NCBI GenBank assembly: GCA_965221775.1
Contig: CBDCSU010000006.1
Location: forward strand, 1,376,001-1,440,000
DNA length: 64,000 nucleotides
Direction of reading: 5' to 3'
From: Candidatus Latescibacterota bacterium
Lineage (GTDB): Bacteria > Latescibacterota > UBA2968 > UBA8231
Shown here: piece after piece, positions 1 to 64,000 of the stretch
How positions within the stretch are numbered: position 1 is the first letter of the stretch
Layout of the letters: each line of letters begins with the position of its first letter
Notes under the pieces: generated by a model
Database searches by the model: none
Seen by the model: the letters and a program-made list of their open reading frames with translations, nothing else
Told to the model about the DNA's origin: nothing
Position numbers and translations under genes: made by a program

Positions 1-483
1 GACGCAGCCGATCCTGCGAATCGCTCGACCGGAATCATGCTGAGACCGGGGCTGCTCCTGCAGCAGGGCGTCGAAGACCGAGCGGACCCCCTCGAAATCG
101 GTTGATCCCTCCAGGTGCCCGATCCGCAACTCCCCCTCTGTCGGCTTCTGGACTTCGGCGCATCCCGCCTCCGATAGCAGGGTGGCCGAGGTGCCGAAAT
201 CCGCCTGGTCCAGCGGCAGGTGCGCCCAGACATGGGTCAGGTCGTTTTCTCGCAGCAGCTCGTACACCCGGTCCCGCTGCTCGTACATGAAGCTCCAGGC
301 ATCGTGATGGGTGACGATCACGTTCGCCCCGAGATCGAGGGCCGCCGAGATCGATCTCGGTGTGATCGTCGTCGCGTAGCCTGTCGCGGAAGGGGCCGGG
401 CAGTGATCGCTGATCCCCCACTCGTCCGGGTGCTCGGCCAGCAACCGGGCGCCGAACAGATCCTCCAACGGCTCGCGGAACAT
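1..483 (-). CDS. NIF3-like (GTP cyclohydrolase 1 type 2 family) dinuclear metal protein, 3' end runs off the window
   Basis: Not in the ORF track. Manual translation from ATG 483 gives MFREPLEDLFG...ANVIVTHHDAW...VWAHLPLDQADFGTS...IRRIGCV, containing the NIF3 THH and HLPLD motifs. It starts right after the stop of the upstream gene (485). Confidence 0.75.
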   Translation of the reverse strand, partial: MFREPLEDLFGARLLAEHPDEWGISDHCPAPSATGYATTITPRSISAALDLGANVIVTHHDAWSFMYEQRDRVYELLRENDLTHVWAHLPLDQADFGTSATLLSEAGCAEVQKPTEGELRIGHLEGSTDFEGVRSVFDALLQEQPRSQHDSGRAIRRIGCV

Positions 484-484
484 C

Positions 485-1549
485 TCAGGCGAGCGTCTCC
501 CTCAGAAAGTCGTAGGCGCGGGCGCCGCTGATCTGGTGCCGGCCGGAGAAGATGTCCGCCTTCACCTGCCCGCCGGCCCCGAAGACCCCGTACACCTTGC
601 GCGCCCTGGCCAGGCCGGAGCGAACCGCGGAGATGGGGAAGATCGGGTCGTGGGTGCCGGCTTCCACCAGCATCGGCCGCGGGGCGATGAGGCCGGTTAG
701 ATCGTGCATCTCGCCGAACTCGGACAGGCCCGGCACGTAGTTGCAGGGGCAGTGATGCATGGCCAGGATGCTGTCCCGGAAGCTCGAGAAGTAGCCGCTC
801 ACCACGCAGGCGCCGATGCGCTCGTCGATGCAGGTGGAGAAGAAGGTGTGCATGCCGCCCCCGGAGATGCCCATCGCCCCGAGGCGGCCGGTGTCGAACT
901 CGGGACGGGTCTCCAGGTAGTCGACCAGGCGCAGGCCGTCCTGCACCCGGATGCCGACGACCGAGGTGCCGAGGTGGAAGGCGAGGAAGGCCATGTGGGC
1001 GCAGGTCGAAGGCGCCCCCTGCCCCTGTTCCAGGTAGGAGAAGTCGGTCTGGCGCTCGCCGAAGCCGGAGATCTCCGGGGCGGCCACCGCGAATCCGGCA
1101 CGGCACAGGGCGACGCCGAAGTCCTTGTGGTAGCCGTCGGGAACGTCGCGCTCGCCACCGTCCTCCCACAGGCCGACGATGTCCTTGACGCCGTACCCGT
1201 GGCCGTGGAAGGCCACCACACAGGGCAGGGGTCCCTGCGCCCCCTTGGGCAGCAGGAGGTAGACCGGCATCTGCGCGTGGGGGCCGGTGCGCAGGACGAT
1301 CTTCTCGCGCAGGTAGTCGCCCTTGTCCACCACCTCGATCCCGCGCGGCGCCGGGTCGACGCGCTCGCCTGCATCCAGCCGCAGAAGCCTTGCCAGGGCC
1401 CGGCGCGTCGTCCTCTGCCAACGCCCCGCCTCGGCCGGGGTCTCCGCCTTGAAGGCGCGCGCCGACGCCGCCGGGTCGTACTGCTTCCACAGCGACGTCG
1501 CCGGTTGCAGCGGTTTCATGGTGCGACTGTCGAGCACCCTGGAAGCCAT
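485..1549 (-). CDS. Dienelactone hydrolase-like / alpha-beta hydrolase (Abhydrolase_7-like)
   Basis: HGHG oxyanion region, GISGGG nucleophile elbow, HCPCNYVPG, DxIF and C-terminal His (GRHQ). Alternative start 1519. Confidence 0.8.
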   Translation of the reverse strand: MASRVLDSRTMKPLQPATSLWKQYDPAASARAFKAETPAEAGRWQRTTRRALARLLRLDAGERVDPAPRGIEVVDKGDYLREKIVLRTGPHAQMPVYLLLPKGAQGPLPCVVAFHGHGYGVKDIVGLWEDGGERDVPDGYHKDFGVALCRAGFAVAAPEISGFGERQTDFSYLEQGQGAPSTCAHMAFLAFHLGTSVVGIRVQDGLRLVDYLETRPEFDTGRLGAMGISGGGMHTFFSTCIDERIGACVVSGYFSSFRDSILAMHHCPCNYVPGLSEFGEMHDLTGLIAPRPMLVEAGTHDPIFPISAVRSGLARARKVYGVFGAGGQVKADIFSGRHQISGARAYDFLRETLA

Positions 1550-1553
1550 GGCG

Positions 1554-2612
1554 CTACATCCGTATCCAGTCCGCCAGCTCCTGGTGCTGGAAGATCATGG
1601 TCTCCTGGATGCTCGACATCCGTCCCGCACCCGCTTCCCTGGCGCGGAGGTACATGGCGTGGGCGATCGCCACGTCGACGTAGGCGAGGCCGACGGCGTT
1701 GAAGTAGGCCCGTTCCTCCGGCGTCTCCCTGCCGCTCTTCTCGCCGGCGATGATCTCCACGAGGTTGGCGTGGACATCCTCGTCCCGGAGCTCGCCGTCC
1801 TTGTACATGCGGCTGAGGGTCTGGGTCCGGTGCTTCACCGTCTCCCAGTCGTCGCAGACGATCTTTTCGCACTGCTTCGCCACGGCGTACTCGTCCTCCC
1901 AGCCGCCGATGTGGCTGTAGAAGCTTCCCGGCTTCATCCACGCCGCCTTGAGGAGAGGGGCCTGGGCGCTGGTGGCGGTGACGAGGATGTCCGCTCCCTC
2001 CATGGCCTGCCGGGCCTCCGTGCCCGCCGCGGAGAACCGCATCTCTCCGAAGAGGGGCCGCATCTCCTCGATGAACTGCTGCTCCTCCTCGGCCAGCTTG
2101 GCCGAGACCCGGCACTCCTCGATCCCGGGAATGACCGTCTTCATGCCGATCAGGTGCATCTTGGCCTGCTCTCCCGCCCCGATGAAGGCGATGCTCCTCG
2201 AGTCGGGCCGCGCCAGGTGCCTGGCGGCGAGGGCCCCCATCGCTCCGACGCGCACGTTCGAGCACAGCGTTCCATCCATGAAGGCGATGGGGAGACCGCG
2301 CTCGATCTCGGACAGGATGATGACGGCGGAGAGGTTCTGCATGCCGTATCTCTCGGGGTTGCGCGGGAAGACCGACACCCACTTGACTCCGCACACCTTC
2401 TCCGTCAGCAGGGTTGCGGGCAGGCAGTTGATCCGCTCCTGGGTACCCTCGTCGAAGATCTGCACCACCTTGTCGGGGAAGAGGATCTCCTCCCTCCGGA
2501 AGGCGAGCATCGCCTCCTCGGCGGCGCCTATGGCAAGCCGCATGTCCAGGCATCCGGCCTTCAGCAGATCCTCCTGCGAGAGGAAGAGGCACTCGATACG
2601 GTTGTCGTTCAT
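1554..2612 (-). CDS. Ornithine cyclodeaminase/mu-crystallin family protein
   Basis: GVKWVSVFPRN, Rossmann IGAGEQA, ADILVTAT and FNAVGLAYVDVA motifs. Confidence 0.85.
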   Translation of the reverse strand: MNDNRIECLFLSQEDLLKAGCLDMRLAIGAAEEAMLAFRREEILFPDKVVQIFDEGTQERINCLPATLLTEKVCGVKWVSVFPRNPERYGMQNLSAVIILSEIERGLPIAFMDGTLCSNVRVGAMGALAARHLARPDSRSIAFIGAGEQAKMHLIGMKTVIPGIEECRVSAKLAEEEQQFIEEMRPLFGEMRFSAAGTEARQAMEGADILVTATSAQAPLLKAAWMKPGSFYSHIGGWEDEYAVAKQCEKIVCDDWETVKHRTQTLSRMYKDGELRDEDVHANLVEIIAGEKSGRETPEERAYFNAVGLAYVDVAIAHAMYLRAREAGAGRMSSIQETMIFQHQELADWIRM

Positions 2613-3505
2613 TCGATCAGACTCTCCGGTGACAGGGTCCCGATGGCCAGCCGGCTGATCTCGCCGATGGCGTCCATGCCGATCTGCTGGCTCTCGCGGG
2701 TGTCGGTGGTGGCCAGGGCGGCGATGACCAGGGGGCCCGTGGGCAGATAGACGACGCCGGTGTCGGCCTTGATGCGGCCGCTGCCCCCGTTCTTGCGCGC
2801 CGCCTCGATCTCGGGCCGGAGATACTGGCGGATGCGGTTCGGGTTCCTCGGCTGCTTCATCATCTCCAGCATCTCCTCACAGGCCCGGGCGTCGATGATC
2901 TCGCGCCGCTCCATCCTCTCCATCATCCGGCCGAGGTCCCGCGCCGAGGCGACGTTGTTGTCGAGGGAGCTGGCGAAGGGCCGCTCCCGGTCGCCGTCGC
3001 CGCTGAGCCGGCCCGCGACCTTCAGCTCATCGTTCTCCCGCGAGGGCGTGACCGTGATGCCGTCCATGAGGTAGTGCCAGACGCCGATGGGCATGGGGAA
3101 GCGCGTCTGATGGAAACCCATGGCCTCCATGGTGGCGTTGATCGCCTCCGGTGTCACCAGTCCGACCAGGGTATCGGTGGCGACGTTGTCGCTCACCGCC
3201 ATCATCAGCCGGCAGTAGTCGCGCACCGTCAGCTCCGGATGGTCCCGGGTCATGCGCAGGACGCCGGTGCCCTGGGAGGAGACGTCGGCCGGCACGCGAT
3301 GGCGGTCGTCGAGGGACAGGAGGCCCTCCCGGTCCTGGCGGAAGACCTCGATCAGGGCCGCCACCTTGATGGTGCTGGCCGTAGGCAGCGGCTCGTCGGC
3401 GTTGTGCTCGCACTGCAGCCCGGTCTCCAGGTCCTTGACGTAGAACCCGATGCGGCCCGGAACACCGCCGGCCACGGCGTTCATCTCGGAGGCAGGGAAG
3501 GTCAT
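2609..3505 (-). CDS. Serine hydrolase, class A beta-lactamase-like fold, no signal peptide
   Basis: C-terminal part of ORF 2609..4585; ATG 3505 overlaps the upstream stop (ATGA). SxxK (ASTIK), SDN and K-N-G (KTG-like) motifs. Confidence 0.8.
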   Translation of the reverse strand: MTFPASEMNAVAGGVPGRIGFYVKDLETGLQCEHNADEPLPTASTIKVAALIEVFRQDREGLLSLDDRHRVPADVSSQGTGVLRMTRDHPELTVRDYCRLMMAVSDNVATDTLVGLVTPEAINATMEAMGFHQTRFPMPIGVWHYLMDGITVTPSRENDELKVAGRLSGDGDRERPFASSLDNNVASARDLGRMMERMERREIIDARACEEMLEMMKQPRNPNRIRQYLRPEIEAARKNGGSGRIKADTGVVYLPTGPLVIAALATTDTRESQQIGMDAIGEISRLAIGTLSPESLIE

Positions 3506-4674
3506 CGTGAATCCGTTTCGCTGGTCGGGTCCTGCTTGTGGTCGCGGATGTGGGCGAGGAAGGCCTCGGTGCCTTCCGACTCCCGGCGGCCGACGTGGCG
3601 GCGGCGGCTGGGAATGATGCGCAGGCCGCGGTCCTGGAGCGGCAGATCGACCCGAACCACGCCCCGGCGGTGAGACTCGCGGACGGCGATGGCCACCTCC
3701 AGGGCCTTGCGCAGGTCGGCGCCCGAGCACTTCACGGGAGCCCCGCTGTCGACGGCGTCGAGGAAGGCGGCCACGCTCTCGGTCATGCGCGTGCGCGGGA
3801 CCTCCCAGCCCTCCGCGTCGTACTCGTGGAGGGCGGTCTGCCCCGGGTCGGGATCCGGGAACAGGCGGCGGGCCAGCCTGAGGTGGCGGCCCTCCCGCCG
3901 CCACAGGCCGCCGACGCGGCTCTGCCCGATGAACAGCATCCCCTCGGAACCCAGGACCTCGATCCCGTTCTTGGCCGCCACGTTCCGGTGCAGGTGGGCG
4001 GTGAGGCCGTCGGCGAAGCCGATGACTCCGAAGACGACGCCCTGGTCGTGGTCGCTGTGCTCGTCGATGCGGCCCAGGTGCGCGTCGGCCGGATCCCCGT
4101 CGACGGCGCCCACCACCCAGTCGACCTCGGCGTCGCCGGCGAACATGAAGCCGTCGGAGAGCTGCCGGCAGCCCTGGCCCGACATCTGGTTGCCGCCGCA
4201 GCCGTAGATATTGATCGACTGAACCTCCCCGATCTCGCCCGACTCGACCAGGCGGCGGGCGGTCCAGATCTCGGGGGCGTTGCGGAACATGTCCCCCGCC
4301 GACCAGGGGATGCCGCGGGCGGCGCAGGCCTCGACGGCGAGGTCGGCTTCGGCGAGGCTGACGGCCACCGGTTTCTCGCTGAAGATGCCGAGGAGGCCCT
4401 CCTTGCCGGAGCAGGCGGCGACGACCTCGGCGTTCACCGAGACCGGGAGCGCCAGCAGGGCGATCTCGAACTCCTCCCCGGCGAGCATCTCCCGGTAGTC
4501 CTGGTACCCGGGCAGGCCGCCGAAGCGCCGGCGGAACAGGTCGAGCCCTTCCCGCCCCCGGTTGGCCGCGCAGACCACCCGGCACCGCGGGTCCAGTTCG
4601 AAGGTCCGGGCCAGGCGGGTGCCGTGGCTGCCGCAGCCGATGACGGCCACGCCGTACTCGGGCGGAGCCCCCAT
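3502..4674 (-). CDS. Gfo/Idh/MocA family oxidoreductase
   Basis: VIGCGSHG Rossmann motif and EKP motif; ATG 4674 coupled to the upstream stop (TGATG). Confidence 0.85.
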   Translation of the reverse strand: MGAPPEYGVAVIGCGSHGTRLARTFELDPRCRVVCAANRGREGLDLFRRRFGGLPGYQDYREMLAGEEFEIALLALPVSVNAEVVAACSGKEGLLGIFSEKPVAVSLAEADLAVEACAARGIPWSAGDMFRNAPEIWTARRLVESGEIGEVQSINIYGCGGNQMSGQGCRQLSDGFMFAGDAEVDWVVGAVDGDPADAHLGRIDEHSDHDQGVVFGVIGFADGLTAHLHRNVAAKNGIEVLGSEGMLFIGQSRVGGLWRREGRHLRLARRLFPDPDPGQTALHEYDAEGWEVPRTRMTESVAAFLDAVDSGAPVKCSGADLRKALEVAIAVRESHRRGVVRVDLPLQDRGLRIIPSRRRHVGRRESEGTEAFLAHIRDHKQDPTSETDSR

Positions 4675-6674
4675 CAGTGGGGGAAGCCCGGCGGCATCTC
4701 CGGCTCGGAGGCGACCTCGATCCCTTTCTCGTGCCACGGGTGGGCGTACGACGGGGTGTTGACGAAGCGCTCCATCCCCAGATCCAGGCGGATCGAGGTC
4801 GACGGCGGCAGCGACACCGTCAGGTACTTCCCTTCCACCGGCTGCCGCCGGGTCTCCTCACCCTCGCGCCAGGCCGCCCCGGTGAAGGCGTGCTCGCCGA
4901 AGGCGCCGGCCTGCACGATCACCGCGGCCTCGTCCGAAGCGCTCAGGTTCACCAACCGCAGGGCGGCGCCGTCGGGCCGGATCTCCTCCACGAGGGCCGC
5001 GGTGTCGGGGGGCAGTCCGGGGCGCCCGGCGCTGGCGTCGTGGTAGCGCACCGTCGCCCGCAGCAGGCTGCCGTTGTAGACCATCTGCGGGCAGCCCAGC
5101 ATCGTCTGGATGAGGGCGCGCGTGCGGATGCCGTTGACGGGGTGGGCGTGCTGGTCGACCAGCTCCTGGGGCGTGCGGTCCTCGTCCACGAGCCGTTGCC
5201 GCCGCCGCAGGGCGTCGTCCAGCTCGTGGCGCAGGATCCTCACCGGCCAGTCGGGGTTGCGGCCGTCGTAGTAGTTGAAGCGGGCCAGCTCCGAATCCCC
5301 CTGGTCCTTCTCGCTGGCGCCGAGCTCCTCGTTCCAGTTGCGGCGGACCTCGCCGTCGCGGAAGTGCCTGAAGAGCTGCACGTCCTCCTCGGCCAGGGAT
5401 GCGTGCCACAGGTGGGCCAGGTCCTTGCCCCGCATCGGCGAGGCGCCGAGGTGGCCGTACTCGTTGTCGTCGACCCAGCCCCGGTAGTCGTGCCGGTAGC
5501 GGATGAGGAGCTGGCCGTCGTCGCCGGTGACCGCGTTGTCGGCGATGACCGTCAGCTGGGAGCGCAGGATCTCGAGGTACTCGGCGTCGCCGGTGAGGAG
5601 CTGGGCGCACTCGGCGGCGGAGACCAGGCCGTGGAAGATGATGTTGAAGCCCATGTAGTAGCTCCAGCCCATCAGGCCGCCCCACCACTGGCCGTCGCGG
5701 TGCTCGCCGATGATGCCGTTGGGACCGATGTTGTCGGGGATGATGCCGCCGTTCCTGCGGATGCGGTCCATCCACGCCTCGACGTAGTCGAGGACCCACT
5801 TCCTGTACTGCTCCTCGCCGGTGTAGAGGTAGGCGTTGGTCACCAGGCTGCAGGCGGCCAGGTTGTTGGCCACGTCGCCGTCGAGGACCATGCGGTTGAA
5901 GAGCTTCAGGACCTCGCCGGCGCGCGCCGGCTTCTTCCACCAGCCCTCCTCCAGGCCGTCGAGGCGGGGGCGCAGGGTGGTCTTGGTGCCCATCTCCTTG
6001 AACAGGTACCGCTCCCCGGACTCGTGGACGCGGCTGCCGTGGAGCTCGGCCATGGCGTTCTCGAGGGTGACCTCGAAGACGGGGCCGCGGCTGGTGGGGA
6101 AGGGGGAGCGGATGATGCGGTGGTTGGCGTCCCAGTTGGGGGCCTCCGGGTCGGCGCCGATGAACATGTTCGCGAAGCGGCGGGCGCGGTCCACGTTCTC
6201 GGGGATCTCCGGGTCGGCGAGGCCGAAGCCGTAGAAGGCCATGTTCCCCTCGGAGTGGTGGTGCCACTCGTTCACCATGCGGCGTCCCGGGACCCAGGTC
6301 GACTCCTCCTGCCGGCCCAGGCAGTAGTACTCGTTGTAAAGCTGGGGCAGCATCCAGCCGAAGACGGGGTTGCCCCGGGGGCCGTTGGTGCGCGTCGACG
6401 CGTTCCAGATCATCATGGCGTCGTCGAAGACCCGGCGGGCGCCGCCCATGGCGTAGAACACGCTCCAGTTGTCGACCTTCTCGTAGTAGTCGTCGATGTC
6501 GTCGACGTAGTACATCATGCCGCCGGGCGCGCAGTGCTTCTCCACCATGAGGGCCGCATTCTCCTCGCCCACCTCGATGAGGCGGCGCTGCAGGAGGGCC
6601 CATTCGGGCGGGGCGGCTATCTGCGAGGCGGCGATGGCGGGGCCGTACCGGAGAGGGGCGGACATCTGTCTCAT
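4674..6674 (-). CDS. Uncharacterised ~650-aa protein, paralog A1 (possible alpha/alpha-toroid enzyme)
   Basis: Long ORF with typical codon bias; shares many motifs with 9255..11189 and 17076..19106 (EWHH..EG.MAFY, PDN.GP.G..GE.R.G..WGG, LLRATVRY, VQAGAFGEH). Confidence 0.8.
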   Translation of the reverse strand: MRQMSAPLRYGPAIAASQIAAPPEWALLQRRLIEVGEENAALMVEKHCAPGGMMYYVDDIDDYYEKVDNWSVFYAMGGARRVFDDAMMIWNASTRTNGPRGNPVFGWMLPQLYNEYYCLGRQEESTWVPGRRMVNEWHHHSEGNMAFYGFGLADPEIPENVDRARRFANMFIGADPEAPNWDANHRIIRSPFPTSRGPVFEVTLENAMAELHGSRVHESGERYLFKEMGTKTTLRPRLDGLEEGWWKKPARAGEVLKLFNRMVLDGDVANNLAACSLVTNAYLYTGEEQYRKWVLDYVEAWMDRIRRNGGIIPDNIGPNGIIGEHRDGQWWGGLMGWSYYMGFNIIFHGLVSAAECAQLLTGDAEYLEILRSQLTVIADNAVTGDDGQLLIRYRHDYRGWVDDNEYGHLGASPMRGKDLAHLWHASLAEEDVQLFRHFRDGEVRRNWNEELGASEKDQGDSELARFNYYDGRNPDWPVRILRHELDDALRRRQRLVDEDRTPQELVDQHAHPVNGIRTRALIQTMLGCPQMVYNGSLLRATVRYHDASAGRPGLPPDTAALVEEIRPDGAALRLVNLSASDEAAVIVQAGAFGEHAFTGAAWREGEETRRQPVEGKYLTVSLPPSTSIRLDLGMERFVNTPSYAHPWHEKGIEVASEPEMPPGFPH

Positions 6675-8938
6675 CCCCCGACCACCAGGGTGTTACCGCT
6701 CGCGTATCTCCCCCTCTCGCCCTCGGTCGTGATCTCCACGACCCATCGATACTCGCCCCGCGCTTCGGGGAGAAGGTCGCCGCAGATCTCGCCGACGCGC
6801 TCCGTGCCATCCACATCCGCCCATTCGTCGGCCTCTCCGCGAATCTGCCACTTGGAGGTGCCGAAAGAGGTAGCGGTGTCGGAGATGACGCTGGAAACAG
6901 TGAGGCAGCCTCCTCCCGGACTGACCCAGACTGTCAGAGCGCCCACCTGGGCCTGGATTCCTCCGCCTGCGACGATCTGAATCCAGTCGACCGGTGTGTA
7001 GTCGTCCCCGGTCACGGTGACGCTCGCGGTCAGGGGCGTCGACACCAGACCTCCCGGGTCGCGGGCCGTCACCGTCACCGTGGCCATCCCCTCGGCGACT
7101 CCCGTGAAGGTCACCGTGCTGCCCGTCACGGACACGCTCACGATGCGCGGGTTCGACGATGTCGCCGAGTAGGTCAGCTCCTCCCCGTCGGGGTCGCTGA
7201 AGAACTCGGAGACGTCCACGTCCACGGAGCCGCCTTCGGGTATGGTCACCGCGGGCCTCTCCCCGTCCGCCGTATCGCCCTCCTGTGAGGTCTGCGGAGG
7301 AAGCTCGTTCACCGTCGCCAGCGGCGGCTGGTTCGCGGCCATCTCCACCGTGACGCGGACTCCCGCGGAGCAGTTGTTGCCGGCACTCTCGCCGTCCCCG
7401 CCGTCGACGCAGGCGCCGTAGTAGTAGGTGCCTTCATCCGATGGGGCATCGAGGCGGATCGACTCGGCACTCGTGCCGGAGGCGGCCAGGGCGCTCACCT
7501 GATCGGTGCCGACTTGCGTATCCTGCCTGGAGATCGTCCGGTTCGACGAGCGGTAGTAGCGCAACGTCGTCGCTGCCGCCCCGCCCGTGCCCTGGTTGCG
7601 GATCGTGGCGCTGAGCGTAAACTCCTGCCCCGGCGTCAAGCTGTTGTCGCTGACCAGGATCGATTGAACGATCAGGTCGGCGGGGCTGCCGGCCACCTCG
7701 TAGGTGTAGGTCCGCAGGACCGTGCCGTCCGATTCGCGCCGCAGCTCCACCGTGCCCGTGCCCTCCGCGCACCCGGCCAGGTAGATCGACTCTCCGTCCT
7801 GGCGCGAGAGGTCGTCCTCGGCCTCGGCCGGGCAGTAGTTGCCCCGGCCGCTGCGCGTGGTGATCTCCAGCAGCCGGGGGGTTCCCGCCGGGTTGACCAC
7901 CACCGTGACCGGCTCGTCGGCCTCGACCGTGAACCGGTGCCAGGCCCCGTCGTCGGCCAACGACAGCGTCGAGGACTCCGGCGACAGCGAAACGGCCGGA
8001 CCCACCGCCTCTCCGATGCCGGCGGGCAATGCCGGATCGGATGGATCGTTGAGGTAGGCGGCGATGGCCCAGGCGTCGGACAGATCGATCCGGCCGTCGC
8101 CGTTGACGTCGCCCAGGGAGATATCGCCGCCGTTGGGCATGACGATGGAAGCATCGAGGCTGTATGCCACCACCAGCAGGGCGTCGAAGAAGTCGACCCG
8201 GCCGGTGTTGTCCACGTCGCCCAGAATGCCACCCGAGGCCACCTTCGCCGAGGGAATCTCGCTCGGCGCTTCGACCACCACCTCCAGCGGGGCGAGGCCC
8301 GCCTCCACCCGGAAAGCCGGATCGACGTAGGGGACGAGTCCCGGCCCCGAGACGATCAATCCGTAGGCCGGGGCTCCGGCTTCGCCGGAGGGAGCCTCGC
8401 CGGGGGAGCCCGCCCCCGACGGAATCCCCGCCTGTCCGTCGATCAGCAGCATCGACCGGCTGATCCTCGCCCCGCCCCCGCTCAGCCGGTAGACATAGAC
8501 GCCGGCGCCCACCGCCCGACCCGCCTCATCCGTGGCATCCCATGCCGCGGTGTGAAAACCGGCCGGCTGCTCCCCGTCCACCAGAGTCGCCACGCGCTGC
8601 CCCAGGAGATTGAACACCTCCAGGCGCACGGCCATCGAAGCCGGCAGTTGGTACGGGATGAGGGTGGAGGGGTTGAAGGGATTGGGGTAGTTCGACCCCA
8701 GCCCGAAGCGCTCCGGGAGAGCTCCCGACTCGGCGGCCAACGGCAGAGTGAACCGCCCCGATCGGTCCGTGACGGCAGTCAGCGGCGCGGCGCGCAGATC
8801 GGTCAGATTGACCAGCAGCACCCGGGCCCCGGGCACCGGGGCGCCCGAGGGCAAGAGCACCCGCCCCTCGACCAGGGGCCGGGCCTCCGCACTCCATGAC
8901 GCGGCCAACCCGATGATGCAGATGATGGCTGTTTTCAT
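6671..8938 (-). CDS. Secreted modular protein: carboxypeptidase-regulatory-like/FlgD-Ig (T9SS-CTD-like) + dockerin + CARDB + cadherin/Ig-like domains
   Basis: Signal peptide MKTAIICIIGLAASWSAEA; NYPNPFNPST...GVYVYRL; paired dockerin repeats GDVDNTGRVDFFDA / GDVNGDGRIDLSDA; ADLIVQSI...TIRNQG (CARDB); FSDPDGEELTYSA (cadherin-like). Confidence 0.8.
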   Translation of the reverse strand: MKTAIICIIGLAASWSAEARPLVEGRVLLPSGAPVPGARVLLVNLTDLRAAPLTAVTDRSGRFTLPLAAESGALPERFGLGSNYPNPFNPSTLIPYQLPASMAVRLEVFNLLGQRVATLVDGEQPAGFHTAAWDATDEAGRAVGAGVYVYRLSGGGARISRSMLLIDGQAGIPSGAGSPGEAPSGEAGAPAYGLIVSGPGLVPYVDPAFRVEAGLAPLEVVVEAPSEIPSAKVASGGILGDVDNTGRVDFFDALLVVAYSLDASIVMPNGGDISLGDVNGDGRIDLSDAWAIAAYLNDPSDPALPAGIGEAVGPAVSLSPESSTLSLADDGAWHRFTVEADEPVTVVVNPAGTPRLLEITTRSGRGNYCPAEAEDDLSRQDGESIYLAGCAEGTGTVELRRESDGTVLRTYTYEVAGSPADLIVQSILVSDNSLTPGQEFTLSATIRNQGTGGAAATTLRYYRSSNRTISRQDTQVGTDQVSALAASGTSAESIRLDAPSDEGTYYYGACVDGGDGESAGNNCSAGVRVTVEMAANQPPLATVNELPPQTSQEGDTADGERPAVTIPEGGSVDVDVSEFFSDPDGEELTYSATSSNPRIVSVSVTGSTVTFTGVAEGMATVTVTARDPGGLVSTPLTASVTVTGDDYTPVDWIQIVAGGGIQAQVGALTVWVSPGGGCLTVSSVISDTATSFGTSKWQIRGEADEWADVDGTERVGEICGDLLPEARGEYRWVVEITTEGERGRYASGNTLVVGG

Positions 8939-9254
8939 CTCAATGCCCTCCCGAAAGGCCATCATGCCAACCGTGTCAGCTTGACGGCACCTTGCTTTGG
9001 GGGAGTAACCGCTGCGGCCCCCCGTCGCACGGTGGCCCCGAGCAGGTCGGAGCGCCGGGCGGGGCGGGCTGGGGAGGGATGGTTCGCCGCCAGGGGGGGA
9101 GGACGACGGCGATGACAACGGCCGAGGGCCAGGCGAGGCAGGGTCTCCTCGTGCCACGGGTAATCTACCCGGCGGCGGGCCGGGCGGGCAAGCCCGGGGT
9201 CAGGCGGCCTCCCTTGTCCTGCGGCGGCGGGCGATGGCCGCGCCGGGGCGCCTT

Positions 9255-11189
9255 CTACTGGAAGGGCACGGGAATCCGGTCTCGGTGCCAGGGGAAGGCG
9301 TGGGAAGGGGCGTTGACGAAGCGGCGCATGCCCGCATCGAGGCGGATCGCCGAAGACGGCCGCATGTCCACGGTGAAGTGTCTGCCGTCGACCATGGTGA
9401 CCTGCGTCGACTCGCCGGCCTCGACGCGGACCTCGGTGAAATCGTGCTCGCCGAAGGCCCCGGCCTGGACCACCACCCGGCGCCCGGCGGCGGGATCGAG
9501 GTTCACCAGCCGCAGTCCGACGCGGTCGGCCTCGAGCCGGTCCACCAGAGCGGCCACGTCCCGCGGGATGCCGGGGCGGGCGTTGTCGGGGTCGAAGTAG
9601 CGCACCGTCGCCCGCAGCAGGCCGCCGTGGTAGACCGGCTGCGGCGCCCCCATCATCACGTTGGTCAGGACCTTGGTGTGGACGGGATTCGGGGGATGGC
9701 GGTTGTCCTCGATGATCTGCTCCACGGTGCGGTCGTCCTCGGCCTGCTCGCGGTGGACTTTCAGGACGCTCTCCAGCTCGGCCCGCAGGATCGCCTCCGG
9801 CCAGCCCGGGTTCCTGCCGTCGTAGTACTGGAACCGCGGGTACTCGTGGACCCCCTTGTAGAAGTCGGGACCCTCGACCTCGTTGGCGCTCCAGTCGATG
9901 GTCACGTCCCGCTCCCTCACCCAGGTGAGCAGCTCGTGGTCCTGCCGCGACAGGGAGGCGTGCCACAGACGGGCCAGCTCGTTCATGCGCACCGGCTGGT
10001 CGAGCCCGGTGACCGGGTTCCACATCTTGTGGCCCCAGCCCTCGAGCCCGTGGCGCACGGCCTGCAGGAACTGGCCGTCCTCGCGGGTGATGCCGTTGTC
10101 GACGAGGACCCGGATCTGCGAGCGCAGCAGGTCGAGGTAGCCGTAGTCGCCGGTGAGCAGCAGGGCGCACTCGGCGGCGATGGTCAGGGAGTGGAAGAGG
10201 ATGTTGAAGCCGCAGTAGCTGTTCCAGCCGTAGACGCCGCCCCACCAGCAGCCGTCCCGGTGCTCGCCGATCCTGCCGGTGGGGCCCACGTTGTCGGGGA
10301 TGACGCCGCCGTTGGCGCCGATGCGCTCCATCCAGATGTCGACGTAGTCGACGACCCAGTCCTTGTAGCGGGAGTCGCCGGTGTGCAGGTAGGCGTTGGT
10401 GATCAGCGCCGTGGCCCCGAGGTTGTTGGGCGAGTCGGCGTTGAGGACGATGCGGTCGAAGAGGCCGACGATCTCCTTGCGGCGGCGGGGCGCCTTCCAC
10501 CAGTCCGCCTCCAGGTGGGGCACCACCGGGTAGAGGGTGGAGCGGGCGCCGTAGTAGTTGACCTCGCCGCCGAGCTCGGCCGGTCCGTAGAGGTAAGCGT
10601 GGGCCTTCTCGGGAGTGGCCTTCAGCCACGGGCCCTGGCTCGTCTGGAAGGGGGAGCGCAGCACCTTGTGGCGCGGGTCGTAGTTGGGGGCGGCCTCGTC
10701 CCCGCCGAGGTAGAACCCGGCGAACTGGACCGCGCGGCGCACGTTCTCCGAGATCGTCGGGTCCGCCAGGCACAGGTGGTAGAAGGCCATGTTGCCCTCG
10801 CCGGCGTGGTGCCACTCGGCGTCGCCGGGATGGACAAGGCCGTAGTACTCGCGGTGGACCTGCTGGGTGAAGCGCGGGTGCACGCGGTTGACGATGCTGT
10901 CGTCGCCGAAGCGGGTGACGGCGTTCCAGTGCTGCAGGGCCAGCTCCAGGATCCGCTCGTCCGCCCCCATGGCGTAGAACAGGCCCCAGTTGTGGATCAT
11001 CTCGTAGAGGTCGTCCACGTCGTCGGCGTAGTAGGGCACGCCGCCGCGCTGGGAGTAGCGGCTCACGCGCAACTCGGCCGCCTCTTCCATCACCTCGAAG
11101 AGGCGCCGCTCCAGCAGGGCCCAGGCGGGCGGGGCCGTCACCGCCGCGGCGGTGACCGTGGGCAGGTTCAGTTCGACCCCCCGTCTCAT
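9255..11189 (-). CDS. Uncharacterised ~650-aa protein, paralog A2
   Basis: C-terminal 644 aa of ORF 9255..12329; ATG 11189 overlaps the upstream stop; same motif set as A1/A3. Confidence 0.8.
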   Translation of the reverse strand: MRRGVELNLPTVTAAAVTAPPAWALLERRLFEVMEEAAELRVSRYSQRGGVPYYADDVDDLYEMIHNWGLFYAMGADERILELALQHWNAVTRFGDDSIVNRVHPRFTQQVHREYYGLVHPGDAEWHHAGEGNMAFYHLCLADPTISENVRRAVQFAGFYLGGDEAAPNYDPRHKVLRSPFQTSQGPWLKATPEKAHAYLYGPAELGGEVNYYGARSTLYPVVPHLEADWWKAPRRRKEIVGLFDRIVLNADSPNNLGATALITNAYLHTGDSRYKDWVVDYVDIWMERIGANGGVIPDNVGPTGRIGEHRDGCWWGGVYGWNSYCGFNILFHSLTIAAECALLLTGDYGYLDLLRSQIRVLVDNGITREDGQFLQAVRHGLEGWGHKMWNPVTGLDQPVRMNELARLWHASLSRQDHELLTWVRERDVTIDWSANEVEGPDFYKGVHEYPRFQYYDGRNPGWPEAILRAELESVLKVHREQAEDDRTVEQIIEDNRHPPNPVHTKVLTNVMMGAPQPVYHGGLLRATVRYFDPDNARPGIPRDVAALVDRLEADRVGLRLVNLDPAAGRRVVVQAGAFGEHDFTEVRVEAGESTQVTMVDGRHFTVDMRPSSAIRLDAGMRRFVNAPSHAFPWHRDRIPVPFQ

Positions 11190-12727
11190 GAGGGCGGCGC
11201 GATCTTGACCGGGTCGAGGGCCTCGGGGAGATCGAACTCGGTGTAGCGCAGGTGGATCTCGACGCCGGTGAGGGTGCGGTCGAAGCCGGCGGTCCGCTCC
11301 TTGCGCAGGATCTCCAACTCCACCGTGTTCTCGCCCTGCACCACCTCGCCGGCGTCCAGGGTCCACCGCAGCCAGTAGAGGCCGCGCCGGGGCTCGTGGA
11401 TGGCCTTGCTCTCCACGGGCAGGTCCCTGCCGTTGAAGCGGAAGGCGACCTCGTCCTCGACGCAGAGCTGCTTGAAGGTCAGGGTGAGCACGGGGTCGCG
11501 GATCTCGCCGTCGGCCATGGCCGCCTCGATCTCGTCGGCCACGGTGATGCTTACGGTCTCGGCGGCGCCCTCCTCCAGGACCAGGGGCAGCCGGCGGCCG
11601 TCGGGACGGACATAGGGAGGCAGTTCCTCCCGCTCCGGCAGGAAGTAGCGCTTGTCGTGGCGCAGGGCCGCCTCGGGGAAGGCCAGCTCGCGCAGGACCC
11701 GGTACTCGGCGTCGGAGAAGGGCCAGGGCAGGTAGCCCAGGTAGGCGCCGGTGAACCCCTGCCAGCGCGCGGTGCGGCCGAAGGCGCGGAACATCTCGAT
11801 GTTGGCGATGCCGGTGCGGGGGTCCTCGAGGCGGCGCCCCGGCCGCAGGTAGGAGGCCACTCCCGCGGCGTTGGCGGCGTCGGCGAGCCAGCGGCCGTCG
11901 CTGACGCACGGGTCCAGGAACAGGTTGGGGATCTGGCCGACGACGAGGTCGACGTCGCCGGCGGCGATCCAGGCCTCCACGTCGAGCCCGAGATCCAGGT
12001 TCTCCTCGCGCCGGTGCCAGACCCGGGCCATGACCGGGATCGTCCGCGACTGCGCTTCGCCGATCTCTCGGGTCAACGAGCGCACGTCGGCGACGAAGCG
12101 GTTCATCGTCTCCACGTGGGCCTCGGTCTCGGAGCGCCGGAAGTAGAGGGGGAAGAACATGAAGTCCAGCTCGATGCCGTCGGCCCCGTACTCCTCCAGG
12201 ACCTCGCGGACGAGGCTGAGCTTCTCGTCGCGGACGGCGGGGTTGGCGTAGTCGTAGCACCACTCGGTCTGGTGAGAGGGGAAGCGGTCGTCCCCCGTCC
12301 CCAGGGTCACCTCCATGCCGTGATGCCACTTGAGCCAGCCGCAGCGCTCGCCGCCCTGGGGGGTCGGGTCCTGCAGCTTGAGGCTGGGGAAGACGCGGAC
12401 CCCCGCATCGCGGCCGTGACGGATCACCTCCCGTAGCTGATCGGTGCCCATGGCCGCCGCGTCCCGGACCAGGCGCATGATGCGCCAGTTGATGAACTGA
12501 TCCCAGACCTCCTGCTCCTGGCCGATGACGCGGCCGACGCGGGTCTGGTGGAAGTAGACGTCGCCGAAGCCGAGGCCGAAGGCGAGCAGGTCCACCCCGG
12601 TGCCGGAGAGCTCGTCGGTGGGCCAGCGCATCTTGTGCAGGCTCAGGGGCGGATCGACGCGCTTGGCGTGGAAGTGGTGGGCGTCGCTGTAGTAGATCAG
12701 GCGCGGCGGCGGGGCGGAGTCCGGCAT
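11186..12727 (-). CDS. GHL10-like (family 10 glycosyl hydrolase-like) TIM-barrel protein, paralog B1
   Basis: Start MPDSAPPPRLIYYSD at 12727; YDYANPAVR and DGIELDF motifs; C-terminal beta-sandwich (QGENTVEL). Confidence 0.65.
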   Translation of the reverse strand: MPDSAPPPRLIYYSDAHHFHAKRVDPPLSLHKMRWPTDELSGTGVDLLAFGLGFGDVYFHQTRVGRVIGQEQEVWDQFINWRIMRLVRDAAAMGTDQLREVIRHGRDAGVRVFPSLKLQDPTPQGGERCGWLKWHHGMEVTLGTGDDRFPSHQTEWCYDYANPAVRDEKLSLVREVLEEYGADGIELDFMFFPLYFRRSETEAHVETMNRFVADVRSLTREIGEAQSRTIPVMARVWHRREENLDLGLDVEAWIAAGDVDLVVGQIPNLFLDPCVSDGRWLADAANAAGVASYLRPGRRLEDPRTGIANIEMFRAFGRTARWQGFTGAYLGYLPWPFSDAEYRVLRELAFPEAALRHDKRYFLPEREELPPYVRPDGRRLPLVLEEGAAETVSITVADEIEAAMADGEIRDPVLTLTFKQLCVEDEVAFRFNGRDLPVESKAIHEPRRGLYWLRWTLDAGEVVQGENTVELEILRKERTAGFDRTLTGVEIHLRYTEFDLPEALDPVKIAPPS

Positions 12728-12750
12728 GTCGTCTCCTGGGTGCGGGGCTC

Positions 12751-13887
12751 TCAGTGGCCGGGGATGCGGAGCCCGCGGTCCTCCACGGGCACGGAGAGGC
12801 GGGCGCCGCCCTGCAGGTGGGAGCAGGCCACGGCGAACTCGGCCTCGGCCGCCTGCAGGGTGCGGTCGATGTGGCCGCTGGTGCGCTGGCCCGTCTCCAG
12901 CTCGCGGACGATCTCGCGGATGATGACGACGGTGGGGCTCTCGCCCCGGGGCCGGATCACCTCCTCCTCCCAGCCGCCCTCGGCGCGGCGCCGCACCCGG
13001 AAGTCGGCGCCGTCGTCCCAGGCCCAGACCCGCCCCTGGTCGCCGTGGACCTCGAACTCGGTGGCCCCCAGCCGCGGCACGAAGACGGACTCGGTGCCGT
13101 TGGCGTAGCCGACGCGGGCGAACTCCAGGACAGGCTCGGCGTAGCGGGTGCCCTCCGGGGGGACGAAACAGTGGCCCTCCGGATCGTAGGCCGGGACCGG
13201 CAGCGGCTGGCGCGTCATCTCGTCCCCCTCGCGGGGGCCCATGCGGGAATCTCCGGGGTCGAGGGGATCGCCCGGCTCCACGAGCCGGCCCTCGGCCCAG
13301 ACCGGCGCCGGGTCCCCGAGGAGCATGGCCACGGTGTCGAAGGAGTGGGAGTGGTGCTTCATGAGATCGGTGCACCAGAAGGTGAAGGCGAACTGCGGCG
13401 CACCGATGTCGCCGCCCTCGATGGCCCGGCGCAGGCGCACGAACCCGTCGTGGTAGCGGCGCTCGGCCCCGAAGTTGAAGGCCACGCCCTTCGAGCGGCA
13501 GGCCGCGGCGATGGCATCCGCCTCGGCCAGGGAGGCGCACAGGGCCTTCTCGGCGTAGATGCCGCGGACCCCGTGCTCGACGGCGAAGAGGATCGCCTCG
13601 GCGCGGTACCGGGACTGGGTGGTGACGCTGACGATCTCCGGCCTCTCCTTCTCGATCATCTCGCGGTAGTCGAGATAGGTGTTGGTCATGCCGAAGCGCT
13701 CGGTGAACAGCTTCAGCCGGCCCGGCCGGCGGCCGGCCACGGCCACCACCTCCGTCTCGTCGACGGCGGAGTACGCGGCGAAGTGTCCGTGGGGCTTGCG
13801 GAAGGTGTTCGGCGGCTGCTCGTCCTCGAGGAGGCCGCCCATGCGGCCGCCCCCGATGATGGCGGCGCGGTACCTGCGTTCACTCAT
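12751..13887 (-). CDS. Gfo/Idh/MocA family oxidoreductase
   Basis: IIGGGRMG Rossmann motif, EKA (EKP-like) motif, HSFD. Confidence 0.85.
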   Translation of the reverse strand: MSERRYRAAIIGGGRMGGLLEDEQPPNTFRKPHGHFAAYSAVDETEVVAVAGRRPGRLKLFTERFGMTNTYLDYREMIEKERPEIVSVTTQSRYRAEAILFAVEHGVRGIYAEKALCASLAEADAIAAACRSKGVAFNFGAERRYHDGFVRLRRAIEGGDIGAPQFAFTFWCTDLMKHHSHSFDTVAMLLGDPAPVWAEGRLVEPGDPLDPGDSRMGPREGDEMTRQPLPVPAYDPEGHCFVPPEGTRYAEPVLEFARVGYANGTESVFVPRLGATEFEVHGDQGRVWAWDDGADFRVRRRAEGGWEEEVIRPRGESPTVVIIREIVRELETGQRTSGHIDRTLQAAEAEFAVACSHLQGGARLSVPVEDRGLRIPGH

Positions 13888-15418
13888 GGCTCGTCCAGAT
13901 CTCGACGTTGGCCACCGTCAGCGGCGGCCGCAGCCGCGGGTCCCGCTTCACGAGCACGACCTGGATCTCGTGCTCGCCCGACGCTGCCTGCGCCGGGTCC
14001 AGGTCCCACACGAGCCAGCTGTTCTCGTGCACGTCGGCGGGGCTCTGGGGATCCTCGGCGGCCTGGTTGCGTACCACCGGCGGACCCAGGGCGGCGCCGT
14101 CCAGGCTGACGGCGACCTCGTCGCCGGTGGGGGAAAAGTGCTCCATCTCGATGAGCAGCTGGGCGGCGGCGGCGCCGGGATCGTGGGTCGACAGGTGGAA
14201 GGTGGGGCCGTCGCCGGTCAGGGTGCGGTGCAGGTCGACGGGGACCTCGCCGTAGAGGCGGTCGTCGCGCTCGGAATCCTTGCGCAACGGATTGGTCCCG
14301 ATGCTGCGGTGGACGGCGGTGTAGGCCTTGTCGAGGCCGCGGAGGGTCTCGGTGGAGCCGATCGTCGTCAGCGACTCCCGGCGCAGGGTCTCCTCGGCGT
14401 GCCAGTTGAAGATGTAGATGCCGTGGGCGCCGCGGTCGAGGTGGCCCTGCGCCATGCCGGCGAACCAGCGGTCGCGCCAGCGGCCGTGGGGGACCAGGCG
14501 GCCGGCCTGCTGCCGGCTGTCGAAGTCGAAGCCCGGGTAGACCTGGATCTCCGTGCCCTCCACGAGCCGGAGGAACTCCTCGGTCTCGAAGCACGGGTCG
14601 GTGCCGGAGTTGCCGCCGCCGATGAGGAGGTCGCAGAGGCCCTCCTCGACCCAGGTCTCGACGTCGTAGCCGATGCGGCGGCACGCCTCCCGCGTCGCGG
14701 CGACACGGACGGCCACGGGGAAGGGCCGGCCGCGCTCCTCGCCCAGCGCCCGGGTCATGCGGCGCACCGCCCGCTGCAGGTCGGTGAGGGCGTAGCGCAG
14801 GCGGTACTCGTGCTCGGCGGGCAGGTGGAAGGCGTGGCGCTGCCAGTCCAGCTCGACGCCGTCCCAGTCGGCCAGCCGGCAGGCCTGGGTGATCAGCTCG
14901 AGCTTGTGGGCCCGCACCTCCGGGACGGCCATGTTCCACGAGGTGGCGCACCATCCCGGGGCCTGGTCCCCCAGGCACCACTCGGGATGCTCCTTGCGCA
15001 GGGCCGTCATCTCGTGGGCCGTGGAGCCCTGCATCGTCTCCAGGTCCTGGATCGACCAGAAGTGCTGGTCGTTCATGCGGATCGAGGGCCAGACGTCGAT
15101 CCCCAGCTCACGGCCACGGGCGACCATGGCCGCGTACGGGTCCTCGCCCCGCTCCAGCATGGACCGCAGGCTCTCCGTGTCCCTCATGGCCAGGACGCTG
15201 TCGTAGACCCGGCCCACGGAATCACCCTTCACGGGCAGGTCGTCGGACAGCCAGGTGGCCTCGTGGATCCCCATGCACCAGAACAGGGCGTCCACCTGGG
15301 TGCCGGCCAGCGGTGCGTAGACCTTCTGCAGGAAGGCCTCCATCGACTGGGGATACTCGTCGTAGTGGTGGGGAGCCCCGTCCCAGTTGTAGATGATCCG
15401 GTACGGTCTCTCGGCCAT
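13880..15418 (-). CDS. GHL10-like TIM-barrel protein, paralog B2
   Basis: IIYNWDG, SIRMNDQH, HPEW, WNMAVPEVR, DGVELDWQRH and GIYIFNW motifs. Confidence 0.7.
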   Translation of the reverse strand: MAERPYRIIYNWDGAPHHYDEYPQSMEAFLQKVYAPLAGTQVDALFWCMGIHEATWLSDDLPVKGDSVGRVYDSVLAMRDTESLRSMLERGEDPYAAMVARGRELGIDVWPSIRMNDQHFWSIQDLETMQGSTAHEMTALRKEHPEWCLGDQAPGWCATSWNMAVPEVRAHKLELITQACRLADWDGVELDWQRHAFHLPAEHEYRLRYALTDLQRAVRRMTRALGEERGRPFPVAVRVAATREACRRIGYDVETWVEEGLCDLLIGGGNSGTDPCFETEEFLRLVEGTEIQVYPGFDFDSRQQAGRLVPHGRWRDRWFAGMAQGHLDRGAHGIYIFNWHAEETLRRESLTTIGSTETLRGLDKAYTAVHRSIGTNPLRKDSERDDRLYGEVPVDLHRTLTGDGPTFHLSTHDPGAAAAQLLIEMEHFSPTGDEVAVSLDGAALGPPVVRNQAAEDPQSPADVHENSWLVWDLDPAQAASGEHEIQVVLVKRDPRLRPPLTVANVEIWTSHE

Positions 15419-15419
15419 G

Positions 15420-16967
15420 CTACCGGTAGCGCACGTGGAGATCCACGTGCTCGACGCTCAGGGGAGGGGCGAGGCGGGGATCGCGGCTGACGAGGACCAC
15501 CTTGACCTTGTGCGAACCCCTCGCCACGTCCGCGGGATCCAGGTCCCAGACGAGCCACTTGTTCTCGGAGACTTCCGGCGGCTCCTGCACCATCTCCGCC
15601 ACGTCGCGGATCTCCGGCTCGCCGAGGGGCTCGCCGTCGAGGGTGACGGACACGGAGTCCCGCGGCGCCCAGTGGGCCATCTCGATGTGGAGCTGCAAGG
15701 ACCCGTCGTCGCCGACATCGTCGTGCAGGTTCAGCGTGAAGGTCGGTCCATCGCCGGTGAGACCGGGCATGAGCACGACCGAGGTCTCGCCGTAGATGCG
15801 GTCGTTCACGGCGTTGGCCAGGGGGTCCTCGTGCCAGGTGGCGCCGCGGCGCAGGGCCGAGAAGATCTTGTCCGTGCCCCGCAGGGTCTCCTCGGCGCCG
15901 AGGGTGCTCAGGAGCCCGGTCCAGTCGGCCTTTTTGGGGAACCAGTTGAAGGTGTAGATCCCGTCCGCCCCGTCGGCGAGATATCCCGCGGCCGTGGCCC
16001 GGAAGAAGGCCTCGCGCCACTCGAGGAGGCTCACCAGGCGGGCGGCCTCCTGCCGGTAGGAGCTGTCGAAGCCGCCGTAGAGGCGGATGCCGGTGCCGTC
16101 GGAGTGGCGCCGGAAGCCGGCCACCTCGAAGCCGGGATCGGTGGACGATCCGCCGGCGCCGATGAGGACGTCGCAGAGGCCCTCGCCGCACCAGCGGGGG
16201 ATGTCGTAGCCGATGCGCCGGCACGACTCCAGGGTGGTGGCCACGCGGGACGCCACGTGGAAGGGGCGACCCCTCTCGGCGGCGATGCCGTCGGCCATGC
16301 GGCGGACGGCGCGCTGCAGGTCGGTGAGGACGTAGCGCAGGCGGTAGCCGTCGTGCTGCGGCAGGTGGAAGGGGTGGCGCTGCCAGTCCAGCTCGACGCC
16401 GTCCCAGTCGGCCAGGGCGCAGGCCTCGCTGATGTAGGAGAGCTTGTGCTCGCGGACCTCGGCGTGGGCGAAGTTCCAGGAGCCGACGCCGCGGCTCTCT
16501 GGCACGTCGTCGACGTCCAGGAGCCACTCGGGATGGTCCTGCCGCAGCCGGGTGCCCTTGTTCAGCTTCCTGAACTCCCGCGGACGGGTGTTGTAGAAGT
16601 GGTTGTCGTTCATCCGCATGGAGACGTAGACGTGCATCCCGAGCTGGTGGCCGCGCTCGACCATGGCCTGGTACACGCTCTCGCCGGCCTCGAAGAGGCT
16701 CCACACGTTCTCGGCGTGGCGCATGGCGCGCACCGAGGCGTAGACGCGGCCGGTGCGCTCACCTTCGCGCTCGTGCACCTGCGAAGGCCAGAGGGCCTCG
16801 TGGCTGCCGATACTCCAGAACACGGCGTCCACCTGGGTGCCCTCGAGAGGGGCGTAGATGTGGTCCACGAGCTGCTCCGCCGACTGCGGATGCTCCCCGT
16901 AGGCGAGGCTGTCGCCGTCCCAGTTGAAGATGACGCGGTAGCGCGGAGGCGGGGGTCTCGAGGCCAT
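15420..16967 (-). CDS. GHL10-like TIM-barrel protein, paralog B3 (tandem duplicate of B2)
   Basis: VIFNWDG, SMRMNDNH, HPEW, DGVELDWQRH and GIYTFNW motifs; long near-identical blocks shared with B2; ATG 16967. Confidence 0.7.
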   Translation of the reverse strand: MASRPPPPRYRVIFNWDGDSLAYGEHPQSAEQLVDHIYAPLEGTQVDAVFWSIGSHEALWPSQVHEREGERTGRVYASVRAMRHAENVWSLFEAGESVYQAMVERGHQLGMHVYVSMRMNDNHFYNTRPREFRKLNKGTRLRQDHPEWLLDVDDVPESRGVGSWNFAHAEVREHKLSYISEACALADWDGVELDWQRHPFHLPQHDGYRLRYVLTDLQRAVRRMADGIAAERGRPFHVASRVATTLESCRRIGYDIPRWCGEGLCDVLIGAGGSSTDPGFEVAGFRRHSDGTGIRLYGGFDSSYRQEAARLVSLLEWREAFFRATAAGYLADGADGIYTFNWFPKKADWTGLLSTLGAEETLRGTDKIFSALRRGATWHEDPLANAVNDRIYGETSVVLMPGLTGDGPTFTLNLHDDVGDDGSLQLHIEMAHWAPRDSVSVTLDGEPLGEPEIRDVAEMVQEPPEVSENKWLVWDLDPADVARGSHKVKVVLVSRDPRLAPPLSVEHVDLHVRYR

Positions 16968-16981
16968 GGCGAAGGCCGGAG

Positions 16982-17042
16982 AGGATAGCCGGCCCCCTTC
17001 GGTGCGTCCAGCGTTGTCCCGCAATGGGGGTTTCCCTAGCTT
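16982..17042. promoter_or_regulatory. Putative back-to-back sigma70-like promoters
   Basis: Plus strand: TTGTCC(17014)-17 bp-TAGCTT(17037). Minus strand: TGGACG(17010)-17 bp-TATCCT(16987). Located between divergent genes. Confidence 0.4.
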
Positions 17043-17075
17043 GGGCCGCCCCGCTTACCCGAGGAGAAGAGAGCC

Positions 17076-19106
17076 GTGAGCGATACGAATGGCATGCCCC
17101 TGATCACCGCCGACCAGGTCGGCGCACCGCCGGCCTGGGCCCTGCTGGAGCGCAATCTCATCGCCCAGATGGAGGAGGCGGCGCGGCTGCGGTTCCGCCA
17201 GTGCACCGAGCGCGGCGGGGCGATCCTCTACGCCGAGGACTTCGACGACCTCTTCGAGCAGTTCTACAACTGGGGCCTGTTCTACGCCATGGGCGCCGAC
17301 GACAGCCTCCTCGAGATGGCGGCCACGGCATGGAACGCCACGGCCCGCATCAGCGACGAGAACGTCGTCCACCGCACCCGCTTCAACGACCACAAGAAGG
17401 TCTTCCGCCCCTCGGCGCGGCGGGAGTTCTGGAACCTGCAGCAGGCGATGGAGTGGCACCATCTCGGCGAGGGCATGATGGCCTTCTACGACTTCGGCGT
17501 CGCCGACCCGACGATCTCGGAGATGGCCCGCCGGGCCCAGCTGTTCGCCGGGTTCTACACCGGTGAGGACCCGGAGGCCCCCAACTACGACCCGGTCCAC
17601 AAGGTCCTGCGCTCGCCTTTCCAGTCGAGCCAGGGTCCGCTGCAGGAAGCGAGCGCCGAGACCGCCCACGCCATGCTGCTGGCGGGCCGCTGGCTGGGGA
17701 GCGAAGTCAACTACTACGGCGTCCGCGCCAGCCTCTACCCCATCGTGGAGGACCTGGAGCTCGACTGGTGGGCGGACCCGGCGCGCCAGGCGGAGATCGT
17801 CGATCTCTTCAACAAGCTGATCCTGCAGGCGGACACGCCCAACAACCTGGGCGCCGCCGCCCTCGTGACCCACGCTTACCTCTACACGGGGGACGAGAAG
17901 TACAAGCGCTGGGTCCTGGACTACACCGAGGCGTGGATGGAGCGGGCGGCGAAGAACGGCGGCGTCATGCCCGACAACGTGGGACCGACCGGCATCGTCG
18001 GCGAGCGCCGCAACGGCAACTTCTGGGGCGGCCAGTACGGGTGGAACCACTACCAGGGCTTCAACATCATGTTCCACAGCCTCAACATCGCCGCCGAGTG
18101 CGCCGTGCTGATGACCGGGGACTTCGGCTACCTCGACCTGCTGCGCGACCAGGTCAAGGTCCTCCTGGACGCCTCCATCACGAGGGAGGACGGCCAGCTG
18201 ATCATGCCGACGCGCTACGGACCTTCCGGCTGGCAGTACGACCCGCCCCTGCCGCGGCGGGAGGACACGATCGTGCCCATGCGCCACGTCTACACCGGGC
18301 CGATGCCGTGGCGCATGCAGGAGCTGACCCACCTCTACCACGCCTCCATGTCGCAGGAGGACCGCGAGCTGATCGAGCGGGTGCGCGAGGGGGAGGTGGA
18401 GCGCGACTGGAACGACGTGGGCGAGACGGGCAGCGAGAAGAACTCGGGACAGACCGAGTTCGCCCGCTACCAGTACTACGAAGGCCGGAACCCGGACTGG
18501 CCCGAGAAGATCCTGTCCGCCGAGGCGGAGTGGTCGATGCAGGCGATCGACGAGATGCGCAAGGACGGACGCACGGCGATCGAGAGGCTGAAGGCGAACG
18601 CCATCCCCGCCAACCCGGTGCTGACCAAGGGCCTGACCCAGGTGACCATGGGGACTCCCCAGTCGATCTACAACGGCGGGCTGCTGCGCGCCACGGTCCG
18701 CTACTACGACGCCGACGAAGAGCGCCCCGGGCTGCCCGCCGACGTGGCCGCCCTCGTGGACCATCTCGACGCCGGTTCCGTGGGAGTCCAGCTGGTGAAC
18801 TGCAGCCGCGACGAGTCCCGCCGCCTGATCGTGCAGGCCGGCGCCTTCGGCGAGCACACCTTCACCGAGGTGCGGACGGACAGCGGCGACGGCGAGTCAC
18901 CGGCCGCCACCGCCGTCAACGGCCGCTACGTCGCCGTCGACCTGCCGCCGGCCGCCAAGGTCCGCCTCGAGGCCAGCCTCTCGCGGTTCAGCAACGACCC
19001 GAGCTACGCCTTCCCCTGGCACGGGGAGGAGATCCCCATCCCCTTCCCGGTCAATCCGCAGGAGAGCGGCCGGTCCGGGTCGGCGTACGTGGCGCCCTCG
19101 GGCTGA
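17076..19106 (+). CDS. Uncharacterised ~650-aa protein, paralog A3
   Basis: GAGGAG RBS before GTG; same motif set as A1/A2. Confidence 0.8.
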   Translation: MSDTNGMPLITADQVGAPPAWALLERNLIAQMEEAARLRFRQCTERGGAILYAEDFDDLFEQFYNWGLFYAMGADDSLLEMAATAWNATARISDENVVHRTRFNDHKKVFRPSARREFWNLQQAMEWHHLGEGMMAFYDFGVADPTISEMARRAQLFAGFYTGEDPEAPNYDPVHKVLRSPFQSSQGPLQEASAETAHAMLLAGRWLGSEVNYYGVRASLYPIVEDLELDWWADPARQAEIVDLFNKLILQADTPNNLGAAALVTHAYLYTGDEKYKRWVLDYTEAWMERAAKNGGVMPDNVGPTGIVGERRNGNFWGGQYGWNHYQGFNIMFHSLNIAAECAVLMTGDFGYLDLLRDQVKVLLDASITREDGQLIMPTRYGPSGWQYDPPLPRREDTIVPMRHVYTGPMPWRMQELTHLYHASMSQEDRELIERVREGEVERDWNDVGETGSEKNSGQTEFARYQYYEGRNPDWPEKILSAEAEWSMQAIDEMRKDGRTAIERLKANAIPANPVLTKGLTQVTMGTPQSIYNGGLLRATVRYYDADEERPGLPADVAALVDHLDAGSVGVQLVNCSRDESRRLIVQAGAFGEHTFTEVRTDSGDGESPAATAVNGRYVAVDLPPAAKVRLEASLSRFSNDPSYAFPWHGEEIPIPFPVNPQESGRSGSAYVAPSG

Positions 19107-19113
19107 GGGGCCT

Positions 19114-20298
19114 TCAGCCGGCGCCCCCGGCCGAGGAGAGCACCCGCAGGACGTTCTCCCCCAGGATGCGGGCGGCGTCCCTCCCGGAGTAGCCGTGGGC
19201 GAGCAGGTCCGCGGTGTACTCCTTCCACTGGGGCACGCTCTGGGCGTGGCTCGCCAGGCCGACGTGATCGACCCCGGCCACGTCGACCAGGTGGTCGATG
19301 GTGTCCAGGTCGAGCTTGGTGCCCCAGACCTCGGCGTCGGCCAGCTTGGCGCGGGCCCGCTCGAAGGGGTCGGCGTAGCGGCGGTGCAGATCGTCGTCGC
19401 GGCGCCGCCGAGCCTGGTGGCGTTCGAGAGGGGTCCTCGACGCCGGCGCCAGGGCGCAGACCACGCCTCCCCCCTCCGCCACCCCCCGCAGCAGTTCGTC
19501 CGGCATGTCGCGCAGACTCCCGCTCAGGGCCCGGGCCTTGGTGTGGGTGGCCAGCATCGGCCGGGTGGCCGCGGTCAGGACTCCCCGGCAGGTGTAGTCG
19601 GAGCAGTGGGCCAGGTCGACGATGACGCCCAGCTCCTCGCAGGCGCCGATCACCTCGCGGCCGAAGGCGGTCAGGCCGGGGGGGTCGTTGAGCTCGGCGC
19701 TGGAGTCGGCCCAGGAGGTGGCGCTCAGGTGGCTGGGGCACAGGACCCGCACGCCCCGGCGGTGGTACTCGCGCAGCACGTCCAGGCTGTCGGCGATGAA
19801 ACCGCTCACCAGCATGAGCACCATGGCGACGCGGCCGCCGGCGACGATCCTGGCGACGTCATCCCCCGAGCATGCGACCTCGATGTGGTCGGCGCAGGCC
19901 TCGGCGAATTGCCGGTGCTCGTCGAGGTTCATCAGCACCCGCTCGACGAGTTCCTCCCCCTCGAAGAACGGCTGCCACTGACGGGCGCCGCGGGCCGGCT
20001 CGGCCAGCGGATCGAGGAGCGGCGCCTCGGCCACGTAGCGCTCCTCCACCCCGAAGGCCTGGATCACCACGTCGATGCCCCCGCGCAGGATCTCCTCCAA
20101 GTCGACGGCCGCCGAGTAGGCGTCGACCACGGTGAGGCGCCGGTGCAACGGGTCGTGGGGACCGTGGTCGAAGCGGTCGTCGAGGACGTAGTTGGTCGTC
20201 GTGTCCAGCCGGCCGATCTTTCGGCCCAGGGGCAGGCCCAGGCGCGCGGCCTCCCGGCTGTCGACGTGGCGGGTGGCGATGTCGGGCCGGTCACTCAT
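19114..20298 (-). CDS. Membrane dipeptidase (peptidase M19)-like amidohydrolase, divergent
   Basis: GLTAFGREVI...GVIVDLAH, ATH, RDMPDELL and IDHLVDVAGVDHVGL...ILGENVLRV motifs; several metal ligands altered; alternative start 20319. Confidence 0.75.
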   Translation of the reverse strand: MSDRPDIATRHVDSREAARLGLPLGRKIGRLDTTTNYVLDDRFDHGPHDPLHRRLTVVDAYSAAVDLEEILRGGIDVVIQAFGVEERYVAEAPLLDPLAEPARGARQWQPFFEGEELVERVLMNLDEHRQFAEACADHIEVACSGDDVARIVAGGRVAMVLMLVSGFIADSLDVLREYHRRGVRVLCPSHLSATSWADSSAELNDPPGLTAFGREVIGACEELGVIVDLAHCSDYTCRGVLTAATRPMLATHTKARALSGSLRDMPDELLRGVAEGGGVVCALAPASRTPLERHQARRRRDDDLHRRYADPFERARAKLADAEVWGTKLDLDTIDHLVDVAGVDHVGLASHAQSVPQWKEYTADLLAHGYSGRDAARILGENVLRVLSSAGGAG

Positions 20299-20311
20299 GA
20301 GGAGAGGATCG

Positions 20312-21133
20312 ATGATCACCGATGGCTTGATGGCCGACTACGACCGTGAAGGATACGCAATCCTCGAGCAAGTCATTCCCCCGGAGTCGTTGAGCCGGGT
20401 GCAGGAGAGTTACGAGGAGACGATCGGGGCGGCCCTGGGCCTCGGCCTCGCCCCTCGGGACGAGACCACGGGGTTCCTCCAAGGCTACCGCTTCCAGAAC
20501 CCCCACCACCCCTCCCTGGCGCGGCGGCCTCTCATGGAGGCCCTCGGCGCTCCCGCCATCCTCGCCTTCGCGCGGCAGCTCTGCGGCGAGGAGGCGGCGA
20601 TGCACGGAGTCGCCGCCTTCGCCATGAACGAGGAGTTCGACTACCGGGGCTCATGGCACCGGGACTCCTACTTCGCCTGGGTCAAGGACTCGCCCACGGA
20701 GAGACGGCTGCGGGAGATCGAGAGGCTCCCGGCGACGCAGGTCCTGGTGGCCCTCGAGGACGACGCCTCCTTCTGGTACGTCCCCGGCTCCCACAACCGC
20801 GCCAACACCGCCGAGGAGGAGGAGGGCTACGACGAAGCGCTCTCCGGCTGGGACGCGGAGACGGTGCGCCCCGGCGCCCTGCAGGTCCGGCTCACGGCCG
20901 GCAGCGCCGCGCCCTTCGACGCACGGGGGATCCACCGCGGGCTGAAGGGTCCGGGCGCTCGCCGCCGTTCCCTCTTCATCGTCTACGGAAGCGCCGGGCT
21001 GGCCGCGGAATCGTCGGTGGTCAGCGACTGGGCACGGGATCCGGAGTACGCGGAAGCGGCCTATCTCGACTCGCTGCCGGTGCCGTTCCGCGAGTCGATG
21101 GAGCGGACCCTGGCGGCTGTCGGCGAAGCCTGA
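20312..21133 (+). CDS. Phytanoyl-CoA dioxygenase (PhyH) family Fe(II)/2OG enzyme
   Basis: YDREGYAIL, WHRD, VPGSH and IHRG...RR motifs. Confidence 0.8.
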   Translation: MITDGLMADYDREGYAILEQVIPPESLSRVQESYEETIGAALGLGLAPRDETTGFLQGYRFQNPHHPSLARRPLMEALGAPAILAFARQLCGEEAAMHGVAAFAMNEEFDYRGSWHRDSYFAWVKDSPTERRLREIERLPATQVLVALEDDASFWYVPGSHNRANTAEEEEGYDEALSGWDAETVRPGALQVRLTAGSAAPFDARGIHRGLKGPGARRRSLFIVYGSAGLAAESSVVSDWARDPEYAEAAYLDSLPVPFRESMERTLAAVGEA

Positions 21134-21192
21134 ACGCCCGACCTCCGCAGGCGCTCAGCCCGCTTTTTCCGCCCCCTCGCATGAACCCGCCG

Positions 21193-22293
21193 TCAGCGGT
21201 TCGGGAGCCCTTTCGTGTCACGAAGGCGGGCGCCGGCAAGTTTGGCAGACCTTAGATTCCTCGCGTCCCTCAGGTCGGCGCTTTCCAGGTTTGCGTCGAA
21301 CAACTTGGCCTCCAGCAGGTTCGCCCCTCGCAGGTCTGCGCCGGCCAAGTTTGCGTCGTAGAGGGAGGCACGGGACAGGTCCGCGCCTCGGAGGTCGGCA
21401 CCGGCTAGGTCTGCCTCTGCCAGATCCGCGCCCGCCAAGCTCGCGTCTCGCAGATTGGCATCTCTAAGGTCGGCACCGGACAAGTCCGCCCCGGCCAAGT
21501 TCGCGTCGACGAAGTCGGCTCGGGTCAGATCCGCACCTTCCAGGTCCGCCCCGGCCAGGTACACATCGGACAGGTCCGCATCGGCCAGGACGACGAACGG
21601 CAGCTTCGCCTTGTAGAGGGATGCACCGGACAGGTCCGCTCCCCGCAGATAGGCCCCTGCCAGATTCACGTGCTGTCCCTTCGTGCCCCGAAAGCTGGTA
21701 TACGTCGTGTCGGTCCCCGGAACGTCTGTTTCGACGAATGCGGAGTCTAGCGTCGTAAGATCCCCGCGTGCGATCCAGTTCACCTCTTCCAGGTTCGCAT
21801 TCTCAAGGATGGCACCTGCCAACTCAGTCCGGCGGAGATCCGCCCTGGCCAAGTCCGCGCCACGCAAGTCGGCCTTCGACAGGTTCGCGCCATAAAGCGC
21901 AGTGTCGACTAGCTTCGCGTCCCCCAGATCGGCTCCGGACGCCCGTAGAAGCCGCAGATCGGCCCCGGACAGGCTCACGCCGCGCAGATACGCCCCATCC
22001 AGATCCGCCACCACCAGTGGCCCTGCGGCACCGATGCCGAGTCCCAGATTGGGTAGGGCCAGCTCGCCTGCTGCGGCCAAGCTGTCGTACACCGTCCGCT
22101 GGCGGGCAATGTGGTTCCGCAAGGCCTCCTTGTCGGCCTCCGTCAACTCGCCACGCTGAACCTCGAAGTTCAGGCAGTACCACGTCGTGAAGTCGGGCGG
22201 ATCGGCCGCGGCTGGGCCGGAGACGCTCAAGACGACCGCCCACACCAGGGCTCGCCGTCGGACAACGGGCGAGACGAGGCCTTCTGGAATCAT
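21193..22293 (-). CDS. Pentapeptide repeat protein with predicted signal peptide
   Basis: Dozens of A(D/N)LxG repeats; N-terminal RRRALVWAVVLSVSGPAAA; start could be 22320. Confidence 0.9.
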   Translation of the reverse strand: MIPEGLVSPVVRRRALVWAVVLSVSGPAAADPPDFTTWYCLNFEVQRGELTEADKEALRNHIARQRTVYDSLAAAGELALPNLGLGIGAAGPLVVADLDGAYLRGVSLSGADLRLLRASGADLGDAKLVDTALYGANLSKADLRGADLARADLRRTELAGAILENANLEEVNWIARGDLTTLDSAFVETDVPGTDTTYTSFRGTKGQHVNLAGAYLRGADLSGASLYKAKLPFVVLADADLSDVYLAGADLEGADLTRADFVDANLAGADLSGADLRDANLRDASLAGADLAEADLAGADLRGADLSRASLYDANLAGADLRGANLLEAKLFDANLESADLRDARNLRSAKLAGARLRDTKGLPNR

Positions 22294-22453
22294 CTTTGGC
22301 TTGTCACATCTATGCCACACATAGCAAATCCAAGGGCATGAAGCGAGGATCTGTGGGAAGGCACTACTTCACTATGACTATGCTATGCCTCTCGCGGATG
22401 CTATCTGATCGTGACTGGCGCATCCAGAGCATGCCGAGTTCCTGAACGTTGCA

Positions 22454-23350
22454 TCAGTGCTTGGAGTCCTCTGACGCATTGAATGACTGCGGTAGAACCA
22501 TCGGTTCGGGAAATCCCACATTCCCGATCAGGAAGTCTGACACTCTCGAACCCTCCTCCTCGTGCTCCATACCCTGTATTGCTTCAACAAAACGATTGCA
22601 CACGAAGTTGTGGTACCCGGCCATCCACCGGTACTTCTCATTTACTCGTGGAGAGGAGAGTGTCTCTTGGAGAGCTTCTTCGAGAGCATCCTTGTGGTCT
22701 GATAGGAGCTCAAACCAAATCGGTCCATCAGGCCAAGCCGAGAACACAACAGGCAAGTAATCAAGAAACACCAAGCCGTCGTTGTCCATCAGCAAGTCTG
22801 TGTAGTGTGGGGTATCTTGGATGTCTCCACCATAGAATCGAAGCTGGCGTCCTAGGAGACGCATGACTGACGGAGCGAGGACGATGCGAGGTGGACTTCC
22901 AGGCTCCTCCATTCTCACAGCTTCGACCAAGGCATCCCCAAAGGCAAAATCACGGTCCATGTAGTGCATTCCCGCTGCGATTCCGCCTCGGACAGGAAAG
23001 CCCTTGCTGCTGAGCAGTGCCTGGTACATCTGCAGAACCCACAGCATTCCCGCAAATTCGGGCTCACCTGCATCATAGTCTGGTGTCCGCAACGCTTGCG
23101 AGACCACCACGTTGTCCGTGAAAGTGCGCACTTGATATGACGGCTCCTGCTTCCCGAAGACTCTCTTCAACACTTCCTTCCGCACCCATCTGTGGGCTTG
23201 CTTGAGAGTAGACTGTGCTTTTTGGAGAAACTCCTCCGCGGTTCCATCCCTGATGGCCTTGAGGCTTCGCTCGCTCCAGCCCAGGATGTCAGCATGGCAC
23301 ACGAAGGACTCACGTAGTAGTGGGCGATCACTCACCTCTCGCTCCATCAT
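22454..23350 (-). CDS. Hypothetical protein with class III nucleotidyl cyclase-like domain
   Basis: ADILG, FTDNVV, VRGGIAAG, FGDALVEA..E..PRI pattern; visibly AT-richer codons; start may be 23395. Confidence 0.55.
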   Translation of the reverse strand: MMEREVSDRPLLRESFVCHADILGWSERSLKAIRDGTAEEFLQKAQSTLKQAHRWVRKEVLKRVFGKQEPSYQVRTFTDNVVVSQALRTPDYDAGEPEFAGMLWVLQMYQALLSSKGFPVRGGIAAGMHYMDRDFAFGDALVEAVRMEEPGSPPRIVLAPSVMRLLGRQLRFYGGDIQDTPHYTDLLMDNDGLVFLDYLPVVFSAWPDGPIWFELLSDHKDALEEALQETLSSPRVNEKYRWMAGYHNFVCNRFVEAIQGMEHEEEGSRVSDFLIGNVGFPEPMVLPQSFNASEDSKH

Positions 23351-23407
23351 GGACTCAAGTGAAAATATCCAGCGGGGAATCAACCCCATTCCCATGTGCC
23401 GCTCAAC

Positions 23408-23944
23408 TCAGCCCGCCTTCCCACCTCCGCGCAGCACCGCCTCGTAGGCCACCAGGGCCGCGGCGACATGCACGTTCATCGACGGCCCCTTGCCGTACAT
23501 GGGCACGAAAACGGCGCCGTCGCACAGGCCCAGGGTCGCCGGGTACACGCCCTTCGACTCGTTGCCGAGAACGAGGCAGACCTTCTCCGTGTAGGGGTAG
23601 TCCAGGAAGCACCGCGCCCCCCGGGCCGTCTCCAGGGCGACCATGTGGTAGCCCTCCGCCCGCAGGACGCGCATCGCCTCCTGCGTGTCGGCGATGACCC
23701 TCCACGGGACCCGCCGGTCGTGGCCGCGGGAGGTGCGGTCGATCTCCTCGTCGGGGGGCGCCGGGGTCCGGCCCGCCAGCACCAGCTCCCGGGCGCCGAC
23801 GGCGTCGGCCACGCGGAACAGGGACCCCACGTTGCGCGGGTCCTCCATGCTCTGCAGCAGGAAGGCGAGATCCGCCTTCGGGGGGTAGTCGCGGGCGGCC
23901 CTCTCGAAGAGGCGGCGGATCTCGACCTTGCGCAGGGGCAGCAC
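23408..23944 (-). CDS. TrmH/SpoU family RNA 2'-O-methyltransferase
   Basis: DPRNVGSLFRVADA, LVLGNESKG and VPMYG..SMNV motifs; GGGAG RBS before GTG 23944 (ORF track start 24031). Confidence 0.85.
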   Translation of the reverse strand: MLPLRKVEIRRLFERAARDYPPKADLAFLLQSMEDPRNVGSLFRVADAVGARELVLAGRTPAPPDEEIDRTSRGHDRRVPWRVIADTQEAMRVLRAEGYHMVALETARGARCFLDYPYTEKVCLVLGNESKGVYPATLGLCDGAVFVPMYGKGPSMNVHVAAALVAYEAVLRGGGKAG

Positions 23945-24285
23945 GGCGGTCAGCTCCCTTCCCCGGCGGCCGGCTGGCGCCCTGCGGCGGCCGAGGACGA
24001 CCTCGTCCGGCCCGATGCCGCCGGGGTCCATCGGGCCCGGCCGGCATCGACGAGGAGATCGATGCCGCCTCCAGCGGACCGCGGCCAGGGGCAGGTCGAG
24101 GCGGCGCCGGTGCAGCCGCTCACCGCCGCCGCCGTCCCCGCGCCGAGGAGGGCGCCAACCAGCCGCCGGGGGACGCCCGCCGAGGACCGCTGTCCGTTCA
24201 TGGGTCCTGCCGAGGGAGGGGTTGGGAGAGGGACCGATTCCGCGGGCCTCCGGCCGGCGGACCGCAACCCGCCGGGGCGCCCCGT

Positions 24286-25005
24286 TCAGGCCCTGGGCAC
24301 CGTGCGCCGCACCCCGTTCTCGTAGACCACGTCGTACTCGCTCTCGGGGACGGGCAGGCTGCGGATGGCCAGCTCACCCTGGGTGATGAGCGGTTCCGAC
24401 TTGAGCAGCAGCTCGTCGAGGGACTCGGCGGGGCTGCGGCCGGTGGTGTCCAGCTCGATGAGCCGGTGCTTGTCGGTGAACAGGGAGGCGGCGACCTCGT
24501 CGGCGAAGCGCGCCTTCAGCTCGGCCACGTCCCCCGCCCGGATGACCTGGTACTCGTGCGGGTCCGACTCCATGCGCTCGGCGATGGCGTCGTCCGAGGC
24601 GGTCACGTGGATCAGGGCCACGTCGGGCAGCCGGGCTTCCAGCACCTGCACCTCGTAGAGACGGTGGTGCCCCTGCGCGTAGCGGGGGTAGTAGGTGTGC
24701 GCCGGATCTTCCCCGTAGAAGTCCGAGTAGATCCGCTCCTCGATATGCCAGCCGCCGATCATCACGTGATCGTAGTTCCTGATGACCTCGACGTGGTACT
24801 GGAGCTGCATGCGCTGCATGCGCTCCTTGACGTCGTCGGGGAAGTCGACGTAGCGGGCCCGCGACTGGGGACTGAGAGACGAGTCGGGAATGGTGAAGTG
24901 GTCGTCCACATGCACCCGCTGACTGCGCTGGCGGTAGTAGGCGGTGAGCAGGTCGATCAGGGTCGACTTGCCGGCGTACTCGACGCCGACGAAGACGCAA
25001 CGCAT
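24286..25005 (-). CDS. P-loop nucleoside/nucleotide kinase-like hypothetical protein
   Basis: MRCVFVGVEYAGKSTL Walker A at the N-terminus; LIHVTAS...ERM lid and LDTTG motifs. Confidence 0.6.
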   Translation of the reverse strand: MRCVFVGVEYAGKSTLIDLLTAYYRQRSQRVHVDDHFTIPDSSLSPQSRARYVDFPDDVKERMQRMQLQYHVEVIRNYDHVMIGGWHIEERIYSDFYGEDPAHTYYPRYAQGHHRLYEVQVLEARLPDVALIHVTASDDAIAERMESDPHEYQVIRAGDVAELKARFADEVAASLFTDKHRLIELDTTGRSPAESLDELLLKSEPLITQGELAIRSLPVPESEYDVVYENGVRRTVPRA

Positions 25006-25090
25006 TCGTTGTCCTTTCCGTCGGAGAAACCTCGAGGTTCGGTTCGGTATATTAGTCAGCCCCCTGACGGCCGGCCACCACGGACACGGA

Positions 25091-26128
25091 ATGACGCAGC
25101 CCTCCGCAACGCCCCCCAAGGTGGGCGTGCTGATCGCCCAGTTGGGCACCCCCGCCGCCCCCGAGGCGCGGGCCCTGAGACCCTACCTGCGCCAGTTCCT
25201 CAGCGACCGCCGGGTCATCGATCTGAGCCCCTGGAGGTGGTGGCCGATCCTCCACCTCTTCGTCCTCACCCGGCGCCCGGCGCGCTCGGCCCGGCTGTAC
25301 CGCCGCATCTGGACCGACGAGGGCTCGCCCCTGATGGTCCACTCCCGGGCCCAGGAGCGGGGCCTGCAGGAGAGGCTCGGCGGCGCCTACCGCGTCGTCC
25401 TGGGCATGCGCTACGGCGAGCCCGGCATCGACTCGGCCATGGCCGCCCTCGCCGGCGAGGGCATCGAGCGCATCGTCGTCCTGCCCATGTTCCCCCAGTT
25501 CTCCTGCTCGACCACGGGATCGATCTACGACGCCGTCACCCGCGCCGCCTTCGGCCGCCGCTGCACCTGGTTCTTCGACCGCCGCCGCCGCATGCCCAGC
25601 CTGCGCTTCGTGCCCCCCTACTACGGCCACCCGGCCTACATCGACAGCCTGCGCGCCATCCTCGAAGAGCAGGCGGGGCAGCTCGATACCCCGCCCGACC
25701 GCTGGCTGATCACCTTCCACGGCATCCCCCTGCGATACGTGGAGGAGGGGGATCCCTACCGCGACCAGTGCGAGGAGACGGCGCGGCTGCTGGCCGCCAG
25801 CCTCGGCCTTGAGCCGGAGCAGTGGGTGCTGGGCTTCCAGTCGCGCTTCGGCAAGGAGGAGTGGCTGCAGCCGTACACCGAGGACCTCCTCGGCGAGCTG
25901 CCTTCGCAAGGGGCCGGCAGCCTGCTGGCCGCCTGCCCGGGATTCACCGCCGACTGCCTGGAGACGCTCGACGAGATCGGCACCGAGGGAGGGGAGATCT
26001 TTCTGGCGGCGGGGGGGCGGTCCCTGCACCTGGCGCCGTGCCTCAACGATCACCCGCGCTGGCTCGACGCCATGGCCGAGATCGTCCGCGCCGAGGCCTC
26101 CGGCTGGGTGGACGGCGCGGAAGGCTGA
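25091..26128 (+). CDS. hemH: Ferrochelatase
   Basis: LGTP, YLRQFLSD.RV, GMRYGEP, LPMFPQFS, FHGIP, FQSRFG..EWLQP and GFTADCLETLDEI motifs. Confidence 0.95.
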   Translation: MTQPSATPPKVGVLIAQLGTPAAPEARALRPYLRQFLSDRRVIDLSPWRWWPILHLFVLTRRPARSARLYRRIWTDEGSPLMVHSRAQERGLQERLGGAYRVVLGMRYGEPGIDSAMAALAGEGIERIVVLPMFPQFSCSTTGSIYDAVTRAAFGRRCTWFFDRRRRMPSLRFVPPYYGHPAYIDSLRAILEEQAGQLDTPPDRWLITFHGIPLRYVEEGDPYRDQCEETARLLAASLGLEPEQWVLGFQSRFGKEEWLQPYTEDLLGELPSQGAGSLLAACPGFTADCLETLDEIGTEGGEIFLAAGGRSLHLAPCLNDHPRWLDAMAEIVRAEASGWVDGAEG

Positions 26129-26140
26129 GCGGGGCCGGGG

Positions 26141-26815
26141 TCAGCCCCCGGAAGCGGAGGCCTCCACGCGCTGGCCGATCCAGTCGATCAACTCCCGCAG
26201 GCAATCCTCGTCGATCTGGTGGGCCATGGGGTACTCGCGCCAGGTGAGGTCGACCTCCAGCTCCTCGAGCAGGCCGCGCGTGGACCGCGCGTCGGCGATG
26301 GGGATCAGCGGGTCCACGGTGCCGTGGGTATGCAGCACCGGCTTGCCCTTCACCGCGGCCCTCACGCCCGGGTCCCGCGGCATGCGCCGCCTCGACCACA
26401 GGCCGCTCAGAAAGGCGACACCGGAGACCGACCGGGGCCGCGCCAGCAGCAGCTCCAGCGCCATTGCGCCGCCCTGGCTGAAGCCGAGGACGATCGTCTC
26501 CCCGTGGCCCCCCTCGGCCTGCACCGCGTCGAGGTGGCGCCCCAGCCGCGCCAGGGAGCGCTCCGCCTCCTCGTAGTCCCCGGCCAGGCCCACCCCCGTG
26601 ATTTCGAGGGGGAACCAGGCGTAGCCGCCCATGTCCAGCGGGACCGGGGCGCGAAAGCTGAGCACCCGCAGCCGCGGATCGAGGAAGTCCGCCAGACCGA
26701 GCAGATCGGCCTCGTCGCTGCCGTAGCCGTGGAGCATCACCAGCAGGGGAGGCGGGCCGGAGCCCGCGATCCTCGGTTCCCGTACCGCCGTGTGCAGGGG
26801 GGCCGGCTCGCTCAT
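26141..26815 (-). CDS. Phospholipase/carboxylesterase
   Basis: LHGYGS, GFSQGG, HGTVDPLIP and MAHQI motifs; ATG 26815 overlaps the upstream stop. Confidence 0.9.
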   Translation of the reverse strand: MSEPAPLHTAVREPRIAGSGPPPLLVMLHGYGSDEADLLGLADFLDPRLRVLSFRAPVPLDMGGYAWFPLEITGVGLAGDYEEAERSLARLGRHLDAVQAEGGHGETIVLGFSQGGAMALELLLARPRSVSGVAFLSGLWSRRRMPRDPGVRAAVKGKPVLHTHGTVDPLIPIADARSTRGLLEELEVDLTWREYPMAHQIDEDCLRELIDWIGQRVEASASGG

Positions 26816-28926
26816 TCGAGGATCACCTCCCACGCGCCCGCTCCCGAAAAGAGCAGGGTCACCGCCTCCGGACCGGCAGCGGTCTCGCGGACGCTCGCGT
26901 TGGGGTAGAGCTTCTCGTTGCGCCAGACGACCTCGCCGTTGACGCTCAGGGTTGGCCGTGGACGGCCGCCGCGATCCAGGACGAGAGCCGTCTCGCCCGC
27001 GCCTCCCGCCTCGAGCAGAACCGTCGTTCGCCGCACGCCTTCCACCTCGCCGGTCCGCCACTCCACGGAGAGGTCCCCCGCTGCGGTAGGCAGCCGGCCC
27101 CGGGCGGCGCCGGCCAGGGACAGGGCGGGCTCCACCCGGCGGCTCGCGAAGCCCGGCTCCGTCGGCGAGATGCCGAGAAGAAACCTGCCGAGAAGGTAGT
27201 CGGGGCCCGGGGCCGCGACGCCGGCCTCCGGTCCCCGCTTGTCGCGCCAGGCGGGGCCTTCTCGGCCCACGATCCGCAGCCACCAGGTGTCGATCACCTC
27301 CAGGGCGCGCGCCCCGTGCCCCGAGCGCCAGAGCCCCTCGGCCAGCAGCACCGCCTCGGCGAGGCCGGCCACCGGCGCCACCCCGGGGCCTCGCAGGGCC
27401 GCGGCCATGTGCGCCGACCGATCGTCGGGGGCGGCGCCGGCGGCCAGGACCAGCGCGTTGGCGCGCTGGCTGAAGCCGCCCTCGGAGCCATCGGCGTAAA
27501 GGCCCTGCTCGGGCCGCCACAGCCGCTCCAGGCCGGCCCGGGCCGAGTCGGCCGCCTCCCGGCAGCGGCCGGCGGCGGCGTCCTCTCCGGTCCGGCGGCA
27601 CAGGCGCTCCGCGGCGGCGGCGGCGGCCACCGCCTCGGCCAGGGACGCGGCGCCGGCCTCGGCGGCGGTCTCCCGCAGGGCGGTCTCCACGGCGGCCGGC
27701 AGCAGCCGCCCCAGGGTGTCGGCGTCGCCCGAGTAGTCGTGGTAGGCCTCCAGGCAGACCGGGAAAGGGCGGTCCCCGGCCAGGGGCCGGAGCGGGGCCG
27801 GGGCCCGCCCCAGGAGGGTGGCCCGGCCGGCGGCGAGGTGGCCGGTGCGCACGGCGTCGGCCAGCAGCAGGGCGCGGGTCCCCCACCAGTCGCAGGCCGC
27901 CGGCGGGGGACGGGTGAGGTAGGCGTCGAGGCGGCTGCCCTGCAGGGAGGGGGGACCCGCCTCCCAGGCCAGGTCGTGCTCCGGGGTGACGGACAGGGCG
28001 GCTGGCCCGCCGGCGGGGACGAAGCGCTCGCTCAGGGCCAGGCGCTCGATGGCGACCTCCTCCTGGAAGCCGCTCAGGCGCACGACCAGGTAGCGGCAGG
28101 GCACCGGCGTCAGCCCGTACCACTCCTGCCGGCCGGAGGCGCACACGTACCGCAGCCCGTGGTCGATATGCCCCCAGGCGGCCGCGGCGCCGATCTCGAC
28201 GACACCGCCCCGCCCCTCGCGCAACCGCAGACACGGATAGCCGGTGACGACGCGCCCGAAGTCGAGGACGAAAGCGACGGCCCGATGGTTGCCGGTGAGC
28301 ACCGAGGTCCGCCCCGTCAGGGCCAGCAGCTGGTCGCGATGGACGCACTTGCAGCCCCCCGGCCCCACGGAGGCCGGCGTGAAGGAGAGATCGCCTCCGG
28401 GGAGGGTTTCCTCGAAGACCGCGAAGCCGCGGGGGGCCGCCAGCCGCTCTTCGGCCCGCGGTGCTTCGTGCAGCACCTCGATCCCAGGGGCGGTCTCGAC
28501 GCCCTCCCAGTCCTCCTCCGCCGGGGGATCATCGAGGGCCGAGAAGCGATCGCCGCCGGTCAGCGGGAAGGCCTGCCAGCGGAGGTCCGACTCGACGGCT
28601 TGAGGGGGACCACCGGCCACGCCCTTCAGGCGGCCACGGCAGGCGAACCACGGAGCCTGGCCGCCGGGGGGTGACCCGACGACGGCGAGCATCTCGTGGG
28701 GGCCGGCCTCCAGCGCGCCTTCCAGCGCCAGGGGCTGCCACAGGGGGCGCTCGGCGAGGGCGCCGCCGGGGGCGCCGCCGGCCCGCACGCCGTCCACGTA
28801 GAGCTGCACGGGAGCGTTGGCGGCGATGCGCAGCCGGCCGCCGCGGCAAGGCCCCGAAAGGACCAGGCGGCGGCGCAGCAGGAGCGCGCCGCAACCGCCG
28901 CCGTGTCGGATGGGTCGATGGTTCAC
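26812..28926 (-). CDS. Alpha-L-rhamnosidase (GH78)-like protein, divergent
   Basis: LYVDG N-terminal jelly roll, LDFGRVVTGY, FSQRANAL and LGISPTEPGF...GRLPT..G...VEW C-terminal domain; catalytic motif not recognisable. Confidence 0.55.
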   Translation of the reverse strand: MNHRPIRHGGGCGALLLRRRLVLSGPCRGGRLRIAANAPVQLYVDGVRAGGAPGGALAERPLWQPLALEGALEAGPHEMLAVVGSPPGGQAPWFACRGRLKGVAGGPPQAVESDLRWQAFPLTGGDRFSALDDPPAEEDWEGVETAPGIEVLHEAPRAEERLAAPRGFAVFEETLPGGDLSFTPASVGPGGCKCVHRDQLLALTGRTSVLTGNHRAVAFVLDFGRVVTGYPCLRLREGRGGVVEIGAAAAWGHIDHGLRYVCASGRQEWYGLTPVPCRYLVVRLSGFQEEVAIERLALSERFVPAGGPAALSVTPEHDLAWEAGPPSLQGSRLDAYLTRPPPAACDWWGTRALLLADAVRTGHLAAGRATLLGRAPAPLRPLAGDRPFPVCLEAYHDYSGDADTLGRLLPAAVETALRETAAEAGAASLAEAVAAAAAAERLCRRTGEDAAAGRCREAADSARAGLERLWRPEQGLYADGSEGGFSQRANALVLAAGAAPDDRSAHMAAALRGPGVAPVAGLAEAVLLAEGLWRSGHGARALEVIDTWWLRIVGREGPAWRDKRGPEAGVAAPGPDYLLGRFLLGISPTEPGFASRRVEPALSLAGAARGRLPTAAGDLSVEWRTGEVEGVRRTTVLLEAGGAGETALVLDRGGRPRPTLSVNGEVVWRNEKLYPNASVRETAAGPEAVTLLFSGAGAWEVILE

Positions 28927-28990
28927 GGACGGTAGAACGGGATTGCCGTCGCCGCCGTCAAGCGGCCGGCCGTCCGCAGAGAGGTCGGAC

Positions 28991-30427
<1,437 letters not shown>

Positions 30428-30463
30428 CTTGGTTTCACCTCTTCTCTCAAGGGTTCGAAGTTA

Positions 30464-33094
<2,631 letters not shown>

Positions 33095-33124
33095 TGTCAT
33101 CGCTCCTGGTGACAGCGGCGATGG

Positions 33125-33141
33125 TGCAAAAGCCGTACCCC
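33125..33141 (-). promoter_or_regulatory. Putative sigma54 (-24/-12) promoter of clpB-degP
   Basis: Minus strand GGGGTACGGCTTTTGCA = GG-N10-GC, close to consensus TGGCACG-N4-TTGC, about 30 nt upstream of the start codon. Confidence 0.6.
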
Positions 33142-33152
33142 AGGCGACACCC

Positions 33153-33209
33153 TGCCGGATCGGCAGAATCCGACGAGGCCAGGGAGGCTCCGGCGGTGCC
33201 GATCAGGCA
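33153..33209. promoter_or_regulatory. Two TGCC-N5-GGCA palindromes (candidate activator sites)
   Basis: TGCCGGATCGGCA at 33153-33165 and TGCCGATCAGGCA at 33197-33209, 44 bp apart, upstream of the sigma54-like site. Confidence 0.4.
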
Positions 33210-33300
33210 CCCCGCGGCAAGTGTGACCGGAAGACCCGGCGCCCCCGGGCGGCCTCAGGGCTGCCGTTGCAGACGGGGCCCCGGCTCCGGGGGCCGCGCC

Positions 33301-34146
33301 TCAATACACTTCGGGGACGAAGTGCTGCTCCTCACGCGGCGGACGCTGGTAGGGCTCCTCATCGGCGCGCGGCGGCAAGGTGACTTCCGGAAGGGTGATG
33401 TCCTCGTGGGGGATCGCCTTCAGGATGTCGCGGATGCAGTTCAGCCGCGCCTTCTGCTTCTCGTCGGAGAGCACCACCCTCCAGGGCGCCTCCTCGATAT
33501 CGGTGTAGAAGAAGGTCTCGTCCTTGGCCCGGGAGAAGTGGACCCAGCGATCGCGCTCCGCCAGGTCGATGTCGCTCAGCTTCCAGCGCTTCCTCGGCTC
33601 GTTGACGCGCGCCTGGAAGCGCTTCTCCTGCTCCTCGGCGCTGACGGAGAACCAGTACTTGAGGAGGATGATGCCGTCGCGCACCAGCATGCGCTCGAAT
33701 TCGGGGCAGGAGCGCAGGAACTCGCGGTACTGCCTGTCGGTGCAGAACCCCATCACCTTCTCCACGCCGGAGCGGTTGTACCAGCTGCGGTCGAAGATGA
33801 CGATCTCCCCGGCCGATGGCAGGTGGGAGATGTAGCGCTGGAAATACCACTGGGAACGCTCGCGGTCGGAGGGCTTGGCCAGGGCCACGACGCGGCAGCC
33901 CCGGGGGTTGAGGGGCTCGGTGATGCGCTTGATCGCCCCGCCCTTGCCGGCCCCTCCGCGGCCCTCGAAGACGAGGACCACCCGAAGGTCGCGGTCCTTG
34001 ATCCAGTACTGGAGGTTGACGAGCTCGTTCTGCAGCCGCTGCAGCTCACGATCGTAGAACCCGCTCTTCAGACGGCCGTCCTTCCTGTAGATGTCCCCGT
34101 CCACGCCGTTCCCGTGGCCCTGTTCCCGCTTCCTGGTCTTGCTCAT
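33301..34146 (-). CDS. ppk2: Polyphosphate kinase 2
   Basis: FEGRGGAGKGG, QWYFQRY, FDRSWYNR.GVE and WKLS motifs; ATG 34146. Confidence 0.93.
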   Translation of the reverse strand: MSKTRKREQGHGNGVDGDIYRKDGRLKSGFYDRELQRLQNELVNLQYWIKDRDLRVVLVFEGRGGAGKGGAIKRITEPLNPRGCRVVALAKPSDRERSQWYFQRYISHLPSAGEIVIFDRSWYNRSGVEKVMGFCTDRQYREFLRSCPEFERMLVRDGIILLKYWFSVSAEEQEKRFQARVNEPRKRWKLSDIDLAERDRWVHFSRAKDETFFYTDIEEAPWRVVLSDEKQKARLNCIRDILKAIPHEDITLPEVTLPPRADEEPYQRPPREEQHFVPEVY

Positions 34147-34217
34147 GGGGAGATTCCTCCTGCCGGCCCCGAAAGGTAGCGGAACGCTTGGCGGGCCGGC
34201 AACGCACCCCCGCGCCT

Positions 34218-35600
34218 TCAGTTGATGAGGCTGAACCGGAAGAACGTGAGGGACAGGGCCGAGCCCTTGGACGAGCCGGGCACCAGCCCCCCCCGGGTGG
34301 CGTAGGCGAAGTCGAAGAGCTCCAGCTCCGTGCCGCGGATGGTGAACGGTCCGAAGGCGAAGCCGACGGCGGTGCTGGAGCTGCGGCCTCCGAGGGAGAT
34401 GCCCGAGCGCGCCGGGAACCAGGATACCAGCCTGTATTCGGCGCCGAAGGAGATCCTGGGCGTTGTCGTCAGCCCGAACCCTTCGCTCAGGGCCTGATCG
34501 TAGTTGCCGAGCAGGGTCAGCTGCGAGGTCTGCCGGCGGGCCGCGCCGACGCGCAGAAGGGCCGGCAGGGACCGCGAGAAACTCCGTTCGCCGACCTTCT
34601 CCAGGTGCTCCTCGACGCCGTCCCCGTTGAGGTCGTCCTTGTCGACGATGTCCCAGATGTTCTCCACGTCGAGAAGACGGGTCACCCGGAGGCCGCTGGC
34701 GGCGGCGTAGAACGAGTCCTGCTGCGCCGCGATGTTCCAGGTCATGGCGTCGAGCAGGTTGAGCACGCCGAGGCCGAAGGTCGTTCGGTGGTCCCGGGTC
34801 ACTCCGGCGACGCCGAGGTCGATGCCGAACCCGAGGCCGCCGCCGTACTGGGCCAGGCCCTGCAGGTCGTCCAGCTCCGCGCCCACGGGAAGGACCTCCA
34901 GCACGCCGCTGGTCTCCACCACCTCGCCGTAGGCGCCGCCGAGAAGCTTGAAGGTCATCCCGAGGGAGAGCTCCCCCAGGTAGGGCTCCAGCCGGGGCGG
35001 CAGCCACGGACGGGCGCCAGACCAGTTGAGGCTGGCCACGCCCCAGCCCGAACCGTCCCAGTCGGAGATGTCGTACGGGCGGTCGAACTCGTTGCCGTAG
35101 AACATCAGGTGGAAGATGTCCTTCGGCAGCTCGCCCTCCACGCCGACGGCCAGGCCAGTGGTGACGGCGGCGTGGATCCCCCAGGGCATGGCAAAGGCGG
35201 CGCCGCCGTTGAGGGGAACGCCGGCGATGACCGAAGGCATGAGGTCGAGGTTGAACCCGAGGCCGCTCCCCGGGACCTCGCCGAGCAGGTCCTGCTTGTC
35301 GCGGTCGGTGAGGACGTGCTGATCGTCGGTGAAGTGGTCGTTGTAGGCCTTCACCGAGAAGGCGTTGTTCTCGGCCACCAGGCCGACGCCGGCGGCCAGC
35401 ATCTCCCACTTGAAGCGCGGACTGGTCCTCAAGCCCAGGTTGGCGGGGTTCCAGAACGCGGCCTCCGGACCCCGGGCCAGGGCCGTGTACGACCTCCCGA
35501 GGGCGAGAGCCCGGGCCGAGCTGTCCCCGACGACGCCGAAGGCTCCCGTGGCGGTCAGGCAGACGGCGAGGAGGACGCGGACGGCGGCGGGACCGGTCAT
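34218..35600 (-). CDS. Predicted outer-membrane beta-barrel protein (DUF5723/FadL/PorV-like)
   Basis: Signal peptide; ARALALG...AAFWNPANL plug motif; amphipathic beta-strands (GFGIDLG, FGAEY); aromatic C-terminus. Confidence 0.6.
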   Translation of the reverse strand: MTGPAAVRVLLAVCLTATGAFGVVGDSSARALALGRSYTALARGPEAAFWNPANLGLRTSPRFKWEMLAAGVGLVAENNAFSVKAYNDHFTDDQHVLTDRDKQDLLGEVPGSGLGFNLDLMPSVIAGVPLNGGAAFAMPWGIHAAVTTGLAVGVEGELPKDIFHLMFYGNEFDRPYDISDWDGSGWGVASLNWSGARPWLPPRLEPYLGELSLGMTFKLLGGAYGEVVETSGVLEVLPVGAELDDLQGLAQYGGGLGFGIDLGVAGVTRDHRTTFGLGVLNLLDAMTWNIAAQQDSFYAAASGLRVTRLLDVENIWDIVDKDDLNGDGVEEHLEKVGERSFSRSLPALLRVGAARRQTSQLTLLGNYDQALSEGFGLTTTPRISFGAEYRLVSWFPARSGISLGGRSSSTAVGFAFGPFTIRGTELELFDFAYATRGGLVPGSSKGSALSLTFFRFSLIN

Positions 35601-37729
35601 TCGACGAGGGACTCGTTGAGCTCGATGAAGATCTCGGCCTGCGCCTGAACGACGACGATGTCGTCGCCGTGGATCTGGTCCCAGGTGGGCGATGCCAGGC
35701 GGACCTTGACCCCGCTGTACAGGGTCCGCACCCGGCTGTCGGGGTCCGCGGGCCCCGGGTCGTCGGGGTCGATGTCGAGGAGCAGGCGCAGGTCGTCGGC
35801 GGTCAGGAAGACCTGGCGGATGCCGGGCGCGTCCGGGTCGACGCCGAAGTACTGCCCGTCCTCCTTGGGAAGGGTCAGGATCGGATCGGAGAACACGAGG
35901 CCGGGATCGTAGGCGGTGAACAGGCGCACGCCGATGGCCAGGGGGGTCTTGTTGAGTACCGTCGTCGTCACCACCGCGCCCTCGATGTTGGCGTTGATCC
36001 GCCGCCGGGCCTCGGCGTCGGTGAAAGCCCCCTGGGAGCGCGGGCTGCTCTCGAACCAGGAGGTGTCGGCCAGCAGGCGGGCGGGGGCCTCGAAGGCCAC
36101 CTTGTCGAGGCGGATCCAGTGATCGGCGGCGACCCGGGAGGTGTCCGCCTCGAACCCCGCGCCGATGAGGATGGAGTCGGTGTGCACGGTGACCCGGGTG
36201 GGCAGGAAGTCGAGGAAGGGGGTGAGCCGGCCGGGGGCGACATCGATCGAGCGCGTCACCGGGTCGGCCGGTGAGCCCGCCTCGGTGTCGAGGCGCAGCT
36301 GCAAGGTCCGCTCCAGCCCGGCCGAGTCCGGAATCGCCGAGTCGGTCCCGACGACGCGGAGGTCCAGGCGCCCGGGCACGCCCACGGCGCTGGTGTAGGT
36401 CACCCTCATGCCCGCCGAATCGAAGGCCACGGCGTTGATCGTATCGGCCCCCGCGGGCAGGTCGATGTAGCGCGTCCGCGGCTCGATCGCGGGCAGTTGA
36501 AGGCGATCGAACCGGCCGCTGACCTCGCGGAAGGTCAGCTTCTCCGGGACCGCCTCCACGATCAGCGCCGCCTCCGGGCGCAGGGTCACCGCCGCCTCCG
36601 ACCGGTGGGTGCGGCCCGTGTACCCGACGCGCATCTCCAGTGGATCGTCCGGCCGGAAGACGTGGCCGTCGAGGGGGATCACGACCTCCCGGGAAGCACC
36701 CGCGCCAAGCCCGTCGATGACCCCGGCCGCCGAGACCCCGGTCGCCTCGTCGGCCACCTCGGGCAGCGCCAGGGTCACGTCCATCGCCACCGGCAGCTCG
36801 TTGGTGACCACCAGGCTCAGGCGGCCGCTCTCGATCAGGGCCCGCGTCAGCCGCAGGTGGTCCGCCGGGAGCGTGATCACGGCGGGCTCGTCGGGTGCCA
36901 CCACCTGGGGCTCGATGGGGGCGGTGGCCTCGCGCACCACCAGGCGGCTCAGCCCGAGGGTGACGGCGAGGGAGTCCTCCGCGCGCAGGGTGACGGTCTC
37001 CTCCGGCGCCTCCAGGCGGGCGCTCTCCAGGAGAAGGACCAGGTCCCCCGAGATCCGCCGGTCGGTGAGGTCGAAGACCGCGGCCCCGGTGCCCCCGGCG
37101 TCGATGCGGCGCAGTTCTGCCGTCTGCACCGTGCGGCCCCCGTCGAGGAGGGCCAGCTCCAGGTCGACGAAGGCCAGGGGCAGGCCGTTGGCGATCGTCA
37201 CGGTCAGGCTCCCCGAGGCCACCTCGAGGGACTCGACCCCCGGCAGGGGCAGCTCCAGGCCGGAGAGCGAGGTCTCCTCGGGGACCCGGATCTCCTGCCC
37301 GAGAAGCTCCGCGGGCAGAAACGCCCCGGCGGTGATCAGGGGCAGGACGATCTCCCGGCCGGCGAAAGCGATCTCCCCGAGGGGCGCGGAGAAACGGGCG
37401 GGCTCGGGCGTGACGGCGAGGCGGCCGCCGACCTCGGACCGGCCCTCGAGGTCGCTGAACTCGCGGTCGTAGCGGAAGGCGATGCTGCCGTCGGCGCGGA
37501 GGGCGAGATAGTCGGCCTCCTCGGCGACGATCTCGGAGAGAGCCGTCGTGTCGTTGGCCACCGGAACGCGGAGGACGATGGACGACCGCGGAACCTGGGG
37601 CTTCTCCACGGCGCAGCCGGCGGCGATCAGCGCCGCCCCGAGTGCCGCAGCTACCGCGGCGGACCGAGGGCGCGGGCAGGCGGCCCCCCTGGGGATGTGC
37701 CGGGATGCCCTCTGGCGGCCGGTGGTCAT
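35597..37729 (-). CDS. Large beta-rich lipoprotein of unknown function
   Basis: Lipobox IAAG-C; repeated +.+.N.(L/T)P segments; stop overlaps the barrel gene start. Confidence 0.6.
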   Translation of the reverse strand: MTTGRQRASRHIPRGAACPRPRSAAVAAALGAALIAAGCAVEKPQVPRSSIVLRVPVANDTTALSEIVAEEADYLALRADGSIAFRYDREFSDLEGRSEVGGRLAVTPEPARFSAPLGEIAFAGREIVLPLITAGAFLPAELLGQEIRVPEETSLSGLELPLPGVESLEVASGSLTVTIANGLPLAFVDLELALLDGGRTVQTAELRRIDAGGTGAAVFDLTDRRISGDLVLLLESARLEAPEETVTLRAEDSLAVTLGLSRLVVREATAPIEPQVVAPDEPAVITLPADHLRLTRALIESGRLSLVVTNELPVAMDVTLALPEVADEATGVSAAGVIDGLGAGASREVVIPLDGHVFRPDDPLEMRVGYTGRTHRSEAAVTLRPEAALIVEAVPEKLTFREVSGRFDRLQLPAIEPRTRYIDLPAGADTINAVAFDSAGMRVTYTSAVGVPGRLDLRVVGTDSAIPDSAGLERTLQLRLDTEAGSPADPVTRSIDVAPGRLTPFLDFLPTRVTVHTDSILIGAGFEADTSRVAADHWIRLDKVAFEAPARLLADTSWFESSPRSQGAFTDAEARRRINANIEGAVVTTTVLNKTPLAIGVRLFTAYDPGLVFSDPILTLPKEDGQYFGVDPDAPGIRQVFLTADDLRLLLDIDPDDPGPADPDSRVRTLYSGVKVRLASPTWDQIHGDDIVVVQAQAEIFIELNESLVE

Positions 37730-37745
37730 CTCCGCAAGCCGCGGC

Positions 37746-38906
37746 TCAGATCCCGGCGGCCTGCTCGAGGGCGGCAACCTTGTCCGTCCTCTCCCAGGTG
37801 AAGTCGTCGCCGCCGCGTCCGAAGTGGCCGTAGTTGGCGGTCTTGCGGTAGATGGGGCGGCGCAGCTGCAGGTGGTCGATGATCCCCCGGGGCGTCAGGT
37901 CGAAGACCTCGGAGATCAGCCCCGCCATCTCGCCGTCCTTCACCACCCCGCCCGTGCCGAAGGTGTTCACCAGGATCGACACCGGCCGGGCGACGCCGAT
38001 GGCGTAGGCGAGCTGGATCTGGCAGCGGCCGGCCAGCCCGGCGGCGACCAGGTTCTTGGCCACGTAGCGGGCCATGTAGTGGGCGCTTCGATCGACCTTC
38101 GTCGGGTCCTTGCCGGAGAACGCGCCGCCGCCGTGGGGGCAGGCGCCGCCGTAGGTGTCGACGATGATCTTGCGCCCCGTGAGGCCGCAGTCGCCATGGG
38201 GGCCGCCGACGACGAAGCGGCCCGTGGGATTGATGTGATAGACCGTGTCCGGGCCGAGGAGGTCCTGCGGGACCACCTTCCGGATCTCGGCGATCATGTC
38301 CCGCTCGATGCGGGAGTGCTCGACGTCCGGGTCGTGCTGCGTCGACAGGACGACGGCGGCGACCCGCCGGGGCTCGTCGCCCTGGTACTCCACGGTGACC
38401 TGCGACTTGGCGTCGGGCCGCAGGTAGCCGACGGCCCCCTCCCTCCGGAGGCGGGCGTGATGCTGCAGGATGCGGTGGGCCAGGGTGATGGGCAGGGGCA
38501 TCAGCTCCGGGGTCTCGCGGCAGGCGAAACCGAACATCATGCCCTGATCGCCGGCCCCCATCTCCCGGTGCAGGCCTTCCGACTCGGTGACCCCCTGGGA
38601 GATGTCGGCGGACTGCTTGTCGAGGGCGACGACGACGCCGCAGGAGCGGGCGTCGAAGCCGTAGGCGGGATCGGTGTAGCCCACGTCCTCCACGACCTGG
38701 CGGACCGTGGCCTGGATGTCGGGCTGCGCCGCCGAGGTGACCTCCCCGGCCACGACCACGAGCCCGGTGGTGACCAGGGTCTCGCAGGCGACCCGGGAGT
38801 GGGGATCCCCGGCGAGCATGGCGTCGAGAACGGCATCCGAGATCTGGTCGGCCACCTTGTCGGGATGTCCCTCGGAGACCGATTCGGATGTAAACAGGTG
38901 ACTCAC
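37746..38906 (-). CDS. metK: S-adenosylmethionine synthetase
   Basis: [19 protein letters not shown] and GGGAFSGKD motifs. Confidence 0.98.
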
Positions 38907-38940
38907 TTCCTCCCTCTCCTCGTCTTGGGTCGATGCACGG

Positions 38941-40731
38941 TCATCCCTCCACCTCCTCGCTGGGGGGGCGGGCGGCGGCCAGCACCTCCGACATCTCGGC
39001 CTCGACCCGTTCGCGGACCTCCCGGGCCGAGGTCAGTGCCAGGCACTGGCGGGCCAGCTCCGTCATCCGCCCGATCTCCGCGGCTCTCAGCAGCTCCCTC
39101 ACCTCCGGGATCTGGGGCGGGCTCACGCTCAACTGGCGCACCCCCAGCCCCAGAAGGAGCAGGGCGGCCACCGGGTCGGCGACCATCTCGCCGCAGATGT
39201 TCGTCGGGATCCCCGCCCCCTGCGAGGCCTCGGCGACCTGCCGGATCAGGCGAAGGACGGCCGGATGCAGCGGCTGGTATAGCTCGGCCACGCGCGCCGT
39301 ACCGCGGTCGACGGCCAGGGTGTACTGGACCAGGTCGTTGGTCCCCAGGCTGAAGAAGTCGACCTCCCCGGCCAGCTGCTCGGCGGTGATCGCCGCCGAC
39401 GGCACCTCGATCATCACCCCCACCTGGCAGTCGGCCCTGTGGTCGATCCCCTCGCGGCTCAGATCGGCCGCGGTCTCGGCGATCATCTCCCGGGCCTGCC
39501 GGATCTCCTCCAGGCCGCTGATCATGGGCAGGAGGATGCGCGTCTCGCCGTGGACGGCGGCCCTCAGGATGGCGCGCAACTGGGTCTTGAACAGGTCCGG
39601 ATTGTCGAGACAGATGCGGATGCCCCGCCAGCCGAGAAAGGGATTGGCCTCCGGGGGCGAGTCGACGGCGTGGATGAGCTTGTCCCCCCCGAGGTCGATG
39701 GTGCGGATCACCACCGGCTGCGGCGCCATGGCCTTGACGATCCTGGAATAGCAGTCGAGCTGGTCGGCCTCCGAGGGCAACCCGTACCCGAGGTAGAGGA
39801 ACTCGGTGCGGAGCATGCCCACGCCCCGGGCGCCGTTGCGCACCGCCAGGTCGATCTCCTGCGGCAGGTCGAGATTGGCCAGGAGCACCACCTCCTCGCC
39901 GTCGCGGGTCACCGTGGGCAGGTCCGCCCGCCGGCTCAGCTCCCGCTCGCGGCGCAGCTGCCGGCGGCGGCGGGTGCGGAAGCGCCGCAGGGTCGCCGCG
40001 TCGGGACGCACGTGCACGGTGCCCTCGTCGCCGTCGACGACCAGCAGATCGCCGGCGCGCACCGCCCAGGAAGCCCTCCCCGTTCCGACCACCGTGGGCA
40101 GTCCGAGAGAACGGGCGATGATGCTGGTGTGGGACGTCTCCCCTCCCACGTCGGTGACCAGGCCCGTCACCAGCCGCCGGGCCAGCTGGGCGGCTTCGGA
40201 AGGCAGCAGGTCGCGGGCGACGATCACGGTGTTGGAGCGCAGCGTCTGCAGACCGGAGAACCCGCCCCCCGCCAGGTGCACGAGAACCTGTTGCTCGATG
40301 TCCTTGAGGTCCCCCACCCGGGCGCGCAGGTACTCGTTGTCGATCTTCTCGAACTCCCGGCGAAGGGCGCCCATGGTGGCGGCGAAGGCGCCCTCGGCCG
40401 AGCGCCTGGCGGAGCGGATGCGCTCGATCGTCGCGTCGCGGACCTGCACGTCCTCGAGCATGGCCAGCTGGGCGTCGAAGATCAGCGCCAGGTCGGTCCC
40501 GTGCTCGTGCTCGACGCGCTGGCGGGTGCGGCGCACGTCGCCGGCCACCGCCTCCAGGGCGGCGCGGAAGCGCCCCACCTCGGCCTCCACGCGATGGGCG
40601 GGGACCTTCCTCGGCGAGCCGGCGGCGGGACTCTCCACCCGGTGGGTGAAGGCCTTGCCGATGGCGATCCCGGGCGAGGCCGGGATGCCCTCGATCCTCC
40701 GGTAGGTCCCGCGCTGGGTCGATTGGCTCAC
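38941..40731 (-). CDS. ptsI: PEP-protein phosphotransferase (PTS enzyme I)
   Basis: TSHTSIIAR phospho-His motif, [25 protein letters not shown] and ICGE. Confidence 0.95.
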
Positions 40732-40738
40732 GGCGTCC

Positions 40739-41008
40739 TCAGGTACTCTCGAAGTCTCCGCCGAGCAGTCCGGTCACCGCCTCCAGGGCGGCCTCGGCAT
40801 CGCTGCCCTCGGCCTCGACCACCACCTCGGAGCCATGCTCGGCGGCGAGCATCATCACCCCCATGATGCTCTTGCCGTTGATGCGGTTCACGTCGCCCTT
40901 GCTCAGATAGATATCGGCCTCGTAGCGCGAGGCCGCCTGCACGAGGAGGGTGGCGGGACGGGCGTGGATGCCCAGCTTGTTCGTGACCTTCACGCTCTTG
41001 CGGATCAT
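40739..41008 (-). CDS. ptsH: Phosphocarrier protein HPr
   Basis: GIHARP (His15) and GKSIMGVM (Ser46). Confidence 0.95.
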   Translation of the reverse strand: MIRKSVKVTNKLGIHARPATLLVQAASRYEADIYLSKGDVNRINGKSIMGVMMLAAEHGSEVVVEAEGSDAEAALEAVTGLLGGDFEST

Positions 41009-41045
41009 CGGTTTCGCCGGTCTGCCCCGGTGCGGGAGGGGTTCC

Positions 41046-41795
41046 TCAGCCCTCGGCGATGTGGACCGCGGCGCTCAGCTCCCGCAGGCGGCCCGGGTCG
41101 TTCTCCACGGCCGTGCCGGTCACCACGAAGGCGGCGCCTCCCTCGACCTTGTCGCGCGCCGTGCGCGGATCGCGGATGCCGCCGCCGACGATCACCGGCA
41201 GGTCGACGTACCGGGAGACGGCCCGCACCATCGGGGTGGGCACGGAATCGCGGGCCCCCGAGCCGGTCTCGAGGTAGACGAGCCTCATGCCGAGATACTG
41301 GGCGGCCAGGGCGTGGGCCATGGCGATGTCGTCCTTGCCGCGCGGTATGGGCCGCGTGGAGCTCATGAACTCCGTCGATGTCAGGGTGCCGGATTCGACC
41401 AGCATGTAGGCCGTGGAGATGACCTCCATGCCGTACTCCTTGAGCAGCGGGGCGGCGCGGACCTGCTGCCCGATGAGCAGCTCGGGGTTGCGGCCGCTCA
41501 CCATGCACAGGTACAGGATCGCGTCGGCCGTGCGCACGACCTGTCCCGCGTCCCCCGGAAAGGAGATGACGGGGATCTGCACGAGGGCGCGCAGGCGCTC
41601 GAAGAGCTCGGCGTTGCGTCCGGTCGAGAGCATCAGGCTGGTGCCCACGAGGATGCCGTCGGCCCCCGCCTCGGCGCACATCGAGGCCCGCCTTTCCAGG
41701 TCTTTCAGGGGCAGGCGGTCGGGGTCGAGGAGGGTGAGATAGCCCGCGCCGCGCCGCGCCCGTGCCTCTAGCAGCTGTTCGAGGGTGCTTTTCAT
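41046..41795 (-). CDS. Geranylgeranylglyceryl/heptaprenylglyceryl phosphate synthase (group II GGGPS-like)
   Basis: LLDPD, FPG, SGRNPELLIG and YLGMRLVYLETGSGA...VGGGIR motifs. Confidence 0.88.
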   Translation of the reverse strand: MKSTLEQLLEARARRGAGYLTLLDPDRLPLKDLERRASMCAEAGADGILVGTSLMLSTGRNAELFERLRALVQIPVISFPGDAGQVVRTADAILYLCMVSGRNPELLIGQQVRAAPLLKEYGMEVISTAYMLVESGTLTSTEFMSSTRPIPRGKDDIAMAHALAAQYLGMRLVYLETGSGARDSVPTPMVRAVSRYVDLPVIVGGGIRDPRTARDKVEGGAAFVVTGTAVENDPGRLRELSAAVHIAEG

Positions 41796-41813
41796 CGTCC
41801 CGCGGCCTGTGCG

Positions 41814-44426
41814 CTAGCCCTCCGTCAGGCAGCGCCGCACGATCTCTGCAGCGGCTCCGATGGCCTCGTCGATCCGGGAGGGATCCTTGCCGCCGGCCTG
41901 CGCCATGTGAGGGCGGCCTCCTCCGGAGCCGCCGGCGATGCGGGCGACCTCCTTGACGATATCCCCGGCCTTCAGCCCCCGCGACTGGATCAGGTCGTCG
42001 GTGACCACGGCGATGAAGGAGACCCTGCCCTTCACCTCGGCGCCGAGAACCCCGACGCCGGAGCCCAGACTGTCGCGAAGCCCGTCGGCGAGGTTGCGCA
42101 TGGCGGGCACGTCTTCGGCCTCGACCCGGCAGGCGGCGACGCGCACGCCCTCCACCTCGACGGCGGCCTCGGCCAAGGCGGCGGCGCTGTCCCCGGCGGC
42201 CTGACGGCGCACCTCGGCCAGGGCCTTCTCCAGGTCGCGATTGCGCTCCTGCAGGCGGCGCACCTGGTCGGGCAGCTCCTCGTCGCCGGCGTTCAGCAGG
42301 CGGCCGATCTCTCCGAGGAGGGCCCGGTGGCGGCGGGCGGCGGCCTCGGCCTCGACGCCGGAGAGGGCCTCGACCCGGCGGGTGCCGGCGGCGATGCCGC
42401 TCTCGGCGGTGAGGTCGAAGAGGCCGATCCGGCCGGTGTGGGCCACGTGGGTGCCGCCGCACAGCTCGAGGCTGAAGCCGCCGATCTTCACGACCCGCAC
42501 CCGGTCCTCGTACTTCTCGCCGAACAGCGCCTGGGCCCCCATCTGCCGGGCGCGGTCCAGATCTTCCTCGAAGGCGGAGACCTCGAGGTCTTCGCGAATG
42601 CAGCTGTTGACGATGGCACCGGCCTCCTCCAGCTGCCCCGACTCCATGGCCTGGAAGTGGGAGAAGTCGAAGCGCAGGCGGTCCGGCGCCACGAGGGATC
42701 CCATCTGCGCCACGTGATCCCCCAGGACCCGGCGCAGGGCCTCGTGCAGCAGGTGCGTGGCCGTGTGGTTGCGCGCCGCGGCGTCGCGGGCCTCCCGGTC
42801 GACGGCGGCGCACACCACTTGGCCCGGGCCGGGGGATTCACCCTCGATCAGCCGGCCCTCGTGGAGGATGCCGCCCCGCCCCTTCCGCGTCGTCTCCACG
42901 TCGATGCGCAGACCGCGCGCGGTGAGGACCCCCCGGTCGCCGACCTGTCCCCCCGACTCGGCGTAGAACGGGGTGCGGTCGAGGACGACCCGCGCAACGC
43001 CGTCGTCGACCTGCGCCTGCATGACCCGCGCCTCGATCTCCAGCTCGTCGTAGCCGACGAATTCGGAATGCTCGCCCTCGACGGCGTCTCCGACTCCCTC
43101 GGAGGCGGCGAAACGCTCCCTCGTGGCCGCCCGGGCCCGCTGGCGCTGGCCCTCCAGCTCGGCCTCGAAGCCGGCGGTGTCGACGGACAGGCCGCGCTCT
43201 CGCGCCATCAGCTCGGTGAGATCGAGAGGGAACCCGTAGGTGTCGAAGAGGCGGAAGGCGTCGGCCCCCGAGACTTCGCCCTTCCGGCTGACGCGCTCGA
43301 AGATCTCCAGCCCGCGGTCGAGGGTGCGGCCGAAGGACTGCTCCTCGGCCTGGATCACCATGGCCACGTGGGCGGCCTTCGCCTTCGCCTCGGGGAAGAC
43401 GTGCGCCATCGAGTCGGCCAGGGGCTGCACCAGCCGGTGCAGGAAGGGGTCGTGCTGATCGAGCTGGCGGCCGAAGCGCGAGGCCCGCCGCAGGATGCGC
43501 CGCAGCACGTAGCCCCGCCCCTCGTTGGAGGGCAGGACGCCATCGCCGATGGCGAAGGTGAGAGCGCGCACGTGGTCGGCGATCACGCGGGCCGGCACGC
43601 GTCCGGCATCGGACCCCGGGTCGGCGCCGGTGACCTCGGCGATGCACCCGATCAGCGGCTGGAAGAGATCGGTGTCGTAGTTGCTCCCGGCGCCCTGGAG
43701 CAGGCTGCACATGCGCTCGAAGCCCATGCCGGTGTCGACGTGCCGGGCCGGCAGCGGATGCAGGGTCCCGGAGTCGTCGCGGTTGAACTGGATGAAGACG
43801 AGGTTCCAGAACTCCACGAACTCGGGACCGTCCTGCAGCAGCAGCTCCTCGCTCTGGAGGGAGGGGTCGTCACCGATGTAGTAGTGGATCTCCGAGCAGG
43901 GGCCGCAGGGGCCGGTCTCGCCCATCTCCCAGAAGTTGTCCTTGGCCGGCAACCGCACCACGCGCCCCGGAAGGAGGTCCGTCTCCTGTTCCCACAGGGA
44001 CTCGGCCTCCTCGTCGGGCGGGACCCCCTCGCCGCCTTCGAAGACGGTGGCCCACAGGCGGTCCTGGCGCAGGCCGAAACGCTCCGTCACCAGCTCCCAG
44101 CCCCAGCGGATGGCCTCTTCCTTGAAGTAGTCGCCGAAGGACCAGTTGCCGAGCATCTCGAAGAAGGTGTGGTGCCAGGGGCTGATCCCCACCTCCTCCA
44201 GGTCGTTGTGCTTGCCGGAGACCCGGATGCACTTCTGCGTGTCCACGGCGCGCGTGTACGGCCGGCTGCCCAGCCCGAGGAAGACGTCCTTGAACTGGTT
44301 CATGCCGGCGTTGATGAAGTACAGGGTAGGGTCGTCGGCCGGCACCACCGGCGCGCTCGGCACCCGGGCGTGTCCCCGGTCCTCGAAGAAGGAGAGGAAG
44401 GTCTCGCGAACCTCGTTGGACTTCAT
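41814..44426 (-). CDS. alaS: Alanine--tRNA ligase
   Basis: NAGMNQFK, HHTFFEMLGNWSFGDYFK, DTGMGFER, editing HTATH...CGGTH and GGGR..MAQAGG motifs. Confidence 0.98.
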   Translation of the reverse strand: MKSNEVRETFLSFFEDRGHARVPSAPVVPADDPTLYFINAGMNQFKDVFLGLGSRPYTRAVDTQKCIRVSGKHNDLEEVGISPWHHTFFEMLGNWSFGDYFKEEAIRWGWELVTERFGLRQDRLWATVFEGGEGVPPDEEAESLWEQETDLLPGRVVRLPAKDNFWEMGETGPCGPCSEIHYYIGDDPSLQSEELLLQDGPEFVEFWNLVFIQFNRDDSGTLHPLPARHVDTGMGFERMCSLLQGAGSNYDTDLFQPLIGCIAEVTGADPGSDAGRVPARVIADHVRALTFAIGDGVLPSNEGRGYVLRRILRRASRFGRQLDQHDPFLHRLVQPLADSMAHVFPEAKAKAAHVAMVIQAEEQSFGRTLDRGLEIFERVSRKGEVSGADAFRLFDTYGFPLDLTELMARERGLSVDTAGFEAELEGQRQRARAATRERFAASEGVGDAVEGEHSEFVGYDELEIEARVMQAQVDDGVARVVLDRTPFYAESGGQVGDRGVLTARGLRIDVETTRKGRGGILHEGRLIEGESPGPGQVVCAAVDREARDAAARNHTATHLLHEALRRVLGDHVAQMGSLVAPDRLRFDFSHFQAMESGQLEEAGAIVNSCIREDLEVSAFEEDLDRARQMGAQALFGEKYEDRVRVVKIGGFSLELCGGTHVAHTGRIGLFDLTAESGIAAGTRRVEALSGVEAEAAARRHRALLGEIGRLLNAGDEELPDQVRRLQERNRDLEKALAEVRRQAAGDSAAALAEAAVEVEGVRVAACRVEAEDVPAMRNLADGLRDSLGSGVGVLGAEVKGRVSFIAVVTDDLIQSRGLKAGDIVKEVARIAGGSGGGRPHMAQAGGKDPSRIDEAIGAAAEIVRRCLTEG

Positions 44427-44925
44427 CTCTTCTCCCCGGCCTCCTCGATCTCGGTCCAGGCCCGCGTCACCGCCTCCCGCACCGTGTCGGGGTCGAAGCC
44501 GCGGCGGGCCAGCAGCCCGTACATGCGCCGCCGGGCGGTCTGCGGGTCGAGCCCCCGGTACCGGGTCTGCTGCCGGCGCAGCAGCGACAGGGCTTCGGCC
44601 CCCGATCCGAGATCGTCCCCGTACTCGGCCAGGACCTCCTCGATCAGGGCCGGGTCGATCCCCCGCCGGGCCAGATCGCGGCTGATCTTCGGCGCCCCCT
44701 CGGGGCGGCGGGACCTCCGGCTCTCGACCCAGCGGCGGACGAAGGCGCGGTCGTCGAGGAGGCGCAACGCCTCCAGATCGCCCACCACGGTGTCGATCGC
44801 CGACGGAGCGCAGCCGCGGCGCTGCAGCCTCTGGCGGATCTCCTTCACCGAGCGGTCGCGCACCTCGAGAAGGTCGAGGGCGATCCGGCGGGCGCTCTCG
44901 CGCTCTTCGATCCCGGGACCCAAGC

Positions 44926-44929
<4 letters not shown>
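44423..44929 (-). CDS. recX: Regulatory protein RecX
   Basis: [19 protein letters not shown] and L.RRGF motifs; directly downstream of recA. Confidence 0.88.
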
Positions 44930-45998
<1,069 letters not shown>

Positions 45999-46002
<4 letters not shown>

Positions 46003-46478
46003 CGCCCGGCCAGCGCCCAGCCCGCCCGCAGCAGCAGGTGGCTCATGAGACCGGCGGCGACGTCGTCGAGGACGATCCCCCATCCGCCGGGCAGGCGCTC
46101 AAGCTGGCGCGCCGGCGGCGGCTTGAGAATGTCGAGGGCCCGGAACACCAGGAATCCGGCGATGGCGGTCACCGGACCATGGGGAAGGAAGGCAACCGCG
46201 AACAGGTATCCCGCGGCTTCGTCGATCACCACTGGGCCCGGATCGTCCTGGTTCCGGGCGCGGGCCTCGGCGCCGGCGCTGGCCACGGCCACGGCGGTGG
46301 TCACGGCCAGCAGGACGATCCACGCGCCGGTGGTCAGTGAATCACACAGAACCAGGTAGGCCGCCGCGGCCACCGCGGTACCCGCCGTACCGGGCGCCAA
46401 GGGCGACCGGCCGGAGAACAGGACCGTGGCGACGGCGGTCCGGAGGAACTCGGCCGCGCGCCGGAAGATGCGATCCGT
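45999..46478 (-). CDS. pgpA: Phosphatidylglycerophosphatase A
   Basis: SP.APGT.G, DPG.VVIDE and FR.LDI.KP...GGWGIVLDD motifs; PgpA-like sequence extends upstream of TTG 46400 to an in-frame ACG at 46478, so the start is uncertain. Confidence 0.85.
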
Positions 46479-46488
46479 GGACCCGCTG

Positions 46489-47088
46489 TCAGGTCCGCAG
46501 AAAATAGTGAAAACCGGAGAGCAGGGTAAGGAGAAGGACGCCGGTCATCAGGCCGTTGGTGAGCAGCCGGATCCAGTCGCTGACGGCCAGCACTCCGCTC
46601 CACTCGAAGTGCCCCGCCATGTCCTGCAGACCGATGAGGGCCAGGATGACCACGATGGTGACCAGCTGGGCGGTGGTCTTCCACTTGGCGAGGACGGAGG
46701 TCTCCATCATCCGGCCCTGGCGCATGCCGTAGAGACGGAGGGCCGTGACGACCACGTCGCGCACGACGATGGGCACCACGATCCAGGCGTGGACGATGCG
46801 GCCGAGGACGAAGGCGATCAGCGCCGAGGTGACGAGGATCTTGTCGGCCAATGGATCCATGAAGCGGCCGAACTCGGTGACCGAGTTCCGGGCCCTGGCC
46901 AGTCGGCCGTCGTAGAGATCGGTGAGAGAAGCCGCGGCGAAGACGACGACGGCCGTCGAGCGCCAGTACCAGATGTCGGTGAACAGCATGGCCAGGAAGA
47001 GGGGTGTCGCGCAGATGCGGGAAATCGTCAACAGGTTGGGCAGGTTGAGGATGCCGCCGCCGGGACCTGCCTTTGCCTTGGCAGTCAT
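46489..47088 (-). CDS. pgsA: CDP-diacylglycerol--glycerol-3-phosphate 3-phosphatidyltransferase
   Basis: NLPNLLTISR, TDLYDGRLAR...FGRFMDPLADK and KWKTTAQ motifs. Confidence 0.92.
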   Translation of the reverse strand: MTAKAKAGPGGGILNLPNLLTISRICATPLFLAMLFTDIWYWRSTAVVVFAAASLTDLYDGRLARARNSVTEFGRFMDPLADKILVTSALIAFVLGRIVHAWIVVPIVVRDVVVTALRLYGMRQGRMMETSVLAKWKTTAQLVTIVVILALIGLQDMAGHFEWSGVLAVSDWIRLLTNGLMTGVLLLTLLSGFHYFLRT

Positions 47089-47684
47089 CAGAAGGTCGTG
47101 CGTCCCTGCAGGGCGTGGGCGAGGGTGGTTCGATCCGCCAGGTCCAGGTCGGAGCCGGCGGGCAGGCCGCGGGCCAGGCGGGTGACGCGGGTCATGGAAT
47201 CGAGCCGCTGATGAATGTACTCGGCGGTGGCCTCGCCTTCGGCGCTGGCGTTGTGCGCCAGGATCACCTCGCGCACGCCGTCGCGCCGCACCCGCTCGAA
47301 AAGCTCGGCGATGCGCAGGTCGTCGGGTCCGATGCCGTCGAGAGGCGACAGGGCCCCCCCAAGGACGTGGTAGGTGCCCCGCATCAGGTCGCTGCGCTCC
47401 AGGGCCAGGGCGTCGCTGGCTTCCTCGACGACGCAGACCACCTGGCGATCGCGGCTCTCGTCGCGGCAGACCCGGCACCAGGGCTGGCCGCTCTCGGTGA
47501 GGTTGTAGCACTGGGTGCAGTGGCCGATGCGTTCACGGGCGCCCTGGATCGCGTCGGCCAGGGCCGCGGCCTCCTCGGGAGGGGACTTGAGCAAGAAAAG
47601 GGCCAGCCGCTGGGCCGTCTTCCGGCCGATCCCGGGGAGCCGCGCCAGGGCGGTCACCAAGTCCTCGAGAGCCTGGGGACCCAT
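47088..47684 (-). CDS. recR: Recombination mediator RecR
   Basis: LPGIGRKTAQRL HhH, C4 zinc finger, Toprim YHVLGG.LSP and RLARGLP motifs. Confidence 0.95.
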   Translation of the reverse strand: MGPQALEDLVTALARLPGIGRKTAQRLALFLLKSPPEEAAALADAIQGARERIGHCTQCYNLTESGQPWCRVCRDESRDRQVVCVVEEASDALALERSDLMRGTYHVLGGALSPLDGIGPDDLRIAELFERVRRDGVREVILAHNASAEGEATAEYIHQRLDSMTRVTRLARGLPAGSDLDLADRTTLAHALQGRTTF

Positions 47685-47685
47685 G

Positions 47686-49383
47686 CTACACCATCTCTCC
47701 GTCGAGGGCCTCGAGGACGGACCGCACCTTCGGGTCGAGGCTCGCCTGGGGTGAGGGCCGGGCCGGCGGGGGCGCGACAGACCCCGGATTCCCGGCCGGC
47801 GCCGGCGCCTCGCGGTCTTCGACACTGCAACGGACGCGAACCTCGGGCCCGCCGGCGCTGGCCACGGCGGCGGCCACCGCGGACTCGGCTTTGGCCACCT
47901 GGGCCATGGCGAAGCGGTTGCTCCCGTCGAAGAACAGGGTGAGCACCGAACCGTTCAGCTCCCGGCGCGTGCCCTCCAGGTAGCCGGGCATCGAGGGCTG
48001 GGTCTCCCGCAGCAGATCGGTGACCCGGGGCCACAACTGCTGGATGTCGGCGTCCGCCGCCTGGGGGGGATCCGCCGCCTCCGAGGGAGTCCCCGGGGGC
48101 CCGGAGCCATCGGGGCCGGGCGCCGGTCCGGCGGCTTCCTCCGCCGCGGGAGGCGGCACGGGCGGCGGCGGAGCGGGGTCCGGGTTGCGTGACCGCGGCG
48201 GATTCCGCTGCGGCGGGGTAGCGGCGGGGGCCCCGCCGCCGGCGACGGCGGCCTCCAGGGCGGACAGCCGCGCCAGCAGGCGCCCGACGTCCACGGCGCG
48301 GCCCATGCCAGCCAGCCGGACGAGGGCCAGCTCGGTGCGGAACCGTGGCTGCAGCGACTTGCGCACCTCGGCCTCGAGCTCCATCAGGGTCTGCACGATG
48401 CGCAGCAGGTCGTCCTCGGCCAGGGCGCCGGCGGCCTCCTCGTAGCGCCGGGCCTCCTCCTCGCTGACCTCGAGCCTGGCGGCGGACTCCTGCACCTTGG
48501 TGAAGAGCAGGCGGGAGGCATGCTCCACCAGGCCGCCGACGAACTCCTCGAGGTCTCCGCCCTCCTCGAGGACCCGCGCCACGAGGTCGAGCAGCCGGCC
48601 CCCGTCGCCCTCGGCGATGGCCGAGGTGGCCTCGAAGAAGACCCCCCGATCGACCAGGCCCAGGACCTCCCGGACGCCCTCGCCGGTCACGCGGCCCCCG
48701 AAGGAGACGACCTGGTCGAGGAGGCTCTCGGCGTCCCTGAGGGCGCCGTCGGCGCGGTGGGCCAGCAGATAGAGGGCCTCCTGGTCGGCCTCGATCTTCT
48801 CGGCGGCGGTGATCTCCTCGAGGTGCCCGGCGATACTGGAGGTGGAGATGCGGCGGAAATTGAACCGCTGACAGCGCGACAGGATCGTCTCCGGAACCTC
48901 CTGGACCTCGGTGGTGGCGAAGACGAAGACGACCCGTTCCGGCGGCTCCTCGAGGGTTTTCAGGAGAGCGTTGAAAGCCGGCCGCGACAACATGTGGACT
49001 TCGTCGATGATGTAGATCTTGTGGGCGCCCTCGGTCGGGATGTAGCGAACCACCTCGCGCAGTTCCCTCACGTCGTCGACGCTGTTGTTCGAGGCGCCGT
49101 CGATCTCGAGGACGTCCATGCTCGTGCCGTCGGTGATGGCAGTGCAGGAGGGGCACTGGCCGCAGGGATCGGTCGCCTCGCCCCGGGCGGAGCAGTTGAG
49201 GGCCTTGGCGAGGATGCGCGCCGTCGTGGTCTTGCCGACCCCGCGAGGTCCGCAGAACAGGTAGCAGTGAGCGATGCGGCCGCTGGCCAGGGCGTTGGTC
49301 AGCGTGGCCGTGATATGCTCCTGCCCGACGACCTCGGAGAACCGCTGCGGGCGCCACTTGCGGGCTGTGACCTGAAAGGGCAT
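47686..49383 (-). CDS. dnaX: DNA polymerase III subunit gamma/tau
   Basis: ARKWRPQ, GPRGVGKTT, DEVHML, FNALLKTLEEPP and SRCQ motifs. Confidence 0.96.
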   Translation of the reverse strand: MPFQVTARKWRPQRFSEVVGQEHITATLTNALASGRIAHCYLFCGPRGVGKTTTARILAKALNCSARGEATDPCGQCPSCTAITDGTSMDVLEIDGASNNSVDDVRELREVVRYIPTEGAHKIYIIDEVHMLSRPAFNALLKTLEEPPERVVFVFATTEVQEVPETILSRCQRFNFRRISTSSIAGHLEEITAAEKIEADQEALYLLAHRADGALRDAESLLDQVVSFGGRVTGEGVREVLGLVDRGVFFEATSAIAEGDGGRLLDLVARVLEEGGDLEEFVGGLVEHASRLLFTKVQESAARLEVSEEEARRYEEAAGALAEDDLLRIVQTLMELEAEVRKSLQPRFRTELALVRLAGMGRAVDVGRLLARLSALEAAVAGGGAPAATPPQRNPPRSRNPDPAPPPPVPPPAAEEAAGPAPGPDGSGPPGTPSEAADPPQAADADIQQLWPRVTDLLRETQPSMPGYLEGTRRELNGSVLTLFFDGSNRFAMAQVAKAESAVAAAVASAGGPEVRVRCSVEDREAPAPAGNPGSVAPPPARPSPQASLDPKVRSVLEALDGEMV

Positions 49384-49459
49384 GGCTGTCGGGGCGAGGG
49401 GCCGGCTCCAAGGCGATTTTGGGCTCGCTGCGCCCGCAGGGAGCCCGCGGGTAGAGCTT

Positions 49460-49733
49460 CAGGCCGTGCACCCGTCTTCGATCCCGCACCGCCGTCCGGC
49501 CGCGACCGCCGGGCTCCAGCCAGAGACCTCCGCGGCACACGCGTCAGCCTCTTACCGCTGCTACCTTCCGGTCCTGACGGGGTTCGGAAGCCTCGCGTTG
49601 CGCGGAATCCGGCTTTCGACGCCCTTCGGGTACCGACCGGAAAGACGGCTTGTGGACCTCGGACGGGGATTCGATCCCGCTAGAGCGGATTGCGGGTGCA
49701 GGGCACCGCTAACTCCCCATCTAGCACGGCCTG
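49460..49733 (-). ncRNA. ffs: Large (Alu-domain-containing) bacterial SRP RNA
   Basis: Minus strand starts GCCGTGCTAGATGGGGAGTTAGCGGTGCCCTGCACCCGCAATCCGCTCTAGCGGG (Bacillus scRNA-like Alu domain) and contains helix 8 TCAGGACCGGAAGGTAGCAGC; 5' CAGGCCGTGC pairs with 3' GCACGGCCTG; lies upstream of dnaX. Confidence 0.92.
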
Positions 49734-49789
49734 CTTCAAAGCGGGAGCCTCGCCGGCAGGTCAACCGCGGGCGGGCTCCTCAGGAATAA

Positions 49790-49865
<76 letters not shown>

Positions 49866-49877
49866 ACCGTATTCGTA

Positions 49878-49960
49878 TGGCGGAGAGAGAGGGATTCGAA
49901 CCCTCGGTGACGCTACAAACGCCACACACGATTTCCAGTCGTGCACCTTCGACCACTCGG

Positions 49961-49970
<10 letters not shown>
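49878..49970 (-). tRNA. tRNA-Ser(GGA)
   Basis: GGAGAGATGACCGAGTGGTCGAAGG...CACGA CT-GGA-AA TCGTG, long variable arm, TTCGAATCC, GCCA end. Confidence 0.95.
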
Positions 49971-50509
<539 letters not shown>

Positions 50510-50539
50510 CCAGAAAGCCTCGGCCTGCCCCGAACTCGC

Positions 50540-50568
50540 AATATAACCAGGGCTCATCACATGATCAA
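50540..50568 (-). promoter_or_regulatory. Putative sigma70 promoter for tadA-tRNA(-ffs) transcript
   Basis: Minus strand TTGATC-17 bp-TATATT. Confidence 0.55.
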
Positions 50569-50591
50569 CGAAGGGGCGGCGCCCGGGCGAC

Positions 50592-50620
50592 TTGACGGAG
50601 TGCGGAACGGAGCCGATAAT
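50592..50620 (+). promoter_or_regulatory. Putative sigma70 promoter for lysA
   Basis: TTGACG-17 bp-GATAAT, about 55 nt upstream of ATG 50675. Confidence 0.6.
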
Positions 50621-50674
50621 CAGCCCTCCCAGAAGCTACCAACTAGCTGTAAAAATAGCAACATAGGACCATCC

Positions 50675-51955
50675 ATGACGACCGCCCCAGAGCCTCTCCG
50701 CTTCCTTGACGAGGACCAGGTTCGAGCCCTTCAGAATCGCTTCGGCACGCCGCTCTACGTGTACGATCAGGAGACGCTGGAGGCCCAGGCACAGCAGGCC
50801 CTTCAGCTGCCCGCTCCATTCGGCCTGACGGTGCGCTACGCCATGAAGGCCTGTCCCTCGGCGGGGGTGGTGCGTGTCTTGACGAGGGCGGGGCTGCACA
50901 TCGACGCCAGCTCGGGCTGGGAGGCTCGACGCGCCATCGCCGCGGGCATCCCGGCGAAGCACATCCTGCTGACCACCCAGCAGCTGCCCGACGACTTCGA
51001 GGAACTGGTCGGCCTGGGGGTCCGCTTCAACGCCTGCTCTCTCGGCCAGCTCAGGGCTTACGGAGAGCGCTTTCCGGGCGCCGAGGTCGGCATCCGCCTC
51101 AATCCCGGGCTCGGCTCGGGACACTCCACCCGGACCAACGTGGGCGGGCCCTCCGCCAGTTTCGGGATCTGGCACACGCACCTGGAACGGGCCCTCGAGT
51201 CGGCACGCACGGACGGCCTGCGCATCACCCTCCTGCACACCCACATCGGCTCGGGAAGCGACCCGGAGGTGTGGCAGCACTGCGCCCGCCTGACGCTGAA
51301 CCTCGTCCGGCACCTGCCCGACGTGGCCGCCGTCAACTTGGGCGGGGGTTACAAGATCGGGCGGATGAGCGACGAGTCCTCCACCGACCTGCTCCATGCC
51401 GCGGGGCCGATCGTCGACGAGCTGCGGCGCTTCGCCACCGACGGCGGCCCCCGCCTGCGCCTGGAGATCGAGCCCGGCACCTTCCTGGTGGGCAACGCCG
51501 GGGCCGTGGTGGCCAGCGTGATCGATGTGGTTGACACCGGCAAGGAGGGTTTCTCCTTCATCAAGACGGACACGGGGATGACCGAGATCCTCCGTCCGAG
51601 CATGTACGGCGCCCAGCACCCCCTCACCGTGGTCCCGCGGGAGGACGGCGACCGTCCGCCGCGGGAGTACCTCGTCGTCGGCCACTGCTGCGAGAGCGGG
51701 GATGTCCTGACGCCGGCCCCTGGAGACCCGGAGGCGCTGCGGGTGCGCCCCCTCGCCGAGGCGCTGGTGGGCGATGCCGTCGTCATCGGCGGCGCCGGGG
51801 CCTACTGCGCGGGCATGTCCGCCAAGAACTACAACTCCTTCCCCGAGGCGCCGGAGGTGTTGCTGGACACGGACGGCGGCTTCCACCTGATGCGCAGGCG
51901 CCAGACGCTCGACCAGGTGATCGCCAACGAGTCCGTGCCCGACTTCCTCCTCTGA
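50675..51955 (+). CDS. lysA: Diaminopimelate decarboxylase
   Basis: GTPLYVYD, YAMKA (PLP Lys), HIGSG, NLGGG, EPG, CESGD and GAYC...YNS motifs. Confidence 0.9.
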   Translation: MTTAPEPLRFLDEDQVRALQNRFGTPLYVYDQETLEAQAQQALQLPAPFGLTVRYAMKACPSAGVVRVLTRAGLHIDASSGWEARRAIAAGIPAKHILLTTQQLPDDFEELVGLGVRFNACSLGQLRAYGERFPGAEVGIRLNPGLGSGHSTRTNVGGPSASFGIWHTHLERALESARTDGLRITLLHTHIGSGSDPEVWQHCARLTLNLVRHLPDVAAVNLGGGYKIGRMSDESSTDLLHAAGPIVDELRRFATDGGPRLRLEIEPGTFLVGNAGAVVASVIDVVDTGKEGFSFIKTDTGMTEILRPSMYGAQHPLTVVPREDGDRPPREYLVVGHCCESGDVLTPAPGDPEALRVRPLAEALVGDAVVIGGAGAYCAGMSAKNYNSFPEAPEVLLDTDGGFHLMRRRQTLDQVIANESVPDFLL

Positions 51956-51993
51956 TTCGCTGCCCGCCTCGGCGGCGGTCTATATTGGGCCGC

Positions 51994-52431
51994 ATGGTTG
52001 CGAGCGATCCGACCGCCAACCGGCACGGCCCTCTCGACTGGACGGCCCATCCGCTCCGCGAGGAGCCCGCCTGGAAGTCGGCGGCCCTGGGCGCCCTGAT
52101 CGTCGGGTTCTCCGCCCTGGCCGCCGCAAGCCTCGGCGGCGCCGTGTATGGTCTGATCTCGCTGGTGGCGCTGGCGGCAGCCACCGTCCGCTACCTGCTG
52201 CCCACGCGCTATCTCCTCGACGACCAGGAGGCTTCCTGGCGCCAGCTGACCTGGCGCCGCCGGTCGTGGTCCACCTTTCGCCGCGTCGACCGCCACGCCG
52301 ACGGCATCTTCCTGAGCCCCTTCCGGCGGCCGAGCCGGCTCGACTCCTTCCGGGGGGTGTTCCTGCGCTTCGGCCCCGGCGTCGACGCCGACGAAGTCGT
52401 AGCCCTGGCACGGGACCGTGTCCCCGCTTGA
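51994..52431 (+). CDS. Small membrane protein (2 TM + PH-like cytoplasmic domain), unknown function
   Basis: Two hydrophobic segments followed by PTRY...W..FRR...LSPF..PSRLDSFRG; first gene of the operon. Confidence 0.65.
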   Translation: MVASDPTANRHGPLDWTAHPLREEPAWKSAALGALIVGFSALAAASLGGAVYGLISLVALAAATVRYLLPTRYLLDDQEASWRQLTWRRRSWSTFRRVDRHADGIFLSPFRRPSRLDSFRGVFLRFGPGVDADEVVALARDRVPA

Positions 52432-52750
52432 GCGCCTGCGGCGCGGCTGGGCCCACGCCTTCGCCCTCGACTCCGGGGAACCCCTCTCCGAGGAGGAGCG
52501 GGCCCTCATCGAGCGCCTGGCGCGCCTCGTGGTGCGCCGCCGCATGACGGCGCCGGCCCTGATGGCGCTGGAGAGCACCCGGCCCCTGAGCTTCATGGGC
52601 AGCCAGGTGCTGGCCTTCGCCGGCCCCATGCTCAAGATCGCCTTTTCCCCCGCGGAGTACGACCACCTTCAAAGGCTGCTGGAGAGGCGCCGCAGCATCG
52701 ACTGGATCATCGAGGCGATCTCCGAGAGAGAAGACCGGCGCCGTGGATAA
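52418..52750 (+). CDS. Small hypothetical protein
   Basis: Overlaps both neighbours; IERLAR.VVRR.MT.PA...LES.RPL.F.GSQ segment. Confidence 0.7.
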   Translation: MSPLERLRRGWAHAFALDSGEPLSEEERALIERLARLVVRRRMTAPALMALESTRPLSFMGSQVLAFAGPMLKIAFSPAEYDHLQRLLERRRSIDWIIEAISEREDRRRG

Positions 52751-54605
52751 GCTCGATGTGATCATCGCCACCGACTGTGGCAGCACCACCACCAAGGCGA
52801 TCCTCATCGAGCGCCGGGAGGAAGGCTACCGGCAGACCTTCCGCGGCGAGGCCCCGACCACCGTGGAGGCGCCCTTCGAGGACGTGACCCGCGGCGTGCT
52901 CAACGCCATCCAGGAGGTGGAGGAGCTGTCCGGGCGGCAGATCCTGGACGGCGAGACGATCATCACCCCGGCGGCGGACGGACGGGGCGTCGACATCTAC
53001 ATCTCCACCTCCAGCGCCGGCGGCGGCCTGCAGATGATGGTGGCCGGCGTCGTGCAGACGATGACCGGCGAGAGCGCCCAGCGCTGCGCCCTGGGGGCCG
53101 GGGCGATCGTCATGGACGTGCTGGCCTCCAACGACGGCCGTCAGCCCCACGAGAAGATCGAGCGCATCCGCCACCTGCGGCCCGACATGGTGCTGCTGTC
53201 GGGCGGCACCGACGGCGGCACCATCTCCCACGTGGTCGAGCTGGCGGAGTACGTGGCCGCCGCCGACCCCCGGCCGCGGTTCGGCGCCGGCTTCGAGCTG
53301 CCCGTGATCTTCGCCGGCAACCGGGACGCCGGCCCCGAGGTGGAGCGCGTCCTCGGCGAGCGCACGGCCCTGCACCTGACCGAGAACCTGCGCCCCATCC
53401 TGGAGCGCGAGAACCTGGGCCCGGCGCGGCACGTGATCCACGACCTGTTCCTCGAGCACGTGATGGCCCAGGCGCCCGGGTACTCGAAGCTGATGTCGTG
53501 GACCGCCGCCCCGATCATGCCGACGCCGGCGGCGGTGGGCCGCATCATGCAGGCCATCGCCCGGCGCAGGGGGATCGACGTGCTCGGCGTCGACATCGGC
53601 GGGGCCACCACGGACGTCTTCAGCGTCTTCCACACCGCCGGCGACGGACAGTCGGATCCGGCGGATTCCGGAGCGCAGGACTCCGCCGAAGGAGGGCCGA
53701 CCCCGGTCTTCAACCGCACGGTGAGCGCCAACCTCGGCATGTCCTACAGCATCTCCAACGTCCTGGCCGAGGCCTCGCTGGAGAACGTGGTGCGCTGGAT
53801 CCCCTTCGACATCGACGAGGCCGACCTGCGCGACCGCATCAAGAACAAGATGATCCGCCCCACCACGATTCCCCACATGCTCGAAGAGCTGCAGATCGAG
53901 CACGCCGTGGCCCGCGAGGCGCTGCGGCTGGCCCTCGTCCAGCACCGGGAGCTGGCCGTTGGCCTGAAGGGGGTGCAGACCGAGCGCACATTGTCCGACG
54001 TCTTCGACCAGGAGGCCACGGGCGAGAGCCTGGTGGACATGATGGTCCTCGATCTGCTGGTGGCCAGCGGAGGGGTGCTCTCCCACGCCCCGAGCCGCGC
54101 CCAGACGGCTGCCATGCTCGTCGACGCCTTCCAGCCCGAGGGCGTCACCCAGCTCGCCGTGGACAGCATCTTCATGATGCCCCACCTCGGGGTGCTGGCC
54201 TCCGTGGACGAACCGGCCGCCGCCGAGGTCTTCGAGCGCGACTGCATCATCTACCTCGGCACCTGCGTCGCCCCCTCTGGCGACGGCAAGCCCGGCGAGG
54301 TGTGCGCCACGTACGAGCTGCACCTGACCGGCGGACCGGTGCGGGAAGAGCTGCGGTGCGGCGAGCTGCGGCTGCTGCCGCTGGGCGAAGGGGAGGAAGC
54401 GGAGATGACGATCTCGCCAGCACGCGGCCGGGACGCGGGATCCGGCCCCGGGCAGGAGCATCGCGCCAAGGTCCGGGGCGGCGTCGTGGGACTGATCCTC
54501 GACGGCCGGGGCCGTCCCCTCGAGCTGCCGGAGGAAGCGGCGGACCGGCGCGCCCGGGTCGTGGAGTGGAGCGGCGCCCTCGGGCTCTACGGGGAGACGG
54601 ACTGA
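52743..54605 (+). CDS. GlmL/MutL (glutamate mutase L)-like ASKHA ATPase
   Basis: Phosphate-1 TDCGSTTTK, SSAGGGL, LSGGTDGG, MPTP.AV, phosphate-2 VDIGGATTDVFS, RTVSANLGM and SGGVLSH motifs. Confidence 0.8.
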   Translation: MDKLDVIIATDCGSTTTKAILIERREEGYRQTFRGEAPTTVEAPFEDVTRGVLNAIQEVEELSGRQILDGETIITPAADGRGVDIYISTSSAGGGLQMMVAGVVQTMTGESAQRCALGAGAIVMDVLASNDGRQPHEKIERIRHLRPDMVLLSGGTDGGTISHVVELAEYVAAADPRPRFGAGFELPVIFAGNRDAGPEVERVLGERTALHLTENLRPILERENLGPARHVIHDLFLEHVMAQAPGYSKLMSWTAAPIMPTPAAVGRIMQAIARRRGIDVLGVDIGGATTDVFSVFHTAGDGQSDPADSGAQDSAEGGPTPVFNRTVSANLGMSYSISNVLAEASLENVVRWIPFDIDEADLRDRIKNKMIRPTTIPHMLEELQIEHAVAREALRLALVQHRELAVGLKGVQTERTLSDVFDQEATGESLVDMMVLDLLVASGGVLSHAPSRAQTAAMLVDAFQPEGVTQLAVDSIFMMPHLGVLASVDEPAAAEVFERDCIIYLGTCVAPSGDGKPGEVCATYELHLTGGPVREELRCGELRLLPLGEGEEAEMTISPARGRDAGSGPGQEHRAKVRGGVVGLILDGRGRPLELPEEAADRRARVVEWSGALGLYGETD

Positions 54606-55732
54606 TGGCCCACGCCTATACCCCGGGCCTGTACGTCACCCCCCACACCATCCTTCGGCGGACCCGCCGGCTGCCGTTGAAGGGCGATGTGCTGGCCGCC
54701 CCCGGCGACACCGTGGAGCGGCAGCAGGTGGTAGCCCGCACCGAGCTGCCCGGCAGTGTCTCCACGGTGAACGTCGTCAACCGGCTGGGCATCACCGCCG
54801 AGGAGCTGCCGGGGTTCATGCTCAAGGCGGAGGGAGACGAGGTGAGGCGGGGCGAGCCGATGGCCGAGACGCGGCCCTTCATCAAGTGGTTCAGGACCAC
54901 GGTGGAGTCCCCCATCGACGGCACGGTGGACAGCATCTCGCCGGTGACCGGGCAGGTCCTGCTCCGGGAGCCGCCCCTGCCCGTGGAGGTGCCGGCCTAC
55001 GTCGACGGCCAGGTGGTCGAGGTCATCGAGGACGAAGGGGTGGTGGTGGAGACACGGGGGGCCTTCGTGCAGGGGATCTTCGGTGTCGGCGGCGAGCGCT
55101 ACGGGCCCCTCCACATGCTCGCGGAGAACCCCGGGGAGCCGCTGGCAGCGCACCGGATCGACGACGGGTGCTCGGGCCGGATCGTGGTGGTCACGGGTCT
55201 GTTGTCGTACGAGGCGATCGACCGGGCCCGCGAGGTGGGCGCCGCCGGGGTGATCGGCGGCGGGATCCACGATCGGGACCTGCGGCGGCTGCTGGGCTAC
55301 GACCTCGGCGTCGCCATCACCGGCACCGAGGAGATCGGGCTGACGGTGATCGTCACCGAGGGGTTCGGCGAGATCGCCATGGCCGGCCGGACCTTCGAGA
55401 TCCTCCGGGAGTGCCACGGACGGCAGGCCTCGATCTCGGGGGCGACCCAGATCCGGGCGGGGGTCATGCGCCCCGAGATCATCGTGCCCGACCTGACGGC
55501 ACCGGGAGAGGCGGAGGCCGGCGAGGGAAGCCGCGGGGGAGGGATGGCGCAGGGAGACCCCCTTCGTATCATCCGGGCCCCGTACTTCGGCCGCATCGGC
55601 AGGGTGGGCGAGCTGATCCCCGACCTGCGGCCGGTCGAGTCCGGCGCCTCGGTGCGGGTGCTGGAGGTCGAGTTCGAGGACGGCTCGCGGGCCGTGGTGC
55701 CGCGGGCCAACGTGGAGCTGATCGCAGGATGA
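54605..55732 (+). CDS. Uncharacterised protein with repeated sandwich-barrel-hybrid-like motifs and C-terminal KOW/SH3-like domain
   Basis: ATG coupled to the upstream stop (TGATG); G.V...PGD.V, EGDEVRRGEPMA...SPIDGTV and AYVDGQV motifs; C-terminal GDPLRIIRAPYFGRIG...PRANVE. Confidence 0.75.
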   Translation: MAHAYTPGLYVTPHTILRRTRRLPLKGDVLAAPGDTVERQQVVARTELPGSVSTVNVVNRLGITAEELPGFMLKAEGDEVRRGEPMAETRPFIKWFRTTVESPIDGTVDSISPVTGQVLLREPPLPVEVPAYVDGQVVEVIEDEGVVVETRGAFVQGIFGVGGERYGPLHMLAENPGEPLAAHRIDDGCSGRIVVVTGLLSYEAIDRAREVGAAGVIGGGIHDRDLRRLLGYDLGVAITGTEEIGLTVIVTEGFGEIAMAGRTFEILRECHGRQASISGATQIRAGVMRPEIIVPDLTAPGEAEAGEGSRGGGMAQGDPLRIIRAPYFGRIGRVGELIPDLRPVESGASVRVLEVEFEDGSRAVVPRANVELIAG

Positions 55733-56940
55733 CGGACTTCGGTAAGACCCTGACCCTGGTCGCCGGACTCGGGCTGCTGGCCGGAGCCGGAGCGCAGGAG
55801 CCGGCGGCGCTCGAGATCGATCTCTTCGACACGCCGAACGACGACGGCGGCAGCCTGACCCTGACCTGGCGCGCCGATGCCGCCCCCGCGGGCAGCCGCT
55901 ACCGCGTCTACCTCGCCGAATTGCCGGCGGGCCCCTTCCACGTGGCCGCCGAGACCATGGCCCCCGGGCTGATGTCGGACGAGCCGGCCCTCTTCGGCCG
56001 CGATCCCGCCAACGCCGACCGCTACGTGCTTCACCTCACGGGCTACACGCCCGAGGGGGAGGAGAAGCCGAGGGCCCTCGAAGACGGCACGACGTACCAG
56101 GCCCGTCTCGTGGCGGGGGACGGCGCCGCGGAGCGGCGCAGCGAGGTGGCGGCGGCGGCGCCCGCCGCCAACCTGTTCAACACCGCCAAGCTGAACAACC
56201 TCGTCCTCGCCGTGGCCCTGTCGGTGGTGATCCTACTGTTCATCGCCGTGGCCCGGCGCCGGGAGCTGTACATCCGGCGCATCGGGGGCCTGGAAGCCCT
56301 CGACGAGGCCCTGGGGCGGGCCACCGAGATGGGCCGCTCGGTGCTGTTCGTCCACGGCCTGAAGGGCATGGACCAGATCCCGACGATCGCCGCCGTCAAC
56401 ATCCTCGGGCGGGTGGCGCGGCGCACGGCGCGCCTCGACGCCGAGCTGCGGGTGGCCAACGTCGACCCCGTGGTCATGTCGGTGAGCCAGGAGGTGGTGA
56501 AGGAGGCCTGCCTGGAGGAGGGCCGGCCCGACGCCTACCGGCCGGGGGACGTGTTCATGGCCGGCACCGAGCAGTTCTCCTACGCCGCGGCCCTGGAGGG
56601 CATCATGGTCCGCGACCGCCCCGCGGCGCACATCATGATGGGCTACTTCTACGCCGAGTCGCTGCTCCTCACCGAGACGGGCAGCACTACCGGAGCCATC
56701 CAGATCGCCGGCACCGACGCCTACACGCAGCTGCCGTTCTTCGTCACCACCTGCGACTACACCCTGATGGGGGAGGAGCTGTACGCGGCCAGCGCCTACC
56801 TGTCGAAGGAGCCGCGCCTCCTCGGCAGCCTGCGCGGCCAGGACGTGGGCAAGGCGGTGCTCATCCTCGTGCTCATCGCCGGCACCGCCCTTTCCACGGC
56901 CGGCGTCGACTTCCTGACCCACCTGTCCGCCTCCCTGTGA
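55729..56940 (+). CDS. Membrane protein: signal peptide + FN3-like domain + DUF6754-like domain
   Basis: ATGA overlap; DTPNDDGGSLTLTW (FN3-like), TM helix, IRRIGGLEALDEALGRATEMGR, FYAESL and QLPFF...CDYTL.GEELYAASAY motifs, C-terminal TM. Confidence 0.75.
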   Translation: MTDFGKTLTLVAGLGLLAGAGAQEPAALEIDLFDTPNDDGGSLTLTWRADAAPAGSRYRVYLAELPAGPFHVAAETMAPGLMSDEPALFGRDPANADRYVLHLTGYTPEGEEKPRALEDGTTYQARLVAGDGAAERRSEVAAAAPAANLFNTAKLNNLVLAVALSVVILLFIAVARRRELYIRRIGGLEALDEALGRATEMGRSVLFVHGLKGMDQIPTIAAVNILGRVARRTARLDAELRVANVDPVVMSVSQEVVKEACLEEGRPDAYRPGDVFMAGTEQFSYAAALEGIMVRDRPAAHIMMGYFYAESLLLTETGSTTGAIQIAGTDAYTQLPFFVTTCDYTLMGEELYAASAYLSKEPRLLGSLRGQDVGKAVLILVLIAGTALSTAGVDFLTHLSASL

Positions 56941-56950
56941 GAGGAAGCCG

Positions 56951-57610
56951 ATGCCATTCCTGACACGGACCCTGCCCTTCGCCATCTGCTTCCTCTTCGG
57001 CGTCGCCGGCTTCGCCATCTTCTACAGCCCCCACCCCTATGCGGAAGAGACCACACAGGCCTTCGCCCTGTGGCTGCGGGTGGTCTCCGCCTTCGCCTAC
57101 TTCCTCGGTCTCTACAGCCTCCTCAACCTGCACTGGTCCAAGATCCGGCTGCGGCAGTCCGGCTGGGCCTACAGCCTGATCGTCTACATCAGCTTCGGCG
57201 TCATGTGCCTCTTCGTCCTCTACAACGAGGGGCACGGACCTCTGCAGGCGCAGTCGAAGACCGGCGCCTACCAGTGGATGTTCACCCACATCCACGTGGC
57301 CAGCTCGGCGACGATGTTCTCCACCCTCGCCTTCTTCATCTCCTCGGCGGCGTACCGCACCTTCCGGGCGCGCACCTCCGAGGCGGCGATCCTGCTGGTC
57401 TCGGCGGTGATCGTCATGCTCGGACGGGTGCCGATCGGGGGTTACCTGTCGGAGACCATCCCCGAGGCCATGCAGTGGCTCATGACGGTGCCCAACATGG
57501 CGGCCAAGCGCGGCATCCTGCTCGGCGTCAGTCTCGGCGCCATCGCCACCTCCCTGCGCATCATCTTCGGCATCGAGCGTTCCTATCTCGGCGGCGGGGG
57601 GGAGGAGTAG
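56951..57610 (+). CDS. Polytopic membrane protein (~6 TM), unknown function
   Basis: GAGGA RBS; multiple hydrophobic helices; FS.LAFFI.SAAYR.FR and RGIL.G..LG motifs. Confidence 0.8.
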   Translation: MPFLTRTLPFAICFLFGVAGFAIFYSPHPYAEETTQAFALWLRVVSAFAYFLGLYSLLNLHWSKIRLRQSGWAYSLIVYISFGVMCLFVLYNEGHGPLQAQSKTGAYQWMFTHIHVASSATMFSTLAFFISSAAYRTFRARTSEAAILLVSAVIVMLGRVPIGGYLSETIPEAMQWLMTVPNMAAKRGILLGVSLGAIATSLRIIFGIERSYLGGGGEE

Positions 57611-57613
57611 ACC

Positions 57614-58444
57614 ATGGACCGGCTGATCAACCTGGACCGCCGCTTCATCTTCGTCTTCGTCTTCCTGGGCGTGGCCATCCCCCTGCTCGTGGACATCCCC
57701 CTGCCGATCAAGCCGTCTCCCACGGTGCGCTCGGTGTACGACGAGATCGAGAGAGTGGCCGCCGAGGACGCCGGCCGGCCGGTGCTGGTCTCGTTCTCGT
57801 ACGGCGCCAGCACCGAGCCGGAGATGGTACCGATGACCCGCGCCGTCCTGCGCCACCTCTTCCAGCGCGGGCTGAAGGTGGTCGGCATCTGCCTGTGGCC
57901 CGATGCGGTGGGGCTCGCCCAGCCGGAGATGGACGAGCTGGCCGCCGAGTTCGGCCGCCGGTACGGGGTCGACTACGCTTTCCTTGGCTACAAGATCGGC
58001 TATCAGGCGGTGGTGCTGAACATGGGGCAGAGCGTGGCCGACACCTTCCCCTTCGACACCGAGGGGACCCCGGTGGGCGACCTGCCGGTGCTGGCGGGGG
58101 TGGAGAGCCTGAAGGACTTCTCCTTCGTCTTCGACTTCGCCGCCGGCGATTCCATGGAGTTCTGGTGGATCCCGTACGGCCAGGAGAAGCACCGGTTCCC
58201 CTTCGGCGGGGGCTGCACGGCGGTGATGGCCCCCGACCTCTACCCCTTCCTGCAGTCGGGGCAGCTCGTGGGCCTCCTCGGCGGGCTGGCCGGGGCCGCC
58301 GAGTACGAGACGCTGGTGGACGCGCCCGGTCGAGCCACCGACGGCATGCAGCCGCAGTCCGTGACCCACGTGATCATCGTCCTGTTCATCATCCTGGGCA
58401 ATATCGCCTACTTCGCCTCCCGCCGGCGGGACAGGCAGGCCTGA
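57614..58444 (+). CDS. Membrane-anchored protein (N- and C-terminal TM, soluble alpha/beta domain), unknown function
   Basis: GGAGG RBS; YGVDY..LGY and GLLGGL.GAAEYE motifs. Confidence 0.8.
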   Translation: MDRLINLDRRFIFVFVFLGVAIPLLVDIPLPIKPSPTVRSVYDEIERVAAEDAGRPVLVSFSYGASTEPEMVPMTRAVLRHLFQRGLKVVGICLWPDAVGLAQPEMDELAAEFGRRYGVDYAFLGYKIGYQAVVLNMGQSVADTFPFDTEGTPVGDLPVLAGVESLKDFSFVFDFAAGDSMEFWWIPYGQEKHRFPFGGGCTAVMAPDLYPFLQSGQLVGLLGGLAGAAEYETLVDAPGRATDGMQPQSVTHVIIVLFIILGNIAYFASRRRDRQA

Positions 58445-58451
58445 GGACGCC

Positions 58452-59174
58452 ATGACTCGAGACCTCTACCTGTTCGCCGGCTTCGTCGCCCTCTTCGCCG
58501 CGGCCAACGCCGTGCTCATCGGCAACGGACTGCTGGAGGCCGACCGGGAGGGGGCGGGCGTCATCGTCGCCGCCGGGTTCACGCTGGCCCTGTACAGCTT
58601 CCTCTACAAGGACAATCCCCTGTTCAAGGCCGCCGAGCATGTGTACGTGGGCGTCGCGGCGGCGTACGTCTTCGGCATCACCTGGTACAACGTCTTCCTC
58701 GACGACATCATCCGGACCTACGCCGATCTGGACGGCGGCGGCGGCGGACACGACCCCTGGGTGATGCTGTTCCCCACCCTCCTGGGCGTGCTGATGCTCA
58801 CCCGGTTCTCGCGCCGCTTCGGCTGGCTGAGCCGGCTCTCCTTCGCCTTCGTCGTCGGTGTCGGCGCCGGCCTCACCATCCCCCGGTACCTGTCCTCTTT
58901 CGTCCTGGGGCAGATCGAGCCCAGCCTGGCGCCCATCACCCTCTCCTGGGAGGGGTTCAACCTGCTGCTGATCCTGGTGGGGGTCCTGACCGTGCTCATC
59001 TACTTCTTCTTCTCCGTGGAGCACACCGGGGCCGTGGGCACCGCCTCCAAGGTCGGCATCTGGTTCCTGATGATCTCCTTCGGAGCCTCCTTCGGGTACA
59101 CGGTCATGGCCCGCCTGTCGCTGCTCATCGGGCGGGTCCGCTTTCTGCTCGACGACTGGCTGAACCTGATGTAG
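58452..59174 (+). CDS. Polytopic membrane protein (~7 TM), unknown function
   Basis: GAGG RBS; YSFLYKDNPLFK.AEH..VG, YFFFS and FGASFG.TVM.R motifs. Confidence 0.8.
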   Translation: MTRDLYLFAGFVALFAAANAVLIGNGLLEADREGAGVIVAAGFTLALYSFLYKDNPLFKAAEHVYVGVAAAYVFGITWYNVFLDDIIRTYADLDGGGGGHDPWVMLFPTLLGVLMLTRFSRRFGWLSRLSFAFVVGVGAGLTIPRYLSSFVLGQIEPSLAPITLSWEGFNLLLILVGVLTVLIYFFFSVEHTGAVGTASKVGIWFLMISFGASFGYTVMARLSLLIGRVRFLLDDWLNLM

Positions 59175-59175
59175 G

Positions 59176-59195
59176 GGCGCGGCGGGCGCCGCGTC
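59176..59195. terminator. GC hairpin between convergent operons
   Basis: GGCGCGGC-GGGC-GCCGCGTC; no clear U-tract. Confidence 0.3.
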
Positions 59196-59196
59196 T

Positions 59197-60174
59197 TCAG
59201 ATCTCGTCCTTGCGGATGCAGGCGGCGGTGTGGCCGCCGCCACCGACGGGCTCCAGCTCCGGGACCTGCCCGCGGCAGGCGTCGGCGGCGAAGGGGCAGC
59301 GGGGGTGGAAGGCGCACCCCGCGGGCGGGTTCACGGCGCTCGGCGTCTCCCCGAGGATCGGCTGGCGCTCGCGGCGGCGGCGTGGGTCGGCGACGGGCAC
59401 GGCCTCGAGCAGGGCCCGCGTGTACGGATGGGCCGGCCGCGCGAACACCTCGTCCCGGGAGCCGACCTCCACGAGGCGTCCCAGATACATGACGGCGACT
59501 TGGTCGCTGAGGTACTCCACCACCGACAGGTCGTGGGAGATGAGCAGGTAGGAGAGGCCGCGCTCCTGCTGGAAGCGCACGAGGAGGTTGAGCACCTGCC
59601 CCTGCACCGAGACGTCGAGGGCGGAGACCGGCTCGTCGGCGACGATGACCTTCGGCCCCAGGGCGAGGCTGCGGGCGATGCCGATGCGCTGCCGCTGGCC
59701 GCCGGAGAACTCGTGGGGATAGCGGTCCTGCACGGCCGGGTCGAGACCGACGGCCTCGAGGAGACCGTCGACCTGCTCGCGCCGCTCGGCCCGCGTCCCC
59801 AGGGAGTGCACGTCGAGGGGCTCGCGCACGGTCTCGCCCACCGACAGCCTCGGGTTGAGCGAGGAGTAGGGGTCCTGGAAGATCATCTGCATGTCGCGCC
59901 GCAGGGCGAACAGCTCCTGCGCCGTGGCCCGCGCCAGGTCGCGCCCCTCGAAGCGGACGGCGCCCGCCGTCGGATCTTCGAGCCGCATCATGGTCCGCCC
60001 CAGGGTCGACTTGCCGCAGCCGGACTCACCGACCAGGCCCAGGGTCCGGCCCGGCGGCAGGTCGAAGGAGACGCCGTCCACGGCCTTCACGCTCTGCCTC
60101 CGGCGCCCGAAGAGGCCGCCGCCCACCGGGTAGTGCTTGCGCAGGCCGCGGACCTCGACGACGGGGGCGCTCAC
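59197..60174 (-). CDS. Oligopeptide ABC transporter ATP-binding protein (OppF/DppF-like)
   Basis: GESGCGKST, FSGGQRQR, DEPVSALD and C-terminal GC.FHPRC Fe-S tail; GTG 60174. Confidence 0.92.
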   Translation of the reverse strand: MSAPVVEVRGLRKHYPVGGGLFGRRRQSVKAVDGVSFDLPPGRTLGLVGESGCGKSTLGRTMMRLEDPTAGAVRFEGRDLARATAQELFALRRDMQMIFQDPYSSLNPRLSVGETVREPLDVHSLGTRAERREQVDGLLEAVGLDPAVQDRYPHEFSGGQRQRIGIARSLALGPKVIVADEPVSALDVSVQGQVLNLLVRFQQERGLSYLLISHDLSVVEYLSDQVAVMYLGRLVEVGSRDEVFARPAHPYTRALLEAVPVADPRRRRERQPILGETPSAVNPPAGCAFHPRCPFAADACRGQVPELEPVGGGGHTAACIRKDEI

Positions 60175-61145
60175 ACCGCCTCCAGGGGATAGTGGCAGGC
60201 GGCCAGGTGGCCGTCGGCGACCGGTTCCAGGGGCGGGTCCTGGCGGCGGCAGAGCTCCTCGGCGCGGGGACAGCGGTCGGCGAAGCGGCAGCCCGGCGGC
60301 GGATCGAGGAGCGAAGGGACGACCCCCTCGATGGTGGGCACGCCGTCGCCCCGGGTCCGGCCCGGACGCAGGATGCTGTCGAGGAGGCCCCGCGTATAGG
60401 GGTGGCGGCTGCCCTCGAAGAGCTCGATGACGCCGCAGCGCTCCACCACCTTGCCGGCGTACATGACCACCACCTCGTCGCAGGTCTCGGCCACGACCCC
60501 CATATCGTGGGTGATGAGCAGGATGGCGGTGCCCAGCTCCCTCTGCAGCTGCTTCATCAGGTGCAGGATCTGGGCCTGCACGGTCACGTCGAGGGCGGTG
60601 GTCGGCTCGTCGGCGATGAGCAGGTCCGGCTCGCACATGAGGGCCATGGCGATCATGATGCGCTGCTTCATGCCGCCGCTGAGCTCGTGGGGGTACTGGT
60701 CCAGCCGGCTCTCGGCGTCGGCGATCCCCACGCGCTGCAGCATCTCCGCCATGCGGGCGCCAGCGGCCTCTCCCTGCAGGCCGAAGCGCTTCTCCAGGAC
60801 CTCCCCAAGCTGGCGGCGCACGGTGAAGACCGGGTTGAGGGAGGTCATGGGGTCCTGGAAGATCATGGCGATCTCCCGGCCGCGGATCGCCGGCATCTCG
60901 TCGGGGTCGACGGCGAGCAGGTCCCTCCCCTTCCACAGGACCCGTCCGTCCTCGATGCGCCCGGGCGGGTCGGGGATCAGGCGCATCACCGACATGGCGC
61001 TGACGCTCTTGCCGCACCCGGACTCGCCGACGATCCCCACGGTGGCGCCGGCGCGCACCTCGAAGGAGACGCCGTCCACCGCCTGCACGACGCCGTCCTC
61101 CGTGCGGAAGACGGTGCGCAGGTCCTCGACTCGCAGAAGCGCCAT
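60171..61145 (-). CDS. Oligopeptide ABC transporter ATP-binding protein (OppD/DppD-like)
   Basis: GESGCGKS, LSGGMKQR, DEPTTALD, HPYT and GCRFADRC motifs. Confidence 0.92.
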   Translation of the reverse strand: MALLRVEDLRTVFRTEDGVVQAVDGVSFEVRAGATVGIVGESGCGKSVSAMSVMRLIPDPPGRIEDGRVLWKGRDLLAVDPDEMPAIRGREIAMIFQDPMTSLNPVFTVRRQLGEVLEKRFGLQGEAAGARMAEMLQRVGIADAESRLDQYPHELSGGMKQRIMIAMALMCEPDLLIADEPTTALDVTVQAQILHLMKQLQRELGTAILLITHDMGVVAETCDEVVVMYAGKVVERCGVIELFEGSRHPYTRGLLDSILRPGRTRGDGVPTIEGVVPSLLDPPPGCRFADRCPRAEELCRRQDPPLEPVADGHLAACHYPLEAV

Positions 61146-61161
61146 GGGCAGAGCCGTCCGC

Positions 61162-62985
61162 CTACTCCGGGGCCGCGGCGGCGCGCAGGGCCGCCTCGAT
61201 GCGGTCCTTCACCCGGTAGGGGTCGATGTCGACGACCGGGTCCGCCCCGAGGGAACGGCCCTCGGCCATCGCTTCCCGCAGCCTTTCCCGCCGGTCCTCG
61301 TCGACCCAGAAGACCTGCCAGTCGGTCATCTGCTGGGTGCGCTTGGGGAAATAGAACTCCGGGAAGCGGAGGTGGTCCCAGTGCAGGAGCCGCATGAAGG
61401 GCGCGTGCCAGAAGGGCACGTAGAAGGCCTCGTCCTGAACGATGGCGTCGAGGTCGTGCATCGCCGCCAGCCGGCGCTCCTTGTCGGTGTCGAAGCGGTA
61501 GACGTCGATGAGGGAGTCGGTGTGCGCGGTCCCGAAGGCCCAGACGTTGTTGTTGTTCTTCGACTCCTTGAAGACGGTGGAGAAGTACTGGTGGGGGCTC
61601 GGGAAGAGGCCGGCGGTGCGCCCCATGATCGTCATCTCGTACTCCCGCTCCAGGCCGTTGCGGAAGGCGGTGCCGGGCTCCAGCAGGCGCAGGGACATGT
61701 CGACGCCGAAGCGCTGGAAGGTCTGCTTCACCACCGTCATATGGCGCTCCAGTCCCTTGCTTCCGTACGAGAGGGTGAAGGCGGCGCGGGTGCCCTCGCC
61801 GTCGACGAGAATGCCGTCCTCGCCCCGGCGGGTGAAGCCCGCCGCCTTCAGGTGCTCGCGCGCCTTGCGCGGGTCGAAGCCGTACGGCACCAGGTCCCGG
61901 TTCTCGTACTCGGTGCCGGTGAAGGCCGAGACCTGCCGGTAGTAGGCATTGTGCATCAGCTTGGAGTTGATCTCGTCGAAGTGGAAGAGGTACTGGATCG
62001 CCTTGCGGAAGTCCTTGTTCCGGAAGATCGGCCGCTCGAGGTTCATGGCGAAGCCGTACACGCCCTGGGGAAAGTCGATGAAGAGCCGCTTGCGGTGGGC
62101 CCAGCCCTGCTGCAGGGCCTCGAAGTCCATCTCCTCGGCCCACATGCGGGCCGTGTTCACGCTGTAGTAGTCGAGCTCTCCCTTCTTGAAGAAATCGAAG
62201 GCGCGGTCGGTGTCGTCGATGACGCGCACGTGGATGCGGTCGACGTTGTAGAGGCCCCGCATGTAGTGCTTGTCCCGGCCCCACCAGTCCTTCAGGCGTT
62301 CGAAGACGACGTACTGCCCCGGCACCCGCTCGGTGAGCACGTAGGCGCCCTGCACCGGCAGGACGGCGTCGTTGTAGCGGTCGGGAAACCCCTCCTCGAG
62401 GGTGACGGCGTGCCTCGGGGTCGCCCAGAGAGCGAACATGTCCAGGGGACGCCAGCTCTCGAACCGGCCCACCACCTTGAGCACGTGAGGCTCCAAGGCG
62501 ACGACCTCCTCGAAGTAGTCCTCGGCGTACTGGTTGAAGAAGGGGTCGACGATGTGCTCGCTGCGCATCATCTGCCAGGTGTGCACGTAGTCCTCGGCCG
62601 TGATCGGCCTGCCGTCGCTCCAGCGGGCGTCGGGATCGAGCCTGTAATAGATGGTCCGCCCGTCCTCCTGCACCGACCAGTGGGTGGCCATGACCGGGAT
62701 GTGGCGGTCCGTCGTGGGGTGGCGCGTGACCATGGTCAGGGCCATGGTGAGGGCCCGCTTCCAGGCGGCGAAGGCGTCGTTGGCGTTGGGGCCGACGATG
62801 CGCAGGGTCAGGGGGTAGGCGGTCATGAAGGTGCGGAACTCGCCCCCCTTGCGGGCGGCGGCATCGCCGATGGGCGGGTCGTCGGTGTTGGTCTCCCACT
62901 CGATGGCGGAGAGATCCTCGGCGCCGCCACGGGCGCCCAGGGCGAGGAGGAGCAGGGGGATGATGAGAGGGAAGCGGCGCCCCAT
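61162..62985 (-). CDS. Family 5 extracellular solute-binding protein (YejA-like)
   Basis: Signal peptide from ATG 62985; ARKGG, ARWSDGRPITAED and GLYNVDRI motifs. Confidence 0.85.
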   Translation of the reverse strand: MGRRFPLIIPLLLLALGARGGAEDLSAIEWETNTDDPPIGDAAARKGGEFRTFMTAYPLTLRIVGPNANDAFAAWKRALTMALTMVTRHPTTDRHIPVMATHWSVQEDGRTIYYRLDPDARWSDGRPITAEDYVHTWQMMRSEHIVDPFFNQYAEDYFEEVVALEPHVLKVVGRFESWRPLDMFALWATPRHAVTLEEGFPDRYNDAVLPVQGAYVLTERVPGQYVVFERLKDWWGRDKHYMRGLYNVDRIHVRVIDDTDRAFDFFKKGELDYYSVNTARMWAEEMDFEALQQGWAHRKRLFIDFPQGVYGFAMNLERPIFRNKDFRKAIQYLFHFDEINSKLMHNAYYRQVSAFTGTEYENRDLVPYGFDPRKAREHLKAAGFTRRGEDGILVDGEGTRAAFTLSYGSKGLERHMTVVKQTFQRFGVDMSLRLLEPGTAFRNGLEREYEMTIMGRTAGLFPSPHQYFSTVFKESKNNNNVWAFGTAHTDSLIDVYRFDTDKERRLAAMHDLDAIVQDEAFYVPFWHAPFMRLLHWDHLRFPEFYFPKRTQQMTDWQVFWVDEDRRERLREAMAEGRSLGADPVVDIDPYRVKDRIEAALRAAAAPE

Positions 62986-62999
62986 GGCGGTCCTTTCGT

Positions 63000-64000
63000 C
63001 TATCGGTAGTGGGCGTACTGCTTGGGGTCGAAGGCCTCGCGGATCGACTCGCCCACGAGGGTCACCAGCACGAGAGTTGCGGAGAGGGCCGAGAAGGGGG
63101 CCACGGAGAGCCAGATCTTGTCGCGGTTTTGGCTGTCCAGGGCCTGGTCGATCATCTCGCCCCAGCTCGGCGTCGGCGCCGGCAGGCCGTAGCCGAGGTA
63201 GTCCAGGGCCGTCAGGGCGCTGATGGCGCCGACGAGAGCGAAGGGCGTGATCGTCACCAGGGGCGTCAGGCAGTTGGGCAGCAGGTGGCGGAAGATCAGC
63301 CGCCGGCGCGAGGCCCCGAAGGAGCGCGCCGCCAGGCAGTAGTCGCGCGTCTTCTCGCGGTAGACCTCGGTGCGCATGTAGTAGGTCATGCGGATCCACT
63401 CGAAGAGGGCCATGATCACCAGCAGCAGCCCGAAACTGGGCTTGAAGAACGTGGCCAGGAGGATGACCACGTAGAGGAAGGGCAGGGTCGACCAGATCTC
63501 TATGAAGCGCTGGCTGAGGATATCGAAGCGGCCGCCCACGAAGCCCTGCAGGGCGCCGATGGCGGTGCCCGCCGCCTGGCTGGTGAAGACCAGGGCCACG
63601 GCAAAGAGGATGGAGATGCGGAAACCGTAGAGGAGCCGGGCGAAGACGTCCCGGCCCTGGGAGTCGGTGCCGAACCAGTGCCGGGAGTCGGGGGGGTTGG
63701 GCGGCGGATCTTCATAGCTGAAGTCGGGCTCGTAGGGGTCGAAGGGGACGACCGGCATCCACACCCAGTCGCCGCCGCCGGCCTCCTGGAACCGCGCCCG
63801 CAGGGCCGCGTAGTCGGCCTCGACGTCGTCGAAGCCGTACTCGTCCTGCTGGCCGAAGGTGGCCATGTCGTGGAAGCGGAAAGTGGGGAAGAAGTACTCC
63901 CCCTGGTAGTGGACGACGATGGCCCGCCGGTTGGCGACGTAGTTGGAGAGCAGGGACAGGACGGTGAGGCCCAGCAGGATCAGGAAGGAGACGTAGCCCC
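63000..64000 (-). CDS. Peptide ABC transporter permease (YejE/OppC-like), 5' end beyond the window
   Basis: FGTDSQGRDVFARLLYGFRIS, EAA-like AARSFGAS..R.IFRHLLPN and PSWGEM motifs; frame stays open to the window edge. Confidence 0.88.
   Translation of the reverse strand, partial: GYVSFLILLGLTVLSLLSNYVANRRAIVVHYQGEYFFPTFRFHDMATFGQQDEYGFDDVEADYAALRARFQEAGGGDWVWMPVVPFDPYEPDFSYEDPPPNPPDSRHWFGTDSQGRDVFARLLYGFRISILFAVALVFTSQAAGTAIGALQGFVGGRFDILSQRFIEIWSTLPFLYVVILLATFFKPSFGLLLVIMALFEWIRMTYYMRTEVYREKTRDYCLAARSFGASRRRLIFRHLLPNCLTPLVTITPFALVGAISALTALDYLGYGLPAPTPSWGEMIDQALDSQNRDKIWLSVAPFSALSATLVLVTLVGESIREAFDPKQYAHYR

Follow-up and report, generated by a model that had tools for sequence, protein, structure and literature searches.

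The eight genes G1-G8 described here are one copy of a gene set that is widespread, very conserved and so far unstudied; no paper on it was found in the literature. They probably encode an ATP-driven membrane machine of a new kind. The explanation that we favour, with somewhat better than even confidence, is a self-contained inner-membrane machine of two modules that is unrelated to glutamate mutase. Its ATPase, G3, is mislabelled as the helper of a vitamin-B12 enzyme.

Organisation of the operon

The window, a stretch of 64,000 nt from a sponge-associated bacterium, holds the eight open reading frames as one co-directional run on the + strand (positions 51994-59174). Neighbouring frames overlap by 14, 8, 1 and 4 nt at the G1/G2, G2/G3, G3/G4 and G4/G5 junctions and are separated by gaps of 10, 3 and 7 nt at G5/G6, G6/G7 and G7/G8; the coordinates thus bear out the initial annotation, which had described eight co-directional genes with overlaps or with gaps of 10 nt or less. 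The gene set is present in RNA libraries, contigs of which span the G4/G5, G5/G6 and G6/G7 junctions with 0-3 differences; such libraries may hold DNA. Neither a Walker A motif nor a CxxC motif was detected by a motif scan in any of the eight proteins, in agreement with the earlier reading that ABC Walker and Fe-S motifs are lacking, and none of the eight matched a family of the PADLOC 2.0 anti-phage defence models (E ≤ 0.01). The membrane proteins among G1-G8 had been recognised as such, and this assignment stands, whereas their numbers of transmembrane (TM) helices are approximate: with a strict threshold, a crude scan of hydropathy found 1, 2, 5, 2 and 4 peaks in G1, G5, G6, G7 and G8.

The ATPase G3 and its partner G4

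G3 (52743-54605; 620 aa) is an ASKHA (actin/Hsp70-fold) ATPase of the MutL/GlmL family. Its residues 7-501 match PF13941 over profile positions 1-450 of 450 (E 8.7e-128), and beyond this match the C-terminus extends for about 120 aa more. The phosphate-1, phosphate-2 and adenosine motifs are present (DCGSTTTK, DIGGATTD and GGVL) and intact, which agrees with what had been claimed for the fold and for both phosphate motifs. Copies at other genome loci are 61-94% identical to G3, and no sequence relative was found in the PDB at E ≤ 1. G3 stays under all three NCBIfam cut-offs (NF040745, NF040744, TIGR01319), reaching 231.7 bits where the GlmL equivalog NF040745 requires 475, and 201.5 bits where NF040744 (Or-4, a GlmL-related protein of ornithine degradation) requires 600. 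The operon had been said to contain no mutase subunit; in the whole genome (96.8% complete) PF06368 (glutamate mutase E) has no match, and no mutase gene occurred among the Pfam-scanned neighbours at other loci. The gene set does not travel with glutamate mutase.

G4 (54605-55732; 375 aa) is the partner or adaptor of G3. Its structure model (pLDDT 84.3) comprises three domains: a barrel-sandwich hybrid of the NqrA/RnfC-like type (residues 10-150), a swivelling beta/beta/alpha domain of the type found in PEP-utilising enzymes (152-295) and a KOW/SH3-like domain (310-375). The first and the last had been named in the initial annotation, which missed the swivelling domain. VIA-align related G4 to the His domain of PTS enzyme I (2wqd_A, Z 9.2), to rifampin phosphotransferase (5hv1_A, Z 8.7), to RraA (Z 8.6) and to the KOW domain of NusG (Z about 8). 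The barrel reached Z 7.3-7.7 with the N-terminal domains of NqrA and RnfC over 64 residues at 20% identity, values that the tool's own note treats as unspecific (Z < 8), and the barrel-sandwich fold is common. Pfam matches to RnfC_N (16.4 bits, cut-off 25.6; E 0.0095) and Biotin_lipoyl (21 bits, cut-off 22.1) stayed below threshold. The G4 alignment contains no invariant Lys, the residue that lipoyl or biotinyl carrier domains have for modification at the tip of a hairpin; K74 is replaced by R in the distant fusion P0184 (by eye). Invariant are a flexible N-terminal motif, AH(A/S)YTPGL, and a loop, TQIRAGV. A phosphohistidine relay in G4 is unsupported, because the only His conserved in at least 90% of 70 G4 sequences is H3, outside the swivelling domain, and the swivel loop lacks a conserved catalytic His. 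As modelled, the combination of a barrel sandwich, a swivelling domain without conserved His and a KOW domain in one protein is new. Nearly all long G4 homologues (66 of 67) are G3-G4 fusions.

G2 (52418-52750; 110 aa), with which the soluble module begins, showed no TM peak in the hydropathy scan and no family match in Pfam or NCBIfam; it accompanies G3 in 66 of 80 genome loci and 32 of 58 distant loci. G1 (51994-52431, alternative TTG start at 51985; 145 aa) is likewise devoid of a Pfam or NCBIfam match and consists of a hydrophobic hairpin (about residues 30-75) and, at the C-terminus, a basic domain, with W92, G104 and an FLsPf motif as conserved positions. It precedes G2 in 51/80 genome loci and in 6/58 distant metagenome loci and is limited to the closer lineages. 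The initial annotation had stated that no DxHxxG protein is present, which does not hold literally, as G1 carries the string DRHADG at residue 99, though unconserved: the D is found in 22 and the H in 32 of 52 sequences. We read it as a chance match and not as a B12-binding motif, because the string is unconserved and sits in a small membrane protein.

The membrane proteins G5 to G8

G5 (55729-56940; 403 aa) is built from a signal peptide, a periplasmic FN3 domain, a TM helix, a DUF6754 alpha/beta domain and a second TM helix. The earlier reading of this protein as signal peptide, FN3 and DUF6754 is confirmed by its model, in which residues 25-150 form an FN3 domain (VIA Z up to 9.6), and by the match of residues 146-398 to PF20539 (E 1.3e-110; 369 bits, cut-off 27). 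Invariant residues of DUF6754 include H209, C342, D343, Y344, E349 and E350. Since the most conserved half of the domain (residues 279-366) is modelled with a pLDDT below 50, its fold and membrane side rest on charge rules, by which it would be cytoplasmic. Among the best 120 of 531 long DUF6754 homologues, some carry PQQ propellers, fn3 domains or HEAT repeats as ectodomains, and DUF6754 itself is 45-66% identical across them. The ectodomain of G5 thus differs by lineage, which is a new observation.

The other three membrane proteins matched no family in Pfam, NCBIfam, PADLOC or the PDB sequences. G6 (56951-57610; 219 aa) and G8 (58452-59174; 240 aa) are polytopic by hydropathy, with about 6 and about 7 TM helices. 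R136, R139, R159, N182, R187 and E209 are invariant in G6, and D54, K59, E62, R128, H191 and R221 in G8. No consistent Pfam family emerged for G8, nor for G6 across 25 members at E ≤ 1, where ABC-related matches were sub-threshold only. In G7 (57614-58444; 276 aa), two TM helices flank an acidic domain of about 225 aa, whose charge distribution would place it in the periplasm. G7 had no Pfam, PDB or Atlas match, and its family comprises 4805 representative clusters (E ≤ 1e-3) among 1.84 billion proteins.

Conservation and linkage of the two modules

Order and strand are the same throughout 80 genome loci; as their genomes are related, many of the loci do not count as independent. G5 is present in all 80, G6 (following G5) and G7 in 79 each, G8 in 76, G4 in 69, G3 in 68, G2 in 66 and G1 in 51. 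At 58 distant metagenome loci (GC 0.37-0.71, many contigs short) we counted G3 58, G4 36, G2 32, G5 29, G6 25, G7 21 and G8 18 times. The genes therefore co-occur in other genomes, with their order kept across phyla, and the recurrence of order and strand exceeds chance. Within the phylum DUF6754 was found in 143 of 168 genomes, mostly as a single copy.

That G2-G4, a possible soluble enzyme or kinase, and G5-G8, a separate membrane complex, are two unrelated systems side by side is very unlikely in our opinion. The set is indeed split into the operons G2-G4 and G5-G8 in the five Brocadia-type anammox genomes examined; G2 leads a G2-G3-G4 operon in four of the five fetched regions and has no match in the fifth (L137). 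There is also no reliable fusion between the modules: none occurred among the best 120 of 531 long DUF6754 proteins, and the sole G4-G5 read-through, P0121, is probably an artefact because it is truncated and still contains a signal peptide in its interior. Against this stand the adjacency of the modules in fixed order at 69/80 genome and 29/58 distant loci despite differing flanks, the 4-nt overlap of G4 and G5, and the presence of both modules in all five tested genomes that lack G2-G4 beside G5-G8, each with a G3 orthologue elsewhere. G4 also remains with G5-G8 where Opp genes intervene. By inference, the soluble and the membrane module may be in physical contact.

Opp genes and other neighbours

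An Opp-type gene lies within 5 kb of 48 of the 80 genome loci, in several different arrangements. In this phylum, but not in distant lineages, the system is interleaved with peptide-ABC genes of the Opp type, an association new to this study. OppDF is kept 3' of G8 even where the likely permease is about 0.35 Mb away, and the 58 distant loci, with variable flanking genes, yielded one weak OppF match only. The ABC genes near the operon in the window are a separate Opp operon. This operon is convergent, and a quick tree places it outside the clade formed by the interleaved OppD/F; on this basis the Opp neighbour in the window appears to be a different paralogue. The peptide substrates at which the initial annotation had hinted are thus favoured by the tie to Opp within the phylum, but not by the paralogue in the window nor by the distant loci. 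The adjacency of lysA, from which a similar hint had been taken, is confined to a few relatives.

Proposed mechanism and alternatives

In the favoured two-module machine, the cytoplasmic module would unite the ATPase G3 with G4, its obligate partner, and with the small G2, joined in this lineage by the small membrane protein G1. The membrane module would be formed by G5 with its variable periplasmic ectodomain and its presumably cytoplasmic DUF6754 domain, the polytopic G6 and G8 and the doubly anchored G7. Binding and hydrolysis of ATP in G3 would move the swivelling domain of G4, a kind of domain that shuttles between sites in PEP-utilisers, and this movement may be relayed to DUF6754 as well as to the polytopic subunits. 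The energy would be spent at or across the membrane, where either a substrate is moved or mechanotransmission drives the domains that G5 and G7 would have in the periplasm. Within this phylum the machine may belong to the same pathway as the Opp-type peptide importer, neighbouring peptidases and an outer-membrane receptor, and we therefore think that its role here is linked to peptide or amino-acid acquisition. Topology, direction of work and substrate are presumptive throughout. The initial annotation had already suggested an ATP-energised, non-ABC membrane machine, a proposal that finds partial support in the co-occurrence and constant order of the genes across phyla, in their independence of glutamate mutase and in membrane subunits that match no family.

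Alternatively, and rather unlikely in our judgement, G3 and G4 could be the reactivase or chaperone of a membrane-bound enzyme or cofactor-binding complex formed by G5-G8, above all by DUF6754. ATP would then open the client for exchange or loading of a cofactor, as with GlmL or the diol and glycerol dehydratase reactivases, instead of powering transport. The large subunit of such reactivases combines an ASKHA ATPase with a swivelling domain, the pair seen in G3 and G4, and Foldseek returned 1nbw_A as a weak match of G4 (E 0.028, probability 0.66). The invariant polar residues of DUF6754 would suit a cofactor-binding client, and the named members of the PF13941 family are described, in the legend to Fig. 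4 of PMC4682846, as a chaperone for glutamate mutase reactivation. However, no motif for a cofactor could be recognised (CxxC is missing and DxHxxG is not conserved), the membrane subunits match no enzyme family, and a variable periplasmic ectodomain on G5 is unexpected in an enzyme that faces the cytoplasm.

An involvement in envelope assembly or maintenance, where the complex moves or inserts an envelope component (lipid, lipoprotein, cell-wall peptide or its precursor) and Opp recycles peptide by-products, appears unlikely to us. Such a role would suit a near-universal, single-copy system with periplasmic domains on two subunits, and it is suggested by the neighbouring genes: fabHDGF, LplA/LipB and RNase III (at 8-17 of 80 loci), LpxK in anammox bacteria (6 loci), a class IV aminotransferase (19 loci), lysA and an M19 dipeptidase. 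These neighbours are, however, housekeeping genes, lineage-specific and not seen at the 58 distant loci, and none of the subunits has a link with any known envelope pathway. A redox-driven ion pump of the Rnf/Nqr kind, or a system related to such a pump, to which the similarity of the G4 barrel to NqrA/RnfC and the weak RnfC_N match might point, is extremely improbable, given the common fold with its unspecific Z, the lack of an Fe-S motif, a canonical Rnf/Nqr locus already present in the genome and a best hhalign probability of 8.3% for G4-G8 against the ORF families of the clade's own Rnf/Nqr loci (rough alignments of stop-to-stop ORFs).

Comparison with known systems

Several known systems come closest to the proposed two-module machine. 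In type VII ABC mechanotransmission (MacB, FtsEX, LolCDE), a cytoplasmic ATPase performs work outside the cytoplasm through membrane subunits with large periplasmic domains. The likeness to G1-G8 would be a functional analogy only, as the operon has no ABC ATPase, no Walker A and no sequence similarity to these proteins. In structure, G4 residues 152-295 best match the phosphohistidine swivelling domain of PEP-utilisers (PTS enzyme I, rifampin phosphotransferase, PPDK), and the invariant loop GATQIRAGV of G4 sits by eye where these enzymes have their GGxTSHAA loop; in contrast to them, G4 has no conserved His in this domain. With GlmL/MutL, the accessory protein of the coenzyme-B12 glutamate (methylaspartate) mutase, and with Or-4 (PF13941; NF040745, NF040744, TIGR01319) G3 has the ASKHA ATPase domain in common over the whole profile, but it differs by scores far under the cut-offs, by the extra C-terminal residues, by a genome that lacks a mutase gene and by its constant company of G4 and the membrane genes. 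The large subunit of the DdrA/GdrA reactivases (1nbw) unites an actin/Hsp70-fold ATPase and a swivelling beta/beta/alpha domain in one chain. Although the Foldseek match is weak, there is no sequence match and no B12 enzyme is present here as a client, this subunit is a possible model of the G3-G4 pair, in which the two domains are split over two proteins here and fused in many lineages.

Organisation and expression of the gene set

The eight genes under study (G1 to G8) lie on the forward strand between positions 51994 and 59174 and follow each other with overlaps of 14, 8, 1 and 4 nt and then gaps of 10, 3 and 7 nt (window ORFs). ORFs and junction distances thereby bear out the initial annotation, which had described eight co-directional genes that overlap or are at most 10 nt apart. 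The G+C content of ≈70% across G1-G8 is that of the surroundings. Two of the products belong to named families: G3 (52743-54605, 620 aa) is matched over residues 7-501 by PF13941 (MutL, E 8.7e-128) and G5 (55729-56940, 403 aa) over residues 146-398 by PF20539 (DUF6754, E 1.3e-110). G4 (54605-55732, 375 aa) has only Biotin_lipoyl and RnfC_N matches, both sub-threshold, and G6 (56951-57610, 219 aa) a single sub-threshold one, while Pfam and NCBIfam gave no match for G1 (51994-52431, 145 aa), G2 (52418-52750, 110 aa), G7 (57614-58444, 276 aa) and G8 (58452-59174, 240 aa).

A lysA-like PLP decarboxylase gene (~50690-51955, forward strand) is located directly upstream of G1, with a GC-rich hairpin of 8 pairs (51957-51978) between its stop codon and G1. 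The promoter-like site that precedes lysA (50592-50620) is common to a tadA-like deaminase gene arranged back-to-back on the reverse strand; transcription may read through from lysA into G1-G8. Elsewhere in the window three reverse-strand genes, an ORF of 1175 aa with DUF5723 at its C-terminus (34218-37745), the PTS enzyme I gene ptsI (38941-40773) and a PcrB-family (GGGP synthase-like) gene (41046-41813), are found amid the housekeeping genes metK, alaS, recA, recX, pgpA, pgsA, recR and dnaX.

DNA of the stretch was found in sponge and marine metagenomes, and the operon is covered by contigs of four RNA libraries (X16 to X19), which can hold DNA and whose contigs are no proof of a single transcript. 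Pieces from X17 and X18 with 0-3 differences span the G4/G5, G5/G6 and G6/G7 junctions and are also present on G3, G5, G7 and G8; X16 covers G3-G8 at ~95% identity, and X19 contributes one 2666-nt contig across G6-G8 with ~93% identity.

Conservation and modular structure

The initial annotation had named synteny as a check, and the gene set recurs in fixed order in 80 genome loci and 58 distant metagenome loci. The genome loci are the best 80 of 582 DUF6754 relatives from an alignment search of a species-genome collection; their records are named Latescibacterota, Gemmatimonad- or Planctomycetota/Brocadiales. By tblastn, G5 was found in 80 of them, G6 and G7 in 79 each, G8 in 76, G4 in 69, G3 in 68, G2 in 66 and G1 in 51, several of the misses being contig ends, and the genes found share a single strand and a constant order without exception. 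Eight loci of the Brocadia/Kuenenia type contain G5-G8 alone. In 5/5 tested genomes with such loci a G3 orthologue is present elsewhere, there within a separate G2-G3-G4 operon (G2 match in 4/5 regions). Marinimicrobia-type G3-G4 fusions used as queries against metagenome contigs yielded the 58 distinct distant loci (GC 0.37-0.71), many on short contigs, with G3 in 58, G4 in 36, G2 in 32, G5 in 29, G6 in 25, G7 in 21, G8 in 18 and G1 in 6. The order is unchanged there, bar three loci in which G5-G8 are divergent from G3-G4, and the flanking genes are nearly all different (298 ORFs in 250 clusters).

PF13941 is carried by 66 of the 67 long G4 homologues, which makes these 66 G3-G4 fusions; they occur in several candidate phyla. 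In the two inspected, the G4 motif AH(A/S)YTPGL is retained after a low-complexity linker. A G4-G5 fusion (P0121) was rejected as a Rosetta stone, being a truncated read-through with its internal signal peptide kept and a single member.

DUF6754 is present, mostly as a single copy, in 143/168 genomes of the window's phylum (39/52 of the high-quality ones). Family f10 of this phylum represents a natural loss clade, with DUF6754 in 0/13 genomes, several of them 94-97% complete. The G7 family comprises 4805 representative clusters at E<=1e-3, and a search for DUF6754 gave at least 7283 matches. The gene set is thus large, old and strongly constrained, and its carriers (sponge symbionts, Latescibacterota, anammox Planctomycetota and organisms with the Marinimicrobia-type fusions) are ecologically important and mostly uncultured groups.

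Insertions occur at individual loci: a DUF445 protein gene between G3 and G4 (L013, 7370-8638), a gene resembling MPAB/Lcp-type oxygenases between G5 and G6 (L030, 11453-12409), and IS200-type transposases and a 23S-IVS protein in the anammox loci L055 and L059. Four distant metagenome loci (L140, L144 at 14276-16120, L161 and L162) carry an ORF of ~615 aa without Pfam match between G5 and G6, which may be the gene for an additional subunit or for a larger ectodomain.

Structure of the adaptor G4 and of the membrane proteins

The model of G4 (pLDDT 84.3) shows three domains. Residues 10-150 form a barrel-sandwich hybrid resembling NqrA and RnfC (Z 7.3-7.7, 64 residues aligned), residues 152-295 a swivelling beta/beta/alpha domain and residues 310-375 a KOW/SH3-like domain of the kind found in NusG, Spt5, PsaE and NdhS. 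Best matches of the swivelling domain were the His domain of PTS enzyme I (Z 9.2), rifampin phosphotransferase (8.7), RraA (8.6), the C-terminal domain of pyruvate kinase (8.1) and aconitase X (7.8). Where PEP-utilising enzymes have their GGxTSHAA loop, G4 carries, as judged by eye, the invariant loop S276..GATQIRAGV; in contrast to these enzymes, the domain has no conserved His. Flavinylation of this loop (SGAT) was rejected because the distant fusions P0179 and P0184 have H or R in place of the Ala. A relationship to Rnf/Nqr was tried and reached a best hhalign probability of 8.3%, and an ESM Atlas search with G4 returned its own family only.

The model of G5 is confident solely for an FN3 ectodomain (Z up to 9.6) and two TM helices; for its DUF6754 part, helices and strands in alternation are predicted, and the pLDDT is <50 in the most conserved half. 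Charge distribution suggests that DUF6754 is cytoplasmic and that the acidic domain of the doubly anchored G7 is periplasmic. The C-terminal domain is kept in 531 long DUF6754 proteins (707-1475 aa), and some of 120 among these feature other ectodomains (PQQ propellers, fn3, HEAT repeats). G6 and G8 are polytopic with invariant charged residues. Paralogy of G5/G7 and of G6/G8, suspected by eye, was unsupported (hhalign probabilities <=0.5%). A complex prediction of G5(146-403) with G4 scored 0.00 against a mark of 0.32 with controls absent, which is evidence neither way.

A match of the membrane subunits to a characterised complex, which the initial annotation had named as a refutation, did not emerge in Pfam, NCBIfam, PDB-sequence and PADLOC searches: profiles of G4-G8 gave nothing significant against PDB sequences (best E 0.0073-0.31), scans of individual G6, G8 and G7 members against Pfam at E<=1 revealed no consistent family, and the ESM Atlas search with G7 gave no usable named match. 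The best-supported interpretation of G1-G8 is a two-module system under strong constraint, in which an ASKHA ATPase and its obligate partner, which carries the swivelling domain, are combined with a four-protein membrane unit. Foldseek was consistent with the domain assignment of G4 and listed glycerol dehydratase reactivase among the weak matches.

Linkage to peptide importer genes

Downstream of G8, a complete operon for an Opp/Dpp-type peptide ABC importer converges on the system on the reverse strand (59197-63998). It encodes two ABC_tran+oligo_HPY ATPases, OppF-like and OppD-like (60171-61145), a family-5 binding protein (~61162-63399) and, from 63000 to 63866 and further, a permease. An Opp-type gene lies within 5 kb of the system in 48/80 loci (19 with a binding protein alone, 17 with OppD/F alone and 9 with both). 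Besides the convergent operon of the window, three arrangements were observed. In one, a binding protein gene immediately precedes G1 and a TonB-dependent-receptor-like gene lies downstream; in another, OppD-OppF adjoin G8 and a PD40/peptidase protein of ~1200 aa comes next; in the third, SBP-OppB-OppC are inserted between G3 and G4 and OppDF come after G8.

OppDF placed after G8 could be taken for the ATPases of G5-G8. This reading is disfavoured: two genomes (G006 and G008) that have OppDF but no permeases after G8 each contain, elsewhere, exactly one OppB locus without ATPases, which balances the pair. In a maximum-likelihood tree built from 73 OppD/F sequences by a quick search, the interleaved OppD form one clade (24 rows, aLRT 97). 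Sister to it are copies that are not linked to the system, including one in the genome of the window (C5, ~189-193 kb); window-adjacent and anammox-linked OppD/F fall outside the clade. Several Opp lineages thus adjoin the system, and the one next to it in the window differs from the interleaved lineage. The hint at peptide substrates taken initially from the peptide ABC genes therefore stands as far as linkage in 48 loci is concerned, and is weakened by the position of the window's own copy. As a general partner Opp was rejected outside the window's phylum and a small number of anammox loci, the 58 distant loci yielding one weak OppF match only. We therefore read the tie as genuine for this phylum and as lying outside the core system; it provides a concrete experimental starting point.

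Further neighbours are lineage-specific, namely LplA/LipB (17 loci), class IV aminotransferase (19) and fab genes (8-9), and in anammox bacteria LpxK as well as threonine synthase beside the G2-G4 operon. Downstream of G8 in 15 loci (L012, 13341-20816, and relatives) is a CarboxypepD_reg+Plug TonB-dependent-receptor-like gene (~1048 aa), accompanied in this Latescibacterota arrangement by an unknown gene (~1156 aa) and a PorV-like gene, a set that looks like one for outer-membrane uptake.

The ATPase G3 and glutamate mutase

The assignment of G3 as an actin/Hsp70-fold ATPase with intact phosphate-1/2 motifs was confirmed by its PF13941 match and a motif check: phosphate-1, phosphate-2 and adenosine motifs of ASKHA proteins are all kept. 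Walker A and CxxC motifs are absent from all eight proteins, as had been stated for ABC Walker motifs. Identity of G3 between phyla amounts to 61-94%, and its profile had 0 matches among PDB sequences. A passage in the literature describes named MutL/GlmL family members as a chaperone in glutamate mutase reactivation (PMC4682846). The system of G1-G8 is not such a glutamate-mutase helper: G3 scores below every GlmL-type NCBIfam cut-off (231.7 vs 475, 201.5 vs 600, 171.5 vs 204), GlmE (PF06368) has no match in the genome of the window (5.36 Mb, 96.8% complete), and no mutase was present among Pfam-scanned neighbour genes in other loci, so that the ATPase indeed occurs without an accompanying mutase. 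The same genome has one PF13941 gene and one DUF6754 gene. Of the claim that no DxHxxG B12-binding protein is encoded, the wording has to be amended, as G1 contains the string DRHADG; the string is unconserved and was rejected as a B12 motif. The label "glutamate mutase L" represents a widespread mis-annotation that this system would correct.

Proposed mechanism and comparison with known systems

No described system matching G1-G8 was found in family libraries, PDB sequences and literature as searched; no relevant paper was found for DUF6754, PF13941 or TIGR01319, nor under the names of the mutase accessory proteins. For the two-module system we propose that ATP would drive a movement of G4, which would be passed on to DUF6754 and the polytopic subunits and would perform work at or beyond the membrane, here presumably tied to the acquisition of peptides or amino acids. 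The main rival to this mechanism is that the ATPase module services a membrane enzyme in a reactivase-like manner. A more far-reaching proposal, which we advance tentatively and with less than even confidence, is that of a new class of primary-active machine, in which an ASKHA ATPase acts via a swivelling-domain adaptor on a four-subunit membrane complex, probably by mechanotransmission to periplasmic domains, the ectodomain being swapped between lineages for envelope or nutrient partners. Should the membrane module be powered by the ATPase, this would constitute a new energy-coupling principle for membrane biology. Were the proposal of a new class true, the coupling of ATP to the membrane would be distinct from that of ABC, P-type, F/V-type and AAA+ systems.
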